A DNA stretch of 64,000 bases from Candidatus Woesebacteria bacterium (GTDB taxonomy: Bacteria; Patescibacteriota; Microgenomatia; UBA1400; PJMF01): contig JASFHL010000005.1 of NCBI GenBank assembly GCA_050123235.1, positions 30,695-94,694 on the forward strand, in the 5' to 3' direction. A program made the translations under genes and the position numbers. The notes below the pieces were generated by a model. The model searched no databases and had not been told where the DNA came from. It saw only the letters and a list, made by a program, of their open reading frames with translations. Shown here piece after piece: positions 1-64,000 of this stretch; within the stretch, counting starts at the first letter, position 1; every line of letters begins with the position of its first letter.

Positions 1-1753
1 TTTACTTTTCAATGATTTATTACCAGAGAGTTTGCGTTTCATTAATGAAGCTGTCAAAGCAAAGACGATTAAGGAAATCATCACTGTGGCCATTGAAACC
101 CAAGATCATAGCCGAGTAGCCAAACTGATAGATGATATCAAGGATTTGGGTTTTGAAGCAGCCACTATCTCGGGTATTAGTGTGGCAGTGACAGATTGTA
201 AGATGATGAATGAAAAAGATGAATTAATTGAGCAAGCTAACAAGAAGTCAGAGGAAGTTCAAGAAAATTATTTGCAAGGTTTTATCACTGACGAAGAAAG
301 AAAGAGTCAAAGTTTTGATATTTGGATGAAAGCAACCGATGATGTGGCAGACAAAACATGGGAAAGCTATAAAGAGTCTAATGCAGTTAAGATAATTATT
401 AACTCTGGTGGTTCTCGTGCTTCTAAGGATCAAGTTAAGCAGCTAGGTGCTATGCGTGGCCTAGTGGTTGATCCAATGGGTAATATTGTAGAAATGCCTA
501 CCAAATCAAATTTTAGACAAGGACTTTCTATTTTTGAATATGTAACCTCTGCTAGAGGTTCTAGAAAAGGTCTAACAGATTCTGCTATTAAAACTGCTGA
601 TGCCGGTTATCTTACTCGTAGGCTTTATGATGTTGCTCATGATGCAATTATTAGACAAGAAGATTGTGGTACTGATCAAGGTATAGAAATTATTAGAGAA
701 AATAGGCCAGATAGCTTTGTTAATAGAATTTTAGGTCGCTTTTTATCAAGAGATCTTAAATTTAAAAAGAAAAAGTTAGCCAAAGCTGGTCAACTAATTG
801 ATAAAGATTTGGCAGAAAAAATTAATCAATCTGGAGTAGAATCTGTTTATGTGAGATCAGCACTGACTTGTAAATCAAGTAAAGGGCTTTGTGCTAAATG
901 TTATGGTTGGGATTTAGCTACTAGATTTTTAGTAGAAATTGGGGTGCCGGTAGGAGTGGTGGCAGCTCAATCAATTGGTGAGCCTGGTACGCAGTTGACG
1001 ATGAGGGTCAAACACTCAGGTGGTATTGTTGGGCTAGATGTGACCCAAGGTTTACCTAGAGTAGAAGAATTATTTGAAGCTAGAACTCCAAAAGCAGCAG
1101 CAGTGATCGCTAATATTTCTGGTAAAGTTAAAGTTAAAGAAGAAAAAAATGGTAGCAAAGTAGTGACTATCAAATCAGTAGAGCCTCCAGTTGAAGAAGA
1201 AAGCTATACTTTGCCAGCTAATACCAGTCTCTTGGTGAAAACAGGCGATTTGGTCCATGCTGGCCAACGCTTGATTGCTGGTTCTGTGAATGTCAAAGAA
1301 CTATTGCAAGTTAGGGGCTTGCTTTATACTCAAGAACACTTAGTTGATGAAGTGCAAAAAGTTTACGAGTCACAAGGTATTACTATCAATGATAAACACG
1401 CTGAGGTGATAATCAGAAAAATGGGAGATAAAGTTCAGATTGAAATGCCAGGAGATACAGATTTCTTGACTGGTGAAATTGTAGAACGCAGTCGCCTGAT
1501 TGATGCCAATGATGCAGTTATGGCAGCTGGTGGAGATCCGGCCACAGCCAAAGTTTTACTCTTGGGTATTACTCGCAGTGCGCTCTTTACTAGCTCCTGG
1601 TTGTCAGCTGCTTCTTTCCAGCATACCAAGCATGTCTTAACAGATGCAGCCTCAGCAGGCAGTGTAGATTATTTAGAAGCTTTGAAAGAAAATGTTATTA
1701 TCGGGCGATTGATTCCAACCAGTGAGGAAAGAGCAAAGCTGGAAACAGCCTAA
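1..1753 (+). CDS. rpoC: DNA-directed RNA polymerase subunit beta-prime (RpoC), C-terminal portion; 5' end lies upstream of the window
   Basis: The frame is open from the window edge (no stop before the ORF-track start at 32). The translation carries the conserved beta-prime C-terminal motif QSIGEPGTQLTMR followed by HSGG. It sits directly upstream of rpsL, as in rpoBC-str arrangements. Confidence 0.85.
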   Translation, partial: LLFNDLLPESLRFINEAVKAKTIKEIITVAIETQDHSRVAKLIDDIKDLGFEAATISGISVAVTDCKMMNEKDELIEQANKKSEEVQENYLQGFITDEERKSQSFDIWMKATDDVADKTWESYKESNAVKIIINSGGSRASKDQVKQLGAMRGLVVDPMGNIVEMPTKSNFRQGLSIFEYVTSARGSRKGLTDSAIKTADAGYLTRRLYDVAHDAIIRQEDCGTDQGIEIIRENRPDSFVNRILGRFLSRDLKFKKKKLAKAGQLIDKDLAEKINQSGVESVYVRSALTCKSSKGLCAKCYGWDLATRFLVEIGVPVGVVAAQSIGEPGTQLTMRVKHSGGIVGLDVTQGLPRVEELFEARTPKAAAVIANISGKVKVKEEKNGSKVVTIKSVEPPVEEESYTLPANTSLLVKTGDLVHAGQRLIAGSVNVKELLQVRGLLYTQEHLVDEVQKVYESQGITINDKHAEVIIRKMGDKVQIEMPGDTDFLTGEIVERSRLIDANDAVMAAGGDPATAKVLLLGITRSALFTSSWLSAASFQHTKHVLTDAASAGSVDYLEALKENVIIGRLIPTSEERAKLETA

Positions 1754-1859
1754 TTCCCTCTGGGTAAAATAAAACTCTTATGTTACAATCAGCTGATCGA
1801 AAAGTTATATTAAAGTATTTTTATGATGCTAGTAATAAAGGAATAAATTTAAAAAAACT

Positions 1860-2273
1860 ATGCCAACAATTAATCAACTGATCCGCAAAGGCGGCAGAAA
1901 AAAGAAAAGCAAACGAGTCAAAGCCACAGCCTTACGCAGAAGTTTTAACTCTAAAACCGGTAAAGTTGTTCGCAACACTAACCCTCAAAAACGAGGTGTT
2001 TGTACAGTGGTTAAAACCATGACTCCCAAGAAACCAAACTCAGCTCTGAGAAAAGTAGCTAGGGTGAGGTTATCTAATAAGATTGAAGTCACTGCTTATA
2101 TCCAGGGTGAAGGGCATAATCTGGCTGAACACAGTATTGTTTTAGTGCGAGGAGGCAGGGTTAAAGATTTACCAGGTGTAAAATATCATATTGTACGTGG
2201 TAAATACGATTGTGCTGGAGTTGATGGTAGGAAAACTAGTAGAAGTAAGTATGGCGTAAAAGCCAAGAGTTAA
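1860..2273 (+). CDS. rpsL: 30S ribosomal protein S12
   Basis: 137 aa; conserved S12 core ([11 protein letters not shown]...[16 protein letters not shown]) with a ~13-aa basic N-terminal insertion. Confidence 0.95.
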
Positions 2274-2298
2274 AATAAAGAAAGGATAAAAAAACTTT

Positions 2299-2517
2299 AT
2301 GCCAGGAAATGGGCCCGAAAAAATAAGACCAGATTTAGCTGATATCCAATACAAATTTGGATTAACTGATCAAAGTTTATTAAAAATAATAGCAGAGAGA
2401 TTGCAAAGAGGCAAAAGCAAAGAGATCATAGAAGCTGAATTAATAAAGGATGGAATTGATCCAGAGAGTCTTGGGGCAGCTATAGCGAGAGCAAGGATGG
2501 ATCCTAGAAAAAGATAA
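2299..2517 (+). CDS. hypothetical 72-aa protein in an atypical insertion between rpsL and rpsG
   Basis: Intact 72-codon ORF preceded by a purine-rich stretch (aaagaaaggataaaaaaa). No recognisable motif. It lies in a 553-bp spacer where S12 and S7 genes are normally adjacent. Confidence 0.3.
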   Translation: MPGNGPEKIRPDLADIQYKFGLTDQSLLKIIAERLQRGKSKEIIEAELIKDGIDPESLGAAIARARMDPRKR

Positions 2518-2826
2518 TAATTTAAAAAATAAAATAATATGTCAGAAGAATTAAGAAGAGCAAGAAAACAAGAAGCCAGAAAAAAACATAGGCAACAACT
2601 TTATAAGAGAAAAAAGTAAATGGGAGGGAATGATAGCTAGATTGAACGCTAATATAAGAGATAAAGAAGCAGCATTGAGAAGAACAAGGATGATTACATT
2701 AAACGAGAAACTCTAAATGATAACATAGCTGATTTTGAAGGAAGACGTGATCTAATTCAGGAGTGGCTAGACGGAGTAAATGGGAAGTTAGCTAAGCTTC
2801 AGTAACCAAAAAACAATAAAAACAAG

Positions 2827-3303
2827 ATGAGAACTAAACAAGCAAAAACCAGACAAGTAAGCCCAGACCCAAAGTATCAATCTTTGGCAGTGGCTAAGTT
2901 GGTTAACCGCTCCATGAGAAGTGGTAAGAAGTCTGTAGCTCAAAAGCAAGTCTATAAAGCTCTTGAATCAGTAGAAGCAAAAACAAAGAAAAAAGCCTTA
3001 ACAGCTTTGGAAGAAGCAATTAACAATATTACTCCGCAGATGGAAGTTAGATCTAGAAGAGTTGGGGGTGCTTCTTATCAGGTACCAATGCCTGTGCGCT
3101 ATCGTCGAGGTTCTTCGTTGGCTATTCGTTGGTTGGTACTAGCAGCTAATAAACGACCCAGCAAGCAATATCATACTTATGCTGAAAAACTGTCTGCTGA
3201 GATTATGGATGCTTTGGAAAATAAAGGCGGTGCCATTGAAAAGAAGAATACTTCTCACAAAATGTCAGAGTCCAACAAGGCTTTTTCTCACTTCAGATGG
3301 TAA
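2827..3303 (+). CDS. rpsG: 30S ribosomal protein S7
   Basis: 158 aa; S7 signature region (RRVGGASYQVPMPV...AIRW) in the str-operon position. Confidence 0.95.
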   Translation: MRTKQAKTRQVSPDPKYQSLAVAKLVNRSMRSGKKSVAQKQVYKALESVEAKTKKKALTALEEAINNITPQMEVRSRRVGGASYQVPMPVRYRRGSSLAIRWLVLAANKRPSKQYHTYAEKLSAEIMDALENKGGAIEKKNTSHKMSESNKAFSHFRW

Positions 3304-3332
3304 TTTTATGTGTTAACTAGAATTTTTTATAA

Positions 3333-5474
3333 TTGTCTATGTCAAATTTTAAATCTGCCAATAAACAAGTTCCACTCGATAGAGTTCGTAATATTGGGAT
3401 CATTGCCCATATTGATGCTGGTAAAACCACCACCACTGAGCGTATCCTTTTTTACACTGGTCGTAATTACAAGATCGGTGAAGTTCACGAAGGTGCAGCT
3501 ACCATGGATTGGATGGAACAAGAACAAGAAAGAGGAATCACTATTGTTTCTGCTGCCACTACTGCTTTTTGGAAACCATATTTTGATAGCCACTTAGCCA
3601 AAGAAGATTATCGTTTCAATATTATTGATACTCCAGGACACGTTGATTTTACCGCTGAGGTAGAGCGTTCACTCAGAGTCTTGGATGGTGGTATTACAGT
3701 ACTGGATGCTTCGGAAGGGGTACAATCTCAAAGCGAAACTGTCTGGCGTCAAGCAGATAAATACAATGTGCCACGGATTTGTTTTGTCAATAAAATGGAT
3801 AAACTGGGTGCTGATTTTATGGACACGGTCAAAGATATTAGAGATAAATTTGGAGTTAAGCCAGCAGTCATGGTTTTACCAATGGGGGCTGAAAACCAGT
3901 TTAAGGGAGTGATTCTTTTACTAGATAGAAAAGCTTTGTTTTGGAAAGACAGTGCTGCTGATACAGAGCCAGAAGTTAAAGAAATTCCAGAGGAATATAA
4001 ACAAGAAGTAGAAAAATTAAGAGCGGAGCTGATGGAAGCTATTGCGGAAACAGATGATGGCTTGATGGAAAAGTTTCTTAATGAAGAAGAAATGGAATTA
4101 AATGAGTTGAAAGCGGCTTTGAGAAAAGCAGTTATCAACTACCAATTAGTGCCTGTTTTTGCTGGTAGTTCTCTTAAGAACACTGGTGTTCAAGTTTTAC
4201 TAGATGCTGTAATTGAGTATTTGCCTTCTCCAATGGATATTGAAGCCATCAAAGGTGAAGATCCAAAAACCAATGAAGAAGTGGAAAGAAAATTAATTCC
4301 AGAAGAAAAACTCTGTGGTTTAGCTTTTAAAATTCAAACAGATCCCCATGTAGGTAAATTGACCTATTTTAGAATTTATTCAGGTGTCTTAAAAGCAGGC
4401 AGCTATATTTACAATAGTGTCCAAGGCAAAAAAGAAAGAGTCGGGCGTTTGTTATTGATGCATGCTAATCAAAGAGAAGAGATTGCTGAAGCCAGAGCAG
4501 GTGAGATTGTAGCCATTATTGGTCTAAAAAACACTAAAACAGGCGATACTTTATGTGATGAACAGCACCAGATTGTACTTGAGGGGATTACTTTTGCAGA
4601 ACCAGTGATTTCTTTGGCTATTGAACCAAAAACCAAATCTGATCAAGAAAAAATGGGTTTAGCTCTAAATAAACTCAGTGAGGAAGATCCAACCTTTTCT
4701 ATTAAAGTTGATCAAGAAACAGGCCAAACAATCATTGGTGGCATGGGTGAGCTACACCTGGAGATTATTGTTGACAGAATGAAGCGAGAATTCAAAGTCG
4801 ATGCCAATGTGGGTAAACCTCAAGTCGCCTATCGAGAAACTATCACTCAAGCTGCTCAAGGTGAAGGTAAATACATCAAACAAAGTGGTGGTCGCGGTCA
4901 GTATGGTCATGTTCTACTTAGACTTGAACCACAAGATCGTGGAACTGGCTATGAGTTTGTTAATGAAATCAAAGGAGCTGCTGTTCCTAGAGAATATATT
5001 GAGCCAACTAATAAAGGTGTTCAAGAATCTCTCGAGCGAGGTTTTTTGGCTGGTTATCCAATGTCAGATCTTAAAGTCACTTTATATGATGGTTCTTTTC
5101 ACGAAGTTGATTCTAGTGAACTAGCTTTTAAAATGGCTGGCTCTTTGGGTATGAAAGATGCAGTTGCTAAAGCTGGCATGGTGTTGTTAGAGCCAATTAT
5201 GAAGGTCGAAGTCACTACTCCTGAAGAATTCATGGGTGATGTGATTGGTGATATTAGTGGTCGTAGGGCTCAAATTCAAGGAACAGTTAATCGAGGCAAT
5301 GTGGTTATTATTACCGCTCTAGTGCCTTTGGCAGAAATGCAAGGTTATGTCACAATTCTGCGAAGCATGACCCAAGGTCGTGCCACTAGTGTGATGTTAC
5401 CAAGTCATTATGATGAAGTGCCAAAACAAATTTCTGATAAGATTGTTGAAGAAAGAAAGGGGTTTAGAAGATAA
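3333..5474 (+). CDS. fusA: elongation factor G
   Basis: 713 aa; G1 motif [21 protein letters not shown]; full EF-G domain order; follows rpsG. Confidence 0.95.
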
Positions 5475-5675
5475 GATGTATTTTTCTTAGAAAAGAGATA
5501 GTTTTGCTAAATTAGCTCACTTAAGCCTGACAAATAGATTCTTATCAAGTACAATATTAATTATAAATTAATTAGAATTTTACAGGAATTTTGCGCTTAA
5601 ATTAGAAGTAATTTATTTTGTTTTTTAAAGTAAAGTGCATAATTCTTGGCCATAAAAAATAAAGGAGAACAAAAT

Positions 5676-6872
5676 ATGTCCGACAATAAAAAATTTGTCC
5701 GCAACAAGCCTCACGTCAATATTGGTACTATTGGTCACGTTGATCATGGTAAAACCACTTTGACTGCTGCTATTACTCATACTCTTTCCAATAAAGTTCC
5801 TGGAGATGTGAATAAACCTTTAGCTTATACTGATATTGATAATGCTCCGGAAGAAGCAGCCAGAGGTGTTACTATTAACATTTCTCATATTGAATATGAG
5901 ACTGAAAAGAGACACTATGCTCATATTGATGCTCCAGGTCACGCTGACTACATCAAGAATATGATTACTGGTGCTGCTCAAATGGATGGTGCCATTTTGG
6001 TAGTTGCTGCTACTGATGGTCCAATGCCTCAAACTAGAGAACATATTCTTTTAGCTAAGCAAGTTAATGTACCTAAACTGATTATTGCTTTGAACAAAGT
6101 TGACATGGTTGATGACGCTGAATTACTTGATTTAGTTGAAATGGAAGTCAGAGAATTACTTACAAAATATGGCTTTGATGGAGAAAAAGCTCCAATAGTG
6201 AGAGTTTCAGCTTTGAAAGCTCTTGAAGGAGACGAAAAGGCTCAAGAACAAGTCATGGAATTAATGAAAGCTGTTGATGAATACATTCCAGAGCCAGTAC
6301 GTGATCTTGATAAACCTTTCCTAATGCCTGTTGAAGATGTCTTCTCTATCAAGGGTCGTGGTACAGTAGTTACTGGTCGTATTGAATCTGGTGTAGTTAA
6401 AGTTAGTGAAGAAATTGAAATAGTTGGTTTTGAAGATTCCAAAAAGACTACTGTTACTGGCGTAGAAATGTTTAGAAAACTCTTAGATCAAGGTCAAGCT
6501 GGTGATAACGTTGGTGTTTTACTAAGAGGTCTTGCTAAGGATGAAGTACAAAGAGGTCAAGTAATTGCTAAACCAGGTACTGCTAAAGCTCACACTGAGT
6601 TTGAAGCTGAAGTTTATATTCTTAAAAAGGAAGAAGGTGGTCGTCATAAGCCATTCTTTAGCGGTTATAAGCCTCAGTTCTATATCAGAACCACTGATGT
6701 CACTGGTGAAATTAAGCTCCCAGAAGGTGTGGAGATGGTTATGCCTGGTGACAATGCTAAAATGACTGTTAAGTTAATTGCTCCAGTAGCAATTAATGAA
6801 GGTCTAAGGTTTGCTGTTAGAGAAGGTGGTTTAACAGTTGGCGCAGGCGCTATTACTAAGATTATTAAATAA
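5676..6872 (+). CDS. tuf: elongation factor Tu
   Basis: [25 protein letters not shown] motifs. I prefer the ATG at 5676, which is preceded by an AAAGGAG Shine-Dalgarno at 5662-5668, over the in-frame TTG at 5646 given in the ORF track. Confidence 0.93.
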
Positions 6873-6891
6873 AATAAAAAAATGAGGATGA

Positions 6892-6925
6892 AAATCCCTC
6901 GTCGATAACGATGAGGGATTTTCTC
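6892..6925 (+). terminator. rho-independent terminator after tuf
   Basis: Near-perfect hairpin aatccctcgtcg/ataa/cgatgagggatt followed by a U-run (ttttct). Confidence 0.7.
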
Positions 6926-7075
6926 TTAGCTAACTATAAGTTTATCTGTAATAAATGTTAGTGAGTAAACTTTATTTTGCAGTAGCTCTAATACTATACA
7001 GCCAGGAGAAAATATATTATAATCACGCCTTGTCTTTATTTAAAATGAAATTAAGAAAACAATTAACAAATTAAT

Positions 7076-7408
7076 ATGGCAAATAAAAGTAAAAGCGCTC
7101 AGGTTGCATATAAGATTAGGGTCAGACTTAAGTCTTATGATCATCGCGTAATTGATGAAGCTAGTCGGAAAATCCTTCAGACAGCCTTATCAACAGGTGC
7201 TCAGGTAATAGGACCAGTTCCTTTACCAACTAATAAAAAATCTTTTACTGTCTTGGTTTCTCCTCATACAGATAAAGATGCTCAAGAGCACTATGAAATT
7301 AGGACTCATAAAAGATTGATTGATATTATTGATCCAACAAATAAAACCATTGATTCACTGATGCACTTAGAATTACCTGCTGGAGTTGATATTCAAATCA
7401 AGATGTAA
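7076..7408 (+). CDS. rpsJ: 30S ribosomal protein S10
   Basis: 110 aa; [14 protein letters not shown] motif; first gene of the S10 operon. Confidence 0.95.
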
Positions 7409-7491
7409 GTTATTTGACTTACTTATTAATATGATTGTTTATATTAAATTTATAAAAGGAATGTTGCCTTTACAAAAGTTGAAATTCTTTA

Positions 7492-8322
7492 ATGATGTTA
7501 AATACAATTTTTGCTACCAAGGTTGGTATGACTCAAGCCTGGTCAAGCTCAGGCAAGAGATTAGCAGTGACCAAATTAAAAGTTGGCACTAATGCTGTAG
7601 TGGGGCAAAAAAATGCTTGGGCTGTCAATAAACCAGTTGATAGCTTTAAAAAGCAAGAGGCTCTTATTTGCGAAATCGCATACGGAAAGAAAAAACTCAA
7701 AAATTTAAGCAAGCCACTCAAAGAAAAAATAAAAAAGAGTGGCTTTTCTGAAGGTTTTAGGCAAATTAGAGGGCTTAAGTTTTTCCCAAGAGAAGCACAA
7801 GAATCTGAACTCAAAGTTGGTGATGCTATCAAGTTAGACCAAGTTTTGGAACCTGGTGATGTGGTTAAAGTGCAAGGTAGGTCAAAAGGAAGAGGTTTTG
7901 CTGGTGTGATTAAGCGTCACGGTTTTGCTGGTGGTCCTAGAACTCACGGTCAGTCTGACAGAGAAAGAGCCCCTGGTTCAATTGGTTCTGGTACTGATCC
8001 CGGTCGTGTTTGGAAAGGCAAAAAGATGCCTGGGCATTACGGGGCTAAAAATAAGACAGTTTCTAATTTAGTAGTTTTGTATATTGATCCAGAAAAGCAG
8101 GAGCTTTGGTTGAGTGGCCCTGTTCCTGGTCATAATAATTCTATTGTCAGAGTAGAAAAACTTGGGTTTAAGAAAAAATTGGAATTAAATTTAGCAGCAT
8201 CTGGTTTGGGGTCAGCTAAAGAAGCTAAACAAAAAACTCCAAGCTCAGCAAAAAATGAAAAAAGCAAATCAGCAGCTAAATCAGGAAAAAAAGATCAAAA
8301 AAATACTAAAGAAACAAAATGA
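7492..8322 (+). CDS. rplC: 50S ribosomal protein L3 (with Lys-rich C-terminal extension)
   Basis: 276 aa; KVGMTQ start motif and conserved L3 core; ~60-aa K/S/A-rich tail. Confidence 0.92.
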   Translation: MMLNTIFATKVGMTQAWSSSGKRLAVTKLKVGTNAVVGQKNAWAVNKPVDSFKKQEALICEIAYGKKKLKNLSKPLKEKIKKSGFSEGFRQIRGLKFFPREAQESELKVGDAIKLDQVLEPGDVVKVQGRSKGRGFAGVIKRHGFAGGPRTHGQSDRERAPGSIGSGTDPGRVWKGKKMPGHYGAKNKTVSNLVVLYIDPEKQELWLSGPVPGHNNSIVRVEKLGFKKKLELNLAASGLGSAKEAKQKTPSSAKNEKSKSAAKSGKKDQKNTKETK

Positions 8323-9062
8323 AAGTTAAAGTCATAAATACCAGTGGTAAAGATAGCAGCGTCACAGTCAGTGATGATTTGTTTGTTAAAAAAGTTAACA
8401 GAATTTTACTAGCCCAAGCTATTAAGGTTTATTTATCAAACCAACGACAGTCTACTAGTGCTACTCAAAATAGATCTAAAGTTAGTAGAACTACTAAAAA
8501 ATGGTATAGACAAAAAGGCACTGGCAATGCTAGACATGGTGCCAAAAGCGCTAACTTGTTTGTTGGTGGTGCTACTGCCCACGGGCCAAGAGGTATTGAA
8601 AATTGGAAGTTAAGTTTATCAAAGAAAATGAGACAAGCTGCAATTAAACATGCTTTGTCAGCTCAAAAAGACAATCTCTTGATTAATGAAGATTTATTAA
8701 CTGTTGGTGGCAAAACTAAAGTAGCAGCAGAGTTATTATCAAAGTTGGCTAAAGATGAGAAACGAGTTTTAATTGTTTTGCCAGAGAGTTTTGAATTGGT
8801 ACTTAGAGCTTTCAAAAACATTCCTAATGTTTTAATCAGCCAAGCTAATAGGCTTAATGCCTTGGAAATAGTAACTGCTGATAAAGTTGTTTTTACTAAA
8901 GAAGCTTTGAAAACTCTAGAAAAACGTTTGCTTAAACAGTCTGTTAAGAAAAAAGCTGAGCAAGCAAAGCTAAATATTACTAAGTCATCCACGGAAAAAG
9001 AACTTAAAAGAACAAAGACTAGTCAAAGAAAAAAAAATAAAAAAGAAACTAAAAAGAAATGA
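8319..9062 (+). CDS. rplD: 50S ribosomal protein L4 (Lys-rich tail)
   Basis: 247 aa; overlaps the rplC stop (atga coupling); L4 core QKGTGNARHG; K-rich C-terminus. Confidence 0.92.
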   Translation: MKVKVINTSGKDSSVTVSDDLFVKKVNRILLAQAIKVYLSNQRQSTSATQNRSKVSRTTKKWYRQKGTGNARHGAKSANLFVGGATAHGPRGIENWKLSLSKKMRQAAIKHALSAQKDNLLINEDLLTVGGKTKVAAELLSKLAKDEKRVLIVLPESFELVLRAFKNIPNVLISQANRLNALEIVTADKVVFTKEALKTLEKRLLKQSVKKKAEQAKLNITKSSTEKELKRTKTSQRKKNKKETKKK

Positions 9063-9355
9063 AAGCTCATATACTTAAAAGACCAGTTGTAACTGAAAAA
9101 TCACTCAAACTTGCTAATAGTGAAAATGTTTATACTTTTGAAGTAGCCAAAACTGCCAATAAAGATCAAATTAAGCAAGCAGTTGAAGAATTGTTTTCAG
9201 TGCATGTCTTAGCAGTGAACACAGTTATGAAGGCTAAGTCAAAGAAAAGAACTGGTAAAAAAAGAATGATTAAGACTATTGCTAAACGTAAAAAAGCACT
9301 TGTTAAGTTGCAAGAAGGAGAATCAATTGCTTTATTTGATGTAGGTGGAGAATAA
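9059..9355 (+). CDS. rplW: 50S ribosomal protein L23
   Basis: 98 aa; L23 family; translationally coupled to rplD; conserved operon order. Confidence 0.9.
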   Translation: MKAHILKRPVVTEKSLKLANSENVYTFEVAKTANKDQIKQAVEELFSVHVLAVNTVMKAKSKKRTGKKRMIKTIAKRKKALVKLQEGESIALFDVGGE

Positions 9356-9361
9356 AAATAT

Positions 9362-10195
9362 ATGTTAAATAAACAAAAAGCAACTAGCGCCGGTAGAAGA
9401 CACCAAGTTTTGATTGATAGATCTAACCTTTACAAAGGTAATCCAGAGAAATCTCTTTTGATTCCTGGTCATAAAAAAAGAAAAGGTCGAGGTTATAAAG
9501 GTCGTATTACTATGCGACACCGCGGTGGCGGGGTAAAAAAGAAATTAAGAAAGATTGATTTTAAAAGACGAAAGCAAAATATTCCAGCTATAGTACAGAG
9601 GATTGAATATGATCCAATGAGGAGTGCTAATATTGCTTTGCTTTTTTACAAAGATGGTGAAAAAGCATATATTTTAGCTCCAATTGGTTTGAAAGTTGGA
9701 GATGAAGTTGTCAGTGGCACTAAGGTAGAACTTAAAACAGCTAATGCCTTAGCTTTGAAAAACATTCCGGTTGGTATCCCAATTCATAATATTGAATTGA
9801 GACCAGGAAAAGGAGCTCAGTTAGTTAGAGGCGCAGGCACAGCTGCCAGCATTCAATCAAAAGAAGGCAAATATGTGACAATTCAGTTGCCTTCCAAAGA
9901 ACAGAGATTGATAAATGCTGAATGTTTCGCTACAATCGGCCAGGTTGCTAATCAAGCTTGGAAAAATAGAAAATTAGGTAAAGCCGGTCGTAAAAGACTG
10001 ATGGGCATTAGGCCAACAGTCAGAGGTACAGCGCAACATCCTGGCAGTCACCCTCATGGTGGAGGTGAAGGCCGTAGTGGAGTTGGGTTAAAATATGCTA
10101 AGACACCTTGGGGTAAGATAGCTTCACCAGGCAAGAAGACTAGGAAGAAGAGAAAAACTAATAAATGGATAGTTAAAGACAGGAGGACAAAGTAA
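9362..10195 (+). CDS. rplB: 50S ribosomal protein L2
   Basis: 277 aa; conserved L2 C-terminal region ([16 protein letters not shown]). Confidence 0.95.
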
Positions 10196-10199
10196 AAAT

Positions 10200-10484
10200 A
10201 TGTCTAGATCAAGTAAAAAAGGACCATATATTGATCCAAAGCTTCTAAAAAAAGTGATGGCTCAAAAACAAAGTGGCAATAAAAGTCCAATTAAAACTTG
10301 GAGTAGAGCTTGTGTAGTTTGTCCGGATTTTGTTGGGCATACTTTTTTGGTTCATCAAGGTAAAAATTTTGTAGAAGTTTTTATTAATGAATCAATGGTA
10401 GGTCATAAATTGGGAGAATTCGCTCCGACCAGGACTTTTAGAGGTCACGGTAAAGTAGTCAAGAGAATAGTAGCTAAGACTTAA
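10200..10484 (+). CDS. rpsS: 30S ribosomal protein S19
   Basis: 94 aa; [11 protein letters not shown] motif. Confidence 0.95.
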
Positions 10485-10488
10485 AAAT

Positions 10489-11064
10489 ATGTTAATTATT
10501 GCGCAGCAAAAAAACACCAGACAATCAGCGCGTAAGGTCAGATTGGTGGCTAATGCTGTTAGAAAATTAGATCTAGTTAAAGCTCTAGAGCAGTTGTCAG
10601 TTATTGAGCGCAAAGCTAGTGTAGTGCTAATGAAGGTGATGAGACAGGCAATTGCTAATGCCAGTCATAACCACAACTTAAAAATTGAAGATCTAAAATT
10701 ACAAAATATTCTAGTAAATCCTGGTCCAACTTATAAAAGATTTAGAGCTGTGAGTAGAGGCAGAGCCCATACTATTCAGAAAAAAACCTGCCATGTAAAA
10801 GTAATTTTACAGAGTAAGGAAGAAAAAGTAGCTCAACCAAAGAAGAGTAAAGTAAGTACAGCTGGCAAAAAAGCTGTTAAAAAAGTAAGTCAGACAAAGT
10901 CAAAAAAAGTAGCAGCAGTCAGTCAAGAAATAGAACATCAAAAAGAATTGACTAAAGAAGTTGCTACTCAAGCAGCAACTAGTCAAAAAGTAGTAGCTAA
11001 AAAAATAAATCTTAGAGCTCAAAGTAAGAGTACTAGAACTAAAAATTTAGGAGGAAGATCTTAA
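10489..11064 (+). CDS. rplV: 50S ribosomal protein L22 (Lys-rich C-terminal extension)
   Basis: 191 aa; L22 core, then a ~80-aa K/A/S/Q-rich tail. Confidence 0.9.
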   Translation: MLIIAQQKNTRQSARKVRLVANAVRKLDLVKALEQLSVIERKASVVLMKVMRQAIANASHNHNLKIEDLKLQNILVNPGPTYKRFRAVSRGRAHTIQKKTCHVKVILQSKEEKVAQPKKSKVSTAGKKAVKKVSQTKSKKVAAVSQEIEHQKELTKEVATQAATSQKVVAKKINLRAQSKSTRTKNLGGRS

Positions 11065-11065
11065 A

Positions 11066-11716
11066 ATGGGACAAAAAGTTAACCCCACCAGTTTTAGATT
11101 AGGTAGTGTTTTTTCTTGGAAATCAAGATGGTTTGCAGGTAAAAAAGATTATTCAGATAAAGTTTTGGAAGATTTTAAATTGCGTCGCTACTTAAACGAT
11201 GCCTTAAGTAATGCTGGTTTAGTTAGGACAGAGATTGAACGTTCGATTAGTAAGATTAAGGTAGTTTTATTAGTGGCACGACCAGGTGTGGTGATTGGTA
11301 AAGGTGGTAAGAATTTAGAATTAATTAAAAAGAAAGTTGAAAAAATCCTCTCTTCAACTCGAGATAAGAAAAAAACAGTTAGGCTTGATTTGAGAGTAGA
11401 AGAATTTAAGGAACCTAATTTGAGTGCCAAATTAGTGACTGAACGTATCATTGGTCAACTAGTCAATCGTTATCCTCATCGCAGGGCTGTGAATCAAGCT
11501 TTGGATAGAGTGATGGAAGCTGGTGCCAAAGGAGTTAAAATCCAATTGTCTGGTAGAATTGCTGGAGCAGAAATAGGACGCAGCGAAAAATATTTTAAAG
11601 GCTCAGTGCCAACGCAAACAATCAGAGCTAATATTGATTATTACGAATCTCCTGCTCGTACTCGCTCTGGTTACGTGGGAGTCAAAGTTTGGATTTATAA
11701 AGGAGAACTAGTTTAA
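11066..11716 (+). CDS. rpsC: 30S ribosomal protein S3
   Basis: 216 aa; [13 protein letters not shown] start; KH-like domain. Confidence 0.95.
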
Positions 11717-12123
11717 TGTTACAGCCTAGAAAACGAAAATACCGTAAGGAATTTAGAGGTAAGAATAGAGGAAAATCTTTGAAGGCTAATACTGTTGCTT
11801 TTGGAGAATATGGCCTTAAAGCTACTACTGGTGGCTGGATTACAGCCAGACAGATTGAAGCAGCTAGAAAGAAAATTACTTTTGCTACCAAAAGGTTAGG
11901 TAAATATTGGATTAGAGTTTTCCCTCATAAGCCAATCACTAGAAAACCTGTAGGAGTAAAAATGGGTTCTGGTAAAGGAGCAATTGAAGCCTATGTGGCA
12001 GTGGTTAAACCAGGAACAATTTTATTTGAGCTAGGTGGTGTCACAGAAGAAATTGCCAGATCAGCCTTTAACAAGGCAGCACACAAGCTTTCTGTGAGAA
12101 CCACTTTTATTGCCAAAGCTTAA
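11716..12123 (+). CDS. rplP: 50S ribosomal protein L16
   Basis: 135 aa; [13 protein letters not shown] start; overlaps the rpsC stop. Confidence 0.95.
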
Positions 12124-12134
12124 GATAAAGAGTT

Positions 12135-12449
12135 ATGAAAAGAAATGATATTAAAAAACTAGCTGAAAATAATTTGCCAGAATTAGCTAAATTGCTGGAA
12201 GAATTGCAAATGAATTTAGCCAAGACTAGACTTGAAAAAAAAGCTGGCAAGCTGGAAAATACAGCTCTGCTGAGAATTTATGCTGATGATATTGCTAGGA
12301 TCAAGACTGTGATGACTGAGAAAAAGTTATCAATTAAGGTAGATCCCAAAACAGAAATCAAAAAAAAACCTGTTGCTAGTCAAAGCAAAAGCAAGAAAAA
12401 ACTAACAAGCAAGATGAAAGTTAAAAAAGAATCTAAATCTAAAAATTAG
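12135..12449 (+). CDS. rpmC: 50S ribosomal protein L29 (extended)
   Basis: 104 aa; L29 helical core (LEELQMNLAKTRLEK) plus a K-rich tail; operon position. Confidence 0.85.
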   Translation: MKRNDIKKLAENNLPELAKLLEELQMNLAKTRLEKKAGKLENTALLRIYADDIARIKTVMTEKKLSIKVDPKTEIKKKPVASQSKSKKKLTSKMKVKKESKSKN

Positions 12450-12461
12450 TTAGAGTTAATT

Positions 12462-12773
12462 ATGAAAACTATTAAAGGTATAGTTACTTCTGTCAAAAGG
12501 AATAAAACAGTTACAGTCTTAGTAACTAGAAAATGGCAGCATCCTTTATATAAGAAATATATTAAAAGGACTAAAAGATATGCTTGTCATGTTGACGGTT
12601 TAGACTTGAAAGAAGGCGAGCGAGTGATTATCAAGGAAGTAAAACCAGTGAGTAAAACTAAACGCTTTCAGGTAATGACTAAGTTGCAAGCAGCAAAAAA
12701 ATTATCGGTTAAGAAAGCTGGAATTGAAAAGGCTGAAAAGCCAAAGCAGAAAAAAGTAAAAGAAAAAAAATAA
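12462..12773 (+). CDS. rpsQ: 30S ribosomal protein S17
   Basis: 103 aa; S17 core (KTVTVLVTRKWQHPLYKKY). Confidence 0.9.
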   Translation: MKTIKGIVTSVKRNKTVTVLVTRKWQHPLYKKYIKRTKRYACHVDGLDLKEGERVIIKEVKPVSKTKRFQVMTKLQAAKKLSVKKAGIEKAEKPKQKKVKEKK

Positions 12774-12776
12774 TTT

Positions 12777-13151
12777 ATGATTCAACTTAGATCAGTCCTA
12801 CAAGTCGCAGATAATAGTGGAGCCAAACGTCTAAGGGTGATTCAAGTTTATGGAGGTTCAAAAAGACGTTTTGCTTATGTTGGTGATTTGGTTTCTGCAT
12901 CAGTGATTGTGGCTAACCCTCAATCAGCTGTTAAAAAAGGTTCAATTGTCAGGGCTGTGATAGTGAGAACCAAAAAAGAAAAAAGAAGACAGAGCGGTGA
13001 ATATGTTCGTTTCGATGACAATGCGGCAGTGATAGTTGAATCAAGAAAAAATCCGAATCCAGTTGGAACCAGAGTTTTTGGACCAATAGCTAGAGAAGTA
13101 AAGGATAAAGGTTTTTCCAAAATAGCAGCTTTAGCTCCGGAGGTATTATGA
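12777..13151 (+). CDS. rplN: 50S ribosomal protein L14
   Basis: 124 aa; [13 protein letters not shown] motif. Confidence 0.95.
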
Positions 13152-13480
13152 AATTCAAAGTTGGCGATAAAGTACTAGTCACTGGTGGTAAAGATAAAGG
13201 CAAAAAAAGTGTGATTACTAAAGTATTGCCTAAAAAAGATAAAATACTGGTCAAAGATGTCAATGTTTATGTTAAACATGTGAGAGCTTATGCCGATAAG
13301 CCTGGAGAAAGAGTTAGATTAGAAAAACCTTTGTCAACAGCTAAAATTGCTATTTTAAATGATAAAGGTGAAGCAGATCGTATTGCTATTAGAGTAAGAA
13401 AAGATGGTAGAAAAGAACGTATTTTTAAAAAGACATCTAAGCCAATTAAAACTGAGGAAAAAGATCAGAAGAAAAAATAA
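13148..13480 (+). CDS. rplX: 50S ribosomal protein L24
   Basis: 110 aa; KVGDKV.V..GKDKGK KOW motif; overlaps the rplN stop. Confidence 0.92.
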
Positions 13481-13493
13481 GAGAATTTAAATC

Positions 13494-14057
13494 ATGTCAA
13501 AGTTAAATTTGAAAGCAAAATACCAGAAAGAAATTACAGAAGCTTTAAAAAAGGAATTCAAGTATAATAACAGTTTTGCTGTACCTAAGATTGAAAAAAT
13601 AGTTTTAAACATGGGTGTATCTGATCCTCAAGATCCTAGAGCAAGGAAAAAGGTGATGGAAAATATTGTAGAACAGTTTAGGATTATTGCTGGTCAGCAG
13701 CCACAAATTAGCAAGGCCAAGAAAGCTATTGCTGGTTTCAAACTGAGAGCTGGTGATCCTTTGGGTGTGATGGTGACTTTAAGAGGAAAAAAAATGTGGC
13801 AATTTTTAGATAAATTGATCGCAATTGCTCTGCCCAGAGTAAAAGATTTTCGTGGTGTTTCAAGGACAGCTTTTGATGGTCAAGGTAATTATAGTTTGGG
13901 TTTGGAAGAACAGATTGTTTTTCCAGAGATAAATTATGACAAAATAGAACGGATCAGAAGTTTACAGGTCAATATTGTAAGCAGCACTAAGAAGGATAAA
14001 GAAGCACTTAGATTACTAGAATTATTGGGAATGCCTTTTGAAAAAGAAAAAAAATAG
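13494..14057 (+). CDS. rplE: 50S ribosomal protein L5
   Basis: 187 aa; L5 family; operon position. Confidence 0.93.
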   Translation: MSKLNLKAKYQKEITEALKKEFKYNNSFAVPKIEKIVLNMGVSDPQDPRARKKVMENIVEQFRIIAGQQPQISKAKKAIAGFKLRAGDPLGVMVTLRGKKMWQFLDKLIAIALPRVKDFRGVSRTAFDGQGNYSLGLEEQIVFPEINYDKIERIRSLQVNIVSSTKKDKEALRLLELLGMPFEKEKK

Positions 14058-14063
14058 TAATAT

Positions 14064-14294
14064 ATGGCAAAAACATCAAAGACTATCAAGTCTCAAAAAC
14101 TACAAGCCAAAAGAAAAAAATATTTAATGTCTGGCAAGAAAAAACAGAACAGATTTTCTACCAGAGGGGTGAATCGTTGTAAAATCACAGGTCGCCCTAA
14201 AGGTTTTATGAGATATTTTGGTCTAAGTAGAATCACTTTTAGAGAATTGGCAGTTAAAGGTGAGTTGCCAGGTGTAGTTAAAGCCAGTAAATAA
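14064..14294 (+). CDS. rpsN: 30S ribosomal protein S14 (short form, zinc-ribbon cysteines mostly lost)
   Basis: 76 aa; [24 protein letters not shown] resembles type-Z S14, but only one Cys remains. Confidence 0.85.
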
Positions 14295-14339
14295 TTTTTG
14301 AGTAAGTTATAAATAGTTATAAAACAAAAATAAAAAATT

Positions 14340-14735
14340 ATGTTAATTACAGATCCAATAGCTGACATGATAATCAGGATCAAGAATGCGCTTTTAGCAA
14401 AAAAATCTGAAGTGACAATGCCTCATTCTAAGATCAAAGCTAAAATAGCTGAAATTTTGCTTGAACACAAATATATTGAAGATTATCAAGTGCTTGAAAA
14501 AAAACCACAACCCGAAATTGTGATTAAGTTGAGATATCTAGGTAAGCGAGCAGCTATTACTAATGTTAAAAGACTGTCTAAGCCAGGAGTAAGACTTTAT
14601 TCTCCTGCCAAACAAATCCCTCAGTCTTTGGGTGGTTATGGGATCACGATAGTCTCAACCAATAAAGGAGTGATGACAGACGCTGAAGCCAAGAAGCTTA
14701 ATGCAGGAGGAGAATTACTTTGTCAAATTTGGTAA
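14340..14735 (+). CDS. rpsH: 30S ribosomal protein S8
   Basis: 131 aa; DPIADMI.RI.NA start. Confidence 0.95.
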   Translation: MLITDPIADMIIRIKNALLAKKSEVTMPHSKIKAKIAEILLEHKYIEDYQVLEKKPQPEIVIKLRYLGKRAAITNVKRLSKPGVRLYSPAKQIPQSLGGYGITIVSTNKGVMTDAEAKKLNAGGELLCQIW

Positions 14736-14754
14736 TTTTTTAAAATAAAAATAT

Positions 14755-15294
14755 ATGTCAAGAATCGGAAAAACACCAGTCGATATACCAGCCGGAGTGA
14801 CAGTTTCAGTCACAGATCGCGTAGTAGATGTTAAAGGCCCAAAAGGAAACTTGACAGTTGATTTGCCTAAACAAATTGAAGTTGAAGTTAAGGATAATCA
14901 ACTATTTATTAATAGAAAAGATGATGAGAAAGAATCTAAGGCTCTCCATGGTCTGATCAGAAGTTTGATTAATAATAATGTGCTGGGTGTTACAGAAGGC
15001 TATAAAAAGACCTTAAAATTAGTGGGCACAGGCTACAGAGTAGCAGCTAAAGGGGAAGCTTTATCGATTACGGTTGGTTATTCTCACCCGGTGGAGGTTG
15101 TTCCTCAAGAGGGAGTTAAACTTTCAATTGAAGGAAATAATATTATTCATGTGGAAGGGATTGATAAACAATTAGTAGGACAAGTGGCAGCTAATATCAG
15201 AAGTATCAGAAAACCAGAGCCATATAAAGGTAAAGGAATTCGTTATCACGATGAAGTAGTAAGACGCAAGGCAGGTAAAGCTGCAGTCACATAA
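14755..15294 (+). CDS. rplF: 50S ribosomal protein L6
   Basis: 179 aa; MSRIGK.P start; tandem L6 domains. Confidence 0.95.
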   Translation: MSRIGKTPVDIPAGVTVSVTDRVVDVKGPKGNLTVDLPKQIEVEVKDNQLFINRKDDEKESKALHGLIRSLINNNVLGVTEGYKKTLKLVGTGYRVAAKGEALSITVGYSHPVEVVPQEGVKLSIEGNNIIHVEGIDKQLVGQVAANIRSIRKPEPYKGKGIRYHDEVVRRKAGKAAVT

Positions 15295-15302
15295 AAGTCA
15301 AA

Positions 15303-15656
15303 ATGGTAAAAGTTAGACACAATAGAACCAGCAGAGAGAAAAAACAGCTTAGAGTAAGAGCTAAAATCAGTCGTTCAGCTAAGCATCCTAAGTTGGTGGT
15401 TTTTCGTTCAAATAAGCATATTTATCTACAAGTGGTAGATAAGACAGGCAAAATACTTTTAGCTAGCTCTGATTTAGCTAAGAAAAAGTTGGCGGGCACT
15501 AAAACTGAAAAAGCCCAAAAAATAGCTAGTGATTTACTAGCAGCTTTGAAAAAAAAGAAAATTAGATCTTTAGTTTTTGATCGATCGTATTACAAATATC
15601 ATGGGCGAATCAAAATGGTAGCAGATACATTGAGAGAAGGAGGAATTAAGATTTAA
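15303..15656 (+). CDS. rplR: 50S ribosomal protein L18
   Basis: 117 aa; L18 family; operon position. Confidence 0.9.
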   Translation: MVKVRHNRTSREKKQLRVRAKISRSAKHPKLVVFRSNKHIYLQVVDKTGKILLASSDLAKKKLAGTKTEKAQKIASDLLAALKKKKIRSLVFDRSYYKYHGRIKMVADTLREGGIKI

Positions 15657-15681
15657 TTTGAAAAAAGATAAAAATTAGGAA

Positions 15682-16404
15682 TTGAAAAAAAATATGAAAC
15701 AACAACGCATGCGTGAAGCAAAAGAATTCGAAGAAAAAGTGATTCAGATAAACCGAGTTTCAAAGAAAACTAAGGGTGGAAATAGTATTGGTTTTTCTGT
15801 TTTGATGGTGGTAGGTGATAAAAAAGGCAGAGTTGGTGTCGGATTAGGAAAGGCAACAGATGTAGTTTCTTCAATGAAAAAGGGCATTAAAAAGGCTAAG
15901 AAAAAAATGATTACTGTTCCTTTACAAGGTGCTACTATTCCTTTTGCTATTACTGTAAAAAAAGGAGCTGGTAAGGTGATGTTAAAGCCGTCCCCTATTG
16001 GTTCTGGAGTAATTGCAGGTGGTCCAGTAAGAGCAGTGGTTGAGGCTGCAGGTATCAAGGATATTTCAGCTAAAATTTTAGGAAGCGAGAATCAAGCTTC
16101 TAGTGTTTATGCCACTTTTGAAGCCTTGAAACAAATTAGAAATATTGTTGAAGTCCGGGGTATTAAGTTGAAATCTATAGATGAAGTTAAGCAAGAAGAA
16201 AAAGATAAAGTAGAAAAAATTGAGAAAAGAGCTAAACAAGTTGCTGATAAACAAAAGCCAAAGGCTGCAGCAAAAAAGCCAGTTAGCAAAAAGAGTATTG
16301 TAAAAAAAGCTTCAGCCAAGAAAACCGTGGCAAAAAAAACAGTCAAAGCATCAAAGAAAGTAGCTAGCAAATCCAAGACTGCCAAACAAAGTAAGAAAAA
16401 ATAA
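15682..16404 (+). CDS. rpsE: 30S ribosomal protein S5 (with ~75-aa Lys-rich C-terminal extension)
   Basis: 240 aa; S5 core (GGNSIGFSVLMVVGDKKGRVGVGLGKA); long K/A-rich tail. rplO follows directly, with no L30 gene between. Confidence 0.93.
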   Translation: MKKNMKQQRMREAKEFEEKVIQINRVSKKTKGGNSIGFSVLMVVGDKKGRVGVGLGKATDVVSSMKKGIKKAKKKMITVPLQGATIPFAITVKKGAGKVMLKPSPIGSGVIAGGPVRAVVEAAGIKDISAKILGSENQASSVYATFEALKQIRNIVEVRGIKLKSIDEVKQEEKDKVEKIEKRAKQVADKQKPKAAAKKPVSKKSIVKKASAKKTVAKKTVKASKKVASKSKTAKQSKKK

Positions 16405-16407
16405 TTT

Positions 16408-16848
16408 ATGTCATTATTAAATAAGCTTGTAAAAACTACCAACAGAAAAAAGAAACGACTTGGCCGTGGTTATGGTTCTGGTAAAGGTGGCCACACAGCC
16501 AGTAAAGGTGTTAAAGGGCAGAAGTCAAGAGTTGGTGCTAAAGTACCACTGTGGTTTGAAGGTGGGCAATTGCCTTTAGTTAAAAGAGTGCCAATGATGA
16601 GAGGTAAAGCTAGGTTTAAGGTAGTCAGACCTAATGCGGAAATAAGTTTAGACTTATTAGATAACTTAGACATTGATGTAATAACTTTAGAGGCTTTGAA
16701 GTTGAAAAAAGTAATTAGTAAAAGATTTAAAAAAGCAAAAATTATTAATACAGGCAAACTTAATAGGAAACTAACAATCAAAGGCATTAAAGTTAGTAAA
16801 GGAGCCAGAGTAGTTATTGAAAAATTAGGAGGGAAAATAGAAGCTTAA
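16408..16848 (+). CDS. rplO: 50S ribosomal protein L15
   Basis: 146 aa; KRLGRGYGSGKGGHT motif. Confidence 0.95.
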   Translation: MSLLNKLVKTTNRKKKRLGRGYGSGKGGHTASKGVKGQKSRVGAKVPLWFEGGQLPLVKRVPMMRGKARFKVVRPNAEISLDLLDNLDIDVITLEALKLKKVISKRFKKAKIINTGKLNRKLTIKGIKVSKGARVVIEKLGGKIEA

Positions 16849-16880
16849 TATTTTGAGTCCAAGATTGATAGGCAAAATCA

Positions 16881-18167
16881 GTGTTAAAAAAAATAACAAA
16901 TAAAGTCCGCGAGATTTTTTCCAACAAAAAGCTAAAAAATAAGCTGATCTTCACTGCAAGCATTTTTTTTATTTTTAGATTATTGGCTCACATTCCTCTT
17001 CCAGCAGTCGATATAGAAAGACTTTCTTTAATGTTTGCCCAGAGTCAATTTTTAAGTTTACTCAATATTTTTTCTGGTGGCACACTTGCTCGTTTTTCAG
17101 TGGTTGCAGTTGGAATTAGCCCTTATATTAGTGCTTCTATTATTATGCAATTGGCTGCCATGGTTTTTCCTAAACTAAAAGAAATGCAAAAAGAAGGTGA
17201 GGCTGGTCGAGAAAAAGTTAATCAATACACTAGGTTTTTAACTGTCCCTCTAGCTGTTTTTCAAAGTATTTCAGTGATTGCCCTCTTGAATTCCCAATCT
17301 TTATTACAAACCAGAGACTTATTTGCTTTGAGTACCATGATTGTAACTTTGGTAGCCGGAGCAATGATCTTGATGTGGTTGGGAGAATTGATTTCTATTC
17401 ATGGTATAGGCAATGGCATTTCTATGGTTATTTTCGCTGGTATAGCTAGCCAATTACCAACTATGTTTGGTCAAACATTGGCCCTAGCCAATAGTGAGCA
17501 AATAGTTGAAATGCTTACCTTTGTAATTTTATTTGCGCTGGTAATAGCTTTGGTTGTTTTCATGAATGAAGCTGTGCGCAAGGTAGTAATTCAATATTCC
17601 AAAAGAAGCCGAGGTAGCCGAGTTTTTGCTGGCCATACTACTCACTTACCAATCAGAGTCAATGTAGCAGGTGTGATGCCTATCATCTTTGCTTTATCCA
17701 TTATGATGGTGCCGTCATTCTTGGCAAGAATGTTTATTGCTTCTGGTAAAGAGTCTCTTGTTTATTGGGGTCAAAAGCTTTCTGTCTGGTTTAGTCAAAC
17801 TTCTTTTGTTTATATGTTAATTTACTTTTTGGTTGTTTTCTCTTTCACTTTTTTTTCAGCTTTGATATTTTTTAATGCCAAGGATTTAAGTGAAGAGTTA
17901 AAAAAGGGCGGTGCTTTTATTCCTGGTATTAGACCAGGAGGTCCAACTAAAAAATTTCTAGAGTATGTGGTGGTGAGGATTACTTTATTGGGTGCTATGT
18001 TTTTGGGTTTCATTGCTTTGTTGCCTTCTTTAGCCCAGAATTTTACAGGTGTTCAATCTTTAGCCATTGGTGGAACCAGTGTTTTGATTGTTGTTTCAGT
18101 AATTCTAGAAACAGCTAAACAAGTAGAAAGTATGTTAGTAGGACAGAATTATGAAAAATATAGTTAA
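16881..18167 (+). CDS. secY: preprotein translocase subunit SecY
   Basis: 428 aa; GTG start; 10 predicted TM helices; conserved SecY segments (GISPYISASIIMQL, LGELISIHGIGNGISMVIFAGI). Confidence 0.95.
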   Translation: MLKKITNKVREIFSNKKLKNKLIFTASIFFIFRLLAHIPLPAVDIERLSLMFAQSQFLSLLNIFSGGTLARFSVVAVGISPYISASIIMQLAAMVFPKLKEMQKEGEAGREKVNQYTRFLTVPLAVFQSISVIALLNSQSLLQTRDLFALSTMIVTLVAGAMILMWLGELISIHGIGNGISMVIFAGIASQLPTMFGQTLALANSEQIVEMLTFVILFALVIALVVFMNEAVRKVVIQYSKRSRGSRVFAGHTTHLPIRVNVAGVMPIIFALSIMMVPSFLARMFIASGKESLVYWGQKLSVWFSQTSFVYMLIYFLVVFSFTFFSALIFFNAKDLSEELKKGGAFIPGIRPGGPTKKFLEYVVVRITLLGAMFLGFIALLPSLAQNFTGVQSLAIGGTSVLIVVSVILETAKQVESMLVGQNYEKYS

Positions 18168-18179
18168 AAAGGAGACGCT

Positions 18180-18761
18180 ATGAAAATAGTCTTGATTGGC
18201 ATTCAAGGAGCTGGCAAGTCTACTCAAGGTAACATGTTAGCTGAAGAATTAGGCATTCCTTATCTTTCTTCTGGTCATATTTTTAGACAGATGGCTAAGA
18301 GAAAAAGTAAATTGGGCCGTTGGCTTAAAGAAACTCTAAATGCAGGCGCTCTTGTACCTGATGATGTGACTGTTGAAGCTGTGATGAAGTATCTTCAAAA
18401 AAAAGAATATAAATATGGTTTCATCATTGACGGCTTTCCTAGAACTGTTAAGCAAGCAGAAGCCTTTTCTGATGGTGAAGAGAAAGTAATTTTCATTGAT
18501 GTATCAGATAAAGAGGCTTTGTGGCGTATTTCTGGAAGAATTAGTAACAGGGAAGATGAAACACTACAGGCTATCAGAAAAAGAATTCAGCTTTTCCATG
18601 ATCAAACCTCAGCAGTGATTGATTATTATCAAAATCGAGGAAAGTTGATCAGAGTTAATGGCGAACAAGAAGTAGAAGCTGTTTTTAAAGATATTCTTAA
18701 ACATTTAAAAAAAAGCCTAGAGTTTAAAAAATTAAGAGAAAATCAGAAGAACGGTAGTTAA
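18180..18761 (+). CDS. adk: adenylate kinase (short form, no zinc lid)
   Basis: 193 aa; P-loop GIQGAGKSTQ; LID region without a Cys4 motif. Confidence 0.9.
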   Translation: MKIVLIGIQGAGKSTQGNMLAEELGIPYLSSGHIFRQMAKRKSKLGRWLKETLNAGALVPDDVTVEAVMKYLQKKEYKYGFIIDGFPRTVKQAEAFSDGEEKVIFIDVSDKEALWRISGRISNREDETLQAIRKRIQLFHDQTSAVIDYYQNRGKLIRVNGEQEVEAVFKDILKHLKKSLEFKKLRENQKNGS

Positions 18762-18800
18762 AGTTTAAATCTATTTAAGAACCTGAATGGAGTTTTTTAA

Positions 18801-18957
18801 CATTTACTACAGATAAATTTTTGAGCGTTGAAGTGAGGTCTAGTCAGGCTTGATTTAGCAGCAGATTTGCTACCGAGCTTCACCGAGTGAGCCTTGTATC
18901 TTAAAAATAAACAAAGTGTCGCAGCGAGCGACTTAAAAATTTATCTGTAGTAAATGT
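18801..18957. repeat. copy A of a ~155-bp intergenic element with perfect 17-bp terminal inverted repeats (ATTTACTACAGATAAAT ... ATTTATCTGTAGTAAAT)
   Basis: Seen directly in the sequence. A second copy at 28612-28766 shares the termini and the internal blocks GAGCGTTRAAGTGAGGTCT, CTACCGAGCTTYACCGAGTGAGCYTTGTAT and AGCGARCGACT. Confidence 0.8.
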
Positions 18958-19037
18958 GATTAAATCTTATTCAGCGATACTTTAAAGTCATGGGTTTACC
19001 TGAGTACTTATATCTGGTATAATCTGGAAGTCATTTT

Positions 19038-19376
19038 ATGGGAAAGGTTCAGGAGCACAAACGAGCTGCAAAGGCTAAAAGACAAGTGGATACCACTCAG
19101 CAAAAGTCTAGCAGATCTGATCGTCTCGAGATAGCCGGAGTGGTTGAGGACTGCTTACCTAACACGATGTTTAAGATTAGAGTGACAGAGTCACCAGTGG
19201 AGCAACTTAAGGACAAGATTTTGTTAGCTACCTTAACTGGCAGGATGCGTCTCTATAGAATTAGAGTCCTACCAGGAGATTATGTAAAAGGTTATGTTTC
19301 TAAGTATGACTTAACAAAGTGTAAAATCACTTTTAGATCTACCAAAGAAAAGCGACCTATAAAATCAACTAGCTGA
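19038..19376 (+). CDS. infA: translation initiation factor IF-1 with ~40-aa N-terminal extension
   Basis: 112 aa; the C-terminal 70 aa form an S1-like IF-1 core (LPNTMFKIRV...GRMRLYRIRVLPGDYVKGYVSKYDLTKCKITFR); the N-terminal basic extension is not typical. Confidence 0.8.
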   Translation: MGKVQEHKRAAKAKRQVDTTQQKSSRSDRLEIAGVVEDCLPNTMFKIRVTESPVEQLKDKILLATLTGRMRLYRIRVLPGDYVKGYVSKYDLTKCKITFRSTKEKRPIKSTS

Positions 19377-19480
19377 TTGATTTTTTATCCTGATAGTTAA
19401 AATTTTTATTAATAGTTTAGCTTATCGCAAGTTGGGACTTTAAATTTAGACTAATTTGCGGTATATTTTTGTTTCTTAAT

Positions 19481-19594
19481 ATGAAAGTCAAGTCGTCAGT
19501 TAAAAAAATGTGCAAGCAATGTAAAATTATTAGAAGAAAGGGCGTAGTGCGCGTGATTTGCAAAAATCCAAAGCACAAGCAACGTCAAGGTTAA
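19481..19594 (+). CDS. rpmJ: 50S ribosomal protein L36
   Basis: 37 aa ([37 protein letters not shown]) with C..C...C..H zinc ribbon. It is under the 60-aa ORF-track cut-off and lies between infA and rpsM. Confidence 0.9.
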
Positions 19595-19597
19595 TTT

Positions 19598-20005
19598 ATG
19601 CCAAGAATCGCTGGTATTGACATTCCAGAACATAAAAAGATTTTATACTCACTGCGATCAATTTATGGAGTTGGTCTTAAGCTTGCTAAAGATATTTTAG
19701 AAGAAACTAAGATTGACCCAGATAAAAGAGCAAAAGATCTGACTAGAGATGAAGTTAATAAGATTCAGAAAGCTTTAGAAAAGTATTTAGTAGAAGGAGA
19801 TTTAAGAAGAATAGTCAACGATAATATCAGTCGTTTAAAAAGAACCAGAACATATCGAGGTTTAAGACATACTCAAGGGCTGCCAGTGAGGGGACAAAGA
19901 ACCCGTTCTAATGCACGTACCAAGAGAGGAAGCAAAAGAACAGTTGGTTCTATGACTAAAGAGATGGCCTCTAAGTTGGAAGCAGCCAAGAAAAAGAAAG
20001 TATAA
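19598..20005 (+). CDS. rpsM: 30S ribosomal protein S13
   Basis: 135 aa; MPRIAGIDIP start; S13 family. Confidence 0.95.
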   Translation: MPRIAGIDIPEHKKILYSLRSIYGVGLKLAKDILEETKIDPDKRAKDLTRDEVNKIQKALEKYLVEGDLRRIVNDNISRLKRTRTYRGLRHTQGLPVRGQRTRSNARTKRGSKRTVGSMTKEMASKLEAAKKKKV

Positions 20006-20006
20006 A

Positions 20007-20414
20007 ATGGCTCAAGTAAAAAAATATAGAAAAACTAGTTTTAGAAATAAAAGTAGAAGAAGAACAAAAATAGTGCCCAAAGGCAGGATTTATGTGAGTG
20101 CTACTTTTAATAATACTTTAGTAAGTATCACTGATGATAAGGGAAAGGTAATCTGTTGGACATCTACTGGTGAAGCTGGTTTTTCTGGTTCTAGAAAGTC
20201 TACTCCTTATGCAGCTACCATCACAGTAGAAAATGCAATTAATAAGGCTAAAAATTTTGGAATGCATGAAATGGATGTTTATCTCAAAGGACCTGGTTCA
20301 GGTAGGGATGTAGCTCTTAGGGTAATTAAAGCTCAAGGAATTAGAGTAGGCATGATTGTTGATTCAACACCTATTCCGCATAATGGTACTAGATCTAGAA
20401 AAGCAAGGAATTAA
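20007..20414 (+). CDS. rpsK: 30S ribosomal protein S11
   Basis: 135 aa; S11 core (TFNNT.V..TD..G....W.S.G). Confidence 0.95.
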   Translation: MAQVKKYRKTSFRNKSRRRTKIVPKGRIYVSATFNNTLVSITDDKGKVICWTSTGEAGFSGSRKSTPYAATITVENAINKAKNFGMHEMDVYLKGPGSGRDVALRVIKAQGIRVGMIVDSTPIPHNGTRSRKARN

Positions 20415-20419
20415 CCAAT

Positions 20420-21028
20420 ATGGCAAGACATATAGGACCAAAACAACGACTACAAAGACAAATAGGAGAAGATTTGGGGCTTAAGACTAATGCTGTGAAA
20501 ACTGCTAAGCGCTTGATGGTTAGGCCTGGCCAACATGGGCAAAAAGGGAGAAGAAAACTGTCCAACTATGCTGTTCAGTTAAAAGAAAAACAAAAGCTTA
20601 AATATATTTATGGAATTTTAGAAAAACAATTGAAAAAGATCTTTGATAATGCAAGCAAGAATCCTTTAAATACTGGATCAGTCTTGTTAACTTCTTTGGA
20701 GAGAAGACTAGACAATGTAGTCTATAGATTAGCTTGGGCTCCTACCAGAGCAGCAGCTAGGCAACTTGTTAGTCACAATCACCTCAAGGTCAATGACAAG
20801 AAAATGAATATTCCTTCTTATGAAGTTAAAGCAGGAGATGTTCTTTTGTTAAGAGACAAGTCAGCTAAAATTCCTTTTGTAGCAGAAAGACTTAAATCTA
20901 AAGACAGTAATATTCCTGCCTGGCTAGAAAGGAAAGCTACAGCAGCCAAGGTGTTGAGATTGCCTCAAAGAGAAGAGATTCAAGAAGCTATTGATGAACA
21001 GTTAATCCTTGAATTTTATAGTCGATAA
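20420..21028 (+). CDS. rpsD: 30S ribosomal protein S4
   Basis: 202 aa; MARHIGPK start; S4 domain (LDNVVYRL...R.AARQLVSH.H..VN). Confidence 0.95.
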   Translation: MARHIGPKQRLQRQIGEDLGLKTNAVKTAKRLMVRPGQHGQKGRRKLSNYAVQLKEKQKLKYIYGILEKQLKKIFDNASKNPLNTGSVLLTSLERRLDNVVYRLAWAPTRAAARQLVSHNHLKVNDKKMNIPSYEVKAGDVLLLRDKSAKIPFVAERLKSKDSNIPAWLERKATAAKVLRLPQREEIQEAIDEQLILEFYSR

Positions 21029-21106
21029 AAATTTATTAATTAACAGTCATCCGGGAACGGATTTCCTAAAAATTTATTTAGGAGAGGAGAAACAAGGAGA
21101 AAAACT

Positions 21107-22051
21107 ATGCAAAACAATTTAACAAAATACGCACCAATGAATCCAACTTTTACAGTTGATGAAGTTGAGGCAACTACCACTAAAGCTAGATTGGTCTTTG
21201 AACCCTTGGAAAAGGGTTATGGACACACTCTAGGTAATGCTTTAAGAAGAGTATTACTGAATTCTTTAGCTGGGGCAGCTGTAGTTTTTGTAAAGATCTT
21301 TGGGATTGATCATCAGTTCTCTACTCTAGAAGGCATGACTGAAGATGTGATTAATTTAATTTTAAATATTAAACAAATTAGAATCAAAGCTGATTCTGAT
21401 GATGAAGGTGTGCTGAGATTGAACGTAACTGGAGCTAAAGAAGTGACAGCAGCTGATATTGAATGTCAAGCAGGCTTTGAAATAGTTAATCCAGATCTTA
21501 AAATCGCCACTTTAGCCAAAGGAAAAAAACTAGAGCTTGAAATGATTGTTAAGTCGGGTATGGGTTATCTTCCAGCTGAAGAGTCAAAGACTAATGTTTT
21601 AGGTCAAATTCCAGTAGATGCTATGTTCAGCCCAGTTGTAAGAGTTACTTATAAAGTTGAAGCTACTCGTGTTGGACGTAAAACAGACTATGATCGTTTG
21701 GTCATGGACATTGATACAGACGGCACTATTACTCCCTTTGCTGCTGTTAAACAGGCTGCTCAAATTTTATCTAAGCAATTTGAGCAGATTGTTAATCCAG
21801 TTATCATTGAGGAAGAAGAGGAGAAAGTTCAATTGACTCCTGAAGAAGCAGAGACTCTTAAATTAACAGTTGAAGAATTGGATTTACCAACCAGGATAGC
21901 TAATGCCTTAAGAAAAGGTGGTTTTGCTACAGTTGGTGATTTAGTAGGTGTTTCAAAATCTACCGTGGCTAAAGTTAAAAACTTAGGTGCCAAGAGTGTC
22001 AATATTATCAATGATGCTTTAAAGAAAAAAGGAGTCAGTTTAGAAGATTAA
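21107..22051 (+). CDS. rpoA: DNA-directed RNA polymerase subunit alpha
   Basis: 314 aa; NTD (EPLE.G.G.TLGNALRR.LL.S..G) and C-terminal HhH domain (LDLPTRIANAL); alpha-operon position. Confidence 0.93.
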   Translation: MQNNLTKYAPMNPTFTVDEVEATTTKARLVFEPLEKGYGHTLGNALRRVLLNSLAGAAVVFVKIFGIDHQFSTLEGMTEDVINLILNIKQIRIKADSDDEGVLRLNVTGAKEVTAADIECQAGFEIVNPDLKIATLAKGKKLELEMIVKSGMGYLPAEESKTNVLGQIPVDAMFSPVVRVTYKVEATRVGRKTDYDRLVMDIDTDGTITPFAAVKQAAQILSKQFEQIVNPVIIEEEEEKVQLTPEEAETLKLTVEELDLPTRIANALRKGGFATVGDLVGVSKSTVAKVKNLGAKSVNIINDALKKKGVSLED

Positions 22052-22054
22052 TCT

Positions 22055-22558
22055 ATGAGACACAGAGTAAAAAAACGCCATTTTAATCGTAATACCAATC
22101 AGCGTAAAGCTTTATTGAGAAACCTATTAATCTCTTTATTTAAAGAAGGACAGATTGTTACTACTAAGAGTAAAGCTAAAGAAAGCAAGCGTTTGGCTGA
22201 TAAATTGATTTATAGAGCTAGTAAGGCCAATCTTAATGATCGTAGAATTTTACATCGATTCTTTGCTAGAAGAGATGTAGTTAATACACTGGTAGACAGG
22301 ATTGCTCCAACAATGAAAGATAGGGTCTCTGGTTTTACTAGCATTAAAGTACAAGGAAAAAGAAGAGGTGATAACAGTGAGATGGTTAAATTGGAGTTGC
22401 TAAAAAAACCAGCAAGATTAAAAAGTTTAAAGAGTGGCAAAGATCATAGTAAAGCTAAGCCTAGAAGAAAGGCTGCAAAAGCTAAATCAGTTACAAAGAA
22501 AGCAGCCAAATCAAAAAAAACTGTTAAAAAAACTAAGCAAGTCAAAGCTAAGAAGTAA
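22055..22558 (+). CDS. rplQ: 50S ribosomal protein L17 (Lys-rich C-terminal extension)
   Basis: 167 aa; MRHR.K.R.F.R....R.AL.RNL start; K/A-rich tail. Confidence 0.92.
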   Translation: MRHRVKKRHFNRNTNQRKALLRNLLISLFKEGQIVTTKSKAKESKRLADKLIYRASKANLNDRRILHRFFARRDVVNTLVDRIAPTMKDRVSGFTSIKVQGKRRGDNSEMVKLELLKKPARLKSLKSGKDHSKAKPRRKAAKAKSVTKKAAKSKKTVKKTKQVKAKK

Positions 22559-22566
22559 ATCAAGCT

Positions 22567-22992
22567 ATGAAAAATCAAAAAACTTTTGTACAACGCAAGG
22601 AAGATATCAAGAGAAAATGGCATTTAGTAGATGTTAAAGATAGGATTTTGGGTAAGGTAGCAACAGAGATAGCTAGTAAATTAATTGGTAAGCAAAAAGC
22701 TACTTATACCCCCCATCTTGATGGAGGTGATTATGTAGTGCTTATCAATGCTGCTGAAGTTAAATTGAGCCGAAATAAGGCTGATAAAAAGGTTTATTCA
22801 TGGCACACTGGTTTTCCTGGAGGTTTAAAAGAAATGCTGTTTAGCAAAATGATTGTTAGAAAGCCAGAGGAAGTAATTCGCAGAGCAGTGATAAATATGT
22901 TACCTAAAAATAGGCTAAGGAAAAACAGAATGGCAAGATTAAAGATTTACCCTGGTAGTGAACATAAACATCATAGTCAGTTCAAAAATTAA
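22567..22992 (+). CDS. rplM: 50S ribosomal protein L13
   Basis: 141 aa; WHLVDVKDRILG..A..IA..L.GK motif. Confidence 0.93.
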   Translation: MKNQKTFVQRKEDIKRKWHLVDVKDRILGKVATEIASKLIGKQKATYTPHLDGGDYVVLINAAEVKLSRNKADKKVYSWHTGFPGGLKEMLFSKMIVRKPEEVIRRAVINMLPKNRLRKNRMARLKIYPGSEHKHHSQFKN

Positions 22993-23009
22993 TAAGTTAA
23001 GAAATAACT

Positions 23010-23531
23010 ATGGCAATAAAATTGAAGAAAAAGCAGACCAGAGCACAAAAAATAGTTAAAAAGAGACGAACTAGTAGTAAACGGGCTGCTATTCAAAATC
23101 AGCCAGACCAAGCTAAGAAAAATTTCAAAATCCCATCAGTGAAATATATTGAAGCTATTGGCAGAAGAAAAGTAGCTACTGCTAGAGTTAGAATTTATGA
23201 GGGTCAAGGAGATTATCTTGTTAATGATCAACTAGTTAGCGATTATTTTTCATCTGTTCCCAACGCTCCTTTATTCTATAATTTTCCATTTGATTTAAGT
23301 AAAACAAGAGGCAAATTTGCTGTGACAGTCAAAGTTAATGGCTCAGGTATCAGAGCGCAACTGGATGCTGTAGTTCATGGTTTATCTAGGGCTTTGGTTA
23401 AATATAATCCAGAATTTAGAGTCTTTTTGAAAAAGGGAGGTTTGCTTACCCGCGATGACAGAATGAAGGAAACTAGAAAAGTTGGTCGAGGTGGTAAAGC
23501 TAGAAGAAAGAGACAATCTCCAAAGAGGTAA
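23010..23531 (+). CDS. rpsI: 30S ribosomal protein S9 (N-terminal basic extension)
   Basis: 173 aa; S9 core in the C-terminal 130 aa (GRRK.A.ARV......G ... HGLSRAL ... TRD.R..ERKK.G...ARR); ~40-aa N-terminal extension. Confidence 0.92.
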   Translation: MAIKLKKKQTRAQKIVKKRRTSSKRAAIQNQPDQAKKNFKIPSVKYIEAIGRRKVATARVRIYEGQGDYLVNDQLVSDYFSSVPNAPLFYNFPFDLSKTRGKFAVTVKVNGSGIRAQLDAVVHGLSRALVKYNPEFRVFLKKGGLLTRDDRMKETRKVGRGGKARRKRQSPKR

Positions 23532-23532
23532 T

Positions 23533-23550
23533 AATTTATCTGTAGTAAAT
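23533..23550. repeat. solo half-site of the inverted-repeat element (AATTTATCTGTAGTAAAT), then AAGCTAAG-T9-TAGC
   Basis: Matches the right terminal repeat of the 18801-18957 element. It lies in the convergent gap between rpsI (+) and an ABC permease (-). Confidence 0.6.
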
Positions 23551-23567
23551 TTAAGCTAAGTTTTTTT

Positions 23568-24365
23568 TTAGCTCCCCACACTTGAATATTTTTTCAAGCT
23601 CCATTTCCAAGCCAACAGACTAAAGCTAAAAAAGCCAATACCAATCAAAGTACTTGCAATCAAACTTCGGCTGGTATTAAGATTCATCAAGACTTGTGCA
23701 GGGACAGTAATCATGATGCCAATAGGTATTAAAGAGAAAAGTAAATCACGAATAGGTTTGAGATAAATGTCAACCGGCAAGCGACCAAATAAGGTCAAAT
23801 CTCGATAAACCATAATAGCATTATCTACTTCTGTAGTGACTACCCCTAAGCATAAAACCAAAATATGAAAAGCTAGGACTATCAAAAAACTATTGATTAA
23901 GAGTAGAAAATAGCCTAAAGTTGAGACTAAACTGATTTTGACATCAAGTTGGCTTAAGATTAATAAACTAATAATGCTAATAGGAATCAAAAAAATGACA
24001 TCATTGATATCAGGTTTAGCAAAAAGTGAACGCAAAAGAGGATTAACTGGTTGACTTAGATAAAGATCAAATTTTCCATAAAGCACTTTTTCACGAAATA
24101 CATAAACTCCTCTTAAAAAAATTTGTGCTATCAAATCAACTAAATTAAAAGTCAAAAAAAAGACAATCAGTTGATCAGTTGTATAAGTAGCAAACTCTCT
24201 TGTTTGCTTCTTGATGATGAGTAAAAATAAAAGCATCATGCCAAAACGAAAAATCTTGCCAATCAAAAACAGCAAATTAGACCAGCGGTTGATAAAAGTT
24301 AGCTGTAGTTCATTGCTAGCTAAGATTCTCCAAACTTTACAGTGTTTTTTTAATTCTTTTAGCAT
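23568..24365 (-). CDS. ABC-2 family transporter permease
   Basis: 265 aa; ~6 TM helices; adjacent to a second permease and an ABC ATPase on the same strand. Confidence 0.7.
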   Translation of the reverse strand: MLKELKKHCKVWRILASNELQLTFINRWSNLLFLIGKIFRFGMMLLFLLIIKKQTREFATYTTDQLIVFFLTFNLVDLIAQIFLRGVYVFREKVLYGKFDLYLSQPVNPLLRSLFAKPDINDVIFLIPISIISLLILSQLDVKISLVSTLGYFLLLINSFLIVLAFHILVLCLGVVTTEVDNAIMVYRDLTLFGRLPVDIYLKPIRDLLFSLIPIGIMITVPAQVLMNLNTSRSLIASTLIGIGFFSFSLLAWKWSLKKYSSVGS

Positions 24366-24388
24366 TAGTTTAAAGACTGGTAGTTATT

Positions 24389-25180
24389 TTATTGCCCCAC
24401 GGCACTGTAATTTTTCATTCCTTTTTGCCAAATGATTTTTAAAAATATTGTTAAGACTATTACCCAAATTGAGCCGATTAGGACCTTTGATAGGCTTTGA
24501 TTAAAACTAAATCTTTCCAAAAAAATTTGTGTTTGTACAAAAGTCAGATAAGGAAAAGGAGTAAGATAAATAATTTTTTGCAGCAGTGAAGGAAGAACAT
24601 CTAAGGGAAAAAGTCTACCAGAAGTAAATTGAATGATCATGAAAAATAAAAACCTTGGTGCCCAAGTTTCTGGACTCCAAAAGCCTATGCTGCCAAATAA
24701 AAGCATAATGATAAATAAAGTGATGAATCCAAGCAAAATTGAAATAATAAAAAAGAGAAGACTGCTAAGATTAGGCCAGTAGAATTGAGGCTGAAAAATG
24801 AGATAAAGTAATGAAAGTTCGATAATAGCGAAAAAAATATTTTTGGCCTTATCTGCCAAGTCTTGACTTAATAAAAAAGCAAAAATATTAACTGGCCTGA
24901 TTAATAAATAAGAAATTCTACCATTATAAATATTAGTTGCAAGATCTTGTATTGCACTCGAAAGGATCAAGCTTTGTAAAATGCTAGTTAAAAAAATATA
25001 ACTGAGCATATCTTCAGCTTGATAATGAAAAAACTGTTGCTGTTTTGTAAAAACGACTAACCAAAGTGAGATAGAAATGAGTGAAGTTAAGAACATTCTA
25101 AAACGCCACATCAAGGTATTTAAACGATAAACTAATGTACTTTGCCATGAAATTCTAAGTATAGTTAAATATTTATTCAT
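24389..25180 (-). CDS. ABC-2 family transporter permease
   Basis: 263 aa; multi-TM; its start overlaps the ATPase gene stop (operon). Confidence 0.7.
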   Translation of the reverse strand: MNKYLTILRISWQSTLVYRLNTLMWRFRMFLTSLISISLWLVVFTKQQQFFHYQAEDMLSYIFLTSILQSLILSSAIQDLATNIYNGRISYLLIRPVNIFAFLLSQDLADKAKNIFFAIIELSLLYLIFQPQFYWPNLSSLLFFIISILLGFITLFIIMLLFGSIGFWSPETWAPRFLFFMIIQFTSGRLFPLDVLPSLLQKIIYLTPFPYLTFVQTQIFLERFSFNQSLSKVLIGSIWVIVLTIFLKIIWQKGMKNYSAVGQ

Positions 25181-26160
25181 TGTTTCTTTTGGGCAAAAAC
25201 TTCCCTGATAATAGCTTCAATTGGAGCTTCTTCGATATTGAGATCATGAATTGATAATTCATTAAGCATTTTAGAAGCCATTGCAGTAGCTTTTTCTCTT
25301 GGCACAAGGATGGTGATTTTAGGAAATTCAAAGTCTTTTATTTGCCCAAATTTAGCTAGTTTTTCTTTTGGAGTTTCTCGACTAAGTAGCAAAGAGATAA
25401 TCTTGTTTCTAGCAAATTTGTGAATAATATCTTGCAATTTCCCATCAAACATTTTTTTCCCTTGATCTATAATAATTGCTCTAGGGCATAATTCTTTGAC
25501 ATCATCCATGTAGTGACTGGTTAAGATCACTGTAGTTTCAAATTCGCGATTATAATCTTTGATAAAATCACGCAAGGTTTTTTGCATTAATACGTCCAAA
25601 CCAATGCTAGGTTCATCCAAGAACAAAACTTTGGGGCTGTGCAGTAGAGCAGCGATCAGCTCGCATTTCATGCGCTGCCCAAGTGATAATTTTCTAACTT
25701 GGATATTAAGAAGATCAGCAACATCAAGTATTTCTACCAATTTTTTTAGTGTTTTCTTGTATTTTTGATCGCTGATTTCATAGATAGCTTTATTGAGTTC
25801 AAAGCTCTCAATAGCAGGCAAATCCCACCAAAGTTGGTTTTTTTGTCCCATGATTAAAGCAAATTGCTTTTGAAATTCGGTTTTTCTATCCCAAGGATTG
25901 AAACCTAAGACTCGTACTTGCCCTTCAGTTGGGTAAAGCAAACCAGAAAGAATTTTTAAAGTTGTAGTTTTTCCTGCTCCATTTTTACCAATAAAACCAA
26001 CAATTTCTCCGCTATCAATTGTGAAAGAGATATCATCAACCGCTTTGACAATCTCGTATTCTCTATGCCAAAGAGATTTAATTGATCCAGTCAGGCCGGC
26101 TTCTTTACGGTAAACCTTAAAATATTTTTTTAGTTGATCAACTTGAATAACGGGTGGCAT
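25177..26160 (-). CDS. ABC transporter ATP-binding protein (exporter type) with ~100-aa C-terminal extension
   Basis: Walker A GKNGAGKTTT, signature LSLGQRMK, Walker B LFLDEPSIGLD, H-loop TSHYM. Confidence 0.9.
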   Translation of the reverse strand: MPPVIQVDQLKKYFKVYRKEAGLTGSIKSLWHREYEIVKAVDDISFTIDSGEIVGFIGKNGAGKTTTLKILSGLLYPTEGQVRVLGFNPWDRKTEFQKQFALIMGQKNQLWWDLPAIESFELNKAIYEISDQKYKKTLKKLVEILDVADLLNIQVRKLSLGQRMKCELIAALLHSPKVLFLDEPSIGLDVLMQKTLRDFIKDYNREFETTVILTSHYMDDVKELCPRAIIIDQGKKMFDGKLQDIIHKFARNKIISLLLSRETPKEKLAKFGQIKDFEFPKITILVPREKATAMASKMLNELSIHDLNIEEAPIEAIIREVFAQKKQ

Positions 26161-26173
26161 AAGGATAAATTAT

Positions 26174-26192
26174 AATTCATCTATAGTAAATT
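26174..26192. repeat. solo half-site variant (AATTCATCTATAGTAAATT) of the inverted-repeat element
   Basis: Sequence match to the element terminus; lies between the HU gene and the ABC operon (both on the - strand). Confidence 0.5.
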
Positions 26193-26265
26193 GTAGATAC
26201 CTTATTATTTACTTACTATTCTTTAAAATGAGACCCTTGAACTGAATTTATTTGGAGTGCTATCT

Positions 26266-26547
26266 TTACCAAACCGCTCTTTTAAGAGGTTTACCAACTC
26301 TGAAGTTGACCACACGATGACCTTTGACAATCATCCTTTTACCTTTGTTACCAAATGGTTCAACAGCCTTATCTTCTACTCTGTTGACATAAAAAGTACC
26401 AAAGCCAGAAATGACTACCTTATCGCCTTTTTTTAACGCTCTGGTTATTTCTTCAAAAACTGCTTCAACAGCTTCATTAGCTGCTTTTTTTGTAAGATGT
26501 GCTTTTTTGGCTACAACATTAATTAGTTGTGACTTAGTCATGTGCAA
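26266..26547 (-). CDS. HU/IHF-family DNA-binding protein
   Basis: 93 aa; MTKSQLI..VA..A.LTKK.A...V.A.F..I...L..GD.V...GFG.F motif; beta-arm region. Confidence 0.9.
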   Translation of the reverse strand: MHMTKSQLINVVAKKAHLTKKAANEAVEAVFEEITRALKKGDKVVISGFGTFYVNRVEDKAVEPFGNKGKRMIVKGHRVVNFRVGKPLKRAVW

Positions 26548-26668
26548 CTCCTTCTGTTTTTTTAAATTACAATTATTAAATTTTTATTAACTTTTTTTTG
26601 GTGTCATTAGTGTAATAGTTTGATTTAACAAGTCAAGTGGTAATTAATACTACTTGACATGAGTTATA

Positions 26669-27055
26669 TCATATATAATCCAATTTATTAAGCATAATAA
26701 TTGAACTACCAAGCATATCATAAGCTACATCTCTCAAGTTAGCTGTTCTTCCTGCTACTAGCGATTGATGAAATTCATCACTCAAGGCATAAAGGAAGCA
26801 AATGAATAGAGGCAGTAGATAAAGTTTAGGCTTGGACTCTTTAATCTTGATTTTAATTAATCCTTGAAATAAAAGTAAATATAAAATTGCATAAACAAAA
26901 ATATGTGCTAGTTTCTTAAAAAGAAAATCTAATAATGAAATACTAAAACCAGGTAAAATTTCTCTATTTGATAAAAAGAAAATTAACAATGCCCACAACA
27001 TGGAAGGTAGAAAAGCAGTTAAATAAGTTTTAGTTGATTGTAAAAAAACCTTCAT
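26669..27055 (-). CDS. VanZ-like small membrane protein
   Basis: 128 aa; 4 TM segments; W..LIFFLS and other motifs reminiscent of the VanZ-like family. Confidence 0.45.
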   Translation of the reverse strand: MKVFLQSTKTYLTAFLPSMLWALLIFFLSNREILPGFSISLLDFLFKKLAHIFVYAILYLLLFQGLIKIKIKESKPKLYLLPLFICFLYALSDEFHQSLVAGRTANLRDVAYDMLGSSIIMLNKLDYI

Positions 27056-28421
27056 AAAGATTGATTAATGCAACAAATAAAAAAATGCTGCCTCCGATTA
27101 TAACACTGATAATATAAGTTTTTTTCTTAGTTTGCTTAGTAAAATAAAGTTTCCCAAAATGACTACTATAACTATTATTTTTTTTAAGATCAAGATTTAA
27201 TTTGCTAAGGTCAATTGAATAGCCAAGTGCTAGAGAGTTGAATTGCGATAATAAATTCTCATTTTTTTGAACAAATTGATTGACTAAACTCTGTTCCTTC
27301 AGAGGATTTGGATCTGAAAATAGTTCTTGATTCTGCTCTAAACTTAAATCATCAATCGTTATTTCTTCATCAGATTCTGAATCATTATTTATGCTAGGAG
27401 TAGGACTAAGATAAACATTAGGCGTACCTCTAGTAGTTTGGCTGCTTTCTAGCCATGAACCAGCAAAAAAAATATAACTATGGTCTTTATTACAATCAGC
27501 AAACTCAAAAAAATCTTCAACTTCTAGCTTGGGATCTTTTAGAATAACTTGATCGCCATCATTATTAAGTTTGTTATAGAGTTCAATGGTAAAAAAACTC
27601 AAGGCATTAATAATTTCATCGGAAAAGTTAAAAATTAAATTTTTTTCATCCCAGATTGACCACTGATTAAGAGCAATGGCTTGTTGGTTGGGGTTATAGA
27701 TTTCTATCCATTCTTTTCCTTCAGAGGGGCAAGCCATAATTTCAGAAAGTTGTAAATTAAAGGCAGGTGAAGGAGTGGAAGTAGCTGAGGGAGTGGGAAT
27801 ATTAGTTGGAGTTGGTAGAATAGAGGGGCTGGGACTTACTGTCAGGCTTGGATTCATTCCAGTTGGGCTTGCTTGGGGACTTGGGTTAGCTGAAGGACTG
27901 AGGGATGGTTCTGGGGTAGAGCTAATAGAAGTAGTTGGGCTAGGAGAATGATTCTCTTCTCCTGGAGTGGCTAAACTAAGCTGAAAATCACCTTCAGCAT
28001 TTGGAATACGGGCAAAACTATAGTTTTTCTGAGAATTTTGATAAGACATCTGATCGACTAGCTCATTATCCTGATTTTTTAAAATTACAGCATCTCCAGA
28101 GTTATTTAGTTTACTTGAAAGTGAAATTAGCAAATATTCTCCTGGAGAAATAGATTCTGAGTTAAAAGAGTAAATAATGGAAGGACTAGCAAGCTCATCC
28201 CACAAAGTCCAGCCCTGCAGTGACAGAGTCTCTAGAGGATCAGCACCCTCTTGCTCTGTTGGAAGATAGAGTTCAACCCACTCTTCCTGTCCTGAGTCGG
28301 GTTGAGGATATACTTCATTGATGACAAGTTGAGCTTGTACCAATATTGGGAAAAAAAATAAAAAAATCAGCAACAGAAACAAGATAATAATTAAGTCAGC
28401 AAGCTCGAAGTTTTTATTCAT
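27030..28421 (-). CDS. secreted/membrane-anchored protein with two lamin-tail (LTD) domains and a Pro/Ser/Thr-rich linker
   Basis: N-terminal signal/TM segment; two LTD-like modules (LVINEVYPQP...EWVELY and LSEIM.CPSEGKEWIEIYNPN); PST-rich linker; C-terminal TM. Confidence 0.6.
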   Translation of the reverse strand: MNKNFELADLIIILFLLLIFLFFFPILVQAQLVINEVYPQPDSGQEEWVELYLPTEQEGADPLETLSLQGWTLWDELASPSIIYSFNSESISPGEYLLISLSSKLNNSGDAVILKNQDNELVDQMSYQNSQKNYSFARIPNAEGDFQLSLATPGEENHSPSPTTSISSTPEPSLSPSANPSPQASPTGMNPSLTVSPSPSILPTPTNIPTPSATSTPSPAFNLQLSEIMACPSEGKEWIEIYNPNQQAIALNQWSIWDEKNLIFNFSDEIINALSFFTIELYNKLNNDGDQVILKDPKLEVEDFFEFADCNKDHSYIFFAGSWLESSQTTRGTPNVYLSPTPSINNDSESDEEITIDDLSLEQNQELFSDPNPLKEQSLVNQFVQKNENLLSQFNSLALGYSIDLSKLNLDLKKNNSYSSHFGKLYFTKQTKKKTYIISVIIGGSIFLFVALINLYEGFFTIN

Positions 28422-28611
28422 TAATCATAATTTATAGTGACTTGTTTACAAAAACTGTAACTTTGAGCAAAGTGGGTTATAATACTTGGAGTTAAAGACA
28501 AAATAGAGATATATTAGAGATGTTTTTTAAGATTTTGAGCGGACTGTTAAGGATAAATATATTGTCACTGATCATTTTGTTAGGATAAAGTTTTGAAGTG
28601 AATAGTTTTGA

Positions 28612-28766
28612 ATTTACTATAGATAAATATTAGAGCGTTAAAGTGAGGTCTGGCTAAATTTATATTAGCGATGGATATACTACCGAGCTTTACCGAGTGA
28701 GCTTTGTATTTTAAAAGGAGCTATCAGATAGTAGCGAACGACTCTGATATTTATCTATAGTAAATT
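28612..28766. repeat. copy B of the ~155-bp inverted-repeat element (ATTTACTATAGATAAAT ... ATTTATCTATAGTAAAT)
   Basis: Perfect 17-bp TIR. Relative to copy A it carries a compensatory C->T / G->A pair that keeps the inversion perfect, and the internal blocks are conserved. It sits in the divergent region 60 bp upstream of tRNA-Ser. Confidence 0.8.
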
Positions 28767-28824
28767 TGATACTGTTTTCTAGTTTTACAAAATAGTAAGT
28801 GAAGAATATATTTAACATTAATCA

Positions 28825-28912
28825 GGAAGCGTCGCATAGTGGCCAATTGCACAGGATTGCTAATCCTGAGCCCTTATGGGCTTCGTGGGTTCGAATCCCA
28901 CCGCTTCCGCCA
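28825..28912 (+). tRNA. tRNA-Ser (anticodon GCU), CCA encoded
   Basis: Hand-folded cloverleaf: acceptor GGAAGCG/CGCTTCC; D-loop with AGTGG; anticodon stem CAGGA/TCCTG with loop TTGCTAA (U33, GCT anticodon, A37); long variable arm GCCC-TTAT-GGGC; T-arm GTGGG-TTCGAAT-CCCAC; discriminator G + CCA. Confidence 0.9.
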
Positions 28913-28974
28913 AACTGATAGAAATCTACACAAAATTACACTTGTTTTCTATTTTGGCGTGACTGTTGGCGTGA

Positions 28975-30057
28975 ATGTGGCGTGAATATGTTATACTAAA
29001 TAATATGTATAACCCTAAGTTCACAATTACCCCAGAAATCACTAATTGGATTGCGCAAATCGAGGCTATCAAGCAAAAAATTGATCGTTCAAAAATTTTA
29101 CCTGTTAGAGAAATTTCCCTGAGACACAGAGCTGCTATTGAATCTGCTCACAGTTCTACCAGCATTGAAGGCAATCCTCTCAATAGGAAACAGGTTGCGG
29201 CCGCCTTAGCAGGCAAAATGAATGCCTGGGAAAAAAAAGTGATCGAGGTGACTAATTACAAAAAAGCTTGGGATTGGATCTCAGAAAGAAGTCAAAAAAA
29301 ATCAGCAATTACTATCGCGGATATTTTAAAACTACATCGTTTTGTAGCTAGCAAACTCCTCCCAGAAAATAAAGTTGGTGCTTTCAGGCTAGGTCCTATC
29401 TATATTGTCGATATTATCAGAGGTGAAGATGTTGTCAGATATACAGGTCCAGATATATCGCAAATAAAAAGCTTATTACTAGAGTTGTTAGCCTGGGTTA
29501 AAAAACAAAAAAAGGTGCTTCATCCTGTGCTATTGGCGGGTATTATTCACTATGAATTTGTATCTATCCATCCATTTAGTGATGGCAATGGTAGAGTCAC
29601 TCGTTTATTAGTTAAACTCCTCCTTGATTTGTTAGACTATGACTTTCGAGGTTGTTTGGTTTTAGACATTTACTATTGGCAAAATACAAACCAGTACTAT
29701 CAGAACTTGAACCAAGCTGACAACTATTCGGATCAACGTAAAGCTGATTTAAGCAGTTGGCTCGCCTATTTCACTGAAGGTTTTTATTTAGTAAGCAAAG
29801 ATTTGGAACGAAAAATAAATTTAATCACTGCTAATCAGAATGACGAAACCATTACTTTAAATAATCAAGAAATGCAAATTCTTGACTTTGTTAATCAATT
29901 TGGACAAATAAATTTATCAGAAGCGCTAGGTATTTTACAAATACCAGAGAGAACCATACAAAGACGCTTAAAAAAATTGGTTGATAAAAATATCTTAGAA
30001 GTTGATGGAAAAGGAAAAAATACTATTTATAGATTGAATAAAATTGATCAAAGATAG
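28975..30057 (+). CDS. Fic-family protein (class-II-like: N-terminal inhibitory S/TxxxE[G/N] motif, Fic core, C-terminal wHTH)
   Basis: Fic motif HPFSDGNGRVTR (HxFx[D/E]GNGRxxR); N-terminal SSTSIEGN inhibitory-helix-type motif; C-terminal winged-helix-like region. An alternative in-frame start exists at 29005. Confidence 0.85.
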   Translation: MWREYVILNNMYNPKFTITPEITNWIAQIEAIKQKIDRSKILPVREISLRHRAAIESAHSSTSIEGNPLNRKQVAAALAGKMNAWEKKVIEVTNYKKAWDWISERSQKKSAITIADILKLHRFVASKLLPENKVGAFRLGPIYIVDIIRGEDVVRYTGPDISQIKSLLLELLAWVKKQKKVLHPVLLAGIIHYEFVSIHPFSDGNGRVTRLLVKLLLDLLDYDFRGCLVLDIYYWQNTNQYYQNLNQADNYSDQRKADLSSWLAYFTEGFYLVSKDLERKINLITANQNDETITLNNQEMQILDFVNQFGQINLSEALGILQIPERTIQRRLKKLVDKNILEVDGKGKNTIYRLNKIDQR

Positions 30058-30209
30058 GCATTCAATACCTGTCCCGAAACCTGCGTTGCCTCAATTTAAA
30101 AATTAAAATACAATTAGTTTATGTTAGATTCCTTTCCTCAAAAAGTTATCGAAAAATTTTATCAACTCATTTAACAGACAAAAGATTAAATCAACAAAAC
30201 GTCAGTGAT

Positions 30210-30500
30210 TTGCTACTTAATTTACTACAGAAAGCTGAAATCCCATTTGGACTTTTTGGATATATTCTTAAGAAGAAATCCTTGGAGGTAATTAATGAGG
30301 TGCAAGATAAAGTTTTCCATCAATGGTGGGAGCCACCCATAGTCTTACCACATCTTATGTGCGCTCTGGAAGATACTATTGGCACATCAGTTTTAGAAGG
30401 TCAAGGTCGAATCAGTAAAGATAAGATTCAATGGTGCTTAGTTTATGGAGTCAAAGGCAGTGAGGAAAAAGAAAAAGCACAACAGTACAGCAGCAACTAA
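30210..30500 (+). CDS. hypothetical protein (96 aa)
   Basis: Intact ORF between the Fic gene and the peptidase gene; no recognisable motifs. Confidence 0.3.
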   Translation: MLLNLLQKAEIPFGLFGYILKKKSLEVINEVQDKVFHQWWEPPIVLPHLMCALEDTIGTSVLEGQGRISKDKIQWCLVYGVKGSEEKEKAQQYSSN

Positions 30501-30625
30501 GTTACAAACTTAGGCTATCCTAAATTAAAGTCAGCGGCTTCGCATTTTTCAATGATTTTCTATCTATCTTTTTTCTTTTTTTTTTGTTATCTTTATAATT
30601 AGTATCAATAACAAAAAGGCCTGCT

Positions 30626-32071
30626 ATGCCAAACTTAAATACCGCTGGGGTATCAGCGGATGTCCGTAATCGTTTATTAAATTTTCTCAATAATGCTAGT
30701 AATGCTAATAGCATTGCTGGCAGTGAACCAGTCCATGGTCCAATTCTGGATGATCCTAGCACTGGCTATGGTGATAATGTGGAAGATTATGATATTGGTC
30801 AAACAGTAGCTAGAAGGATTATTCAAAAACGCAATTCTTTAGCTGGAGATCAATTCACTACTCTAAATCAACTGAATAATATCGCTCACTTTGGCCAAGA
30901 TAAGTTCAATGACCTAGTGCATACTTTTTCGCGTTATTGGGAATTGTTTTTTGCTCTTACTCTCTATGGTCAAACCACTGGTTTTTATTGTGGGGCAGCT
31001 ACGGCACAAATGATTTTAGACTTTTTACATGGCTGGGCTGGAACACCAGCTTTAACCCAAGATGAAATCTACGATATTATTCAGAATCATAAAACTGATA
31101 ATAGTTTCTACACTGACCCTGATGGACTCAGAGGTTGTTTAAATCAAGAAAGTCCGGCAGTAAATCGTTGGATTATTTTTGCTGGCAGGGACAATGAACA
31201 AGACAAAGCCTGTCGTAAAATCGCAACTAGTATGGATCTTTATGATTCACCAGCTGCTGCTTTGATTTATGACGGTGATCATTGGGTAGCAGTGAGTGGG
31301 CTTACAGCTACAGAGCGACCTTCCATGAATAAAAAATCTTTTCTAATTTACACCATTCAAATCCATGACCCAGCCGGAGGTGGCAATGTCAGAGATATTG
31401 AGTATTACAATTGGTGTAGTAATTTCTTTACTCCTAATACTTGGGGAACTACTTGGGATGATCGCTATGTCTGTGTGGTTGATCCTAGACCCCAAGGTGG
31501 AGCGAAAATAGATTTTGTCCAACCTAATTATAAAGCTAAAGGAAGAACCATGATTACTCCCAATCAAGCTAAACAAGCGGCTCAAGAAAGTTTGGATGAT
31601 TATCATCTGACTTCTAGAGATGATTATCAAAAAGCTTTGAGAAAAGCTAAGGTAGGAACACCTGTCTTGGTTAAGAATTTACGTGAAAAGCGCAAGAGGG
31701 CCTATTATTTGATACCATTTGAACGCGGTCAAAAAACTACCGTAGTGCTCATGATTCATGCTTATTATGGCAACTATTTGGGTTCTTCTTTAGTTGATCA
31801 ACCCAAAGGCTATCTCAATGTTTCTCAAAGTCGAGCCAAAAATTTAGCTGCTGATCATATTAAAAAAACCAAAGTCACTAGAGGTAGAAGCTTGACTAAG
31901 CTTAAGGCTAAAGATATAGAGAAGGCTTACTTGGTTTGGAAGCCATCTCAACAATCTTGGGATCCCTTTCAACCTATTTGGAAATTAAAAGCTAAAGGAC
32001 GAGTGCGCTATGTTAACCAGGATAAAGAAATCAGTAGCAGGCTAAAGAGAGCTAAAAAAGGCGGTATGTAG
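30626..32071 (+). CDS. two-domain protein: N-terminal ComEA-like tandem helix-hairpin-helix region + C-terminal C39-like (papain-fold) cysteine peptidase domain
   Basis: N-terminus is LNTAGVSADVRNRLLNF ... IGQTVARRIIQKR...FTTLNQLNNIAHFGQDKFNDL (HhH-like). The peptidase part has the Cys motif GFYCGAATAQMILDFLHG and His motif DGDHWVAVSGL, as in C39/C39_2 peptidases. There is no signal peptide. Confidence 0.55.
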   Translation: MPNLNTAGVSADVRNRLLNFLNNASNANSIAGSEPVHGPILDDPSTGYGDNVEDYDIGQTVARRIIQKRNSLAGDQFTTLNQLNNIAHFGQDKFNDLVHTFSRYWELFFALTLYGQTTGFYCGAATAQMILDFLHGWAGTPALTQDEIYDIIQNHKTDNSFYTDPDGLRGCLNQESPAVNRWIIFAGRDNEQDKACRKIATSMDLYDSPAAALIYDGDHWVAVSGLTATERPSMNKKSFLIYTIQIHDPAGGGNVRDIEYYNWCSNFFTPNTWGTTWDDRYVCVVDPRPQGGAKIDFVQPNYKAKGRTMITPNQAKQAAQESLDDYHLTSRDDYQKALRKAKVGTPVLVKNLREKRKRAYYLIPFERGQKTTVVLMIHAYYGNYLGSSLVDQPKGYLNVSQSRAKNLAADHIKKTKVTRGRSLTKLKAKDIEKAYLVWKPSQQSWDPFQPIWKLKAKGRVRYVNQDKEISSRLKRAKKGGM

Positions 32072-32137
32072 AGACGCTTTTATTGCTGATCCTGACGGCT
32101 TAGTAATAGAGTTGCTGGGACTTAATGATTCTGAAAA

Positions 32138-32434
32138 TTAATTTTTCTCTATCCTGATTGCCCTTCCCAGTACAATTGCTTTAGCTATTTTTTTATAAGC
32201 TTTATCTAGAATTCTAGCAAAAGTTGGTTGAGAAATATTCATTTTTTTGGCACAGTTAATTTGATCTAAATTGTCAAGATCATGAAGTTTTAAAGCTTCT
32301 AGTTCGTCAGTCAATAAATGGATTTCTTGGAGTTCTCTTAAGGGGACACCCCTGGGTTTAAAATAATAAACATTAGGTTTACAGCTCAATCTTCTGGGAA
32401 TTTTTGGTCTTGGCATATGTACTTGTATTAACAA
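32138..32434 (-). CDS. DUF134-family predicted DNA-binding protein (sigma-70 region-4-like HTH)
   Basis: 98 aa; MPRPK.PRR....P....FKPRG.P...L....L..DE.EA.KL.D...L.Q...A..M.ISQ.TF.R.L..A..K.A.A. Confidence 0.6.
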   Translation of the reverse strand: MLIQVHMPRPKIPRRLSCKPNVYYFKPRGVPLRELQEIHLLTDELEALKLHDLDNLDQINCAKKMNISQPTFARILDKAYKKIAKAIVLGRAIRIEKN

Positions 32435-32484
32435 TAAAACAAGATATCAATTATAACTTGGATATCTTGTTTTTAATTGTCAAA

Positions 32485-32691
32485 TTATAAACAGTTTACC
32501 CCTCTCATAGGAGTTTGACATTTTGGACATTTTTGTTTTGAACAAGGAATTCCTCTTTGATGGCTTTCTTCATGTCCACATTTAGGACATGTGCATTTGT
32601 TTGAACCTAGAGGTCTATTTCTCATTCCTCTGCCGGTTGCAGAACCTCTTCCTTGTAGTCCAGTTCTATTTCTATTTGGCATATATTTCAC
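32485..32691 (-). CDS. DUF5320-like small zinc-ribbon protein
   Basis: 68 aa; MPNRNRTGLQGRGSATGRGMRNRPLG start (MP.R..TGP.G.GP.TGRG-type) followed by two C..C pairs. It lies immediately upstream of the DUF134 gene on the same strand, a common pairing. Confidence 0.45.
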   Translation of the reverse strand: MKYMPNRNRTGLQGRGSATGRGMRNRPLGSNKCTCPKCGHEESHQRGIPCSKQKCPKCQTPMRGVNCL

Positions 32692-32866
32692 CTCCTCTAT
32701 TTAAAAAATTATTATGAATATATATTCATAATAGCATTGAGATGATTTTTTGTCAAGAAATAATTTAATGGTTAAAACTTATTAATGAAAGGTCAGATCT
32801 TTCCCTAAAATTTACAAATCATTGTATAATGTTTTTTCTTCTTTTTTTCCAGAAGAATAATTAAGT

Positions 32867-33172
32867 ATGAAAGAAACTAATCGAGGTCTAGAGTACTTGC
32901 CACCACCAGTAAGACTTAATCCTAATCTTGTATTTACCAGAGAAGTGACTGTTTTTGCTCAGGGTTTAAAAAGAGTCCAAAACTCTAAAGAACCAATTTT
33001 ATTTCAAATAGATAGAAATGGTTTAGCTTGCCTGACTGATGGTAACCATCGAGCACATTTAGCATGGCGTAAGAGAGAAGCTTTATGGGGTCAATGTATT
33101 GGGAGATTAAATTTTGATGTAACTACTAATCCAGATTATAGACCTGTAAGTCGGCTCAAAATTATTCGCTAA
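32867..33172 (+). CDS. hypothetical protein with ParB/sulfiredoxin-like DG.HR motif
   Basis: 101 aa; LTDGNHRAHLAWRK resembles the ParB-like nuclease-domain motif; weak. Confidence 0.3.
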   Translation: MKETNRGLEYLPPPVRLNPNLVFTREVTVFAQGLKRVQNSKEPILFQIDRNGLACLTDGNHRAHLAWRKREALWGQCIGRLNFDVTTNPDYRPVSRLKIIR

Positions 33173-33201
33173 TAATTTTCTACTGAGGTAAAATTAATAT
33201 T

Positions 33202-34104
33202 ATGAAACTTGGTACTACTTTTAGTCATCGCCAACTTCAGTATTTGAACTACCCAGTGATTGAAGCTCTGCATACAGCCTTTAAACTAAAATTAGACTAT
33301 TTGAGATTAGGGACGTATTGGGATGAAATCGAGACTACTGAGCATCATTATAGTTGGTCTAGTTTAGAAAAAATCCTAAAACTTTGCCAAAAAAATAAAC
33401 AAAAAGTAGTTTTAACTGTGGGACTTAAAGCTCCCAGATATCCAGAGTTTTATTTCCCAACGTGGCTTAAAAATAAAAACTTAAATGCTGCTCAAACAAA
33501 AAGTAAAATTTTGGATTTTATTAGCAAAAGCGTCAGCCAATTAAGTAAATTTAGCTGTATCAGCCATTGGCAAGTTGAAAATGAGCCTTTAGATCCATCA
33601 GGCCCAGATAAACAAACAATTCCTTTTTCACTCTTAAAAAAAGAGGTTGATTTGGTCCGCAGTCTGGATAAAAGACCAATCATTACTAATCTCTGGGGCA
33701 ATGCCCTATCAAAAAGAAATCTTTTGCCAAAATTAGAAAAAATATCAGATGTGCTAGCTATAGATCTTTATTATCAACAATTTTTTAAAAAAATATTGGG
33801 TAAATCATTTTATATTGGCCCGCTTGATAATCAAAAGAAAATGTCACAACTCTTAGTCAATTGCAAAAAAGAAGTTTGGGTGATGGAATTGCAAGCCGAA
33901 CCATGGGAAGCTAATCAGGTGGATTTTTTATCAGATAAGCCACAAAGTATTTCTCCTGAAAAAATAAAGAAATTTTATCAGCAAGCTAGCCAGTTGCCAG
34001 TAACTACAATTATGTTTTGGGGATTTGAGTATTGGTTTTATCAATTTAAAAAAGGTAATGCTCAGTACCTGGACACTATTGCTAAAATTATGAAAGCATC
34101 ATAA
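33202..34104 (+). CDS. putative glycoside hydrolase (TIM-barrel, clan GH-A-like; ENEP catalytic motif)
   Basis: 300 aa; HWQVENEP motif typical of GH5-like retaining glycosidases; no signal peptide evident. Confidence 0.4.
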   Translation: MKLGTTFSHRQLQYLNYPVIEALHTAFKLKLDYLRLGTYWDEIETTEHHYSWSSLEKILKLCQKNKQKVVLTVGLKAPRYPEFYFPTWLKNKNLNAAQTKSKILDFISKSVSQLSKFSCISHWQVENEPLDPSGPDKQTIPFSLLKKEVDLVRSLDKRPIITNLWGNALSKRNLLPKLEKISDVLAIDLYYQQFFKKILGKSFYIGPLDNQKKMSQLLVNCKKEVWVMELQAEPWEANQVDFLSDKPQSISPEKIKKFYQQASQLPVTTIMFWGFEYWFYQFKKGNAQYLDTIAKIMKAS

Positions 34105-34161
34105 CAGCTTCTTAGTTTATGTTATCATTTCTTTATGTATAAAAAAATTAATTAGCGGCTC

Positions 34162-34377
34162 ATGCCAAAAGTAATTTGTCATACTTTTCTTTGTACAACA
34201 GTTGGAGAGCCCAAGATTGATACTAGCAAAAATCCTGCTGATGAAGTTTTTACAGAGTTGAGATGGCTGACTATTGATCAAATTCTGGATTCAGAGGATA
34301 TTGTAATTACTGATAGTCTTAGAGAATTGCTTTTGGAATTTAAAGAATCTATTAGCAAAACTAAAAAACAATTATGA
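34162..34377 (+). CDS. hypothetical protein (71 aa)
   Basis: Intact ORF; its stop overlaps the next gene start (atga). Confidence 0.3.
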   Translation: MPKVICHTFLCTTVGEPKIDTSKNPADEVFTELRWLTIDQILDSEDIVITDSLRELLLEFKESISKTKKQL

Positions 34378-35504
34378 AATTTATTCTAAAATCTTGCTTC
34401 ACTATTCTATTTTTAATTGTCTTACAGTTTTTAACTGTCAATCCTGTTGCAGCGCAGACTGAGGAAGTTTCTGAGCCTCAATATATGGAAGGTAAAGTGA
34501 CCAAAGTTGTTGAAACTGGACAAGAAACTTTAATGGATGACTTAGTTCCTTTTCAGCAATTAGAGATTAAAGTGACCAAAGGTCAAGAAAAAGGACAGAT
34601 CATTACAGTTAAAAATTCTGCTGCGACTATGGGCATGGGCAATGTTCAATATCAAACGTATGAACCAGGAGATAAAGTGAAAATTGTTTTCATCGAAGGA
34701 GCAGAGGGTAAACAATATTATCTTGATGGAGAGCTTAAAAAAGATGCATTGATCGCACTGCTAGTCTTGTTTGTGTTGGTGGTTTTAGTAGTAGGTAGAA
34801 TTTGGGGAGCTTTATCACTACTGGGTTTATTAATCTCTTTTATAGTTATTTTTAAATTAATTATTCCTCTGATTATTAAAGGTACAAATCCTGTTTTGGC
34901 GGCCATTATTGGCTCAGTGATTATTATCCCCAGCACTTTTTATATCTCACATGGTTTTAATAAAAAAACTCATATTGGTGTGGCCGCAACTTTTCTTGGA
35001 TTATTGATCACGGGTTTATTAGCAATTTATTTTGTTGATGCTAGTCACCTCACAGGTTTTGCTTCTGAAGAAGCTGGCTTTTTGCAAGTAGAAAAAGAAG
35101 GTGCGATGGATATTAAGGGTTTACTGCTGGCAGGGATTATTATTGCTACACTTGGTATTTTGGATGATGTCACCATTGGCCAGGCTTCAACAGTAAAGCA
35201 ATTGAAAAAGGCTAATAAAAAAATGTCTTTTTCAAAATTATTTATCAATGCTATGAAGGTTGGCCAAGACCATATTTCTTCTATGGTCAATACTTTGATC
35301 TTGGTATATTCAGGCTCTGCTCTACCTCTGCTTTTGTTATTTTTTGATAGTGAAAAGACTTTTTTGGATGTAATTGAATTGGAACTAATTGCTGAAGAGA
35401 TTGTCAGAATGTTAGTCGGTAGCATCGGTTTAGTCTTGGCTGCCCCCTTGGCTACAGTGATGGCCGCCTATGTTTTTGCTAAGCAGGAGTTGGGTAAAAA
35501 GTAG
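34374..35504 (+). CDS. YibE/F-like integral membrane protein
   Basis: 376 aa; N-terminal signal peptide, ~100-aa extracytoplasmic domain, then ~7 TM helices; architecture typical of the YibE/F family. Confidence 0.45.
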   Translation: MKFILKSCFTILFLIVLQFLTVNPVAAQTEEVSEPQYMEGKVTKVVETGQETLMDDLVPFQQLEIKVTKGQEKGQIITVKNSAATMGMGNVQYQTYEPGDKVKIVFIEGAEGKQYYLDGELKKDALIALLVLFVLVVLVVGRIWGALSLLGLLISFIVIFKLIIPLIIKGTNPVLAAIIGSVIIIPSTFYISHGFNKKTHIGVAATFLGLLITGLLAIYFVDASHLTGFASEEAGFLQVEKEGAMDIKGLLLAGIIIATLGILDDVTIGQASTVKQLKKANKKMSFSKLFINAMKVGQDHISSMVNTLILVYSGSALPLLLLFFDSEKTFLDVIELELIAEEIVRMLVGSIGLVLAAPLATVMAAYVFAKQELGKK

Positions 35505-35561
35505 TTTTTCATGAATATTCCTCTAAAAAACTCAAAACTGCTGTTGTGCTAAAATGATTTT

Positions 35562-36062
35562 ATGTCAAATAAAAAAACCTACACCAAAATCAATGAAACA
35601 GGCTGTTGCCCTAAACCCAATGTCAAAGCTTGGGACGAATCTTCAGTTACTTGGAAGAATAAAAAGTTTATTAAAGATCATACTTTCAGTTTTTTTCATA
35701 TTCCTTTGAATATGGGCTTTGTAATGAAGAGAATGTGGAAAAAAGTTTCAAAAGCTAAGGCATCTCCACCTATTGAAGAATTCCTGTTGCTCTCTTATGA
35801 TCCTTCAGCTTGGCGAGGTGAGCATTTCATGTCTGTTACTAAACACGTCCCGAATGCTGAAAACGTGACAATTTCTGGTACTTTTTTAACTAAAGTTTTT
35901 GAAGGTCCTTATAAAGAGGCTAAAAATTGGGTAAAAGCAACTGAAGATTATGTGAAAAGTAAAGGTAAAAAACTTAAGAAATTATATTTTTTTTATACCA
36001 CCTGTCCCAAATGCGCTAAGCATTATGGTAAAAACTATGTAGTCGCTCTTGCCCAAGTTTAA
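35562..36062 (+). CDS. hypothetical Cys-motif protein
   Basis: 166 aa; N-terminal GCCPKP and C-terminal CPKC motifs (possible metal site); no family recognised. Confidence 0.35.
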   Translation: MSNKKTYTKINETGCCPKPNVKAWDESSVTWKNKKFIKDHTFSFFHIPLNMGFVMKRMWKKVSKAKASPPIEEFLLLSYDPSAWRGEHFMSVTKHVPNAENVTISGTFLTKVFEGPYKEAKNWVKATEDYVKSKGKKLKKLYFFYTTCPKCAKHYGKNYVVALAQV

Positions 36063-36091
36063 AAACAAAGAAAAAAAATTAAAAGCTTATC

Positions 36092-36778
36092 ATGCATATT
36101 TTGATAATAGATGATGAAGTTGATTTTGCTGATACTCTTAAATCTGCACTAAGGAGTGCTAATCATGTGGTTGATTCAACTTATACAGCCAGAGATGGTC
36201 TTTTTTATGCTAGTACTTATAATTATGATTTGATTATTCTTGATTTAATTCTACCTGATATGAATGGTATTGAACTTTGTAAAAAGTTAAGAAGATCTAA
36301 AATAGAATCTTTAATTCTGATGTTAACAGGAAAAGATAAAGTTTCAGACAGAGTTTTAGGTTTAGATGCAGGAGCTGATGACTATTTAGTGAAACCATTT
36401 AGTTTTGCAGAGCTAAAAGCCAGGATTAGAGCGCTTTGTAGACGCAAAGGCAGTGATTTATTGTTTTCCAATCAACTTAAGGTTGATGATTTAACTTTAG
36501 ACACTGCTAGTCAGGAAGTGACCTTTCAAGGTGAAATAGTTCAGTTACGTCGTAAAGAATATTTAATTTTGGCATTTTTGATGCGTAATGTTGGGAAAGT
36601 TGTATCTAGAGAAAGGATCTTAGAAAATGCTTGGGAGGCTGATATTGAGAGTGTGCCTAATATTGTCAATGTTCACATCAAACATTTACGTTGTAAATTG
36701 GATAAACGATTTAACACTCAGATAATCAAAACTGTCCATGGTAGCGGTTATAAAATTGACAAAAGATCTAATAGTTAG
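36092..36778 (+). CDS. OmpR-family response regulator (orphan; no histidine kinase adjacent)
   Basis: 228 aa; receiver domain (DDE.D...L...L......V..A.DG.... DLIILDL.LPDM.G ... LTGKD); C-terminal winged-helix (trans_reg_C) region. Confidence 0.85.
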   Translation: MHILIIDDEVDFADTLKSALRSANHVVDSTYTARDGLFYASTYNYDLIILDLILPDMNGIELCKKLRRSKIESLILMLTGKDKVSDRVLGLDAGADDYLVKPFSFAELKARIRALCRRKGSDLLFSNQLKVDDLTLDTASQEVTFQGEIVQLRRKEYLILAFLMRNVGKVVSRERILENAWEADIESVPNIVNVHIKHLRCKLDKRFNTQIIKTVHGSGYKIDKRSNS

Positions 36779-36847
36779 CCAAAAAAGACAATTTTCCAAC
36801 TATCTTCTACAATTAAGATTTTCTTTCAAGCAAAGCAACGTCATTTT

Positions 36848-37933
36848 TTAACTAGTTCTTTTGGCAAGCAAATTTGTAATGGCCAGTAATTTGTCAATCG
36901 TTTTTTTATTCCAGCCAGCTTGTTCGAATTTATCTAATATTTTTTGAGCTTGATCAAGATAAGCTAGCAATTGTTTCTGACAATAAGCGAGACTGCCACT
37001 GCCAGTAATAATTGCTCGAACTTGACCTATTTCATCATTACTTAGTTTGTTTTTACCTAGTTTGCTATTTAAAAATTGTTTTTCTTTTTTCTTACAATGC
37101 TCTAAAGCATAAGCAACTAATAAAGTTTTTTTACCTTGCTCAATATCATTTTTATTTGATTTGCCAGTTTTATCCTCCTTGCCAAAAAGGCCAAGTATGT
37201 CATCAGAAATTTGGAATGCTATGCCACAAGGAAGTGCAAAGTCTGATAAAAGTCTGAGATTTGATTCTTCTGCTCCTGCTAAAATTGCTCCTAGTTGCAG
37301 TGGAGCTTCAAAAGTATATTTGGCTGTTTTTAATTCGTAGACTTTAAGTATGTCTTTACTTTGAACATTTTTTTTCAACTCTAGTCTGATATCCAGTTCT
37401 TGGCCAAATAGAGTATCAACTATAATTTGTGATAGTTTTTTTAAAACTTTGAGTTTTAATTTGGGAGAAAAACTAGTTTTAAATATTGCTTGCAGCGACA
37501 AACTGTAAGCTAAGTCACCAGCTAGTATGGCCATGCTATGGCCAAAGTGAGCAGCGCTTTTTTTATTCTTATACTGATCTAAGCACTCTTGTTCATAAAT
37601 TTTATGTAGGGTTGATTTGCCCCTCCTGAGTGTTGAGAGATCCATTACATCATCTTGCATGAGTAAAAAAGAGTGAATTAATTCCACTGATAAGCAAGCA
37701 AGATAGATATCTGAAGAATGAGATTTTGAGAACAAGTTAAAAGCAAGAAATAGTAAAGCAGGCCTTAATCTTTTACCCCCACGCAGTGAAAATTCCTCAA
37801 TTTTTCTGATCATGTCAATAGAAACTTGATTTTCTTTTTGATTTTTTTCTTTAATTTCAGCAAAAAAGTCAAGTAAAAAAGGATGAAATTGATCAGTGAA
37901 TTCTTTTAAAAAATTAAAACTGTTTTTTTTCAT
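36848..37933 (-). CDS. polyprenyl diphosphate synthase (trans-isoprenyl diphosphate synthase family)
   Basis: 361 aa; first Asp-rich motif LLMQDDVMD and second motif ISDDILG. Confidence 0.8.
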   Translation of the reverse strand: MKKNSFNFLKEFTDQFHPFLLDFFAEIKEKNQKENQVSIDMIRKIEEFSLRGGKRLRPALLFLAFNLFSKSHSSDIYLACLSVELIHSFLLMQDDVMDLSTLRRGKSTLHKIYEQECLDQYKNKKSAAHFGHSMAILAGDLAYSLSLQAIFKTSFSPKLKLKVLKKLSQIIVDTLFGQELDIRLELKKNVQSKDILKVYELKTAKYTFEAPLQLGAILAGAEESNLRLLSDFALPCGIAFQISDDILGLFGKEDKTGKSNKNDIEQGKKTLLVAYALEHCKKKEKQFLNSKLGKNKLSNDEIGQVRAIITGSGSLAYCQKQLLAYLDQAQKILDKFEQAGWNKKTIDKLLAITNLLAKRTS

Positions 37934-38107
37934 TATAGATTTATTAAATATTGTATTTTAACTATACCTTGGCATAGACTTGTCGAGTCTCTATTTCATG
38001 AAAGGTAATTAAATTTCAATAACTATACTCTGTATATAGTATATAATGAAAGAATAGCTTGCCATACAAATTAAAATTGGTCTAAAATAAATTATAGAAA
38101 GGAAGAG

Positions 38108-38797
38108 ATGGATCTTCATCGAAAAAGCGCAGTTATCACTGGCGCTTCTTCAGGACTAGGGTTGGCAATTGCAAAAGAGTTACTTAAGAAAAACAGCGTT
38201 GTTCATGCTTTGGGGAGGGATAAAGAAAAACTAGAAACTGTTAGACAAGAAATTAGTTCTGCTAACCTTCATATTCATCAAGTTGACATTAGGGATTTTT
38301 CTCAAATAGAGAGAAGCATAGCTAAGATCGAAAAAGTTGATATTCTGATTAACAATGCTGGTCTATGGATAGAAGGATCATTACAAGATAATCCTTTTGT
38401 CAAGATTTCAGATGTGATTGATACTAATTTAAAAGGATTGATTTACACTACCAAAGTGGTTTTGCCTAAAATGTTAGCTCAAGATAATGGTTTTATTTTA
38501 AATATTTCTTCTACCTCTGGAATAAGAGGAAAAAAAGAACAATCAGTATATGTAGCCTCTAAATTTGGAATAACTGGTTTTACCAAATCCTTATATCTAG
38601 ATCTAGAAAAGACTAATGTTAAAGTAGCTGGTTTTTACCCTGGAGGAATGAAGACTTCCTTTTTTGAAAAAGCAGGCTCATCACGCCAGACAGATAAATT
38701 TATGGATACTGATAAAGTTGCAGAGGTTGTAATTTTTATTTTAGAAAGAGATAATACCATGGTTCTTGATGAAGTAATCTTGGACAGACGCTTGTAG
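38108..38797 (+). CDS. short-chain dehydrogenase/reductase (SDR)
   Basis: 229 aa; cofactor motif ITGASSGLG; NNAG; catalytic YVASK (YxxxK). Confidence 0.85.
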   Translation: MDLHRKSAVITGASSGLGLAIAKELLKKNSVVHALGRDKEKLETVRQEISSANLHIHQVDIRDFSQIERSIAKIEKVDILINNAGLWIEGSLQDNPFVKISDVIDTNLKGLIYTTKVVLPKMLAQDNGFILNISSTSGIRGKKEQSVYVASKFGITGFTKSLYLDLEKTNVKVAGFYPGGMKTSFFEKAGSSRQTDKFMDTDKVAEVVIFILERDNTMVLDEVILDRRL

Positions 38798-38824
38798 TTG
38801 CTAAAATAATCTATTCATTTATCC

Positions 38825-39469
38825 ATGAAATATCAATATCTATTTTTTGACTGGGATGGTTGTCTAATTAATTCTATGGGCATTTGGTTAGAGGCTTATC
38901 AAAAGCTTTTTGCAGACTATGCCTTATCACCAACAGTTGCAGAAATCAGCCAAAAAGTGTTTGGTGATTGGAATGGGCCGCTTAAAGTGGGGATTAAATC
39001 AAAGGATCTTGCTGCTTATACCAGCAAATTAGTAAAGTTGGTGAATAAAAATTTAAAAAAAGCAGAATTGTTTGTAGGAGCAGAAGATTTGCTTAAGGCT
39101 TTGCAGTTAAATGGCAGGATAGCAGCGCTTCTCACTACAGCTAAATTATCTAATTTAGATCCTATTATTAGAAAATATAATTTTAAAAAGTATTTTCAAT
39201 TAATTCTCACAGCAGAAGATGTTCATAAGCATAAACCTGATCCGGAGATGATTGACTTAGCTTTAGCTAAGCTTAAGGCTGCCAAGGATAAATCAGTGAT
39301 GATCGGTGATTCAAAAAGCGATTTAGGGGCAGCTCAAAAAGCTGGCATTGATTCTATTTTATTTTATCCTCAGCAGCACGAAAAAGTTTATAATTTAGCT
39401 GATTTGCAGCTCTATCAGCCAAAACACATTGTTAGGAGTTTAAAAGAGTTAAAGAATTTGTTATTCTAA
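38825..39469 (+). CDS. HAD-superfamily hydrolase (beta-phosphoglucomutase/phosphatase-like)
   Basis: 214 aa; motif I FFDWDGCL (DxDG); motif IV GDSKSD. Confidence 0.8.
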   Translation: MKYQYLFFDWDGCLINSMGIWLEAYQKLFADYALSPTVAEISQKVFGDWNGPLKVGIKSKDLAAYTSKLVKLVNKNLKKAELFVGAEDLLKALQLNGRIAALLTTAKLSNLDPIIRKYNFKKYFQLILTAEDVHKHKPDPEMIDLALAKLKAAKDKSVMIGDSKSDLGAAQKAGIDSILFYPQQHEKVYNLADLQLYQPKHIVRSLKELKNLLF

Positions 39470-39522
39470 TCTAGACTAATAACTTTATACAGTAAATTAA
39501 GATATATCTTAAAAATTTAAAT

Positions 39523-42500
39523 ATGAAATTTTTTAAAAAACCCCTCGTTTTTATTTTTTCTTGTTTTCTTTTTCTTTTAGTTAGCTTATTAGCAAATAAA
39601 AAAATTCATTTTTTTTCTAGCTCAGTTCCTGCTTTTGCTCAAAGCACTGACTCTCAAATTTTGATTAGTGCCAAAGAAGGAGATCAAGGTTTCAAAGCTG
39701 TGATTGCTCAATCTTCTTTGGAGGAGCCAGCTGTTTGGGTTGGAGATCATAAGCTTAATGGTGAGCTTGAATTGAGAGTTTATAAAGCAACGCTTACTTC
39801 CTTACTTGAATATCTAGCCCATGACGAAGATAACAATCAAGTTAATCCTGATGTTAGAGCTTCAGAATTAGAGCAGCTGGTAACTATCAATGAGCCGATT
39901 GCTTTTGCTCAAAAAAAGATTCTTCTTCCTTTGGAAGAAACTGGAGTCTGGTATTTGGAAGCTAGATTTAAAGGAGAAACTTGGGTAGGTAAGACTTTTT
40001 TGATTCGTTCTAAAACAGGAGTTTTAGTTAAAGAAGGAAATAATGAGCTTATCTTTTGGGGTCAAGATTATGCTAGTAAAAGAAGTATCAATCAAGGAGA
40101 AGTCACAGTTTATAATTTGGAAAATTCTATTCAAACTCTTGCTCAGAGTAATTTTAATCAAGATGGCGTTGCTAAAACAGGGATTAGCACTGATGCTGAT
40201 ATAGCTATTTTTAAAAATGGTAATGACATATCCCTGACGCCGATTAATCTACGTTTCTTAGAAGGCAACTGGGGTTACAATTTTTTTACTCCCAAAGAAA
40301 GAAAAGCCAAGTTTTTCACTTTTACTGATAGACCGCTTTATAAACCAGGAGACGTGATTAAATTTAAATCAATTATTAGAGACGATGATGATGCGGTCTA
40401 TTCTATTCCCAAAGGTTTAGCTCAAGTGAAGATTTATTCAGATGATTATGACAATCCTGTTTTTGTAGACAATTTTCCTATTACTGATGAAGGCAGCATC
40501 GCTGGTGAAGTAACACTGCCGGCTGATGCAAGTACAGATTATTATTATCTAGAGGTAAACTTAGATGCAACAGAAGAAGCTGACTATTATAATTATAATT
40601 TACGTGATTATGTTTATTTTCAGGTGGAGCATTATCGAAAACCAGAATATTCAATAGACATTGAAGCAGAAGAATCAGAGTTAATAGCTGGTGATAGTTC
40701 CTCTTTTACTATCACAGGTAGTTATTTCTTTGGAGAACCAATTAGCAAGCAAACTGTGAAGTATAAAATTTATTCAGCTCCTTATTGGTCTTCTGATTAT
40801 TACGGGCAAAGAAAAATTGAATTAAGTGACAATTATCGCTATGGATATTACTGGGGTAAAGAAGTGACTAGTGGTACGGCTGTGTTTAACAGTCAGGGTG
40901 AAGCAGTGATTGATTTTGAAGCTCTACTACCTGAAATAGATGCAACAGCTTCTTCTTATACCTCAAATACGTCCAAGAAAAGCCAAATTTATGCAATTGA
41001 AGCAGAGTTTGATGACGGTTCAGGAAATTCAGTTTTTGCTAGAAAAAATATTTTAGTGCGTAATGGTGAGTTTGGCATTTTTAAGAAAAACTATCAAAGT
41101 ACTGCGCTACTTAATCAAGAAATAGATGTTCCAATCAAACTAGTAGCTTATCAAGATGATGTTCAAATAAGTAAAATTGATTTAACTGTCAAGCCTGTGC
41201 ATCAAACTTGGGTGCGTGAAGAAGTAGAAGGTCAGAAATATCCTCGTTTTCGTGAAGAAAAAAAAGAGTTAAAAGAATTTTCTATAGTTACAGATAAACA
41301 AGGTGAGGCCACTATTAAGTTCACTCCTGAAAAGCTTGGTTCTTATGTGATGACAGTAGTGGCAGAAGATTCCAGGGGCAACCAAATCTCTAAAGATTTT
41401 TATTTTTGGATTACTGATGAAAAACAAGCTGTTTTCAGTGGTCAATATGAACAACATCTTGATATCCAAATTGATAAAGAAGAATATCAATTTCAAGACA
41501 CAGTCAAGGCAATTATTTCTTCTTCTGAGCCAGATAGGGATCTTTTCTTATCATTTGAAAGAGATGGGGTGAGGCGTTTTCAAACAGTTAAACTTCATGC
41601 TCAGACAGCCACTGTTGAACTGCCTTTGCAACAGACAGATATGCCGAATATTTTTTTATCAGTAGCAAGTTTTACCAAAGGACGCTTAGATAGTAACAAT
41701 CGAGTTGTTCATGTATCCCCTGATCCTCAAAAATTAACTGTTGAAATTAAAGCTAATAAAGAACGATATGTGCCTGCAGAAACAGTGACGCTTGATATTT
41801 TTACTAAAGATTTTGCTGGTAATGCTATCCCTGCTGAGACTGCAGTTTGGGTAGTTGATAAAGCAATCTTTGAATTGACTAATCAAGGAACAGCTGATAT
41901 TTTTAATCGCTTTTGGAGTGAACGTTATTTAAATACAGCAAAGTCTCACTCTTTAGAAGGCATTTTTATGATGAATATGGGAGGTGGCGGTGGCTGTTTT
42001 ACAGGAGATACTCAGATTTCTATTGCTAACGGAAAGGACAAGGCAATCAAAGATATTAAAATTGGCGATCAAGTTTTAACAAAGAAGAATCCCAATGATA
42101 AGCCAAAAGCAACTAAAGTAACTAAAGTTTTTGAGCATCAAGTTGCTGGCTATTTCTTAGTCAATGCTTCGCTTAAAGTTACCCCAGAGCACATCATGTG
42201 GATCAATGATCGCTGGCAAACTGCCTCTCATTTAAAAATAGGCGATAAGCTTAGGGACAGTCAGAATAATGAAATAGAAGTAGTTTCACTGGAATGGCAA
42301 GATGGCTTATTTAAGGTTTTTAACTTAGAAGTAGAAAATGCTCATACTTTTTTTGCCAATGATATCTGGGTACATAATCAGAAAGGTGATGGTGGTGGTA
42401 GAAAAATTTTTGAAGATACAGCTTATTGGAATCCTTTTGTTAAAACTGACGCCAATGGTCATGCTCAAATTACTTTTAAATTGCCAGACAATTTAACTAC

Positions 42501-44670
42501 CTGGGTGATTAGTTCAGTCGGAGCTACCCAAGATACTAAAGTCGGTCAAAGTACTCAAGAGATTCTTGTTTCCAAGAGTGTTGTTTTAAGGCCAATTTTA
42601 CCTAATCTTTTACTTATAGAAGACGAAATCGTAATCCCTGCTATTCTTCACAACTTCACTGATGAAGATCATGAGTTTAAAGTAAACTTAGAGACTGATA
42701 GTGCAGAGATTTTAGATCAAAATAAACAAACAGTGATAGTAAAATCAGGCGAGTTTGCCCAAGTAGCTTGGCATTTAAAAGCAAGTCAAGCAAATGAAGT
42801 AGCAGCTTTTACTTTTTCAGCCCAAGCAAGTGATAATCAGGAGCTATCAGATATTATCACTCGTAAGATTCCAGTAAGAAAGTTTGGTTTTTGGGAGAAA
42901 ACAGGTGAAAATTCAGAAGGTTCTGGTAGCTTTACTCTTAGCTTAAATCCAGATAGTGATAGAGAAAAATCTAAATTCACGCTTTTGCTCAGTCCAAGTC
43001 TGATTTCCAGCTTACCTTCTGCTATGAAATATTTAGTAGATTATCCTTACGGTTGCACAGAACAAACTACCAGCCGTTTTGTGCCAGCTGTGATTGCTAA
43101 GGAAAACCCGCAGCTTTTTGCTGAGGCTCTGAAAGATAAGGATCTTGATGCCATTATTAATAAATCTATTAGCAAATTAGCTGATCATCAACAAAGTGAT
43201 GGCGGTTGGTCTTGGTGGTCGAATGGCGAGAGTGATTATTTTGTCACAGCCTATGTTTTAGAGTATTTACTGAGGGCAGAAAAATTAGGATTTGATGTAA
43301 ACTATTTCATTAAAAATCAGGCAAAGCGTTTTCTTTCTACATTGAGACAAGAAGATCGGGAAAAAGCTGCTAATCCTTCAGCTGAAGAGTTGAGAGAGTC
43401 TATTGAGGAATTGATTATTAGATCCTATGCTCTTTCCCTCTTAGGAGAGAGATTGGAAAGCTTTCACGGTTTTGAAGGTTTAAGTCCGGATATTTTAGCT
43501 CTAGCAGTAATGAGTAACTTTAATAATGGTAATACTGATCCTCAAACTAATGGTCTGGATTATCTTTTATCTTTGGCCAAAGAACAAGGAGATAGTTTAT
43601 ATTGGCCAGCTGGTAAAAGTAGATACTTTGGTTCTCAAGCTGCCTCTACAGCTTTAGCTATTAAAGCACTTGCTAAGGCGAATTATCAATTGCCAAAGGC
43701 TGGTCAAGCAGTTAAGTTTTTATTAAAGAATCGTAAGAATCGTTATTGGGCAAACACCTTTGCTACTGCACAAATTGTGCAAGCTGCAGTTGATTTTGCT
43801 CATAGTAGCGAGCAAACTAATCCTGATTTTAGTTTCACAGTTTCTTTAGACAACCAGCAACTTCATCAAGCCCTAGTCAATGATTCGATGCAAGAATTAG
43901 AAGCAGTGGAGATTAAAGGTACAGATTTAGCAGCAGCCACTGCTCAGTTAGCTGTTGAAAGATCAGCTGGCCCAGGTCAATTGTATTTCACCCTCTTGAC
44001 CGAAGAATTCCGTACCAATAAAAACGCTGACGCAGTCAGTCATGGCATCAATATCAAGCGTAAATATGTCAATACCAAGGGTGAAGATTATTCAATTGGC
44101 GTAGGAGATATTATTAATGTTGAGCTCACAGTAGGTGGCCTAAATAGTACAGACTATTATGCAGTGATTGAAGATCAATTACCAGCCGGTATGCTGCCAA
44201 TTAATAAGAAGCTTAAGAGTGAACAATTTACTCAAGAAACAGACAATTACTATAGCACAGCAGGGCAAGAGGTGACTGAAAATGGGATGATTATTTCTTT
44301 ATATAGAATCAGTCCAAAAGAAAAAATTTATACTTATCAAGCTCGAGTAGTTAATCAAGGCAAATTCATTGCTCCGCCAGCTAAAGTTTTCTTGATGTAT
44401 TCTCCTGAAATCTATGCTAGGACTACAACTGAAACAGTAGAAATTATGGCAGAGTCTAAAGCTAGCGGGTTCAAGCGAATCCAGGAATTGATTGGCGCTG
44501 ATAGACAGCCAATAGTGCTAATTCTTCTTATTTTAATTATTCTGCTTAGCCTATCGTTAATTGGATTTTTGATTTTGAAGAAAAAAAGACCGGCTACTTT
44601 TAAAAAATTGAAGAGTAAAATTTTAGCTTTGAAAAAAGTTCGAAAGAAAGATAATTCAGAAAAGAATTAA
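39523..44670 (+). CDS. giant alpha-2-macroglobulin/thioester-containing-protein-like surface protein with an embedded Hint (mini-intein/BIL-type) domain
   Basis: 1715 aa; N-terminal signal peptide; C-terminal TM helix + basic tail; thioester-type motif DYPYGCTEQTTS (compare PYGCGEQ of A2M); long beta-rich N-terminal region consistent with MG domains; complete Hint domain at aa 825-952. Confidence 0.8.
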   Translation: MKFFKKPLVFIFSCFLFLLVSLLANKKIHFFSSSVPAFAQSTDSQILISAKEGDQGFKAVIAQSSLEEPAVWVGDHKLNGELELRVYKATLTSLLEYLAHDEDNNQVNPDVRASELEQLVTINEPIAFAQKKILLPLEETGVWYLEARFKGETWVGKTFLIRSKTGVLVKEGNNELIFWGQDYASKRSINQGEVTVYNLENSIQTLAQSNFNQDGVAKTGISTDADIAIFKNGNDISLTPINLRFLEGNWGYNFFTPKERKAKFFTFTDRPLYKPGDVIKFKSIIRDDDDAVYSIPKGLAQVKIYSDDYDNPVFVDNFPITDEGSIAGEVTLPADASTDYYYLEVNLDATEEADYYNYNLRDYVYFQVEHYRKPEYSIDIEAEESELIAGDSSSFTITGSYFFGEPISKQTVKYKIYSAPYWSSDYYGQRKIELSDNYRYGYYWGKEVTSGTAVFNSQGEAVIDFEALLPEIDATASSYTSNTSKKSQIYAIEAEFDDGSGNSVFARKNILVRNGEFGIFKKNYQSTALLNQEIDVPIKLVAYQDDVQISKIDLTVKPVHQTWVREEVEGQKYPRFREEKKELKEFSIVTDKQGEATIKFTPEKLGSYVMTVVAEDSRGNQISKDFYFWITDEKQAVFSGQYEQHLDIQIDKEEYQFQDTVKAIISSSEPDRDLFLSFERDGVRRFQTVKLHAQTATVELPLQQTDMPNIFLSVASFTKGRLDSNNRVVHVSPDPQKLTVEIKANKERYVPAETVTLDIFTKDFAGNAIPAETAVWVVDKAIFELTNQGTADIFNRFWSERYLNTAKSHSLEGIFMMNMGGGGGCFTGDTQISIANGKDKAIKDIKIGDQVLTKKNPNDKPKATKVTKVFEHQVAGYFLVNASLKVTPEHIMWINDRWQTASHLKIGDKLRDSQNNEIEVVSLEWQDGLFKVFNLEVENAHTFFANDIWVHNQKGDGGGRKIFEDTAYWNPFVKTDANGHAQITFKLPDNLTTWVISSVGATQDTKVGQSTQEILVSKSVVLRPILPNLLLIEDEIVIPAILHNFTDEDHEFKVNLETDSAEILDQNKQTVIVKSGEFAQVAWHLKASQANEVAAFTFSAQASDNQELSDIITRKIPVRKFGFWEKTGENSEGSGSFTLSLNPDSDREKSKFTLLLSPSLISSLPSAMKYLVDYPYGCTEQTTSRFVPAVIAKENPQLFAEALKDKDLDAIINKSISKLADHQQSDGGWSWWSNGESDYFVTAYVLEYLLRAEKLGFDVNYFIKNQAKRFLSTLRQEDREKAANPSAEELRESIEELIIRSYALSLLGERLESFHGFEGLSPDILALAVMSNFNNGNTDPQTNGLDYLLSLAKEQGDSLYWPAGKSRYFGSQAASTALAIKALAKANYQLPKAGQAVKFLLKNRKNRYWANTFATAQIVQAAVDFAHSSEQTNPDFSFTVSLDNQQLHQALVNDSMQELEAVEIKGTDLAAATAQLAVERSAGPGQLYFTLLTEEFRTNKNADAVSHGINIKRKYVNTKGEDYSIGVGDIINVELTVGGLNSTDYYAVIEDQLPAGMLPINKKLKSEQFTQETDNYYSTAGQEVTENGMIISLYRISPKEKIYTYQARVVNQGKFIAPPAKVFLMYSPEIYARTTTETVEIMAESKASGFKRIQELIGADRQPIVLILLILIILLSLSLIGFLILKKKRPATFKKLKSKILALKKVRKKDNSEKN
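41995..42378 (+). other. Hint / mini-intein-like (bacterial-intein-like) domain inside the A2M-like ORF
   Basis: Starts with Cys in block A (GGGGG|CFTGDTQISIANG); block B TPEH; blocks F/G VFNLEVENAHTFFANDIWVHN; ends His-Asn. The +1 residue is Gln and both junctions are poly-Gly (MMNMGGGGG / QKGDGGG). Confidence 0.85.
43051..43065 (+). other. putative thioester site (GCTEQ) of the A2M-like protein
   Basis: DYPYGCTEQTT resembles the CxEQ thioester motif (PYGCGEQNM in eukaryotic A2M/C3). Confidence 0.6.
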
Positions 44671-44706
44671 TTTGATTATCATGACTAGAGTTATTGCAAA
44701 ATAAGA

Positions 44707-44725
44707 AATTTTATTGTAGTAAATG
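44707..44725. repeat. degenerate solo half-site (AATTTTATTGTAGTAAATG) of the inverted-repeat element
   Basis: Partial match to the element terminus, in the convergent gap after the A2M-like gene. Confidence 0.35.
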
Positions 44726-44755
44726 TAAGTGACTAAATCCTATTTCGCAATAATT

Positions 44756-45148
44756 CTACTTTTTTTCGCAAATCTCTTGTTGAAATTTTTTGTTATATCT
44801 ATCAAACAATTTTTGAAATTCCTGATGAAGCTCTTCCATGACTGTATCTTCCACATTTTCTATGTTGAGTAATTTAGTTCTAGCCCCTTTGACTGCTCTA
44901 ATTAACTCATCTAGTTTGAGATGAATGGCTCTACTATCCCTGTTTTGTGTATTTTGAATTAAAAATACCATTAAAAAAGTAATGATAGTGGTAGTAGTAT
45001 TAATTACCAATTGCCATGTGTCAGAAAAATTAAAAATCGGCCCAGTGATAAGCCAAAGTGCAATAATACTTATGGCTATAAAAAACGCCCAAACTGTCCC
45101 TACAGTGTGAGCAATCTTGTTTGCTAGTTTTCTAAAAATATTGTGCAT
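44756..45148 (-). CDS. low-affinity iron permease-family (Fet4-like, PF04120-type) small membrane protein
   Basis: 130 aa; GTVWAF...SDTWQLVINT.TTIITFLMVFLIQNTQNRD...KLDELIRA motif block characteristic of this family. Confidence 0.55.
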   Translation of the reverse strand: MHNIFRKLANKIAHTVGTVWAFFIAISIIALWLITGPIFNFSDTWQLVINTTTTIITFLMVFLIQNTQNRDSRAIHLKLDELIRAVKGARTKLLNIENVEDTVMEELHQEFQKLFDRYNKKFQQEICEKK

Positions 45149-45239
45149 AAGTCAGCTTACTGCAGCTAGTTAAAAAAATTTTAAAAAAATAAATTGCTTT
45201 GTTTTCATCTTGCTGAGTTCCTTTCAGATACCATTATAT

Positions 45240-45265
45240 TTAAAAAACGTGCCTAATGCACGTTC
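45240..45265 (-). terminator. rho-independent terminator (minus strand) downstream of the 45393-45647 gene
   Basis: Perfect 7-bp stem AACGTGC/GCACGTT with loop CTAAT; on the minus strand it is followed by a U-run (plus-strand AAAAAA at 45242-45247). Confidence 0.6.
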
Positions 45266-45392
45266 TAAAAATGATTTAATTTTTGTTTTTTACAGTCTAG
45301 TTTGGTGGAAAGGCGTTTCCTAGTTAAACTGCTCTTTGATACTTAGAGTTGCCTTACACCTGACAAAAGTTTATATTAAATTCTTTGTTCTA

Positions 45393-45647
45393 TTATTCTT
45401 CTTCACTAGCTTCTAGAAATTCTGCTTGTTGCATTTTTTGTAGAGAACCCTGAATTAAATTATGATAGTGACTAGTCCCTACTTCTAGTCCACTTGGATT
45501 GCTGACGAGAGAAACAGCTAAATTATGAATAGCTTGTTCGTTCAAAGGAACCTCAAACTTAGACAACAATAACTTTACATTCTGAATTTCTTTATTTTTA
45601 ATAGCATTAATAAAAATATCTTTATAAGTTTTGCTATTGTTTCTCAT
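45393..45647 (-). CDS. hypothetical protein (84 aa)
   Basis: Intact ORF; no motifs recognised. Confidence 0.35.
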   Translation of the reverse strand: MRNNSKTYKDIFINAIKNKEIQNVKLLLSKFEVPLNEQAIHNLAVSLVSNPSGLEVGTSHYHNLIQGSLQKMQQAEFLEASEEE

Positions 45648-45786
45648 TGTCCTCCTTTCTAGATTTCTAAATATTCTATGGTCAGTTATGATTTCTGATA
45701 ATATACATCTTGTTTGTTTAAATTAAGACTTGTCTTTTTCATATATAAAGAGTATATTTCAAAAAATAAAACAATTTGTTTTATTT

Positions 45787-46860
45787 ATGAAAACAAAATT
45801 ACACACTCATGCTTCATTGGTAGCTAAACGGATTAAGAGAGCAAGGATTAAAGCTGGTTTATCTCAACAAGAACTAGGGGAATTAGTTTTTAAAACAGGA
45901 GCTGCGATTGGTTATATTGAAAGAGGTTATCGCGGCGTTAATGTCGAAGATCTAGTTCGATTTTCCAAAGTACTGAATGTCCCCATTGATTATTTTTTTT
46001 CTCAAAAAATCACCAGTGATTTAGTTCTTCAAGAAACTTTAGATAAGTTACAGCAACATATAGCTAAATTGAACACTACCCTTCTAACTGAGAATCAAAT
46101 AATCGAGGAGCTGATCAGAGATTTACCAAGAGCAGAAGAGTTGAGATTAATTACAGAAGCTTCTATTAATCCAATTTTATTAATTTCTCAGACAGGAAAA
46201 ATTCTATATGTTACTCGCTCAATTAAAGATATGATTGGCTTTAGAGCAAAAGATTTACTTGGTAAATCTCATCTTTTAATAGTGCCTAAAGAGAGAAAAC
46301 AGCAGTGCAAACAAAATTTGAATAAATTATTTACAAAACAAAAGCGTTTGCAATATGAAAGCCAATTGCAACATCTTAATACTGCTCTTATTGATGTTGA
46401 GATTAATGCTGGTGTAATTAAAAAAGATGGCAAACTAATGGTTCATGCTATCTTACGTAATATTACTGATAGAAAGAAGATTCAACACCAGTTGGCAGCA
46501 ATGAAAAAACAGTGTGTTTCTATTTTTGATAATATTCCAACCATGATTTTAGCTCTTGATGAAAAAATGAATATTGTGATCTGGAATAAAGAGTGTGAGG
46601 AAATTACTGCTTATTCTAAAGAAGAAATCATTGCTAATGGCAATGCATTCCATTTGATTTTTGCTGATTTAATTTTAGAAAAGAAATCAACAAAGGAGTT
46701 TATTAAAACCATTAAAAACCAAAGTAAAGTTGATAATAGGAAACTAAGAGTTCATTGTAAGAATGGCACAGTTAAGGAAATGACTGTATCAATTGTTGCT
46801 GATCAAGATTTTACTATTGATCATAAAAATTGCTTAGTGTTTGCTTTAAAGGAATCATAG
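45787..46860 (+). CDS. XRE-type HTH + PAS-domain regulator
   Basis: N-terminal HTH (IKRARIKAGLSQQELGELV....AIGYIERG.R...V.DL..FSKVL.VP.DYF), then two PAS-like segments. I prefer the ATG at 45787 over the upstream ORF-track start at 45730. Confidence 0.65.
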   Translation: MKTKLHTHASLVAKRIKRARIKAGLSQQELGELVFKTGAAIGYIERGYRGVNVEDLVRFSKVLNVPIDYFFSQKITSDLVLQETLDKLQQHIAKLNTTLLTENQIIEELIRDLPRAEELRLITEASINPILLISQTGKILYVTRSIKDMIGFRAKDLLGKSHLLIVPKERKQQCKQNLNKLFTKQKRLQYESQLQHLNTALIDVEINAGVIKKDGKLMVHAILRNITDRKKIQHQLAAMKKQCVSIFDNIPTMILALDEKMNIVIWNKECEEITAYSKEEIIANGNAFHLIFADLILEKKSTKEFIKTIKNQSKVDNRKLRVHCKNGTVKEMTVSIVADQDFTIDHKNCLVFALKES

Positions 46861-47310
46861 ATGCTTTTACTTCATAGTTGTTGTGCTGATTGTACTATTA
46901 AGTTTCTTAAATCATTAGAATATGATTCAACCGCTAAAGTAGCTAGAGTTGCTCTATTTTTTTACAATCCAAATATTCATCCTAGATCAGAGTATTTATC
47001 TAGGCTGGCTGCCTTAAAAAATTTTTTTGCTAATCAGAAATTAAAAGTTATTATTTTTAATTGGCGACCAAGTGAGTATTTCAAAAAGATAATAAAGTTG
47101 AAAGATTCTCAAGAAAATAAAAAAATTTTTATTGAGAAAAAAGATCGCTGTCCTCTTTGCTGGCATTTAAGATTAGAAAAAGCTTTCCAATATGCTAAGG
47201 AGCACGATTATCAAGAATTATCTTCAACTTTGCTAAGCAGTTCTTATCAAAATCAAAAAAAGATTTTAGCTATAGCCAAAAAATTGGCAAAAAAATATAA
47301 AGTTAAATAG
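46861..47310 (+). CDS. QueH-like (DUF208, epoxyqueuosine reductase-like) protein, short
   Basis: 149 aa; N-terminal LLLHSCCADC (QueH has LLHxCCAPC) and a later CPLCW..RL Cys motif; shorter than typical QueH. Confidence 0.45.
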   Translation: MLLLHSCCADCTIKFLKSLEYDSTAKVARVALFFYNPNIHPRSEYLSRLAALKNFFANQKLKVIIFNWRPSEYFKKIIKLKDSQENKKIFIEKKDRCPLCWHLRLEKAFQYAKEHDYQELSSTLLSSSYQNQKKILAIAKKLAKKYKVK

Positions 47311-47395
47311 ATTACCAATTCCTGTTTTCTAGCAAAAGATTGACAAAACAAATCACTGTTTGTTAAACTACAAATTATTCTGATGAATAATTAAT

Positions 47396-47452
47396 ATGCA
47401 AATCAATAAATTTAAAAACAATCAGCTTCTCCTTATTCTTACTATTCCGTAA
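47396..47452 (+). CDS. leu-operon leader peptide (18 aa: MQINKFKNNQLLLILTIP)
   Basis: Short ORF with four Leu and two Ile codons clustered at codons 11-17. Its stop codon lies inside the first stem of the attenuator, 123 bp upstream of leuA. Confidence 0.7.
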   Translation: MQINKFKNNQLLLILTIP

Positions 47453-47532
47453 GGACGGAGTTGTGATTGTTAGGCAACCTCCGTCAGGAGGTTTTTTTAA
47501 TTTTAAAACCTCCAAAAAACGGGGGTTTTTTT
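47445..47532 (+). promoter_or_regulatory. transcription attenuator of the leu operon (alternative hairpins + tandem terminators)
   Basis: Segment 1 TCCGT (446-450) pairs with ACGGA (455-459). Segment 2 GACGGAG (454-460) can alternatively pair with CTCCGTC (479-485). Terminator 1 is CCTCC-GTCA-GGAGG + T7 (478-498). A second terminator-like hairpin is CCTCC-A6C-GGGGG + T7 (509-532). Confidence 0.7.
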
Positions 47533-47574
47533 ATATAGAATGCTAAAAATTAATTTTTCAAAAAAAGGAAATTT

Positions 47575-48753
47575 ATGAAAAAACAATTTAAAAAAAACAA
47601 ATTGATAATTTTCGATACTACTCTCCGTGATGGAGAACAAGTACCAGGAGCTAAATTAAACACAGAAGAAAAAGTGATTATTGCCAAGCAACTAGAAAAG
47701 CTAGGTGTAGATGTGATAGAAGCTGGTTTTCCTATCTCCAGTCCTGAAGACTTTCGATCAGTTAATGAAGTTGCTAAAAAAATAAAGCATGCTGTAGTTT
47801 GTGGATTAACTAGAGCAGTAAAGAAAGATATTGAAGTGGCAGCAGAGGCCTTGCAGACAGCAAAGTTTCCTAGAATTCATACTGGGATTGGTGCCTCTGA
47901 TGTTCACATTAAACATAAATTCAAATCAACTAGGAAAAGAGTACTTGAGCAAGCTATTAAGGCAGTCAAGTATGCCAAAAAATTTGTTGATGATGTGGAA
48001 TTTTATGCTGAGGATGCTGGTCGAGCTAATGATAAATTCTTGTCTAAGATGGTTGAGGCCGTGATTGCAGCTGGAGCTACTACTGTCAATATTCCTGATA
48101 CTACAGGTTACTGTTTCCCAGAAGAATTTGCTGCAAAAATCAATTATCTTTTTGAGAATGTCAAAGGTATTGATCAGGCTGTGATTAGTGTTCATTGCCA
48201 TAACGATTTAGGTTTAGCCACAGCTAATAGTATTGCTGCTATTCAAGCAGGAGCAAGACAAGTTGAAGTCACCATTAATGGCATTGGTGAACGGGCAGGA
48301 AATACAGCCTTAGAGGAAGTGGTGATGGCAATGGAAACACGGGCCAAACAAAACTTGGATATTGATATTCAAACTAAAGAAATATCTAAGACTTCTAGCT
48401 TGGTTTCAGAAACGATGGGTATTCCAATTCAACCTAATAAAGCAATTGTTGGAGCCAATGCTTTTGCTCATTCTTCTGGAATTCACCAAGATGGTTTGCT
48501 CAAAAAAAGACAAAATTATGAAATCATTAATCCCAAGACAGTTGGGATTAATAGTTCTAAGATTATTCTAACTGCTCGTTCTGGCAGAGCTGCCTTGAGA
48601 TTCAGATTAGCTGAGTTAGGTTTTGCAATGGAAAAAGAAGAGATCAGTAATATTTATGGAGATTTTCTCAAAATAGCTGATAGCAAAAAAGAAGTGACAA
48701 ATAAAGACTTAAAAGAACTTATTAAAACAGTTGGATTGCAAAAGGGAGCTTGA
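47575..48753 (+). CDS. leuA: 2-isopropylmalate synthase / (R)-citramalate synthase family enzyme, catalytic domain only (no C-terminal LeuA allosteric domain)
   Basis: 392 aa; DTTLRDGEQ and HCHNDLGLA(T)AN motifs of the HMGL-like/LeuA family. It ends right after the TIM-barrel and subdomain I, and is followed by leuCDB. Confidence 0.8.
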
Positions 48754-50159
48754 TTATGAAAGCAAAAACAATGTATGAAAAAATCTGGGAAAAGCATATT
48801 GTTTGCCATGATCAAGACGCCGAGCCAGTGATCTATATAGATACTCACCTTGTTCATGAAGTAACTTCACCACAAGCTTTTGATGGACTGCGCCAAAGAG
48901 GTCTGAAGCTAAGAAGACCAGATAGGACTTTTATGACTATAGATCACGTGATTTCCACTAAAGACCCAAAACGTGATTTTTTTAGCAAGAAAACAAAAAA
49001 AATGATGAAAGTTGCAGCTAGTAACGCTCAAGAGTTTTCAGTGAAATTATTTGATACTGATTCTAAAAAACAGGGTGTGATTCATATTATTGCTCCAGAA
49101 TTAGGTCTTATTCAACCAGGTATGACTATTGCTTGTGGTGACAGCCATACTGCTACTCACGGTGCTTTTGGAGCAATTGCGTTTGGTATTGGCACCAGCG
49201 AAGTTGAATGTATTTTAGCCAGTCAATGTTTATTGCAGAAAAAAATGAAAACCATGGAGATCAGAGTTGATGGCAAGCTTGGCAAGGGAGTGACTGCCAA
49301 AGATCTCATTTTAGCTATCATTAATAAACTAGGAGTAGGAGGTGGTACTGCTTATGCAGTCGAATATACAGGCGAAGCTATCAGAGCTATGTCAATGGAT
49401 GAGAGATTAACCATTTGCAACATGTCTATTGAATTTGGGGCTAAAGTAGGCATGATTGCAGCAGATGAAATAACTTTTGCTTACCTCAAAGCTAAGGAAT
49501 ATGCCCCAAAGGGGGAAGATTTTGAAAAAGCAGTTAAAGACTGGAAAAAGTTGAGAACAGATAAAGCTGCCAAATATGACAGGGTAATAAAAATATCTGC
49601 TCAGCAACTAAAACCACGAGTAACTTACGGTATTAGCCCAGATATGAATCTTGCTATTGACGAAAAGCTTCCCACTAAGCAGAGTCTTAGTAATGAGACT
49701 GATCGAGAGATGTTAGAGCAAGCTCTTGATTACATGGACTTTAAAGAAGGTGAAGCAATCCAAGGTAAAGAAATTCAGCATGTTTTCATTGGTAGCTGCA
49801 CCAACGGCAGACTTACTGATTTAGAAGCAGCAGCCAAAGTTCTCAAAGGCAAAAAAGTGGCAAAAGGGGTTACTGCGGTGCTTGTGCCTGGTTCTATGCC
49901 AATTAAAGCAAAGGCAGAAGAAAAAGGTTTGGACAAGATTTTTAAAGATGCTGGCTTTGAATGGCGTCAGCCTGGTTGCAGTAGTTGTTTAGCCATGAAT
50001 GGAGATCTTATCCCGGCTGAAGAATATTGTGTAAGTACAACTAATCGTAATTTTAAAGGACGTCAGGGTAAAGGTGCTAGAACCATTCTAGCTAGTCCTA
50101 TGATGGCGGCAGCGGCTGCTATCACTGGCAAAATTACAGACGTAAAGGAGCTATTATGA
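48750..50159 (+). CDS. leuC: 3-isopropylmalate dehydratase large subunit
   Basis: 469 aa; aconitase-family Fe-S ligand motifs ([17 protein letters not shown]); overlaps the leuA stop. Confidence 0.9.
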
Positions 50160-50743
50160 AAAAATTTACTATCATTAACTCTAGTTGCGTGCCAATCAAT
50201 TGGAAAAATATTGATACAGATCAAATTTTACCTGCCAGGTTTATGACAGGAGTTAAAAAAACTGGTTTTGCTAAGCTACTCTTCTATGATCATCGCTATG
50301 ACAAAGATGGTAAACCTAATAAAAGTTTTGTTTTAAATGATGATAGATATAAAGGACATAAAATTCTGGTAGCTGGTCATAATTTTGGCTGCGGCAGTTC
50401 CAGAGAGCATGCTCCCTGGGCAATTAGTCAATATGGCTTTAGAGTAGTGATTTCTTCAATGTTTTCTAGTATTTTTAAAAATAATGCCCTCAAAAATGCA
50501 CTGTTATTAGTTGAAGTTCCGGAGGCAGAGTTAGAGAGCATTTTTGCTGAGATTGAAAAAAATCCCAAGTTTAAAATCACAGTCAATTTACCAGACCAAA
50601 CCATTAGTTTTGCTAATAAGAAAATTAAATTTAAAATTAGTCCCTTTAGAAAACGATGTATTATCAATGGTTATGATGATGTCAACTATCTCTTTTCCAA
50701 GAAGAAAGAAATTAAGAAATATGAATTAGCAAATAAAAAATAG
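50156..50743 (+). CDS. leuD: 3-isopropylmalate dehydratase small subunit
   Basis: 195 aa; aconitase swivel domain (GHNFGCGSSREHAPWA). Confidence 0.9.
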   Translation: MKKFTIINSSCVPINWKNIDTDQILPARFMTGVKKTGFAKLLFYDHRYDKDGKPNKSFVLNDDRYKGHKILVAGHNFGCGSSREHAPWAISQYGFRVVISSMFSSIFKNNALKNALLLVEVPEAELESIFAEIEKNPKFKITVNLPDQTISFANKKIKFKISPFRKRCIINGYDDVNYLFSKKKEIKKYELANKK

Positions 50744-50756
50744 AAAGGCTTAAAAC

Positions 50757-51827
50757 ATGAAAAAATCTATTCTAGTGCTTGGTGGCGATGGGATTGGTCC
50801 TGATGTTACTAAGCAAGCTGTCAAAGTTTTGAGAAAAGTAGCCAAAAAATTCAAACATCAATTTGAGTTTAAAAAGGCATTAATAGGAGCCGTGGCTATA
50901 GATAAGACAGGCAATCCTTTACCTGAAAAAACTATTAGTTTAGCTAAAAAGTCTGATGCTATTTTGTTTGGGGCAATTGGTTCACCTAAATATGATAATA
51001 ATCCCAATGCCAAAGTTAGACCTGAGCAGGGTTTACTCGGTATTAGAAAAGCGCTAGGCCTTTTTGCCAATCTAAGACCTATCAAATTGTTTGATGAGCT
51101 GCTGGATACTTCACCACTTAAGGCTGAAGTAATCAAAGGTTCTGATATTTTGATTTTCAGAGAATTGATTGCTGGTATCTATTTTGGAGCTCGTGGTAGA
51201 ACTGAGGATCTAAACGAAGCTTTTGACACCATGATTTATTCCAAAGAATCTGTGCGCAGAATAGGGAAATTAGCTTTTGAAACAGCCAGAACTAGAAAAA
51301 AGAAAGTCTGTAGTGTAGATAAAGCTAATGTGCTTGCTAGCTCTAGGCTTTGGAGAGAGGCGATTGTAGAGTTGGCAAAAGAATATCCAGATGTGGAATT
51401 GAGTCACCTCTTTGTAGATAACGCTGCCATGCAATTGATCAAAAGACCAAGTGAATTTGATGTGATTGTGACAGGCAATATGTTTGGCGATATTCTTTCT
51501 GACGAAGCTTCACAGATTGCTGGTAGTTTAGGGATGTTGGCTTCAGCCAGTATGGGTGAAAAATATGGCCTTTATGAACCAATTCACGGAAGTGCTCCCA
51601 AGTATGCTGGTAAAAATGTGGCTAATCCCTTGGCCACTATTTTATCAGCCCAAATGATGTTAAGTTTGGCTTTTAAAATGAAAAAAGAAGCTAAAGCGGT
51701 AGAGAAAGCAATTGGTAAGGTTTTGGCAGCTGGCTATCGTTGCAAAGACATTGCTGATGCTAAAACTGAAAGAAATAAAATAGTGGGGACGGAAGAGATG
51801 GGTGATTTAGTGGCTGCAGCGATTTAG
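50757..51827 (+). CDS. leuB: 3-isopropylmalate dehydrogenase
   Basis: 356 aa; [12 protein letters not shown] signature of isocitrate/isopropylmalate dehydrogenases. Confidence 0.9.
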
Positions 51828-51929
51828 GAGAAAAAGCCAGTGATGCTAAAAAATATAAGCTTATAAGTTTTCTGTTATACATATTATTAGTAATTCATCA
51901 TCTTGATATATTTTTAAACCATTGTTATC

Positions 51930-53381
51930 TTGGTATATAGATTATTCATGAAAGCTACTCAAAATGTGTTAGATATAATTTTTGTTAATCCTTTCCCAGA
52001 AAATGCTTATGGTATTAATAGTGAAACAGTAGAACCTCCCTTAGGTTTGGGTTACTTGGCCGCAGTTGCTGAAGAGAGAGATTTTTCTTGTGAGATAATT
52101 GACGCTAATATTTTGGAACTCAAGATTGCTCAAGTTCTCCGAATTATCAAGCAAAAAAAACCAAAAATTGTTGGTATTAATGTCAATCTTTATTCTTATA
52201 AAGTTGCCTTAAAATTGGCAGACAAAATAAAAAAAGCTCTTCCAAAAACAACTGTAATTTTAGGTGGTCCTACACCAACCAGTGCTCCTAGGCAAGTAAT
52301 GAAAGCTTGCAAAACTGATGCTGTCTGTATTGGGGAAGGAGAAAATACTTTAACAGAAATTTTAGATAACTATAAACAAGGCAAACATCTTTTTAGAAGT
52401 GTGGCAGGGATGATGTATCGGAGTAGCAGTGGTAAAAGGATTATGAACAACAAGCCTCGAGCGTTTATACGAAATATTGATACTATTCCCTTTCCTGCCT
52501 ATCATCTTTTTCCAGATCTTAATAAATATAAATCTAGGGCTGTTAAAAAGCCATTCGCTCCTCTTTTGACCAGCCGCGGCTGTCCTTTTCAATGTGTGTT
52601 TTGCAGCAAAGATGTATTTAAGTACGCCTGTCGCATGAGGTCCCCAGAAAACGTAATAGATGAAATTGATATGCTAGTCAAGAAATTTGGAGTAAAACAG
52701 CTAGATATCTTAGATGACAACTTTACAATCAACAAAAAAAGGACAGAGCGTATTCTTGATTTGATAATAAAACGAAAATACGATCTACATATTAATTTAC
52801 AGTCTGGAGTAAGAACAGAAGGCATCGACACCAAAATAATCAGAAAAATGAAAAAGGCAAAGATTTTTAAAATCCCCTTTGGCGTAGAATCAGGCGATCC
52901 TCTGATTCTTAAAAGAATCAAAAAACAACTCAATTTAAAAAAAGTTTTGGCTTGCACTAAAATGGCAAAAAAAGCTGGGATGAAGGTTTATGGCTTTTTT
53001 ATGATTGGTTTACCAGGTGATACTGCTGAAAGTATGCAAAAAACCATAGACTTTGCTATAAAAATGAACCCTAATATTGCAAATTTCAGTATCACCATCC
53101 CTTTTCCCGGAACAGAGCTTTATCAGACGGTAAAAAAAGAAGGTAAGTTTCTTGTTGATATGGATAATGGAATCGATGCTGGCTTTTATGCCAATAAGGT
53201 TTTTTATGAGTTAGAAGGTATGGATAAAGATGTGGTGCTTAGTTACTACCAGAAGGCAATGAAAAGCTTTTATTTCAGACCGAAAAAAATATTTGAACTC
53301 ATCATGAGTATGAATTCATGGAGTGAATTTCAGTGGTTTGCCAAAACTTCTTTTTCAGTTTTTAAAAAATTGTTTAGTTGA
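51930..53381 (+). CDS. B12-binding radical SAM domain protein
   Basis: 483 aa; N-terminal cobalamin-binding-like region, then radical-SAM Cx3Cx2C (GCPFQCVFCSK). TTG start at 51930 or in-frame ATG at 51948. Confidence 0.75.
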   Translation: MVYRLFMKATQNVLDIIFVNPFPENAYGINSETVEPPLGLGYLAAVAEERDFSCEIIDANILELKIAQVLRIIKQKKPKIVGINVNLYSYKVALKLADKIKKALPKTTVILGGPTPTSAPRQVMKACKTDAVCIGEGENTLTEILDNYKQGKHLFRSVAGMMYRSSSGKRIMNNKPRAFIRNIDTIPFPAYHLFPDLNKYKSRAVKKPFAPLLTSRGCPFQCVFCSKDVFKYACRMRSPENVIDEIDMLVKKFGVKQLDILDDNFTINKKRTERILDLIIKRKYDLHINLQSGVRTEGIDTKIIRKMKKAKIFKIPFGVESGDPLILKRIKKQLNLKKVLACTKMAKKAGMKVYGFFMIGLPGDTAESMQKTIDFAIKMNPNIANFSITIPFPGTELYQTVKKEGKFLVDMDNGIDAGFYANKVFYELEGMDKDVVLSYYQKAMKSFYFRPKKIFELIMSMNSWSEFQWFAKTSFSVFKKLFS

Positions 53382-53505
53382 TTTTTTTTAGTTGTAATAA
53401 AGAGCCGTAAGAGAAAATTTGTCTAAATAAGGAGAGTTCTGCTGCCTTTGTATTTGACAAAAGTAAAAGGTTATAGATATAATCATCGACGTATTGGATA
53501 CATAA

Positions 53506-53574
53506 ATGTTAAAAATAAATTCACAAAATCAGTTTAATAACGTTCTTGTTATTATTCTTAGCCTCTCAACGTAG
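53506..53574 (+). CDS. ilv-operon leader peptide (22 aa: MLKINSQNQFNNVLVIILSLST)
   Basis: Run of Val-Leu-Val-Ile-Ile-Leu codons. The stop TAG overlaps the first G-run of the attenuator. Its N-terminus resembles the leu leader (MQINKFKNNQ vs MLKINSQNQFNN). Confidence 0.7.
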   Translation: MLKINSQNQFNNVLVIILSLST

Positions 53575-53627
53575 GGGGATTTTGTCTTGGATTAAAAAAT
53601 CAAAGCTCCCCCAAGGGGGGCTTTTTT
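53571..53627 (+). promoter_or_regulatory. transcription attenuator of the ilv operon
   Basis: GGGGG (574-578) can pair with CCCCC (608-612) as an antiterminator. Alternatively CTCCCCC (606-612) pairs with GGGGGG (615-620) and is followed by T6 (622-627), forming a terminator, 87 bp upstream of ilvB. Confidence 0.7.
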
Positions 53628-53713
53628 AGTTTTCTTAGCTGATTATTGTTTATCGGCCAAATAAAGCTAAATAAAATAGTGAACTAGCAATAGAGTTAGA
53701 AAGAAAAACAACT

Positions 53714-55438
53714 ATGAAAAAAGAAAGAAAAAAAGCAGCACAAACTGGCAAACATATTCTATGTCAAGCTTTAAAGAAAATAAAAGCAGGCGCTATCTTT
53801 GGCTACACAGGCGGAGCAATCATGCCGCTCTATGATGAATTGGAAAAATTTCCTGAATTAAAGCACGTCATGACTAGACACGAACAAGGTGCAGCTTTTG
53901 CTGCTCAAGGTTATGCTAGGGCTACTGGTGAATTAGCCTTTGTTTTTACTACTTCAGGCCCAGGAGCTACTAATACTATTACCGGTGTAGCTGATGCGAT
54001 GATGGATAGTGTGCCTATTATGGTCATTACTGGACAGGTTGCAACTAGCGTGGTTGGCACTGATGCTTTTCAAGAAAGCGATGTGGTGGGCCTGATGTTA
54101 CCGATTACCAAACATAGCACAGTGGTCACTGATACTGATGATCTGGCTGAGACATTTTTTAAATTAACAAGTATCGCTTTAGAAGGTAGGCCAGGCCCAG
54201 TTCATTTAGATTTACCCAAAGATATTCAGCTTGGTTTTTCTAGTAACACAGATTATCAGCTTAAGCCTTATGATTTCTATTACCCTGCAGCTTCAGTTCC
54301 TAAGAAAAAATATCAACAAGCGGCCGAAATAATCAATCAAGCAAAAAAGCCCGTAGTTTTCTGCGGACATGGAGTTGTGATTTCTAAATCTCATCAAGAA
54401 TTTTTACGCTTCATAGAAAAAGGTAAATTAACTTTTGCTTCTACTAGTCACGGTCTTTCAGCTGTGCCTAGTGATCACCCTTTGCATTTGGGCATGATGG
54501 GCATGCATGGCACAGTAGCAGCCAATAAGGCAATTGAGGAGGCTGATTGTATTGTTGCTTTAGGTATGCGTTTTGATGATAGAGTGACAGGTAAATTGTC
54601 AGAATATGCTCCTGCTGCTAAAATCATTCACATTGACATTGACCAATCAGAAATTGATAAAAACGTAAGCACAGATTTGGCCATTAATTCTGACCTCAAA
54701 CCAGCTTTGCAAGCGATCACCCCAATGATTAAAAAAGTTGCACGCAAAGATTGGTTGAGCAAAATTCAAAAAAATAAAGCTAAATGGGAAAAGTACATCC
54801 AACCTTTGATCAAAAAAGGTATTGGTGATAATGGTGGTCTATTAATGAAGACTATTGTCACTAAATTATCTACTTTGACTAAAGGTAAGGATAACATCGT
54901 ATCTGACGTGGGTATTCATGAGATGATGCTAGCGCGTTTTTATAATTTCCAACGTTTTAATACTTGGTTCCATTCTGGTGGAGCTGGCACCATGGGTTTT
55001 TCTTTACCTACAGCCATTGGAGTCAAAGTAGCTAGACCAAAGGAAAGAGTTTGGGCAGTGATGGGTGATGGTGGTTTTCAGATGAATGTGCAAGAACTAG
55101 GTACTATTCTGGCAGAGCAGCTTGATATCAAAATTGTAATTCTTAACAATAGTACCCTAGGTATGGTGAGGCAATGGCAGACTCTATTTTTTAATAAGGC
55201 TTATGCTCAGACTGATATGATTAATCCTGATTTTATTAAGTTGGCAGATAGTTATAACATTCCTGGAAAAAGAGTCAGTCAAACTAAAGAGATTGGGCCA
55301 GCTATCAAATGGGCGATGAAAACCAAAGGCCCAGTGATTTTAGAATTTGTCTGTGATAAAGATGAAAAAATTTTCCCAATGGTCCCATCAGGAGCTAATT
55401 TTAGAGAAATGATTGAAACCCATCATGATGCTAATTAG
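53714..55438 (+). CDS. ilvB: acetolactate synthase large subunit
   Basis: 574 aa; ThDP-binding motif GDGGFQMN...LNN; FAD-binding middle domain. Confidence 0.9.
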   Translation: MKKERKKAAQTGKHILCQALKKIKAGAIFGYTGGAIMPLYDELEKFPELKHVMTRHEQGAAFAAQGYARATGELAFVFTTSGPGATNTITGVADAMMDSVPIMVITGQVATSVVGTDAFQESDVVGLMLPITKHSTVVTDTDDLAETFFKLTSIALEGRPGPVHLDLPKDIQLGFSSNTDYQLKPYDFYYPAASVPKKKYQQAAEIINQAKKPVVFCGHGVVISKSHQEFLRFIEKGKLTFASTSHGLSAVPSDHPLHLGMMGMHGTVAANKAIEEADCIVALGMRFDDRVTGKLSEYAPAAKIIHIDIDQSEIDKNVSTDLAINSDLKPALQAITPMIKKVARKDWLSKIQKNKAKWEKYIQPLIKKGIGDNGGLLMKTIVTKLSTLTKGKDNIVSDVGIHEMMLARFYNFQRFNTWFHSGGAGTMGFSLPTAIGVKVARPKERVWAVMGDGGFQMNVQELGTILAEQLDIKIVILNNSTLGMVRQWQTLFFNKAYAQTDMINPDFIKLADSYNIPGKRVSQTKEIGPAIKWAMKTKGPVILEFVCDKDEKIFPMVPSGANFREMIETHHDAN

Positions 55439-55505
55439 TTAGAGTTTGCTAATGAATTTTAAAACAGTTAGAAAATTTATTAATAAAAATTAACTTAATA
55501 GAACT

Positions 55506-56012
55506 ATGAAAATGAAAAAAGTCAAAAATTATACCTTAATCGTTTTTGCAGAAAACAAACCTGGTGTCCTGAATAAAGTTACTATGTTGATCAGAAGAAA
55601 AATGTACAACGTAGAGACAATTACTGCCTACAAAACAGAAACGCCAGGAATCTCAAGGATTACCATTAATGTTAATGATCAAGAAAGTTCTAAGGTTGAA
55701 CAGATAGTAAGACAATTGAAAAAGATCGTGGAAGTCACTGAAGTAATCAATGTCACTAATCAAAAACCAGTAGTTAGAGAATTGGTCTTGATCAAAGTTA
55801 AAACCAACAATGGTAGTAGAGCTCAAGTTTCTCAATTGGCAAATATTTTTAGAGGCAATATAGTTGATGTTTCGCAAGATTCAATGGTGGTGGAAATCAC
55901 AGGTAATCCTCAGAAAGTTGAGTCAGCCATTTGTGTTTTTGATGATTATGAAATTTTAGAAATAGCAGGTACAGGCATCACTGCCATGGAAAGGAGCAAC
56001 GGTGAAGAGTAA
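55506..56012 (+). CDS. ilvN: acetolactate synthase small (regulatory) subunit
   Basis: 168 aa; ACT domain ([22 protein letters not shown]...A). Confidence 0.85.
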
Positions 56013-57672
56013 TTTGGTCAAAACAGGGGTTAACTGCGCTCCCCATCGCAGCCTATTTCGTGCCACAGGCGTAGTAAAAGATAAACGTGATTTTAAAAAA
56101 CCCTTTATTGCTGTGGCTAATTCCTTTGTAGAAATTATCCCTGGCCATGTTCATCTACAGGAATTGGGAAAATTAGCTAAGGCTGCTATTAGAAAAGCAG
56201 GAGGCATTCCTTTTGAATTTAATACTATTGGTATTTGTGATGGTATCGCTATGGGTCACAGTGGGATGAAGTATTCATTGCCTTCTCGGGAGCTAATTGC
56301 AGACAGTGTTGAATCAATGCTTAGGGCTCATTGTTTTGATGGGGTGCTGCTTTTAGGAAACTGTGACAAAATTGTGCCAGGCATGTTGATGGCTGCGATG
56401 AGAGTTAACATCCCAGCCATTTATGTTTCTGGCGGGCCAATGAAAGCTGGTTGCGTTAATGGGCGAGCTACTGACTTAATTACTGTTTTTGAGGCAGTGG
56501 GTGAATATGCCAAAGGGAGTATTTCAGAAAAAAAATTAACAGAATATGAAAAAAAATGTTGCCCTGGTTGTGGTTCTTGTGCAGGCATGTTTACTGCTAA
56601 TTCTATGAATTGTATTGCCGAAGCTTTAGGCATAGCATTGCCAGGAAATGGCACTAGGCTAGCTGAATCTAAAGCCAGAAAGGATTTAGTAGCTCAAGCT
56701 GCTGAACGGATTGTTTCCTTGGTTAAGAAAGATTTGAAACCTAGAGATATTGTCACTAAGCAATCAATTGATAATGCCTTTGCTTTGGATATGGCCATGG
56801 GTGGTTCTACGAACACTGTGCTTCATACTTTAGCCATCGCTCACGAAGCTGGAGTGAAATATGATTTAGACAATATTAATAAAATTTCTGCCAAAGTGCC
56901 ATGTGTTTGTAAGGTTTCTCCTTCAAGACCTGATGTGCACATGGAAGATCTTGACAGAGCTGGGGGTATATCCGCTATTTTAAAAACTATTAGTCAGAAA
57001 AAAGGAACTTTATCTTTGAAAGCAAAGACAGTCTCTGGCAAAACTTTAGGCGAAAATATCAAGACTGCCAAGGTTTTAGATGATGATGTGATTAAAAATC
57101 TTGATCAAGCTTTTTCTAATGAAGGTGGTTTGAGCATTCTCTTTGGTAATTTAGCTCCTCAGGGATCGATTGTTAAAAGTGCCGGAGTCAGTGAGCAGAT
57201 GAAGCATTTTACTGGTAAAGCTAGAGTTTTTGAGTCACAAGAAGAAGCCATGGAGGGCATTATGTCGGGTAAAGTTAAGGTAGGTGAGGTAGTGGTGATC
57301 CGTTATGAAGGTCCCAAAGGTGGCCCTGGTATGCAAGAAATGCTCTCTCCTACTGCTGCAATTGTAGGGCGAGGTTTGGGAGAAAAGGTAGCTTTGATCA
57401 CTGATGGCCGTTTTTCTGGTGGCACTCGAGGAGCTTGCGTGGGGCATGTTTCCCCAGAAGCAGCGGAGAAAGGAGCAATTGCCGCAATCAAAAATGGAGA
57501 TGAAATTGAGATAGATATAGAAAAAGGAGTTTTAGAACTAAAAGTATCTGCGGCAGAAATCAAAAAGCGTCTCAAAGCTTTACCCAAGTTCAAAGCTAGG
57601 ATCAATTATGGTTGGCTTAAAAGATACTCACAGCAGGTCAGTAATGCTAGTGAAGGCGCGGTTTTGAAATAA
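56002..57672 (+). CDS. ilvD: dihydroxy-acid dehydratase
   Basis: 556 aa; ILVD/EDD motifs ([24 protein letters not shown]). Confidence 0.92.
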
Positions 57673-57695
57673 GAAACTAATTTAGGAAAATAATT

Positions 57696-58877
57696 ATGCG
57701 ATACCAACAACTATTTGCTAGCAGAACTAAGATAATGGGCGCTAGCGCCATCAGGGAAATCCTTAAAGTTGTTTCTCAGCCTGGTATGGTTTCATTGGCA
57801 GGAGGTATTCCTGCCCCAGAAGCCTTTCCTATGAAAATTCTGGATAAACTTTGTTCTAAGGTAATTAAAAAGTATGGTAGCCAGGCTTTTCAATATAGTG
57901 CCACTGAAGGTTTCATGCCTTTGCGTGAAGCTTTAGTCAAGTATTTAAAAAAAGAAAATATTAATACCACTTGTGAGGAAGTACTAATTTCTAGTGGCTC
58001 GCAAGGAATGCTTGACGGCTTAGGTAAAATTTTAATTTCTGAAGGTGATAAAGTAGCAGTTGAGGCACCCACCTATCTGGGAGCCTTACAAGCTTTTAAT
58101 CCATACCAACCACAATATGTCAGTATTGAAACAGATGAGCAAGGTTTCATCCCTAGCTCCTTAGAAAAAGTTTTAAAAAAGCAGAAAATTAAATTTATTT
58201 ATTTGGTACCAACTTTTCAAAACCCTACAGGTAGGACCATTCCTTTAGATAGACGAAAAGCAATTGCCAAGTTAATCATCAAGTATAAAACTTTGTTAGT
58301 AGAAGATGATCCTTATGCTGCCCTTCGTTACCGAGGCAAAAAAGTAGCTAGTATTAAATCATTGGCTCCGGATAATGTAGTTTATTTGGGGACTTTGTCT
58401 AAAGTTTTTGCTCCTGGGTTAAGAATTGGCTTTTCAGTCGCTCCCAAGCAAATCAGCCACTGGCTGACATTAGCTAAGCAAGGAGTAGATTTACATAGCA
58501 GCACTTTTAATCAAGCTCTAGCTGCTGAATATCTAAGTGCTGGCCATTTACAAAAGCAGATTCCAAAGATTCTCAAAGTTTATGAGCCTAGACAAAAAGC
58601 CATGTTAAGAGCTTTAGAAAAATATTTCCCCAAAACCTTCAAGTGGTCAAAGCCAGAAGGAGGGATGTTTATTTGGGTGGCAGGCCCAAAAGGCATGGAT
58701 ATGGAAAAAATTTATTGGCAGGCAGTTAAGAAAAAAGTGGCTTTTGTCCCAGGAAAATTTTTCTATACTGAACCCAAGCAAGGTCTAGAAACAATGCGTC
58801 TCAATTATTCAATGTCTGATGAAAAGACCATTGATCAGGCAATTAAAACTTTGTCGGAAGTAATCAAAAAAAATTAA
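57696..58877 (+). CDS. class-I (fold-type I) PLP-dependent aminotransferase
   Basis: 393 aa; SLSKVFAPGLRIG (SxSKxxxxxGxRxG PLP-lysine motif). It occupies the ilv operon where ilvE would be expected. Confidence 0.8.
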   Translation: MRYQQLFASRTKIMGASAIREILKVVSQPGMVSLAGGIPAPEAFPMKILDKLCSKVIKKYGSQAFQYSATEGFMPLREALVKYLKKENINTTCEEVLISSGSQGMLDGLGKILISEGDKVAVEAPTYLGALQAFNPYQPQYVSIETDEQGFIPSSLEKVLKKQKIKFIYLVPTFQNPTGRTIPLDRRKAIAKLIIKYKTLLVEDDPYAALRYRGKKVASIKSLAPDNVVYLGTLSKVFAPGLRIGFSVAPKQISHWLTLAKQGVDLHSSTFNQALAAEYLSAGHLQKQIPKILKVYEPRQKAMLRALEKYFPKTFKWSKPEGGMFIWVAGPKGMDMEKIYWQAVKKKVAFVPGKFFYTEPKQGLETMRLNYSMSDEKTIDQAIKTLSEVIKKN

Positions 58878-58900
58878 TTATTAGTTTAAAAGGAAAAATT

Positions 58901-59953
58901 ATGGCAAAAATGAAATTTGCAAACACTCAGGAAAATGTAGTTACTAGAAAAGAATTCCCTCTTTCTAAGGCTCAAGAGGTCTTGAAAGACGAAACTGTGG
59001 CAGTGTTAGGTTATGGAGTACAAGGACCAGCCCAAGCTTTAAATATGAAAGACAACGGCATTAAGGTAATTGTTGGTCAAAGAAAAAATTCAGCTTCTTG
59101 GGATAAGGCAGTGGCTGATGGTTGGCAGGAAGGTAAGAATCTGTTTAGTCTTGAAGAAGCTGCCAAGAGAGGCAGCATTGTTCAATATCTACTCTCTGAC
59201 GCAGCTCAAGTTCAGCTGTGGCCAAAAATTAAAAAGCATTTGAGCAAAGGCAAAGCTTTGTATTTTTCTCATGGTTTTGCTTATGTTTATAAAAACCAAA
59301 CCAAAATAGTACCGCCCAAAAATGTTGATGTGATTTTAGTTGCTCCCAAAGGAGCTGGTCGCAGTGTGCGGGAGAATTTTCTCAAAGGATCTGGTATCAA
59401 TGCTAGTTATGCTGTGGCACAAGATTATACAGGCAAAGCAGAGGAACGAACTTTAGCACTAGGAATTGCCATTGGGGCAGGTTACCTTTTTGAAACTAGT
59501 TTCAAAAATGAAGTTTATAGTGACTTAACTGGTGAGAGAGGAGTTTTACTGGGAGCGATTGCTGGTTTAATGGAAGCACAATTTAAAGTATTGCGTAAAC
59601 ATGGACATAGTCCTTCTGAAGCTTTTAACGAAACTGTGGAGGAGTTTACCCAGAGCTTGATTCCTTTGACTGCTCAAAATGGTGCAGATTGGATGATTGC
59701 CAATTGTAGCAGCACCGCTCAAAGAGGGGCTTTAGATTGGATGGACAAATTTAGAGATAATAACATGGCTCTTTTTGAAAAATTATATAAATCTGTGGAA
59801 TCTGGCAAAGAGACTAAGAGAACTTTAGATAAAAACAGCGACCCAAATTATAGAAAGAATTTAGACAAAGAACTTAAACAACTACGTAATCGAGAAATTT
59901 GGCAAACTGGTAAGACAGTTAGAAAGCTTAGACCAGAAAATTGGAAGGAATAA
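58901..59953 (+). CDS. ilvC: ketol-acid reductoisomerase
   Basis: 350 aa; Rossmann GYGVQGPAQALN; conserved KARI C-terminal knotted domain. Confidence 0.92.
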   Translation: MAKMKFANTQENVVTRKEFPLSKAQEVLKDETVAVLGYGVQGPAQALNMKDNGIKVIVGQRKNSASWDKAVADGWQEGKNLFSLEEAAKRGSIVQYLLSDAAQVQLWPKIKKHLSKGKALYFSHGFAYVYKNQTKIVPPKNVDVILVAPKGAGRSVRENFLKGSGINASYAVAQDYTGKAEERTLALGIAIGAGYLFETSFKNEVYSDLTGERGVLLGAIAGLMEAQFKVLRKHGHSPSEAFNETVEEFTQSLIPLTAQNGADWMIANCSSTAQRGALDWMDKFRDNNMALFEKLYKSVESGKETKRTLDKNSDPNYRKNLDKELKQLRNREIWQTGKTVRKLRPENWKE

Positions 59954-59956
59954 AAC

Positions 59957-61777
59957 ATGAAGGATTATCAACTTATCTCTGTTAAAACTAAAAAAGTAGT
60001 CAAAGAAACTGATAGCGTGACTACTGATCCTAAAACCGGTAGCCCGCTGGAAGTAGCTTATGACTATAGCAAAATTAAAAAACTTTTTAATTCTTATATT
60101 TACAAAAATGCTCCAATTAGTGCTAGCAAGTATTTGGATCTTTATCCAATCCATGACTATAACAACATTGTTTCTTTGCAAGAAGGAGCCACTCCTTTGT
60201 ATGAGAGCCAAAAACTACGCCAAGAGTTTGGCTTGAGCAAATTATATTTTAAATATGAAGGAGCTAATCCTACTGGTTCATTTAAAGATCGTGGCAGTAT
60301 GGTAGAAGTTACTAAGGCTATTGAACTTGGAGCTAAGGGCGTAACTCTTGCTTCCACTGGGAATATGGCCGCTTCTGTAGCTGCTTATACTGCTAAGGCA
60401 GGTATTGATTGCTATATTTTTGTGCCAGAAGGCACTCCAGCAGGAAAATTAGCTCAAGCTTTATCTTGTGGTGCCAAAGTGATTCAAGTCCGAGCTGATT
60501 ACAGTACAGCTGCCAAACTAGCTGAAAAGGTCGCCAAAAAATATGGTTTTTACTTAGCAGGAGATTATTGCTTTAGACAAGAAGGTCAGAAATCTATTGC
60601 CTATGAAATCATAGAACAACGTCTATTCAAAGTTCCAGATTATATTTTAGTCCCAGTGGGTGTGGGCACTAATATGGCAGCCATTTGGAAAGGATTTAAA
60701 GAATACTATAAATTAGGCTTGATTGATGAACTTCCCCAGATGATTGCTGTTCAAGCAGAAGGTGCTTCCCCAATTATTAAGTCTTTTAATTTGAATCTTA
60801 GAAAATATGCCGTAGTAGACAAGGTAGAAACAGTTTCATCAGCCATTGCGGTAGGAAATCCATTGGATGCTGTTAAAGTAATGAAGCTACTCAAAGAATC
60901 CAAAGGCTTTGCTGTAGCTGTTAGTGATGAAGATACTTTAGAATACCAACATCAACTAGCCAAACAGGAATCAATTTTTGTAGAACCATCTAGCGCTACT
61001 ACTCTAGCAGCCTTAGCAAAATTAAAAAAACTTAAAAAGCTAAAAAAAGATGCTAGCTATATTTGTGTTCTCACCGGAGCAGGTTTGAAAGACCCAGCTG
61101 CTGCTTTAAAAATTCTAGCAGAACCACCCACCATAGAGCCTGATCTCAAAGAAGTTGATAAGATTTTATCTTCTAATATTTTGGATGTGCGCTCATATGG
61201 TGCTAAAAAAAGAGAAGAGATTGTTTTCAAGAAACTGCCAACTAGCTCTCAACTAAAGAAGTTTACCAAAGAAAAATTTGATCTTTCTTTGAGTAAAGAC
61301 TATTTTGAAGAAGTTTATAGACAGGTAAAAAATTTCTTTAAAAAAGGTAAAAAGATTAATCGCGCTGATCTGCAGTACATTATAGAAAATACCATTCAAA
61401 CTTATATCCCAGATGAAAAGAAAGTGCTTAAAGTTCTTGATTTTGAAATTACCACTAAGTATGCTCAACCACCTTTAGCAAAAATGACTGTAGAGGTAAA
61501 AAAGAAAAAAATACAAACCAAAGCCAAAGGAGTAGGTCCAGTGGATGCTGCTATTAATGCTTTACTTAAAGCCTGTCAAGAAAATGGTAAAAAGAAAGTT
61601 AAACTAACCGATTACAAGGTAGAAATTAACACTACTGGTACTGATGCAGCAGTGGATGTAGAAATGAAATTAGAAGATTCTAACAATCAAGTGGTAGGAC
61701 AGGGCACTTCACCTGATATTATCCAAGCATCGATTGCAGCCTTTGTGAGTGGTTATAATATGCTTTATTTGAAGTAG
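59957..61777 (+). CDS. threonine-synthase-like fold-type-II PLP enzyme fused to a C-terminal LeuA-type allosteric (LeuA_dimer-like) domain
   Basis: 606 aa; PLP-lysine motif ANPTGSFKDRGS (ThrC-type P-[ST]-x-[SA]-F-K-D). The C-terminal ~130 aa (GVGPVDAAINAL...LTDYKVEINTTGTDAAVDVEMKL....QGTSPDIIQASIAAFVSGYNML) match the conserved pattern of the LeuA/CimA C-terminal regulatory domain. Confidence 0.65.
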   Translation: MKDYQLISVKTKKVVKETDSVTTDPKTGSPLEVAYDYSKIKKLFNSYIYKNAPISASKYLDLYPIHDYNNIVSLQEGATPLYESQKLRQEFGLSKLYFKYEGANPTGSFKDRGSMVEVTKAIELGAKGVTLASTGNMAASVAAYTAKAGIDCYIFVPEGTPAGKLAQALSCGAKVIQVRADYSTAAKLAEKVAKKYGFYLAGDYCFRQEGQKSIAYEIIEQRLFKVPDYILVPVGVGTNMAAIWKGFKEYYKLGLIDELPQMIAVQAEGASPIIKSFNLNLRKYAVVDKVETVSSAIAVGNPLDAVKVMKLLKESKGFAVAVSDEDTLEYQHQLAKQESIFVEPSSATTLAALAKLKKLKKLKKDASYICVLTGAGLKDPAAALKILAEPPTIEPDLKEVDKILSSNILDVRSYGAKKREEIVFKKLPTSSQLKKFTKEKFDLSLSKDYFEEVYRQVKNFFKKGKKINRADLQYIIENTIQTYIPDEKKVLKVLDFEITTKYAQPPLAKMTVEVKKKKIQTKAKGVGPVDAAINALLKACQENGKKKVKLTDYKVEINTTGTDAAVDVEMKLEDSNNQVVGQGTSPDIIQASIAAFVSGYNMLYLK

Positions 61778-61815
61778 TAATTTCTTAAAGCAAGGCTCTC
61801 AAATCATAGAAATTT

Positions 61816-62367
61816 ATGTTTTGCGAACGCTTAGATCAACTTAGTCACATCCCGTTTATTGCTGATGGGGCCAGTTCACCTCTAGTAGTCCTTTTATTAA
61901 AGACAGAGTTTACTAAAGCAGTAGAGCTTGCTCTACAAATTGAAGCAATTATTACTGATATTTTGGAAAATCTAGATTTAGAAGTTTCAGGTTTTAGTGC
62001 TGATACTCCATCTGAAGCAAGAGAATTACTTAGTCTTGAAAAACTTGCTGCTGCGCTAAAAGACGTTACTAAGTGGCAAGACTGTCCCTTTGAAACTGAT
62101 GGTATACGTGGGGAATACTTGGATGGTCAATACTTAGGCTATCTTTATTTGAATTCAGCTAGAGCTTTTTTGACTCTGCGAAACTACCGTAATCATTGGC
62201 AAAGTGATGATAATGAAATCATTATTAGTTATCTTGCTTATTCATTTCCCAATTTTTTAGCTGAAAAAGTAGATCCAGATAGAATGCTGAGAAATTTATA
62301 TATTGAGTTTGCTTATCAAGGAGAAGTTTATACAGCTGTTTGCTATCAAGCAGGACTTAATTTTTAA
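61816..62367 (+). CDS. hypothetical protein (183 aa)
   Basis: Intact ORF; no motif recognised. Confidence 0.35.
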   Translation: MFCERLDQLSHIPFIADGASSPLVVLLLKTEFTKAVELALQIEAIITDILENLDLEVSGFSADTPSEARELLSLEKLAAALKDVTKWQDCPFETDGIRGEYLDGQYLGYLYLNSARAFLTLRNYRNHWQSDDNEIIISYLAYSFPNFLAEKVDPDRMLRNLYIEFAYQGEVYTAVCYQAGLNF

Positions 62368-62392
62368 TGGTCTCTTGATTTTACAGAAGAAA

Positions 62393-62695
62393 TCATTTTT
62401 CTGGTTTTAAATCCAGTTTTTCAAACCAACCTTTCCTATAAATAATAGCTATCACTGCATAGACAGCTACGTCCAACCAAGTATCATCAATTGATTCATT
62501 TTTAGGTTCTGTCTTTTTGTTCAATAAATTTTTCAAACGATTAACTTTATCGTTGACCCTAAAAAGTATGCCTAACTCAGCAGTGTCTAGGATATTGCCT
62601 TTGCCATAATCTTTATTTTTTTTAATAAAAGTAGCCAACATTTCTTTGAGAACCTTTTCAAAAGCTTCATCTAAATATTGAGGCTGTTTAGGCAT
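62393..62695 (-). CDS. hypothetical small helical protein (100 aa)
   Basis: Intact ORF; KNKDYGKGN / DK.NRL motif pattern faintly reminiscent of small all-alpha nucleotide-hydrolase-like families. Confidence 0.3.
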   Translation of the reverse strand: MPKQPQYLDEAFEKVLKEMLATFIKKNKDYGKGNILDTAELGILFRVNDKVNRLKNLLNKKTEPKNESIDDTWLDVAVYAVIAIIYRKGWFEKLDLKPEK

Positions 62696-62713
62696 TGTTT
62701 ATCCTTTCTATTA

Positions 62714-63058
62714 TTAACACTTACAAGGACGACTTTTATTATTGACTATTTTTAATAATTTCACAACTTCCGTATCATTGATTTCTTGCAGAGAATGAAA
62801 TTTGAGGTGTCTCATTATTTTGCCATTACCTTTAAAAAGAGACATTTCTTTTTTTGATAAGCTTTTGACAGCTACTCCCAAATTTACAGAATCTCTGAGT
62901 CCGACTAAATAAAATTTATCTTGATACCAAGGCACTCCTAGTTTAAAACCTTCTTTAAGCTTAGGAAAAGTTTGCGAAATAATTTTTCTTAATTTTTTTA
63001 AGATTTCTTTTTGTGGGGAAGGTTGTTCGTTGATGTATTTACTGACAGTTTTATCCAT
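62714..63058 (-). CDS. DUF1801 (YdhG-like) family protein
   Basis: 114 aa; YI..QP.PQKEIL.KLR.II...FP.L.E..K.G.PWY pattern typical of DUF1801. Confidence 0.45.
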   Translation of the reverse strand: MDKTVSKYINEQPSPQKEILKKLRKIISQTFPKLKEGFKLGVPWYQDKFYLVGLRDSVNLGVAVKSLSKKEMSLFKGNGKIMRHLKFHSLQEINDTEVVKLLKIVNNKSRPCKC

Positions 63059-63193
63059 CTTTTTAATAAAACTTTAGCATAGTAAACTGCTTTATATCAA
63101 TTAGCACTTCCGGCTGCTGGCTTTGTTAGCTACTATTTAATATATATTAATATTGTAAAATTAATTTTATTAGTTATAAGCTAATTAAAAATT

Positions 63194-64000
63194 ATGGGAT
63201 CGCATAAAAAAAATTCTCTTCCGTTAATATCAGTTATTATTTGTACTAAAATTAGAGCCAATAAAATAGCTGGCTGTATTGCGAGTTTGATTAATAATTC
63301 ATTTAAAGATTTTGAATTAATCGTGCTAGATCAGAGCCCTGATTATAAAACCAAGAAGCTTGTTAAAAAGTTTAAGAATGTTAGTTATTTTCGTATAAAC
63401 AAGAGAGCTTTAAGTTTTGCTAGAAATTTTGGAATCAAGAAAGCCAAAGCTGAGATCGTCGCTTTTATTGATGATGACTGTTTAGCAGATAGAAATTGGT
63501 TAAAAAGAATTTATTATAGCTTTTCTAATTATCCAGAGGTAGTTGGGATATATGGCAAAACTATTCCCTATAAATCAGAACAAGATAAAAATTTATTTTA
63601 TCCTCGTTGTTTTAGCCTTAGTAAATTAAAGGAAGTTCTTATTTCTAAACCAGCTAAGCATTGGGACAGTATTGGTTATGGTAATAATATGGCATTTAGA
63701 AAGGAAATATTTAATATCTTAGGTTATTTTAAAACTTGGCTGGGCCCTGGATCGATTGGACTTAGTGCTGAAGATGTAGAATTTGCATTAAGGGCTCTAA
63801 TAAATCAAAAAAAATTACTTTATCAATCAAAAATGCTAGTACTTAATAAGCAGTGCTTAAGAAAAAAAGAGAGAAAGAAAGCAGAACTTACTTATTTATG
63901 TGGTGAAGTTGCTTGTTATGGATATTTATCATTTAAAAAAAATTGTCCTTTTGCTAGGAGAGTGATTAGAAAAAACATTTATCTAACATTTTTTTCTGAA
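63194..64000 (+). CDS. family-2 glycosyltransferase (3' end beyond window)
   Basis: LISVIICTKIR (GT-A start), DFELIVLDQS, and DxD-type AFIDDDC motifs; open to the window end. Confidence 0.65.
   Translation, partial: MGSHKKNSLPLISVIICTKIRANKIAGCIASLINNSFKDFELIVLDQSPDYKTKKLVKKFKNVSYFRINKRALSFARNFGIKKAKAEIVAFIDDDCLADRNWLKRIYYSFSNYPEVVGIYGKTIPYKSEQDKNLFYPRCFSLSKLKEVLISKPAKHWDSIGYGNNMAFRKEIFNILGYFKTWLGPGSIGLSAEDVEFALRALINQKKLLYQSKMLVLNKQCLRKKERKKAELTYLCGEVACYGYLSFKKNCPFARRVIRKNIYLTFFSE

Follow-up and report, generated by a model that had tools for sequence, protein, structure and literature searches.

A small repeated element of about 155-190 bp, with terminal inverted repeats around a short core, is present in the window (the whole 64-kb stretch of DNA that was analysed) as two full copies, A and B, and five solo arms. 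The reading favoured here, with modest confidence, is that of a palindromic repeat that is interspersed, non-coding, non-autonomous and specific to its lineage, with a REPIN/MITE-like architecture in which inverted arms of about 17-45 nt surround a core of 106-120 nt of fixed length. The element is most likely a new family in a class that is already known, that of small mobile palindromic repeats lacking a transposase.

The two full copies

The window contains the genes rpoC-S12-S7-fusA-tuf and the S10, spc and alpha ribosomal operons, without a gene for L30, followed by other genes. Both copies of the element are found on the plus strand where the original prediction had placed them. Copy A lies in the 276 bp that separate adk (18180-18761) from infA (19038-19376). 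Its core (18802-18955) is bounded by the left-arm 17-mer ATTTACTACAGATAAAT at 18802-18818, a minus-strand match to the right-arm pattern with 0 mismatches, and by the right-arm 17-mer ATTTATCTGTAGTAAAT at 18939-18955, also with 0 mismatches. Copy B, with its core at 28612-28765, lies in an intergenic stretch of 553 bp that separates the start of the LTD-VanZ-HU operon on the minus strand (start codon at 28421) from the predicted tRNA-Ser gene (28825-28912), which is that of tRNA-Ser(GCT). A pattern search gave its left arm, ATTTACTATAGATAAAT, at 28612-28628 and its right arm, ATTTATCTATAGTAAAT, at 28749-28765. Both copies have the orientation of the genes downstream of them. The end sequence of the element, for comparison with the ends of insertion sequences, is ACATTTACTACAGATAAAT.

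The two copies align without any insertion or deletion, and 114 of the 154 positions (74%) are identical. The arms are identical at 32 of 34 positions and the interior at 82 of 120, which leaves 38 interior differences (32% divergence); overall there are 27 transitions and 13 transversions. In each copy the 17-mers are 120 nt apart. Three internal blocks are conserved and their spacing is exactly kept, as had been noted before, but the accompanying claim that the differences are gathered in the spacers between the blocks did not hold up as a strong signal: neither a run-length test nor a variance test of clustering was significant (variance p=0.15).

The 17-mer is the top repeated word of the entire window among words of at least 12 nt. 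When up to three mismatches are allowed it occurs 10 times, against 1.38 expected, and none of 100 shuffled sequences reaches 10. The element is not an assembly artefact, since an independent assembly, Logan SRR11698124, is 100% identical, base for base, across copy B and both halves of copy A. A BLAST search with short words revealed no hidden degenerate full copy in the window. The element is also non-coding: six-frame translation gave no open frame common to both copies, and copy A contains no ORF of 35 or more amino acids.

The terminal stem

The inverted repeat, predicted to be perfect over 17 bp, is actually longer. In copy A it is perfect over 23 bp (18800-18822 and 18935-18957), and in copy B it spans 25 bp with one mismatch (96%). 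Towards the interior the stem reaches about 30 pairs. Outwards, an imperfect inverted repeat extends over 43 nt at 81% in copy A (18783-18825 and 18932-18974) and over 35 nt at 86% in copy B (28601-28635 and 28742-28776), giving full extents of 18783-18974 and 28601-28776, respectively.

When A and B are compared, compensated double changes are found at four positions (0, 9, 18 and 21) of a 27-position stem. One of them is the C/T difference in the left arm matched by G/A in the right arm, on which the original prediction was based; covariation thus goes past that single pair, with four stem pairs and one further pair in the interior (see below). Two single-sided changes occur in the same stem, both resulting in G.U on the plus strand, and there is no A.C. 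The probability that the four differences of the left arm would all coincide with the six positions where the right arm differs is about 9e-4, and complementarity is not yet required in this calculation. The coincidence indicates that the arms do not evolve independently: either the pairing of the arms is under selection or one arm has been copied from the other. The constraint that had been postulated for the paired termini is supported in this sense, with selection or concerted evolution keeping the arms complementary. Arm-to-arm pairing, in a stem of 25-30 bp that is extendable to about 43 bp, is the constrained feature of the element. On both strands the element also folds far more stably than shuffled sequences do (z from -6 to -7.4), which favours the repeat reading.

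A giant inverted repeat of 275 bp can be drawn around copy B, with outer segments at 28547-28580 and 28787-28821. It was rejected as a part of the element because its outer part falls on the two divergent promoters and may partly reflect the common promoter consensus.

The interior and a structured RNA as an alternative

An interior helix, P2, is predicted at 18830-18881 of copy A on the plus strand, where GAAGU-GA-GGU (18830-18839) would pair with ACC-GA-GCUUC (18872-18881). In the plus-strand RNAalifold model, P2 is formed by block 2 and block 3 (alignment columns 33-42 and 75-84), contains a tandem G.A internal loop and encloses a variable apical region. The interior pair 33-84 covaries, being G-C in A and A-U in B (the R of block 2 with the first Y of block 3). 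The second Y of block 3 is taken up by a small hairpin, in which G-C becomes G.U. All three differences within the conserved blocks are structure-neutral in the model. The kept P2 pairing, the tandem G.A loop and the exact block spacing are hints from the folding model that the interior is not simply neutral and may have a function beyond mobility.

These properties would also be expected of a structured RNA family, either a small RNA gene or a cis module read from the plus strand, with a closing stem of 30 bp (P1), P2 and a small hairpin (P3), in which RNA structure and not mobility is conserved. We consider this explanation unlikely but a serious alternative, stronger than a role of the arms as operators (see below). 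The plus-strand consensus has 45 pairs and -48.1 kcal/mol, with seven pairs changed on both sides including 33-84, and the minus-strand consensus is much weaker (35 pairs, -28.9 kcal/mol). However, shuffled sequences give the same energy gap between the strands, which is therefore mostly compositional, and the stability of the folds relative to shuffles is similar on the plus and minus strands (z of -6.0 and -5.6 for A, the full extent of which folds at -65.8 kcal/mol as plus-strand RNA, and of -7.4 and -6.5 for B). The preference for the plus strand was for this reason rejected as proof of an RNA. Similarly, the single-sided stem changes, all of them to G.U on the plus strand, fit an RNA, but changes to G.U only would equally result if C-to-T mutations were favoured on the leading strand, which is rich in G; GC skew is positive across the whole window, the GC content of which is about 35%. 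The absence of indels with exact block spacing at 32% interior divergence, the neutrality of the in-block differences, the shared orientation with the downstream genes and plus-strand promoter-like sites just upstream of B (28535-28591) are also in favour of an RNA.

On the other side, A and B are only two sequences, so that covariation has almost no statistical power, and RNAalifold itself selects for covariation. In an Rfam search of the whole window only the tRNA-Ser passes; the best values in the A and B regions are E>=0.85, far below threshold, and neither copy matches a family even at E<=10. No promoter or terminator inside the element is conserved between A and B on either strand. A structured RNA would also leave the solo arms unexplained, and the element is absent in all relatives examined. 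Among the options suggested earlier the MITE-like one fits best, and a small structured RNA keeps a low but real probability.

Solo arms and neighbouring promoters

Five single arms are found outside the full copies. The three solo half-sites that had been reported earlier were all recovered. The first, at 23534-23550 (plus strand), is an exact A-type 17-mer, 2 nt past the stop codon of rpsI in a convergent gap of 36 bp. The second, at 26175-26191 (plus strand), was identified by pattern search as B-type with one mismatch. The third, at 44708-44758 (plus strand), is degenerate with three mismatches, carries a homologous outward extension and lies in a convergent gap past a gene for an A2M-like protein of 1715 amino acids. 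Two further arms were detected. One, at 6940-6990 on the plus strand (17-mer at 6940-6956), has two mismatches and an outward extension of about 34 nt, which is homologous to the flank of the right arm of A and to the 44708 unit (local alignment p<=0.013). The other, at 30220-30236 on the minus strand, is a degenerate arm in the left-arm orientation on the plus strand, with its first 12 nt exact.

The outward flanks of the right arm of A and of the arms at 6940 and 44708 are homologous over about 30 nt (p from 0.013 to <0.003); for the extension of the 44708 unit, p is 0 against the 6940 unit and 0.003 against the flank of A. The repeated arm unit is therefore about 45 nt long. With the R-degenerate pattern, the solo arms have 0, 1, 2, 3 and 3 mismatches and all four arms of the doublets have none. 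The R variant of each solo arm is that of the nearer full copy. All seven loci, the two copies and the five solo arms, are intergenic, and intergenic DNA makes up about 8% of the window according to the ORF map.

The arms at 23534 and 26175 flank an ABC-transporter operon in direct orientation, and solo arms were considered as possible boundaries of gene cassettes. This was rejected because L003, a relative, retains a remnant of the 3' end of ABC2. The remnant indicates that L003 lost the operon, which is ancestral and was not gained here, and that the arms are not cassette boundaries. L003 has no arm at the place homologous to 23534. The arm at 6940 is within about 34 nt of inserted sequence that L007 and L008, two other relatives, do not have; the insertion follows the tuf terminator and precedes a promoter of the S10 operon that is otherwise strongly conserved.

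Several arms are close to promoter-like sites. The infA promoter (TTTACC-17-TATAAT with a TG, 18995-19023, plus strand) is 39 nt past the right arm of A and is outside the element. A promoter-like site of tRNA-Ser, TTTACA-17-TATATT (28784-28812, plus strand), is 18 nt past the right arm of B, and its inverted counterpart at 28556-28583 on the minus strand faces the LTD operon. Read on the minus strand, the arm at 26175 fills exactly the 17 nt between the two boxes of a promoter-like TCTACA-17-TATAAT, which precedes the start codon of an ABC ATPase by 8 nt.

These relationships bring up the possibility that the 17-21 nt arm is a putative site for a DNA-binding protein, a regulator or a nucleoid protein, and that the full elements are paired sites acting on the promoters of translation genes. 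This seems improbable. Four arms have an outward promoter-like site, at distances of 18 nt (right arm of B, tRNA-Ser), 28 nt (left arm of B, LTD), 38 nt (6940, S10) and 39 nt (right arm of A, infA), which approximate helical phasing; the motif occurs only in intergenic DNA, and the promoter of which the 26175 arm forms the spacer matches at 10 of 12 positions and belongs to the ABC operon. However, the phasing was seen post hoc, the promoter calls are consensus matches only, and the remaining five arms are turned towards gene 3' ends. Selection on a protein site would conserve the sequence and would not produce compensated changes, and the conserved 120-nt interior would have no explanation. 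Furthermore, the S10 and infA promoters are kept in relatives in which the motif is absent.

The earlier suggestion that the element is a terminator module at operon boundaries was not supported. Copy B is located between two divergent promoters and so not where an operon ends, the element contains no conserved terminator or promoter, and ahead of the arm at 6940 there is already a canonical terminator hairpin.

Distribution of the element

The nearest non-identical homologue of SecY is only 75% identical, and those homologues that have a name carry annotations of Candidatus Pacebacteria or Patescibacteria. The organism is therefore an uncultivated, Pacebacteria-like CPR bacterium, represented in JGI sample 3300042731 and in Logan SRR11698124. 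The relatives that could be compared, L003, L007 and L008, have SecY proteins that are 72-75% identical. Their adk-infA gaps are 75, 123 and 181 bp, as opposed to 276 bp here, and each contains an infA promoter. Neither the element nor its motif was found in these three relatives, either with a covariance model built from A and B or in the adk-infA gaps. Since the relatives have the infA promoter without the element, copy A appears to be a lineage-specific insertion between the adk stop codon and the infA promoter. With SecY identities of at most 75%, the comparison is too remote for insertion points to be defined. A search of the genome collection by RpoA neighbourhood gave no relatives. In L003, four gaps of the same ribosomal protein operon contain repeats of another, unrelated family of about 120 bp, which shows that small repeats are gained and lost within this clade.

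In the window, the Logan flanks and the three relatives, the covariance model found nothing besides A and B. Exact patterns were searched in 185,579 species genomes, JGI metagenome contigs and IMG/VR, none of which contains the organism itself. The conserved block ACCGAGCTTYACCGAGTGAGC gave 0 matches in the genomes and in the metagenome and viral contigs. A pair of arms with a gap of 105-135 nt (or 95-125 nt) gave 0 matches in the metagenome and viral contigs. The 17-mer alone had 102 single matches in the viral contigs, and these are chance matches, as the covariance model scores none of them as the element.

The independent assembly gives a hint of one or more further copies. Inside copy A, Logan contig L001 runs up to 18899 and contig L002 begins at 18881, an overlap of 19 nt. 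Copy B is carried, identical and in the same orientation, by contig L004. With k=31, which we take to be the value used by Logan, an overlap of 19 nt would correspond to two contigs abutting a repeated unitig of 41 nt. The corresponding block (18870-18910, plus strand), whose left boundary is the start of block 3, would be common to at least one further copy in the same sample. The break at this conserved block is suggestive only, because some Logan contigs of this organism are interrupted within genes as well (at 15825 and 54695, for example).

The ends of the two copies differ with respect to target-site duplication. Copy B has TTGA on both sides, and copy A has TAAC on the left and GTGA on the right, with no duplication at three choices of the boundary. 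The two assemblies of the organism are identical, and no empty-site polymorphism was seen.

Comparison with known repeats

REPINs consist of inverted conserved 16-mers around a less conserved spacer of fixed length, with common compensatory changes and with degenerate singlets (PMC3116915). They and REP-BIMEs are doublets of REP sequences that form hairpins and are mobilised by RAYT / TnpA-REP Y1 transposases (PMC3116915, PMC8266576). The element described here resembles REPINs in its inverted conserved short sequences, its less conserved spacer of fixed length and in the arm being locally the most abundant word. It also shares with them the compensatory changes, the degenerate extragenic singlets, the lack of a consistent target-site duplication and the strictly intergenic location. 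It differs from REPINs in the spacer, which is 120 nt instead of about 40-80 nt and is non-palindromic, with branched helices and conserved blocks of its own. Classical REPs are GC-rich hairpins, whereas the 17-mer is AT-rich and weakly palindromic. A REP unit is itself a short imperfect palindrome; the 17-mer has a 5-bp outer palindrome of A/T pairs (ATTTA-N7-TAAAT) and a centre without self-complementarity, and is not such a palindrome. There is also no RAYT gene, which REPs usually flank, within the 64-kb window. As the arm is a poor palindrome, the interior is non-palindromic and no RAYT or IS is known, the element is filed as REPIN/MITE-like and as a member of neither group.

MITEs have terminal inverted repeats around a short core, as a rule below 200-400 bp, and no coding capacity, features that the element has as well. 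The Correia elements (CREE, or NEMIS, of Neisseria, about 104-157 bp) and ERIC are similar to the element in their size of about 155 bp, their terminal inverted repeats of at least 20 bp and their non-coding core (PMC3184786). They likewise form a long hairpin, insert near promoters or within operons and have copy-specific subtypes. In contrast, they have TA duplications, where here TTGA/TTGA is found at B and nothing at A. The element has no sequence similarity to them and no known parent IS with the same ends, and its host is a CPR bacterium. The third comparison is with bcr1 of the Bacillus cereus group, also about 155 bp, which is interspersed in intergenic DNA and has a branched predicted RNA kept by compensatory changes (PMC3184786). 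As proposed here for the element, bcr1 has been regarded as a mobile sequence of a special class that lacks a transposase of its own; it is transcribed and has many copies whose location differs between strains (PMC3184786). Unlike the element, bcr1 is flanked by 5-bp direct repeats, and the two have no similarity in sequence.

A full-text literature search found no paper that describes MITE- or REP-like repeats in CPR/Patescibacteria. None of the attC, dif, parS, DnaA-box, IHF and hammerhead consensuses known to us fits the element. A template or variable repeat of a diversity-generating retroelement (DGR), or the non-coding RNA of a retron, was considered with regard to a reverse transcriptase gene just beyond the window. 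It was rejected, since the differences between the copies are not adenine-specific and the copies are intergenic and 35-45 kb from that gene.

Proposed mechanism

The interspersed repeat could have spread, or may still spread, by means of a transposase acting in trans that would recognise the arms, with landing only in intergenic DNA. The hairpin could form in single-stranded DNA during mobilisation, or in RNA where the element is co-transcribed. Copy A should be co-transcribed with adk, and its 30-bp double-stranded RNA stem might then be a site of RNase III-type processing or stability that separates the long ribosomal protein/secY/adk transcript from the infA promoter. The solo arms would be decayed or truncated remnants, similar to REP singlets.

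The dispersed MITE-like element that had been proposed is retained as regards the repeat family, the coupled arms and the absence in relatives; the inconsistent duplications and the number of full copies seen, two, are points against it. Counted against the repeat reading were these two points together with the lack of other copies in the scans, of a transposase in the window and of an empty-site polymorphism, and the signs that the interior is not simply neutral. Search of the 64-kb window gave no transposase, RAYT or recombinase.

It is also conceivable, with a low probability, that the element is a mobile regulatory RNA/DNA module of this CPR lineage, with a plus-strand RNA of about 160-200 nt, a closing stem of 30-43 bp and a tandem-G.A core, and with 17-nt arms that also act alone. 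Lone arms could then possibly be helically phased upstream sites (of the S10, infA and tRNA-Ser promoters) or targets of pairing in trans, since the left arm is exactly complementary to the solo sites with which the transcripts of tuf, rpsI and the A2M-like gene would end. If such a module exists, a dispersed repeat would wire a small regulon in a genome with very few classical regulators.

An inverton, in which a recombinase would flip the 120-bp interior and switch the expression of neighbouring genes, is very improbable: inverted repeats of 23-25 bp around a short segment, the same repeats at several loci, the position of B between divergent units, one of which encodes a surface-type LTD protein, and the homogenisation of arms that recombination within the repeats could cause would all be compatible with it, but the interior has no conserved promoter on either strand, the window has no recombinase, B has the same orientation in both assemblies, in A the Logan assembly is broken midway through the interior and not at the arms, and infA and tRNA-Ser are implausible targets of phase variation.

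Implications of the repeat

CPR/Patescibacteria have very small, streamlined genomes. If the interspersed palindromic repeat is confirmed genome-wide, it would mean that small non-autonomous repeats turn over fast even in reduced genomes. It would then also serve as a marker for strain tracking, explain some of the breaks in assemblies of CPR MAGs and offer a clean case for separating hairpin conservation due to transposition chemistry from that due to RNA function. Operon processing could, in addition, be influenced where a long stem of double-stranded RNA is placed between essential genes that are transcribed together. Both the element and the unrelated family of L003 are located in the most conserved gene cluster, the ribosomal protein/secY/adk/infA superoperon.

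The secY-adk-infA junction and the infA leader

The genes inserted between secY and adk differ between two relatives, L007 (11388-12524) and L008 (11416-12312): one carries an Asp-Al_Ex transporter there, the other an Mrr restriction endonuclease. Taken together with copy A of the element, these insertions mark the secY-adk-infA junction as variable within an operon that is otherwise rigid. InfA of this clade is 108-112 aa long, compared with the usual ~72, and carries a basic N-terminal extension of ~40 aa, MGKVQEHKRAAKAKRQ... The gene is located at 19038-19376 (plus strand) in the window and at 11973-12299, 13395-13727 and 13308-13637 in the relatives L003, L007 and L008, respectively. The 5' leader of infA in L003, ATTTATAGATATAGTAAAT (11945-11972), is followed directly by the ATG and resembles the arm motif, the conserved terminal 17-mer of the element, with a 2-nt insertion. 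This likeness may be due to chance.

L003, the closest relative with available DNA (SecY 75% identical), has a repeat family of its own, ~120 bp long and unrelated to the element of the window. The family has a modular structure; its members are found in either orientation, and the palindrome CTAAATTCTCAAAGAGAATTTAG is part of it. Four of the gaps between genes in this same ribosomal-protein operon contain its copies (5206-5330, 7663-7780, 16069-16140 and 16785-16902).

Promoters near the element and its solo arms

The divergent promoter regions of the LTD operon and tRNA-Ser, on either side of copy B (28547-28580 and 28787-28821), are inverted copies of each other, spacers included. As a result, the entire region 28543-28825 is predicted to fold into a single 283-nt hairpin (-84.6 kcal/mol).

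One solo arm constitutes the 17-nt spacer of a promoter match of the ABC ATPase gene, TCTACA-17-TATAAT (10/12; 26160-26197, minus strand). The -10 element ends 8 nt upstream of the ATG, and no Shine-Dalgarno sequence precedes this ATG, which together suggest a leaderless mRNA. The promoter of the S10 operon with its first transcribed bases, TRTACA-N17-TATAAT-CACGCCTTGTC, is found at 6995-7030 and in the tuf-rpsJ gaps of L007 and L008; it is nearly unchanged between genomes whose SecY proteins are only 72-75% identical.

Other genes of the window and its right flank

The region between the S12 and S7 genes (2299-2826) contains a 72-aa ORF without a family match, followed by a 309-bp stretch that contains short frames rich in lysine and arginine. 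A contig of Logan, an independent assembly of the same organism, ends within this region, at ~2674. The alpha-2-macroglobulin-like protein of 1715 aa (39523-44670, plus strand) has a Hint/intein-type domain (residues ~823-952) inserted just ahead of the A2M domain.

About 1.3-4.1 kb past the right end of the window, in the flanking DNA L005 (10612-13376), lies a reverse transcriptase locus that looks like a candidate retron, DGR or defence-type retroelement. It comprises, in order, a 710-bp non-coding stretch, a 66-aa ORF, an HTH protein (99 aa), the reverse transcriptase (RVT_1, 297 aa), which overlaps the HTH protein gene, and an ORF of 200 aa, for which the JGI gene call gives 162 aa.

Follow-up and report, generated by a model that had tools for sequence, protein, structure and literature searches.

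Two probably independent single-gene conflict-type loci, a SoFic-type Fic protein and a papain-fold peptidase with an HhH-type head, downstream of a tRNA-Ser(GCU) gene

A Fic protein, a small open reading frame (ORF B) and a large cysteine peptidase-like protein (ORF C) follow one another 3' of a tRNA-Ser gene, all on the plus strand, which raises the question of whether they form one toxin/defence module, the cargo of an integrated element, a part of the core genome or merely a set of neighbours. The stretch of DNA analysed as a whole, here called the window, is 64 kb long, and the patch under study covers its positions 28825-32071 (Table 1). All features that an earlier note on this DNA had named are present at the coordinates it gave, and the identical gene order is found in three independent assemblies and is thus not a misassembly. 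The tRNA-Ser(GCU) is the left boundary of an accessory patch. The reading favoured here, with moderate confidence, is that this patch is small and variable and carries, besides one probably spurious ORF (ORF B), two conflict-type loci of one gene each (Fic and ORF C), independent of each other and horizontally mobile, and that it is not one system.

Table 1. Features of the patch in window coordinates.
Feature	Position	Strand	Basis and remarks
tRNA-Ser (anticodon GCU)	28825..28912	+	ARAGORN; Rfam RF00005, 58.2 bits; intact
Three direct repeats GGCGTGAMT	28956..28987	+	Copies 28956-64, 28968-76, 28979-87
Class II (SoFic-type) Fic AMP-transferase, 360 aa	28975..30057	+	Pfam Fic; PADLOC SoFic; phrog_5978; PDB relatives
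Inhibitory-helix motif STSIEG (S61-T-S-I-E65-G66)	29155..29172	+	aa 61-66; regex [ST]xxxE[GN]
Fic active-site motif HPFSDGNGRVTR	29569..29604	+	aa 199-210; fits HxFx[DE]GNGRxxR; aligns with FICD HPFIDGNGRTSR
Fic C-terminal wHTH domain	29848..30042	+	aa ~292-356; sub-threshold HTH matches
ORF B, 96 aa, TTG start	30210..30500	+	No profile match; orphan
ORF C, 481 aa	30626..32071	+	HhH-type N-module, C39_2-like peptidase, PepSY/I69-like C-domain
ORF C N-module, portable HhH-type domain	30626..30931	+	aa 1-102; HHH_3 matches, AF2 model
Papain-fold, C39_2-like cysteine peptidase domain	30938..31495	+	aa ~105-290
ORF C predicted catalytic residues	Q116 30971-3; C122 30989-91; H219 31280-2; D248 31367-9	+	
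C-terminal alpha/beta domain, PepSY/I69-propeptide-like, ending KKGGM	31538..32068	+	aa ~305-481

The Fic at this locus is an ordinary, SoFic-type protein. Its Pfam Fic match (E=9.4e-17) stands well above the cut-off at 62.1 versus 24 bits, the full-length PADLOC SoFic model covers aa 30-355 (E=2.2e-48), and phrog_5978 matches at 3.4e-45; PDB relatives are 4RGL, the best solved one (E=9e-23), FICD and EcSofic 9VJC. A conserved alternative start at ATG 29005 (MYNPKF) yields a 350-aa form, which is annotated in one assembly. The Fic motif and the SxxxEG motif described in the earlier note both fit their regular expressions, and STSIEG aligns with TVAIEGN of FICD and SLAIENN of 4RGL, with E65 as the predicted auto-inhibitory glutamate. 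The wHTH region gives sub-threshold matches to Penicillinase_R, HTH_DeoR, HTH_24 and MarR_2 in Pfam as well as to Csa3/CasR-type wHTH models, and falls inside both the full-length SoFic model and the EcSofic 9VJC alignment (residues 160-348). Together, the PADLOC match and the motif alignment to FICD bear out the earlier description of a class II, auto-inhibited type of AMPylator with a wHTH. Its canonical active site would move AMP from ATP onto a target protein, while the N-terminal inhibitory helix (Glu65) would keep the enzyme in check. By analogy with the characterised Sofic, a published single-gene anti-phage/abortive-infection toxin (PMC12249575), the protein would most likely be a latent toxin that halts growth upon phage infection; defence is a presumed role for either Fic or ORF C.

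Analysis of 185,579 species-representative genomes reveals only one close relative of this Fic, at a locus designated L009, which is 79% identical and located in another context. The genes are separated there, with L009 keeping the Fic and lacking both ORF B and ORF C. DNA homology between the window and L009 covers 28905-30056 at 80% identity and nothing beyond: it sets in within the final tRNA bases and ends at the Fic stop codon, so the Fic gene moves alone. Full-length Fic relatives are additionally found in phage families and on plasmids. The GGCGTGAMT repeats sit just upstream of the annotated Fic start and overlap it; the 64 kb contain these three matches and no others (0/100 shuffles give three), and the repeats are also kept upstream of the L009 copy. 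They are a candidate operator, and a likely one, for the Fic's own wHTH.

It is possible, though not probable, that an integrative element formerly seated in the tRNA-Ser 3' end has decayed to leave this patch, with the Fic as its tRNA-proximal cargo. The Fic begins 63 bp past the tRNA, and TCACAACG-TTCCGCCA precedes the L009 Fic exactly at the homology boundary and agrees with the 3'-terminal 17 nt of the window tRNA in 14/17 positions. This score is reached by 35 of 5000 shuffles in a restricted test, whereas a comparison of the whole tRNA with the whole intergenic region gives a match that is not significant (390/2000 shuffles). Relatives of both Fic and ORF C lie near integrases or transposases, but the present neighbourhood has no integrase within ~10 kb, the 64-kb window holds no second copy of the tRNA-Ser 3' end, and the direct repeat that the earlier note had suggested looking for is not found within 35 kb downstream with 3 mismatches allowed. 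The composition of the locus is also native-like (GC z -0.4 to +1.3) and therefore gives no sign of recent transfer. The earlier observation that neither an integrase nor an att duplication is visible accordingly stands, and with integrase, att repeat and compositional anomaly all absent, the island status then suggested is unproven.

A three-gene toxin/defence module had also been suggested. In one functional module, Fic would be the toxin and ORF B an antitoxin of the AS1 type, and the DNA-binding peptidase would serve as sensor, activator or second effector. The three genes are indeed adjacent and on the same strand, and ORF B occupies the position in which E. coli Sofic has its small downstream antitoxin gene AS1 (47 aa; PMC12249575). 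However, ORF B has no demonstrable similarity to AS1, and the gene lies 152 bp from Fic and 125 bp from ORF C. The 96-aa ORF reported after the Fic is present; a search of 5.8e9 proteins recovers only the ORF itself, Pfam, NCBIfam, PADLOC and PHROG give no match, and its GC3 of 0.33 is atypical, lying above all 42 background genes (z=2.3). ORF B is a strict orphan of doubtful gene status and probably spurious. The L009 Fic, solitary and with homology ending at its stop codon, likewise speaks against a single module, as do the other loci of the HhH-peptidase clade, where a Fic neighbour is found at 0/6 (several on contigs <5 kb); across the seven clade contexts the neighbours differ, and a Fic occurs at the window locus only. 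A partial parallel is provided by L012. There, an island that also carries an integrase and MazF has a Fic gene and an N-module protein 1.3 kb apart, but this Fic is different, shorter and on the opposite strand. Collectively, a single three-gene module is very unlikely.

That Fic and ORF C are ordinary core genes of the lineage, next to a tRNA without special significance, is scarcely probable either. Their GC, GC3 and codon usage fall inside the range of the 42 background genes (the GC3 of ORF B apart), no mobility genes are present, and the surrounding genes are housekeeping ones (ribosomal cluster, ABC transporter, HU). Yet close (near-)full-length homologs of ORF C number just 11 among 5.8e9 proteins, at 52-64% identity, on contigs of 39-59% GC with differing neighbours and with none named as Woesebacteria, and the one close Fic relative lies elsewhere in its genome. 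The accessory nature that the earlier note proposed for both genes is supported by these distributions. Relatives, moreover, are often neighbours of conflict-type genes (TIR/SEFIR, NACHT, SLOG).

The architecture of ORF C is new, yet it lies inside a known superfamily. Its family is large and uncharacterised, with 2,506 representatives (50%-identity clusters) that are mostly ~400 aa long and lack the N-module; its members are predicted C39_2-like peptidases of papain fold, in which a Q/C/H/D-N tetrad is conserved. In up to 149 diverse representatives, the glutamine is conserved in 121/134, the cysteine of YCGAATAQM (C122) in 123/133, the histidine of DGDHW (H219) in 145/149, the D/N position in 145/149 and P249 in 148/149, in agreement with the Cys and His first picked out from the sequence; Q116, C122, H219 and D248 would carry out catalysis. 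Under profile search, ORF C itself stays below the Pfam gathering cut-off for Peptidase_C39_2 (E=1.7e-3, 19.4 versus 24 bits), while 19/24 family members match (best E=9.8e-8). The AF2 model is confident (pLDDT 84.9, pTM 0.85), and its peptidase fold matches staphopain and Alr0975 (TMt ~0.5). The proposed joining of an HhH-type N-terminal part to a C39_2-like peptidase of papain fold is thus borne out.

The N-module consists of an LNTA...IAG segment, a 34-52 disordered insert with a conserved GPxxDD loop, and DIG...FGQDKF hairpins (AF2 pLDDT 83.9). HHH_3 matches ORF C alone at E=1.3e-3, under the Pfam gathering cut-off, and five different N-module fusions match its profile positions 22-60 (E 9e-5 to 0.015); among PDB folds the tandem-HhH domain of TEFM ranks first (prob 0.80, TM 0.53/0.64) but is non-significant at E=0.25. 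The HhH-type assignment, built on sub-threshold or non-significant matches, is therefore a putative one, and of the "ComEA-like" label the fold-level resemblance stands but nothing closer does. Within the ORF C family the module is restricted to a tiny clade, while elsewhere it is fused to at least four unrelated bodies, including Kelch/galactose-oxidase-like and Cys/His-motif proteins, on contigs of 38-70% GC. This portable module may tie ORF C to DNA, or may act as a common targeting handle.

A conserved C-terminal domain, more than a third of ORF C, had been missed by the earlier note. Its best Foldseek PDB match is the C-terminal PepSY domains of YpeB (E=3.7e-4), a phage PepSY-domain protein ranks 4 in the BFVD fold search, and weak Pfam matches to PepSY (0.003) and Inhibitor_I69 (0.005) make the PepSY/I69-like assignment a sub-threshold, provisional one. 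Gly occurs among the last 4 residues in 120/149 family representatives. Stand-alone homologs of 133-152 aa lie downstream of family members, at 10 bp in L024/L025 and nearby in L004. The domain is proposed to be an intramolecular inhibitor or chaperone: with its Gly-Gly-Met tail, it would block the active site or regulate it in cis, and the neighbouring stand-alone copy in relatives might exert the same regulation in trans.

ORF C would thereby be a latent papain-fold cysteine peptidase, presumably cytoplasmic. No hydrophobic segment is found at its N-terminus (maximum Kyte-Doolittle 0.37 over the first 40 windows), which confirms the reported lack of a signal peptide. In 77 of 123 representatives with a recognisable Cys motif, fewer than 28 residues precede the Cys, so a signal peptide is absent in those. 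A rather unlikely alternative holds that ORF C acts outside the cytoplasm or as a lytic enzyme, whether as a peptidoglycan (cell-wall) endopeptidase or as a secreted protease zymogen, with the PepSY-like part as a classical propeptide and the ComEA-like head binding extracellular or incoming DNA; if true, this may matter for a CPR episymbiont scavenging DNA. PepSY and ComEA domains are usually extracytoplasmic, as are C39_2 endolysin domains. Among viral folds, ORF C best matches the peptidase of an actinophage endolysin (prob 1.0, E=7e-5), and published reports of Peptidase_C39_2 mostly describe it as the catalytic domain of endolysins (e.g. PMC8223927). Signal peptides occur in the family members P0013, P0023 and P0024 and in Methanoculleus paralogs adjoining a serpin, with signal/TM-like N-termini in ~24/149 representatives. 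Nevertheless, ORF C and most family members lack a signal peptide or TM segment, the N-module opens at residue 1 in every fusion protein, and the genes next to ORF C include none for holins, secretion or competence. Searches of phage genomes, viral contigs and PHROGs give no ORF C match either, and the family is present in archaea without murein.

Comparison with known systems places each part of the patch near a described family. ORF C shares the Q...C...H...D/N order with Peptidase_C39_2 (PF13529), together with the family-level profile matches and the endolysin-type fold, but it lacks a cell-wall-binding domain, a phage context and a signal peptide, and adds the HhH head and a 180-aa C-terminal domain outside Pfam coverage. 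Peptidase C39 proper (PF03412), the double-glycine leader peptidase of ABC exporters, is also papain-like with Cys/His, and its Gly-Gly specificity may be related to the ORF C family C-termini, which often end in Gly or in Gly-Gly plus one residue. However, ORF C and its family members give no PF03412 match, ORF C is neither fused nor adjacent to the ABC transporter, and bacteriocin genes are absent; the earlier C39 label therefore holds for the C39_2-like group and not for the bacteriocin-processing family.

SpeB/Spi (Inhibitor_I69) is a protease with an inhibitor related to its own propeptide, and spi adjoins speB. The stand-alone C-domain genes directly 3' of ORF C family members resemble this arrangement, and the C-domain recalls M4 PepSY propeptides and YpeB through its fold match to the YpeB PepSY domains and its weak PepSY and I69 profile matches. 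Unlike SpeB/Spi and the M4 propeptides, the domain is C-terminal in ORF C and not an N-terminal propeptide; the similarity is weak, and inhibition would follow by analogy. With ComEA HHH_3 (PF12836) and the TEFM N-terminus (PDB 5OL9), the N-module shares two hairpins of the G-hydrophobic-G type (DIG, FGQ) and the LNTA at its start, and its best fold matches are all HhH domains. In contrast to ComEA, a membrane-anchored DNA receptor, it never exceeds the Pfam cut-off, carries an insertion of ~45 residues that has an invariant GPxxDD...G loop of its own, and heads cytoplasmic-looking enzymes.

The window Fic shares with Sofic/SoFic (Shewanella PDB 3EQX/3ZCN; EcSofic PDB 9VJC) the inhibitory helix, the HxFx(D/E)GNGRxxR core and the C-terminal wHTH-type domain, into which the PDB matches reach, and a small downstream ORF like AS1 in E. 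coli (PMC12249575), although ORF B is twice as large as AS1. The window Fic is distant from the solved SoFic proteins (E ~1e-6 over about 90-190 aa) and reaches 56.8 bits where the NCBIfam SoFic equivalog has its cut-off at 550, and is thus not an ortholog; its host is a CPR bacterium, where an anti-phage role would be assigned by analogy. FICD/HYPE, a eukaryotic ER enzyme, has TPR repeats and a membrane anchor where the window Fic has its wHTH, but in FICD and in other class II Fic proteins (e.g. 4RGL) both the catalytic loop and the motif of the inhibitory helix can be aligned with it residue for residue.

ORF C, the 481-aa product of the window that is identical to the hypothetical protein PVJ09_03350 of Candidatus Woesebacteria bacterium, consists of an N-terminal module (N-module, residues 1–102), a peptidase (residues ~105–290) and a C-terminal domain (residues ~305–481). 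The earlier note described a helix-hairpin-helix (HhH) head joined to a C39-like peptidase, and both parts are recovered here; the C-terminal domain, conserved as strongly as the peptidase, had gone unmentioned. On its own, ORF C falls below the Pfam cut-offs for Peptidase_C39_2 (PF13529; 19.4 bits against a gathering score of 24) and HHH_3 (PF12836; 19.2 bits against 27), and the motif call was therefore tested at the family level. There, 19 of the 24 aligned relatives match Peptidase_C39_2 at E ≤ 0.01 (best 9.8e-8), and the predicted catalytic tetrad Q116/C122/H219/D-N248 is invariant or nearly so in the family alignment, retaining the papain-type order. Specifically, across 149 diverse representatives of the family, the oxyanion Gln Q116 is conserved in 121/134, C122 in 123/133, H219 in 145/149, W220 in 148/149, Asp or Asn at position 248 in 145/149 and P249 in 148/149. 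The AF2 model of ORF C has a pLDDT of 84.9 and a pTM of 0.85, with disorder only at residues 34–52. Whole-chain Foldseek scores are diluted because the model contains several domains; within this limit, every peptidase-type match has a papain fold, namely the PDB entries for staphopains and for Alr0975, which is phytochelatin-synthase-like, and an actinophage endolysin peptidase among the viral models of BFVD (E = 7e-5, prob 1.0). Sequence and profile searches of the PDB with ORF C, the N-module, the C-terminal domain and the body of the L012 N-module protein return chance-level matches only, and a V-ATPase subunit G match was set aside as a coiled/charged-helix artefact.

The family around this core is large and appears to have been characterised by no one. 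A word-indexed search with ORF C retrieves only 27 relatives; an exhaustive profile search of 1.84e9 representative sequences retrieves 2,506 members at E ≤ 1e-3, of which 516 reach E ≤ 1e-30. Nearly all of the 2,506 are ~400 aa long and match end to end without the N-terminal 100 residues. Their database names go no further than 'hypothetical' or, in the best case, 'C39 family peptidase', and some are archaeal (Methanoculleus); in Methanoculleus, two tandem signal-peptide-bearing paralogs (85% identical) are followed by a serpin gene. The literature search found no paper that combines the features of ORF C. A homolog 63% identical to ORF C (P0003) occurs in JGI sample 3300042731 on a contig other than that of the window organism, and since one assembly of that organism comes from the same sample, at least two HhH-peptidase carriers share one habitat. 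An origin of ORF C in phages or plasmids was dropped because the scan of viral contigs with the N-module and the tblastn search of phages and plasmids with ORF C were both empty.

The N-module is present in only about 11 family members, those 52–64% identical to ORF C, and heads several unrelated proteins at 50–60% identity. An alignment-based metagenome scan traces it to Kelch/galactose-oxidase-like bodies, to a ~380-aa body with conserved Cys/His/Asp motifs in eight metagenomic loci and to at least two further bodies, on contigs ranging from 38% to 70% GC; used by itself in a k-mer protein search, the N-module draws no matches. This portable HhH-type head is thus common to the window clade and to unrelated enzymes from very different lineages. 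Five different fusions match HHH_3 profile positions 22–60 (E from 9e-5 to 0.015), the best of them scoring 22.9 bits. The isolated module is modelled by AF2 at a pLDDT of 83.9, and its interpretable PDB fold matches are HhH only (the tandem HhH of TEFM, prob 0.80, TM 0.53/0.64; LigA, Hef/XPF and NusA), the best of them not significant at E = 0.25; a PDB profile search with the module finds nothing. An insertion of ~45 residues carries its own invariant GPxxDD...G loop. On these matches, the N-module is probably an HhH-type domain with an insertion. As the earlier note proposed, it resembles ComEA; the sub-threshold HHH_3 score of ORF C and the fold E-value leave membership of that family unestablished.

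Several carriers of the N-module show features of their own. The Cys/His-body clade (L011–L018) comprises 481-aa proteins, and in six of its eight loci a conserved ~237-aa protein of unassigned family lies directly downstream, an arrangement that looks like an effector/partner pair. The label 'transglutaminase-like' for this body was rejected, as the string NCTDSA...YHEVAW...DGCLxVD had been read by eye only and has neither Pfam nor PDB support. Locus L012 contains a mobile island in which the N-module protein is accompanied by an rve integrase fragment, a different Fic protein (269 aa), a tyrosine integrase and a MazF toxin, with a 1200-aa DUF6519/beta-helix protein upstream. Additionally, two of the Kelch proteins with an N-module (P0021 and P0022) contain, within the beta-propeller region, a strongly hydrophobic insertion of ~45 residues (…TICAIVTILLFALFGILAGIISLLVCTVIVIVTVIV…) that P0018 lacks.

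At the opposite end of ORF C, the C-terminal domain gives matches that point to protease-propeptide or inhibitor folds, none of them decisive. The top PDB fold match of the whole model is the C-terminal region of YpeB, which contains PepSY domains (E = 3.7e-4, prob 0.85; the TM score is low, the model being multi-domain), and a phage PepSY-domain protein ranks fourth among the viral structure models of BFVD. PepSY (PF03413; 2/12 sequences, best 0.003) and Inhibitor_I69, the Spi/streptopain-propeptide family (2/12, best 0.005), are matched below cut-off throughout. More telling than these matches, stand-alone homologs of the domain (133–152 aa) are encoded directly 3' of family members, with a gap of 10 bp in L024 and L025, and nearby in L004. 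By analogy, such an arrangement resembles that of a protease paired with its inhibitor, where the inhibitor is kin to the protease's own regulatory domain; the product of the adjacent gene would act as the cognate inhibitor. No BLAST kinship to the domain was found for the 237-aa partner of L011–L018, a 202-aa gene of L001 or ORF B. The family C-terminus is itself conserved: Gly occurs among the last four residues of 120/149 representatives, most members end 1–3 residues past a conserved Gly, and 33 of the 149 end in GG plus 0–2 residues, ORF C itself terminating in KKGGM. The stand-alone proteins are without this terminal Gly tail.

The reading preferred on this anatomy is that ORF C may be a cytoplasmic, DNA-tethered, self-inhibited cysteine protease, a function proposed with moderate-to-low confidence, in which the N-module would tether the enzyme to DNA and the protease would remain latent in the cytoplasm. 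The main rival places ORF C outside the cytoplasm or makes it a lytic enzyme. The BFVD match to an actinophage endolysin peptidase speaks for it; the family to which ORF C points, about 2,500 sequence clusters, is one of papain-fold peptidases that are probably mostly cytoplasmic. This rival is judged unlikely. For the family, the inhibitor-like domain built into the chain, together with its separate copy next to some members, suggests a testable zymogen/inhibitor logic. A bolder reading, for which the odds seem long, would make the N-module an undescribed portable domain that marks interchangeable effector enzymes with their own partner or inhibitor genes, and ORF C a DNA-sensing, self-inhibited single-gene defence or abortive-infection protease. 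If true, immunity by a latent, DNA-tethered protease would be a class of its own and new, here in a CPR bacterium.

The three open reading frames and the tRNA-Ser reported in the earlier note are all present where it had placed them (Table). The order ribosomal protein/rpoA cluster, ABC transporter, HU, VanZ, LTD protein, Fic, 96-aa ORF, 481-aa ORF and DUF134 recurs in three separate assemblies, so the arrangement is real. Genes flanking the patch include those for the LTD protein (27030–28421), DUF134 (32138–32434) and YibE_F (34374–35504). Rfam, applied to the whole window and in a permissive scan of 28400–30700, reports nothing beyond the tRNA. The hairpin on its 5' side has an RNA MFE of -65.2 kcal/mol (z = -7.0 against shuffles), is single-copy in the window and is matched by no Rfam family; a MITE-like element is one possible identity, and a structured RNA immediately 5' of the tRNA promoter another. 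The 101-aa ORF beyond ORF C has no match in Pfam or PHROGs.

Table. Coordinates of features in the window and in the loci compared (L numbers), with the neighbours of the HhH-peptidase genes.
Locus	Feature	Coordinates	Strand	Remarks
Window	ABC transporter	23568-26160	opposite to ORF C	ABC2_membrane_6 type; 4.5 kb off
Window	Near-perfect long hairpin	28597-28780	+	~185 nt; between LTD gene and tRNA-Ser; arms 28601-28635, 28742-28776
Window	tRNA-Ser(GCU)	28825-28912		ARAGORN and Rfam
Window	Nucleotide homology with L009	28905-30056		last tRNA bases to Fic stop codon
Window	Three GGCGTGAMT repeats	28956-28987		direct repeats
Window	Fic gene	28975-30057	+	360 aa; 63 bp after tRNA-Ser
Window	ORF B	30210-30500	+	96 aa
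Window	ORF C	30626-32071	+	481 aa; HhH-peptidase, neighbour SoFic-type Fic
Window	KKGGM C-terminus of ORF C	32054-32068	+	
Window	101-aa ORF with LTDGNHRAHLAW	32867-33172	+	by eye like DGxHR of ParB/sulfiredoxin-like nuclease domains
L001	HhH-peptidase			metabolic gene neighbours
L002	HhH-peptidase, gene split	7616-9038		TIR/SEFIR protein and transposases
L003	HhH-peptidase			PGA_cap protein and P-type ATPase
L026	HhH-peptidase			NACHT/STAND NTPase
L027	HhH-peptidase			cpYpsA-SLOG protein
L028	HhH-peptidase			uninformative
L004	Stand-alone C-domain gene	10296-10754		
L024	Stand-alone C-domain gene	7210-7611		
L025	Stand-alone C-domain gene	2734-3135		
L009	Fic copy, frameshifted	7989-9082		
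L012	Mobile island	5032-11645		
L012	N-module + Cys/His body	5968-7413		
L012	237-aa partner	7451-8164		
L022/L023	Tandem paralogs, then serpin gene	6001-10817		Methanoculleus

The Fic gene product exceeds the Pfam gathering score for PF02661 (62.1 bits, cut-off 24, E = 9.4e-17), whereas its Fic_N match stays sub-threshold (17.6 against 26.7 bits). The AMPylation-competent form of the active-site motif, HxFx(D/E)GNGRxxR, is present as HPFSDGNGRVTR at aa 199–210, and the inhibitory motif [ST]xxxE[GN] is present as S61-T-S-I-E65-G66, which precedes the Fic core on the one chain, bearing out the earlier description of an auto-inhibited class II enzyme. In phmmer alignments, the catalytic motif falls on human FICD HPFIDGNGRTSR and on the equivalent segment of 4RGL, the best solved relative, while STSIEG falls on FICD TVAIEGN and 4RGL SLAIENN. 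The PADLOC SoFic model PDLC03963 covers aa 30–355 (E = 2.2e-48, profile positions 37–352 of 361), and the alignment with EcSofic (9VJC) extends through the C-terminal domain. These two alignments favour the C-terminal wHTH that had been proposed, although direct wHTH matches there are sub-threshold only. Together, the motifs, the SoFic model and the 9VJC alignment identify the window Fic, by sequence, as a class II, SoFic-type protein. It does not belong to the orthologs of Shewanella SoFic, because it scores 56.8 bits against the cut-off of 550 for the NCBIfam equivalog NF046030. Sofic defends against phage as a system of one protein, probably through abortive infection by AMPylation, and the inhibitory helix does not prevent its toxicity in E. 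coli (PMC12249575).

Relatives of the window Fic are widespread: phage family phrog_5978 holds full-length relatives (E = 3.4e-45), and many plasmids encode relatives at about 30% identity. The sole close relative in a scan of 185,579 species (one genome each), which detects close relatives only, is the Fic of the Patescibacteria MAG L009, with 79% aa identity. At the nucleotide level, the two loci are homologous only from the last tRNA bases to the Fic stop codon, and the flanks on either side are unrelated; the L009 gene is neighboured by a transglycosylase-like and a formate/nitrite-transporter-like protein, with no adjoining tRNA, ORF B or ORF C. A frameshift in an A-run divides the L009 copy into ORFs of 121 and 262 aa, which may reflect either an error of assembly or a toxin gene in decay. 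The shared segment includes a conserved ~70-bp leader with three direct GGCGTGAMT repeats, a sequence that has no further match in the window and reaches three copies in 0/100 shuffles; the repeats are a probable operator for the wHTH of Fic itself. At the exact homology boundary, L009 carries TCACAACG-TTCCGCCA, identical at 14/17 positions to the 17 nt that end the window tRNA, a match reached by 35/5000 shuffles in a restricted test (significant) and by 390/2000 in a wider one (not significant). This tRNA-like remnant hints only weakly at an ancient insertion linked to the tRNA.

ORF B is doubtful as a gene. It has no match in Pfam, NCBIfam, PADLOC or PHROGs and no homolog but itself among 5.8e9 proteins; it starts with TTG, with no obvious ribosome-binding site, and its GC3 lies above that of all 42 background genes. 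Its position matches that of AS1, a 47-aa protein encoded downstream of Sofic that neutralises it in E. coli H397 (PMC12249575), and the likeness is one of position alone. A role as a conserved antitoxin was dropped, given the lack of homologs and of any counterpart, or other small conserved ORF, 3' of the L009 Fic gene.

Comparison of seven loci of the HhH-peptidase clade shows that the three-gene module of Fic, ORF B and ORF C, which the earlier note had implied, is not conserved: a Fic neighbour occurs in the window only, and the L009 Fic stands apart from both ORFs. Conflict-type neighbours are found in 4/7 contexts, each different, which in this very small sample fits residence of the HhH-peptidase in variable or defence regions. 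In L002, the ORF C homolog is encoded as a 131-aa ORF (the N-module) and a 345-aa ORF overlapping by 11 bp, directly 3' of the SEFIR/TIR protein and flanked by DDE transposases. The suggested island is likewise not demonstrable. The genes called within ±10 kb include no integrase or other recombinase, and no second tRNA 3' end occurs in the 64 kb when up to 3 mismatches are allowed over 23 nt or up to 2 over 15 nt, a repeat search being empty as well. In this genome of about 35% GC, Fic (GC z = -0.44) and ORF C (+1.28) have codon distances inside the background range, the high GC3 of ORF B being the one compositional deviation among the three. What endures of the overall interpretation is that Fic and ORF C are both probably accessory, conflict-type genes, the former of class II and the latter a probable HhH-plus-papain-fold peptidase. 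For annotation, a tRNA and a toxin gene in the neighbourhood do not make genes one system.

For the Fic gene, the analysis adds little beyond placing a SoFic-type toxin in a Woesebacteria genome and offering a candidate operator; ORF C is the more instructive of the two. If the HhH-type head of ORF C binds DNA or serves as a targeting handle, it would represent a new, modular means of steering enzymes and perhaps a new single-gene defence architecture. The bacteriocin-processing Peptidase C39 proper is a different group, as none of 24 members of the ORF C family matches PF03412 and ORF C has neither fusion nor linkage to an ABC exporter, the ABC transporter of the window being distant and on the other strand. 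Set against known systems, the window Fic is a new example of an already known kind of protein, and ORF C is a new domain architecture inside a known superfamily.

Follow-up and report, generated by a model that had tools for sequence, protein, structure and literature searches.

Architecture of the gene and its product

The analysed window, i.e. the complete stretch of 64,000 nucleotides, contains on its forward strand (+) an open reading frame at positions 39523..44670, which starts with ATG and codes for 1715 amino acids. All features described below lie on this strand. The product is identical to the NCBI entry MGD9129505.1 ('alpha-2-macroglobulin family protein [Candidatus Woesebacteria bacterium]'). 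The open reading frame and its Pfam architecture identify it as a membrane-anchored alpha-2-macroglobulin (A2M) with an inserted Hint domain of the bacterial-intein-like (BIL) type.

The matches to MG2 (aa 263-351; 40309..40575; PF01835, E 6.8e-11), the A2M bait-region domain A2M_BRD (aa 646-785; 41458..41877; PF07703, E 2.3e-13), the A2M domain equivalent to MG7 (aa 966-1056; 42418..42690; PF00207, E 5.6e-19), TED_complement (aa 1161-1273), and the C-terminal MG domain bMG10 (aa 1508-1629; 44044..44409; PF17973, E 1.1e-18) all exceed the gathering cut-offs. The thioester motif CTEQ (aa 1178-1181; 43054..43065), recognized as a motif and by its position within the Pfam TED, is part of GCTEQ (aa 1177-1181). 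Its Cys1178 is located at 68.7% of the protein length. The motif aligns with the YPYGCLEQ region of ECAM, the A2M of E. coli, and CxEQ is present in all 120 listed homologues. MG10 carries an L-M-Y motif (aa 1624-1626), which aligns with ..SMY.. of ECAM, where the motif has been defined as ExMY (PMC4498604); M1625 and Y1626 are likewise found in 120 of the 120. Sequence searches against the PDB led to ECAM and SaA2M (E 3e-26), and a Foldseek search with the modelled residues 540-1110 matched ECAM/SaA2M (5A42/4U48) and C5 (E ~1e-17). Judged by its domain order, CxEQ motif and flexible bait, the protein is a member of the bacterial-type A2M/thioester-containing superfamily, as the original prediction had stated.

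The N-terminal leader (aa 1-39; 39523..39639) has a hydrophobic core at about aa 8-24 and a Kyte-Doolittle maximum of 2.34 (19-aa window, first 60 aa). An AFA/Q sequence in the leader is a possible signal-peptidase site; Cys14 lies within the hydrophobic core and reads as lacking a lipobox context. At the other end, a transmembrane (TM) helix is predicted at aa 1664-1682 (44512..44568; Kyte-Doolittle value 3.28), followed by a tail rich in Lys and Arg that extends up to the stop codon. Hydropathy, the sole basis of both assignments, agrees with the signal peptide and the C-terminal anchor proposed originally. Corresponding stretches occur in 111 (N-terminal) and 114 (C-terminal) of the 120 listed homologues. 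Exactly two cysteines, the first residue of the Hint and the thioester Cys, are found in 86 of these 120 proteins.

The layout MG-BRD-MG7-CUB/TED-MG10 and the CxEQ motif are shared with ECAM/YfhM from E. coli (5A42, 4ZIQ, 4RTD) and SaA2M from Salmonella (4U48); in both cases, moreover, a Gly-rich stretch and a conserved Arg come after a disordered bait, and MG10 has the M-Y motif. Identity to ECAM is low (12% in Foldseek). ECAM is N-terminally lipidated and periplasmic and its gene is situated beside pbpC, whereas the protein studied here is anchored by a C-terminal TM helix, has no pbpC next to its gene and contains a Hint in the loop. An assignment to the ECAM/YfhM subtype, a lipoprotein paired with PBP1c, was rejected, as the protein lacks a lipobox, pbpC is missing from the flanks and the anchor is C-terminal.

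Upstream of the gene, the window contains genes for YibE/F, a hydrolase, an OmpR-type regulator, a polyprenyl synthase, an SDR and a HAD protein; downstream follow a Fet4-like permease, HTH-PAS and QueH. No pbpC, protease, sortase or toxin/immunity partner was found in the window flanks. In related loci the neighbours differ, with the exception of a recurrent Memo gene. The gene context says nothing about function.

The Hint domain has the sequence features of a type A BIL

The Hint domain comprises the 128 residues aa 825-952 (41995..42378), which correspond to 48.1-55.5% of the protein length, and is placed between A2M_BRD and MG7. Its key residues are Cys825 (in CFTGDTQ), Thr887 and His890 of TPEH (aa 887-890, block B), Asn934 (block F) and the terminal pair His951-Asn952. 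The domain is preceded by GGGGG (aa 820-824); Gln953 occupies position +1, and GDGGG (aa 955-959) lies further downstream. The recomputed positions of Cys825, TPEH, His-Asn and Gln at +1 agree with those predicted.

Pfam PT-HINT (aa 840-952; E 8e-11; 42.7 bits versus a cut-off of 27.7), Pfam Vint (aa 824-905; 34.1 bits versus 27) and NCBIfam intein_Cterm (aa 931-952) were matched above their cut-offs; Pfam Hint (PF01079) stayed below its own for this protein. The best PDB sequence match of the domain is the type A BIL 2LWY (E 2e-9), the structure of C. thermocellum BIL4 (Aranko et al. 2013). AlphaFold2 (AF2) models recovered the Hint fold with a core pLDDT of 90-98 overall and 96-98 in one prediction, and Foldseek matched it to BIL domains and mini-inteins with TM values of 0.7-0.85. 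The top match was BIL2 of the Tetrahymena thermophila BUBL1 polyubiquitin-like locus (6Y75; TM 0.78-0.80, rmsd 1.9 A, 23% identity); for 2LWY, TMt was 0.85 and the rmsd 1.8 A. Hedgehog structures appeared at ranks 22 and 28, behind BILs and inteins. The block F Asn is embedded in VFNL here, in VYNL in the family consensus and in VYNF in 2LWY, whereas DnaB inteins contain an Asp. According to both sequence and predicted structure, the closest relatives of the Hint are thus the BIL domains 2LWY and Tetrahymena BUBL BIL2.

A C-terminal His-Asn (intein block G) sets type A BILs apart from type B (PMC4031507), and by definition their +1 residue is not a nucleophilic Cys, Ser or Thr (PMC4031507, PMC7664689). 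Read from its sequence, the domain displays every feature of a type A BIL, namely Cys1, the block-B TxxH, the terminal His-Asn and the missing +1 nucleophile. The proposed classification as bacterial-intein-like is therefore borne out by this definition (PMC4031507) and by the nearest relatives. The size of about 130 residues, the lack of an endonuclease, the secreted or surface-exposed host protein and the block F Asn seen in 2LWY also agree with this class.

Described type A BILs are located in variable surface or toxin proteins (FhaB-, MafB-, Rhs-like, cellulosomal), usually in front of a releasable C-terminal part. In contrast, the present BIL is internal, resides in the activation (bait) loop of a protein with a thioester, is a fixed feature of a large CPR family and is followed by an invariant Lys at +2. 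Type A BILs are reportedly the subject of Amitai et al. 2003 and Dassa et al. 2004. Pretoxin-HINT (PF07591) is the best-scoring Pfam family for the domain; however, MG7-TED-MG10-TM follows the Hint and toxin or immunity genes are missing from the window neighbourhood. In polymorphic toxins, the Hint directly precedes a C-terminal toxin domain and an immunity gene is usually present; this reading was rejected because no toxin domain follows the Hint. Hedgehog/Hog-type Hints are C-terminal, come with a sterol-recognition region, make use of the N-terminal acyl shift only and do not end in His-Asn. This type was likewise discarded: the domain is internal, terminates in His-Asn and matches Hedgehog structures less well than BILs and inteins. 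A search with the family Hint HMM (hmmsearch) against all six-frame open reading frames of at least 50 aa in the window matched this copy only.

The insertion site is the bait loop

The Hint is preceded by a disordered bait-like segment (aa 803-824; 41929..41994), which terminates in TAKSHSLEGIFMMNMGGGGG and thus in a Gly run with Gly824 at position -1. The C-terminal flank (aa 953-965; 42379..42417; QKGDGGGRKIFED) contains Gln953 (+1), Lys954 (+2) and Arg960. In the AF2 model, the folded Hint is flanked on either side by a disordered linker (aa 803-822 and aa 955-963, both with pLDDT values below 50); at a pTM of 0.55, the placement of the Hint relative to the MG domains is undefined. In a profile alignment of low similarity across the loop, aa 803-824 correspond to the disordered bait of ECAM, which comprises R923-L942 (PMC4498604), plus FGG. 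The insert is positioned directly after the bait and seven residues ahead of Arg960. This Arg is present in all 120 listed homologues and aligns with R956 of ECAM. In cleaved ECAM, R956 contacts Met1634 of the MG10 ExMY motif and lies in the segment that, once the bait is cut, attaches to the C-terminal MG domain (PMC4498604). The RDDR docking motif of ECAM is not conserved in this family, which has TENG in its place. The predicted presence of a complete Hint in the bait-region loop is therefore confirmed by Pfam, AF2, Foldseek and the ECAM alignment.

A Gly-rich stretch is found at the same spot in proteins that lack a Hint: five to eight Gly residues in Hint-less relatives, and FGGDGD in E. 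coli ECAM. The Gly runs on both sides of the Hint are a native part of the A2M loop. The original prediction was correct in that Gly runs flank the domain; that they are linkers built for the module was ruled out, because Hint-less alleles and ECAM possess them too. Gln953-Lys954, in contrast, is missing from Hint-less alleles and comes and goes with the Hint.

Conservation, inheritance and loss of the Hint

A Hint occupies the same site in 114 of the 120 listed homologues (39-48% identity; mostly MAGs of Microgenomates-group CPR from independent assemblies) and is absent in the rest. It is also found there in 52 of 146 further listed proteins from an exhaustive search of 50%-identity cluster representatives. 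Because the same module recurs at the same site in both sets, chance is excluded as an explanation of the insert. The profile searches, structure prediction and homologue comparison named along with the original prediction confirmed the observation, with Hint (PT-HINT, Vint) and A2M domains above cut-off, a Hint fold between BRD and MG7, and a recurrent insert.

Gly(-1), Cys1, Thr887, His890, Asn934, His951, Asn952 and Lys954 (+2) are invariant in all 114 Hint-bearing proteins, although the host columns of these proteins are only about 51% identical. At position +1, Gln occurs 80, Glu 17, Asp 16 and Asn one time. In the 52 further representatives, Cys1 and His-Asn are always retained, Lys(+2) is kept in 50, and position +1 contains Q, D, G, E, L, K or N; Gly(-1) is invariant among further representatives as well, and Lys(+1) predominates in sister Hints. 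None of the 166 family sequences (114 + 52) has Cys, Ser or Thr at +1, in line with the claim that the domain is not a canonical splicing intein. The invariance of the catalytic residues throughout the family argues for a retained, if predicted, autoprocessing activity.

Pairwise identities of Hint and host are correlated (r=0.75, 6441 pairs), and the Hint is on average slightly better conserved (0.546 versus 0.507). These values indicate that the Hint is inherited vertically and has long been resident in the host gene. It was cleanly lost at least four times, and the resulting alleles with a continuous Gly loop of the pattern AE-G5-8-xxR are scattered in the tree; about 5% of the listed relatives lack the Hint. 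The allele pair P0078/P0114 shows no clean deletion: six Gly codons stand in place of the Hint and NKDGVD, and the nucleotide identity of the flanks is alike on both sides (79% and 77%). In this pair, the replacement speaks against the idea that Hint-less alleles stem from a simple deletion between GGY repeats on either side.

A single scan of contigs was of little use for determining the taxonomic distribution. It yielded only six Hint-bearing loci with GC contents of 36-48% (36-39% in four of the six), whose labels as Gammaproteobacteria or Pseudomonadales are doubtful; the remaining matches came from other phyla and covered no more than the beginning of MG7, FKDTAYWN. The protein belongs to a large CPR A2M family for which automatic database annotations exist, e.g. 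'Intein C-terminal splicing domain-containing protein'. The original prediction knew of no description of the architecture; among the papers covered, which did not extend to subscription-only ones, none on a Hint-bearing A2M was found.

Possible consequences of autoprocessing

In complement C3, C4 and C5, the loop is cut at the MG6 linker, and the two chains of the resulting thioester protein remain together; the thioester becomes exposed when the anaphylatoxin domain inserted in the loop is removed. According to Foldseek, the loop-bearing segment of the A2M corresponds structurally to C5/C4/C3. Both systems would share a cut in the bait-equivalent loop and a domain inserted there. Complement is cut by external proteases (furin, convertases) and the insert is the anaphylatoxin, whereas here the insert is a Hint and the predicted cut is autocatalytic.

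We tentatively favour the view, while granting that it may well be wrong, that a catalytically active type A BIL is inherited vertically in the bait loop of membrane-anchored A2Ms from Microgenomates/CPR, and that its processing opens the loop without a protease as a maturation or priming step. The activity is deduced from the conserved residues. The A2M would be exported via Sec and fold outside the cell. Cys825 would then initiate an N-S acyl shift at the Gly824-Cys825 bond, and cyclisation of Asn952 would cut the Asn952-Gln953 bond, such that the 14-kDa Hint leaves the loop. By analogy with characterized type A BILs, in which cleavage prevails over splicing, the chief result would be that the bait loop opens without a protease. 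The product would be a two-chain A2M, consisting of MG1-BRD and MG7-TED-MG10-TM, joined non-covalently like the C3 chains. Opening would also free QKGDGGGR960, whose counterpart in ECAM binds the C-terminal MG domain after bait cleavage and sets the thioester domain free. It is for this reason that autoprocessing is proposed to be a built-in maturation or priming step, possibly an activating one. The mapping of Arg960 to R956 gives the hypothetical self-activating trap of the original prediction a concrete structural rationale. The more than 100 relatives that keep the Hint suggest that such traps may open or mature themselves without a protease.

Several observations are consistent with loop opening. 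The Hint is classed as a BIL by profile, PDB and structure matches, ahead of inteins and Hedgehog proteins, and its catalytic residues are frozen in the 114 diverged proteins. The correlation with the host and the lack of an endonuclease domain speak for long residence. The insert lies between the bait and Arg960, which like the M-Y of MG10 is found in 120 of 120 listed proteins. Cleavage products predominate in type A BILs (PMC4031507, PMC7664689). Selection for canonical splicing is not apparent, as Cys, Ser and Thr never occupy +1; a single mutation converts BILs into efficient splicers (PMC7664689). On the other hand, the single-chain protein must be viable without a Hint, because alleles with an uninterrupted Gly loop in place of the Hint have arisen on at least four occasions, which fits a harmless spliced passenger equally well. 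If self-activation were constitutive, the thioester would be lost to water unless timing or target were controlled, and no regulator is evident. The low similarity of the loop to ECAM, the replacement of RDDR by TENG and the undefined arrangement of Hint and MG domains also weaken the structural argument. Lastly, the invariant Lys(+2) and Gly(-1) and the precedent of BUBL BIL2 point to ligation rather than to simple hydrolysis.

Ligation is the core of a rather less probable but serious alternative, a benign passenger that excises itself. After Asn cyclisation, the alpha-amine of Gln953 or the epsilon-amine of Lys954 would attack the Gly824 thioester and so rejoin the flanks, leaving a normal A2M of one chain whose bait loop is rich in Gly. 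The Hint would persist only because imprecise loss breaks the protein, so that its catalytic residues would be conserved for the sake of the host and not for a new function. The loop AE-G5-8-xxR of the scattered Hint-less alleles is the ligation product to be expected, and ECAM has the comparable stretch FGGDGDELKR. The original prediction had used the non-nucleophilic +1 residue to argue against a selfish splicing intein, but such a residue does not exclude splicing: type A BILs can ligate via the freed alpha-amine (PMC4031507), and BUBL1 BIL2 (6Y75/6TMM), the top structural match, forms an isopeptide bond between a Lys epsilon-amine and the C-terminus without ATP (PMC8616854). As in BUBL1 BIL2, Cys1 follows a Gly and the C-terminal junction has a lysine amine nearby; both residues are invariant here, and sister Hints mostly have Lys(+1). 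BUBL1 BIL2 differs in being eukaryotic and cytosolic, in its ubiquitin-like flanks in place of MG domains and in its reported Zn-dependent activation. A passenger role is further at odds with the predominance of cleavage in characterized type A BILs (PMC4031507, PMC7664689). Selection for efficient splicing should also have yielded Ser, Thr or Cys at +1, which none of the more than 160 diverged sequences contains. Moreover, the Hint as a whole, beyond its catalytic residues, is at least as conserved as the host, and was lost in only about 5% of the listed relatives although clean loss is evidently possible.

If an amine from outside resolved the Gly824 thioester, the 800-aa N-terminal arm would become covalently linked to a target. 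The amine could belong to an attacking protease (a Lys or the N-terminus), to a surface protein of the host cell or to the cell wall. Such a second warhead is improbable. BUBL BIL2 does attach its N-flank, via the C-terminal Gly, to lysines in other proteins (PMC8616854), Gly(-1) is invariant, and the site is the loop where proteases engage A2Ms; yet the target is purely hypothetical, hydrolysis or the nearby amines of Gln953 and Lys954 should compete strongly, structural likeness of BILs does not carry over to substrate behaviour, and Hint-less alleles work without the domain. A broader variant is speculative and scarcely more probable. It combines two warheads with a built-in trigger: the Gly824 thioester would react with Lys954 in cis, giving an isopeptide-branched A2M, or with a foreign or cell-surface amine in trans, and Asn cyclisation would untether the Arg960 segment and fire the TED thioester without a protease. 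Epibiotic CPR bacteria would then possess a self-triggered covalent adhesin or opsonin directed toward the host cell or an attacker, not a passive trap. An inactive Hint that merely stays in the loop as a bulky plug or recognition module is very unlikely. Its compact, well-predicted fold and flexible flanks would make it tolerable and oxidising extracellular conditions can disable a catalytic Cys, but Cys1, the block-B Thr and His, and His-Asn are invariant (114/114 and 52/52) with no decayed copy among them, which is unexpected for a domain freed from catalytic constraint. Least probable by far is a canonical class 1 mini-intein that invaded the gene recently. Blocks A, B, F and G do resemble those of DnaB and RecA mini-inteins. 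However, +1 is never Cys, Ser or Thr, there is no homing endonuclease nor room for one in 128 residues, the host is secreted and non-essential, the site is a variable, disordered Gly-rich loop, and BILs outscore inteins in sequence and structure searches. Its distribution in a deep family is vertical (r=0.75) and not sporadic; together with the +1 residue, this effectively refutes a canonical intein, and the insertion site also speaks against it.

Significance

The module is compact (128 aa), naturally extracellular, flanked by Gly and predicted to cleave itself, and could serve in protein engineering. P0078/P0114 constitutes a natural presence/absence pair for comparison. Even if the Hint merely splices, it would be a clear case of a natural, long-lived BIL in a non-essential secreted protein. 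To our knowledge, the A2M/C3 superfamily members characterized so far all depend on an external protease, which controls the thioester by cutting the bait or linker loop. If bait-loop opening is true, BILs, whose roles are mostly conjectural, would gain a host protein with a well-understood conformational switch, and the consequences of processing could be read out via thioester reactivity, structural collapse and protease trapping. The family, which belongs to Microgenomates-group CPR bacteria, about whose cell surface and attachment to hosts little is known, would then be the first self-processing thioester protein, with an autocatalytic domain placed exactly in the bait loop.

Domain composition of the A2M protein

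The alpha-2-macroglobulin (A2M) gene is a single ORF of the window (39523..44670, + strand; GC of the window, 35%), which starts with ATG and codes for 1715 residues. Its product is identical to MGD9129505.1, an NCBI entry from a 'Candidatus Woesebacteria' MAG. Pfam models located MG2 (aa 263-351), A2M_BRD (aa 646-785), an A2M domain (aa 966-1056), TED_complement (aa 1161-1273) and bMG10 (aa 1508-1629). The Hint domain comprises aa 825-952 (nt 41995-42378, + strand; 48-55% of the protein length) and was matched by PT-HINT (aa 840-952, E 8e-11) and Vint (aa 824-905) of Pfam and by the intein C-terminal model of NCBIfam (aa 931-952), each exceeding its cut-off. According to the recomputed positions, GGGGG (aa 820-824) directly precedes Cys825, the first residue of CFTGDTQ. 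TPEH is found at aa 887-890, and His951-Asn952 is followed by Gln953-Lys954 and GDGGG (aa 955-959). The thioester Cys of GCTEQ (aa 1177-1181) lies at 68.7% of the length. ORF, Hint span and thioester Cys (at about 69%) agree with the original prediction, which had also proposed profile searches; in these, Hint-type and A2M models both matched above cut-off.

The signal peptide and C-terminal anchor that had been anticipated were corroborated by hydropathy: The N-terminus carries a hydrophobic leader, and a TM helix (aa 1664-1682) precedes a C-terminal tail rich in Lys and Arg. These features support a location of the protein body outside the cell, with a membrane anchor at the C-terminus. Exactly two cysteines, Hint Cys1 and the thioester Cys, occur in 86 of 120 homologues of about 1700 residues each; the only additional cysteine of the window protein, Cys14, is part of the leader.

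Classification of the insert

The solved structure closest in sequence is 2LWY, a bacterial intein-like (BIL) domain from C. thermocellum (E 2e-9); Hint domains of toxin-like proteins and DnaB/RecA mini-inteins rank below it. An AlphaFold2 model of aa 812-966, computed from 65 homologues, reached a core pLDDT of 96-98 and a pTM of 0.82. In a Foldseek search with this model, 2LWY was matched with a TMt of 0.85 (rmsd 1.8 A), and the top PDB matches included the BIL2 domain encoded at the BUBL1 locus of Tetrahymena (6Y75/6TMM; TM 0.76-0.80, rmsd 1.9-2.7 A). DnaB, gp41-1 and RecA mini-inteins followed, with Hedgehog lower. The expected Hint fold was thus recovered. The block-F Asn is common to the insert (VFNL), the family consensus (VYNL) and 2LWY (VYNF), whereas DnaB inteins contain an Asp at this position.

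Type A BILs possess the terminal His-Asn of inteins without a +1 nucleophile. They can splice when Asn cyclises and the amine thus freed attacks the N-terminal thioester; however, cleavage products predominate (PMC4031507; PMC7664689). All sequence-level features of this type are present in the insert, namely Cys1 (Cys825), T-x-x-H in block B, the terminal H-N and Gln at position +1 (Gln953). By sequence and predicted fold, the insert is classified as a type A BIL. A canonical class 1 intein was rejected, because Gln occupies the +1 position where Cys, Ser or Thr is required.

Location of the Hint domain within the A2M fold

For aa 540-1110, AlphaFold2 yielded a mean pLDDT of 85.8. In the modelled chain, MG-type beta domains and two short helices lead into a stretch of disorder (aa 803-822, pLDDT <50); the Hint domain (pLDDT 90-97) comes next, and aa 955-963, again disordered, connect it to MG7. 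Foldseek matched this model to the E. coli A2M ECAM (5A42), Salmonella A2M (4U48), C5, C4, A2ML1 and human A2M with E values of 1e-17 to 1e-11. ECAM, the yfhM product from NC_000913.3, was further aligned to a family profile from which the Hint had been removed. In this alignment, ..FW.ERY of the family pairs with ..FFGQKR923Y of ECAM, the conserved SLEGI with VIEGQG, and AE-GGG...R with AALRFGGDGDELKR956. The similarity is low, and the alignment is a pointer that would place the Hint immediately behind the bait, where the loop is Gly-rich by nature, and seven residues before Arg960. A position in the bait region had been claimed originally and is supported by the model of aa 540-1110 and the alignment. 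The flanking poly-Gly linkers had been regarded as part of a built-in module; this did not hold, as the spot is Gly-rich by itself (FGGDGD in ECAM, 5-8 Gly in Hint-less proteins).

The disordered bait of ECAM is R923-L942. Once elastase has cut the bait, the segment downstream of it (R956, G958, N963) attaches to the ExMY and RDDR motifs of the C-terminal MG domain, thereby displacing the thioester domain (PMC4498604). Arg960 occurs without exception (120/120 proteins), also in those without Hint, and so does the Met-Tyr of MG10 (aa 1625-1626; aligned with SMY of ECAM). In contrast, RDDR is not conserved, TENG being present instead.

Distribution and conservation

Among 5.8 billion proteins, 322 relatives were found at E<=1e-10. 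The best 120 of these are full-length A2Ms throughout (39-48% identity), and their named sources are mostly Woese-, Davies-, Gottesman- and Woykebacteria or 'Patescibacteria group'. According to a MAFFT alignment, the Hint is present at the same site in 114 and absent from six, which answers the question of presence or absence among homologues that the original prediction had raised. Gly(-1), Cys1, Phe2, Thr887, His890, Asn934, His951, Asn952 and Lys(+2) are invariant in 114/114. Position +1 is occupied by Gln (80), Glu (17), Asp (16) or Asn (1), and never by Cys, Ser or Thr.

With the Hint as the only query, HMMER was run exhaustively against 1.84 billion cluster representatives and gave 1576 matches at E<=1e-10. 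Among the best 150, many proteins have a single Hint, a length of 1640-1880 aa and a Hint placed at roughly residues 790-1230; by length and position, these match the A2M-Hint family. In 52 additional members whose domains are complete, G(-1), C1 and H-N are found in 52/52 and Lys(+2) in 50/52; none has C/S/T at +1. In a subgroup (including P0178, P0199, P0213, P0217, P0235 and P0265) of 1740-1880 aa (up to 2199), the Hint lies at roughly residues 1000-1370 and not near residue 820, which suggests A2M-Hint variants lengthened by 200-500 aa at the N-terminus.

The closest relatives of the Hint outside A2Ms (P0121-P0137 and others; 31-43% identity), drawn from the same best 150 of 1576 matches and located outside the window, contain 2-12 tandem Hint copies. 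Most of their junctions read G|C...HN|K, with Gly at -1 in 89/140. Additional features are a prepilin N-methylation motif (P0128), TadE (P0133) and PKD (P0129). Judging by these features, the tandem-BIL proteins look like a surface or pilin-like family that deserves its own study.

Six A2M-Hint loci from 'binchicken' TPA MAGs (L001-L006) are labelled Gammaproteobacteria or Pseudomonadales; similar outliers are P0002 ('Nevskiaceae') and P0079 ('Limnocylindrales'). The GC content of the six loci is 36-48% (36-39% in four), and the CPR-type Hint hallmarks are the same in L001-L005, L006 being matched partly. Errors of binning or taxonomy probably explain the non-CPR labels; less probably, these reflect genuine spread beyond CPR. 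A scan of species genomes gave few useful loci with doubtful labels. The MAG JBMNNJ01 ('Patescibacteria group bacterium') apparently carries two Hint-less A2M copies on two large contigs (L007, L008), the match comprising only query residues 1-220 within about 270 nt.

Inheritance and probable loss of the Hint domain

Hint identity and host identity (1488 columns) are correlated (Pearson 0.75 over 6441 pairs), and the Hint is slightly better conserved (mean pairwise identity 0.546 vs 0.507). These values argue for co-inheritance with the host under purifying selection and disfavour horizontal homing. The insert lacks an endonuclease domain. Together with the +1 residues, this pattern agrees with the original statement that the insert is not a selfish splicing intein, and a canonical mobile intein is the least credible of the readings considered here.

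The six Hint-less proteins occupy at least four separate positions inside the Hint-bearing neighbour-joining tree (uncorrected identity distances, midpoint root, no outgroup or support values). By parsimony, the most economical reading is an ancestor with Hint and loss in several lineages; repeated gain may instead have occurred. At the insertion site, all six have 5-8 consecutive Gly, and they also lack the [QEDN]-K pair that follows the Hint, so that the mobile unit is Cys1...Asn-X-Lys.

The Hint-less P0114 (locus L058) and the Hint-containing P0078 (L059) are 81% identical N-terminal and 78% identical C-terminal of the site, and their DNA agrees to 79% and 77% in the two flanks. By these alignments, the two represent a natural presence/absence allele pair. 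At the junction of P0114 (near residues 815-960), six Gly codons (GGC GGC GGT GGC GGA GGA) replace the Hint plus NKDGVD. Given this exchange between flanks of such identity, a simple repeat-mediated deletion was rejected as the mechanism of loss.

Genomic environment

Neither pbpC nor a protease partner was found among the genes around the window A2M, and the 64-kb window contains no second Hint. The neighbours of related A2M loci differ, apart from a recurrent Memo-family (PF01875) gene directly downstream of the A2M gene. It is located at 12313-13182 in L056 and 6373-7242 in L057 (both loci encoding P0027), at 4990-5904 in L058 and at 6578-7507 in L059. In contrast, the window A2M is followed by a Fet4-like iron permease (44756-45148, - strand). 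In L059, a gene with a weak Peptidase_M10 match lies immediately upstream of the A2M gene. Gene context is no clue to the function of the window A2M.

All 2-kb bins of the window (1-64000) have a positive GC skew, the cumulative skew climbs steadily, and long ORFs at 28-56 kb almost all have + orientation. The window thus appears to be part of a single replichore whose genes are strongly biased towards the leading strand. In the whole window, ARAGORN (tRNA and tmRNA) found a sole gene, tRNA-Ser(GCT) at 28825-28912.

Proposed processing of the A2M-Hint protein

The data show the architecture, fold and site, catalytic residues that do not vary, inheritance in the vertical line and clean loss on several occasions, and we infer that autoprocessing at Cys825 and Asn952 opens the loop. 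The window protein would be exported via Sec and fold first. Cys825 would then form a thioester with Gly824, and cyclisation of Asn952 would cut the chain before Gln953, thereby opening the bait loop without a protease.

Hydrolysis of the thioester would split the A2M into two chains that remain associated, similar to furin-processed C3; the R960 segment would be untethered, as by a protease in ECAM. This fate is tentatively ranked first, because characterised type A BILs mostly cleave and because more than 160 diverged sequences never gained the single +1 change that turns BILs into efficient splicers (PMC7664689). Less probable, though a serious possibility, is an intramolecular aminolysis that re-joins the flanks into an ordinary Gly-rich bait loop. 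Either the new alpha-amine of Gln953 could attack, as in type A BILs (PMC4031507), or Lys954, itself invariant, could do so through its epsilon-amine, as in BUBL BIL2 (PMC8616854). The Hint-less alleles resemble such ligated products, and hydrolysis alone poorly explains the invariant Gly(-1) and Lys(+2), or the Lys at +1 in 84/140 Hints of the tandem proteins. Aminolysis by a foreign amine is improbable. No decayed copy was seen among the 114 + 52 family Hints, and an inactive insert is very unlikely. Beyond an active BIL in the bait loop, the mechanism is what we infer, and the reading as a harmless passenger stands alongside it.

Both modules, bacterial A2M and type A BIL, are known; their combination is new. 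The BIL is internal, occupies a thioester protein's activation loop and is fixed across a CPR family. The original prediction was not aware of a description of this architecture, and no paper on it was found in full-text literature that covers a minority of the subscription journals. Automatic names of the members include 'alpha-2-macroglobulin family protein', 'hypothetical protein' and 'Large extracellular alpha-helical protein'; UniRef100_A0A1G1VZV2 is named 'Intein C-terminal splicing domain-containing protein'. Databases thus already display the architecture, albeit without discussion. The A2M-Hint family offers a concrete and easily testable case that ties autoprocessing to a well-understood conformational switch.
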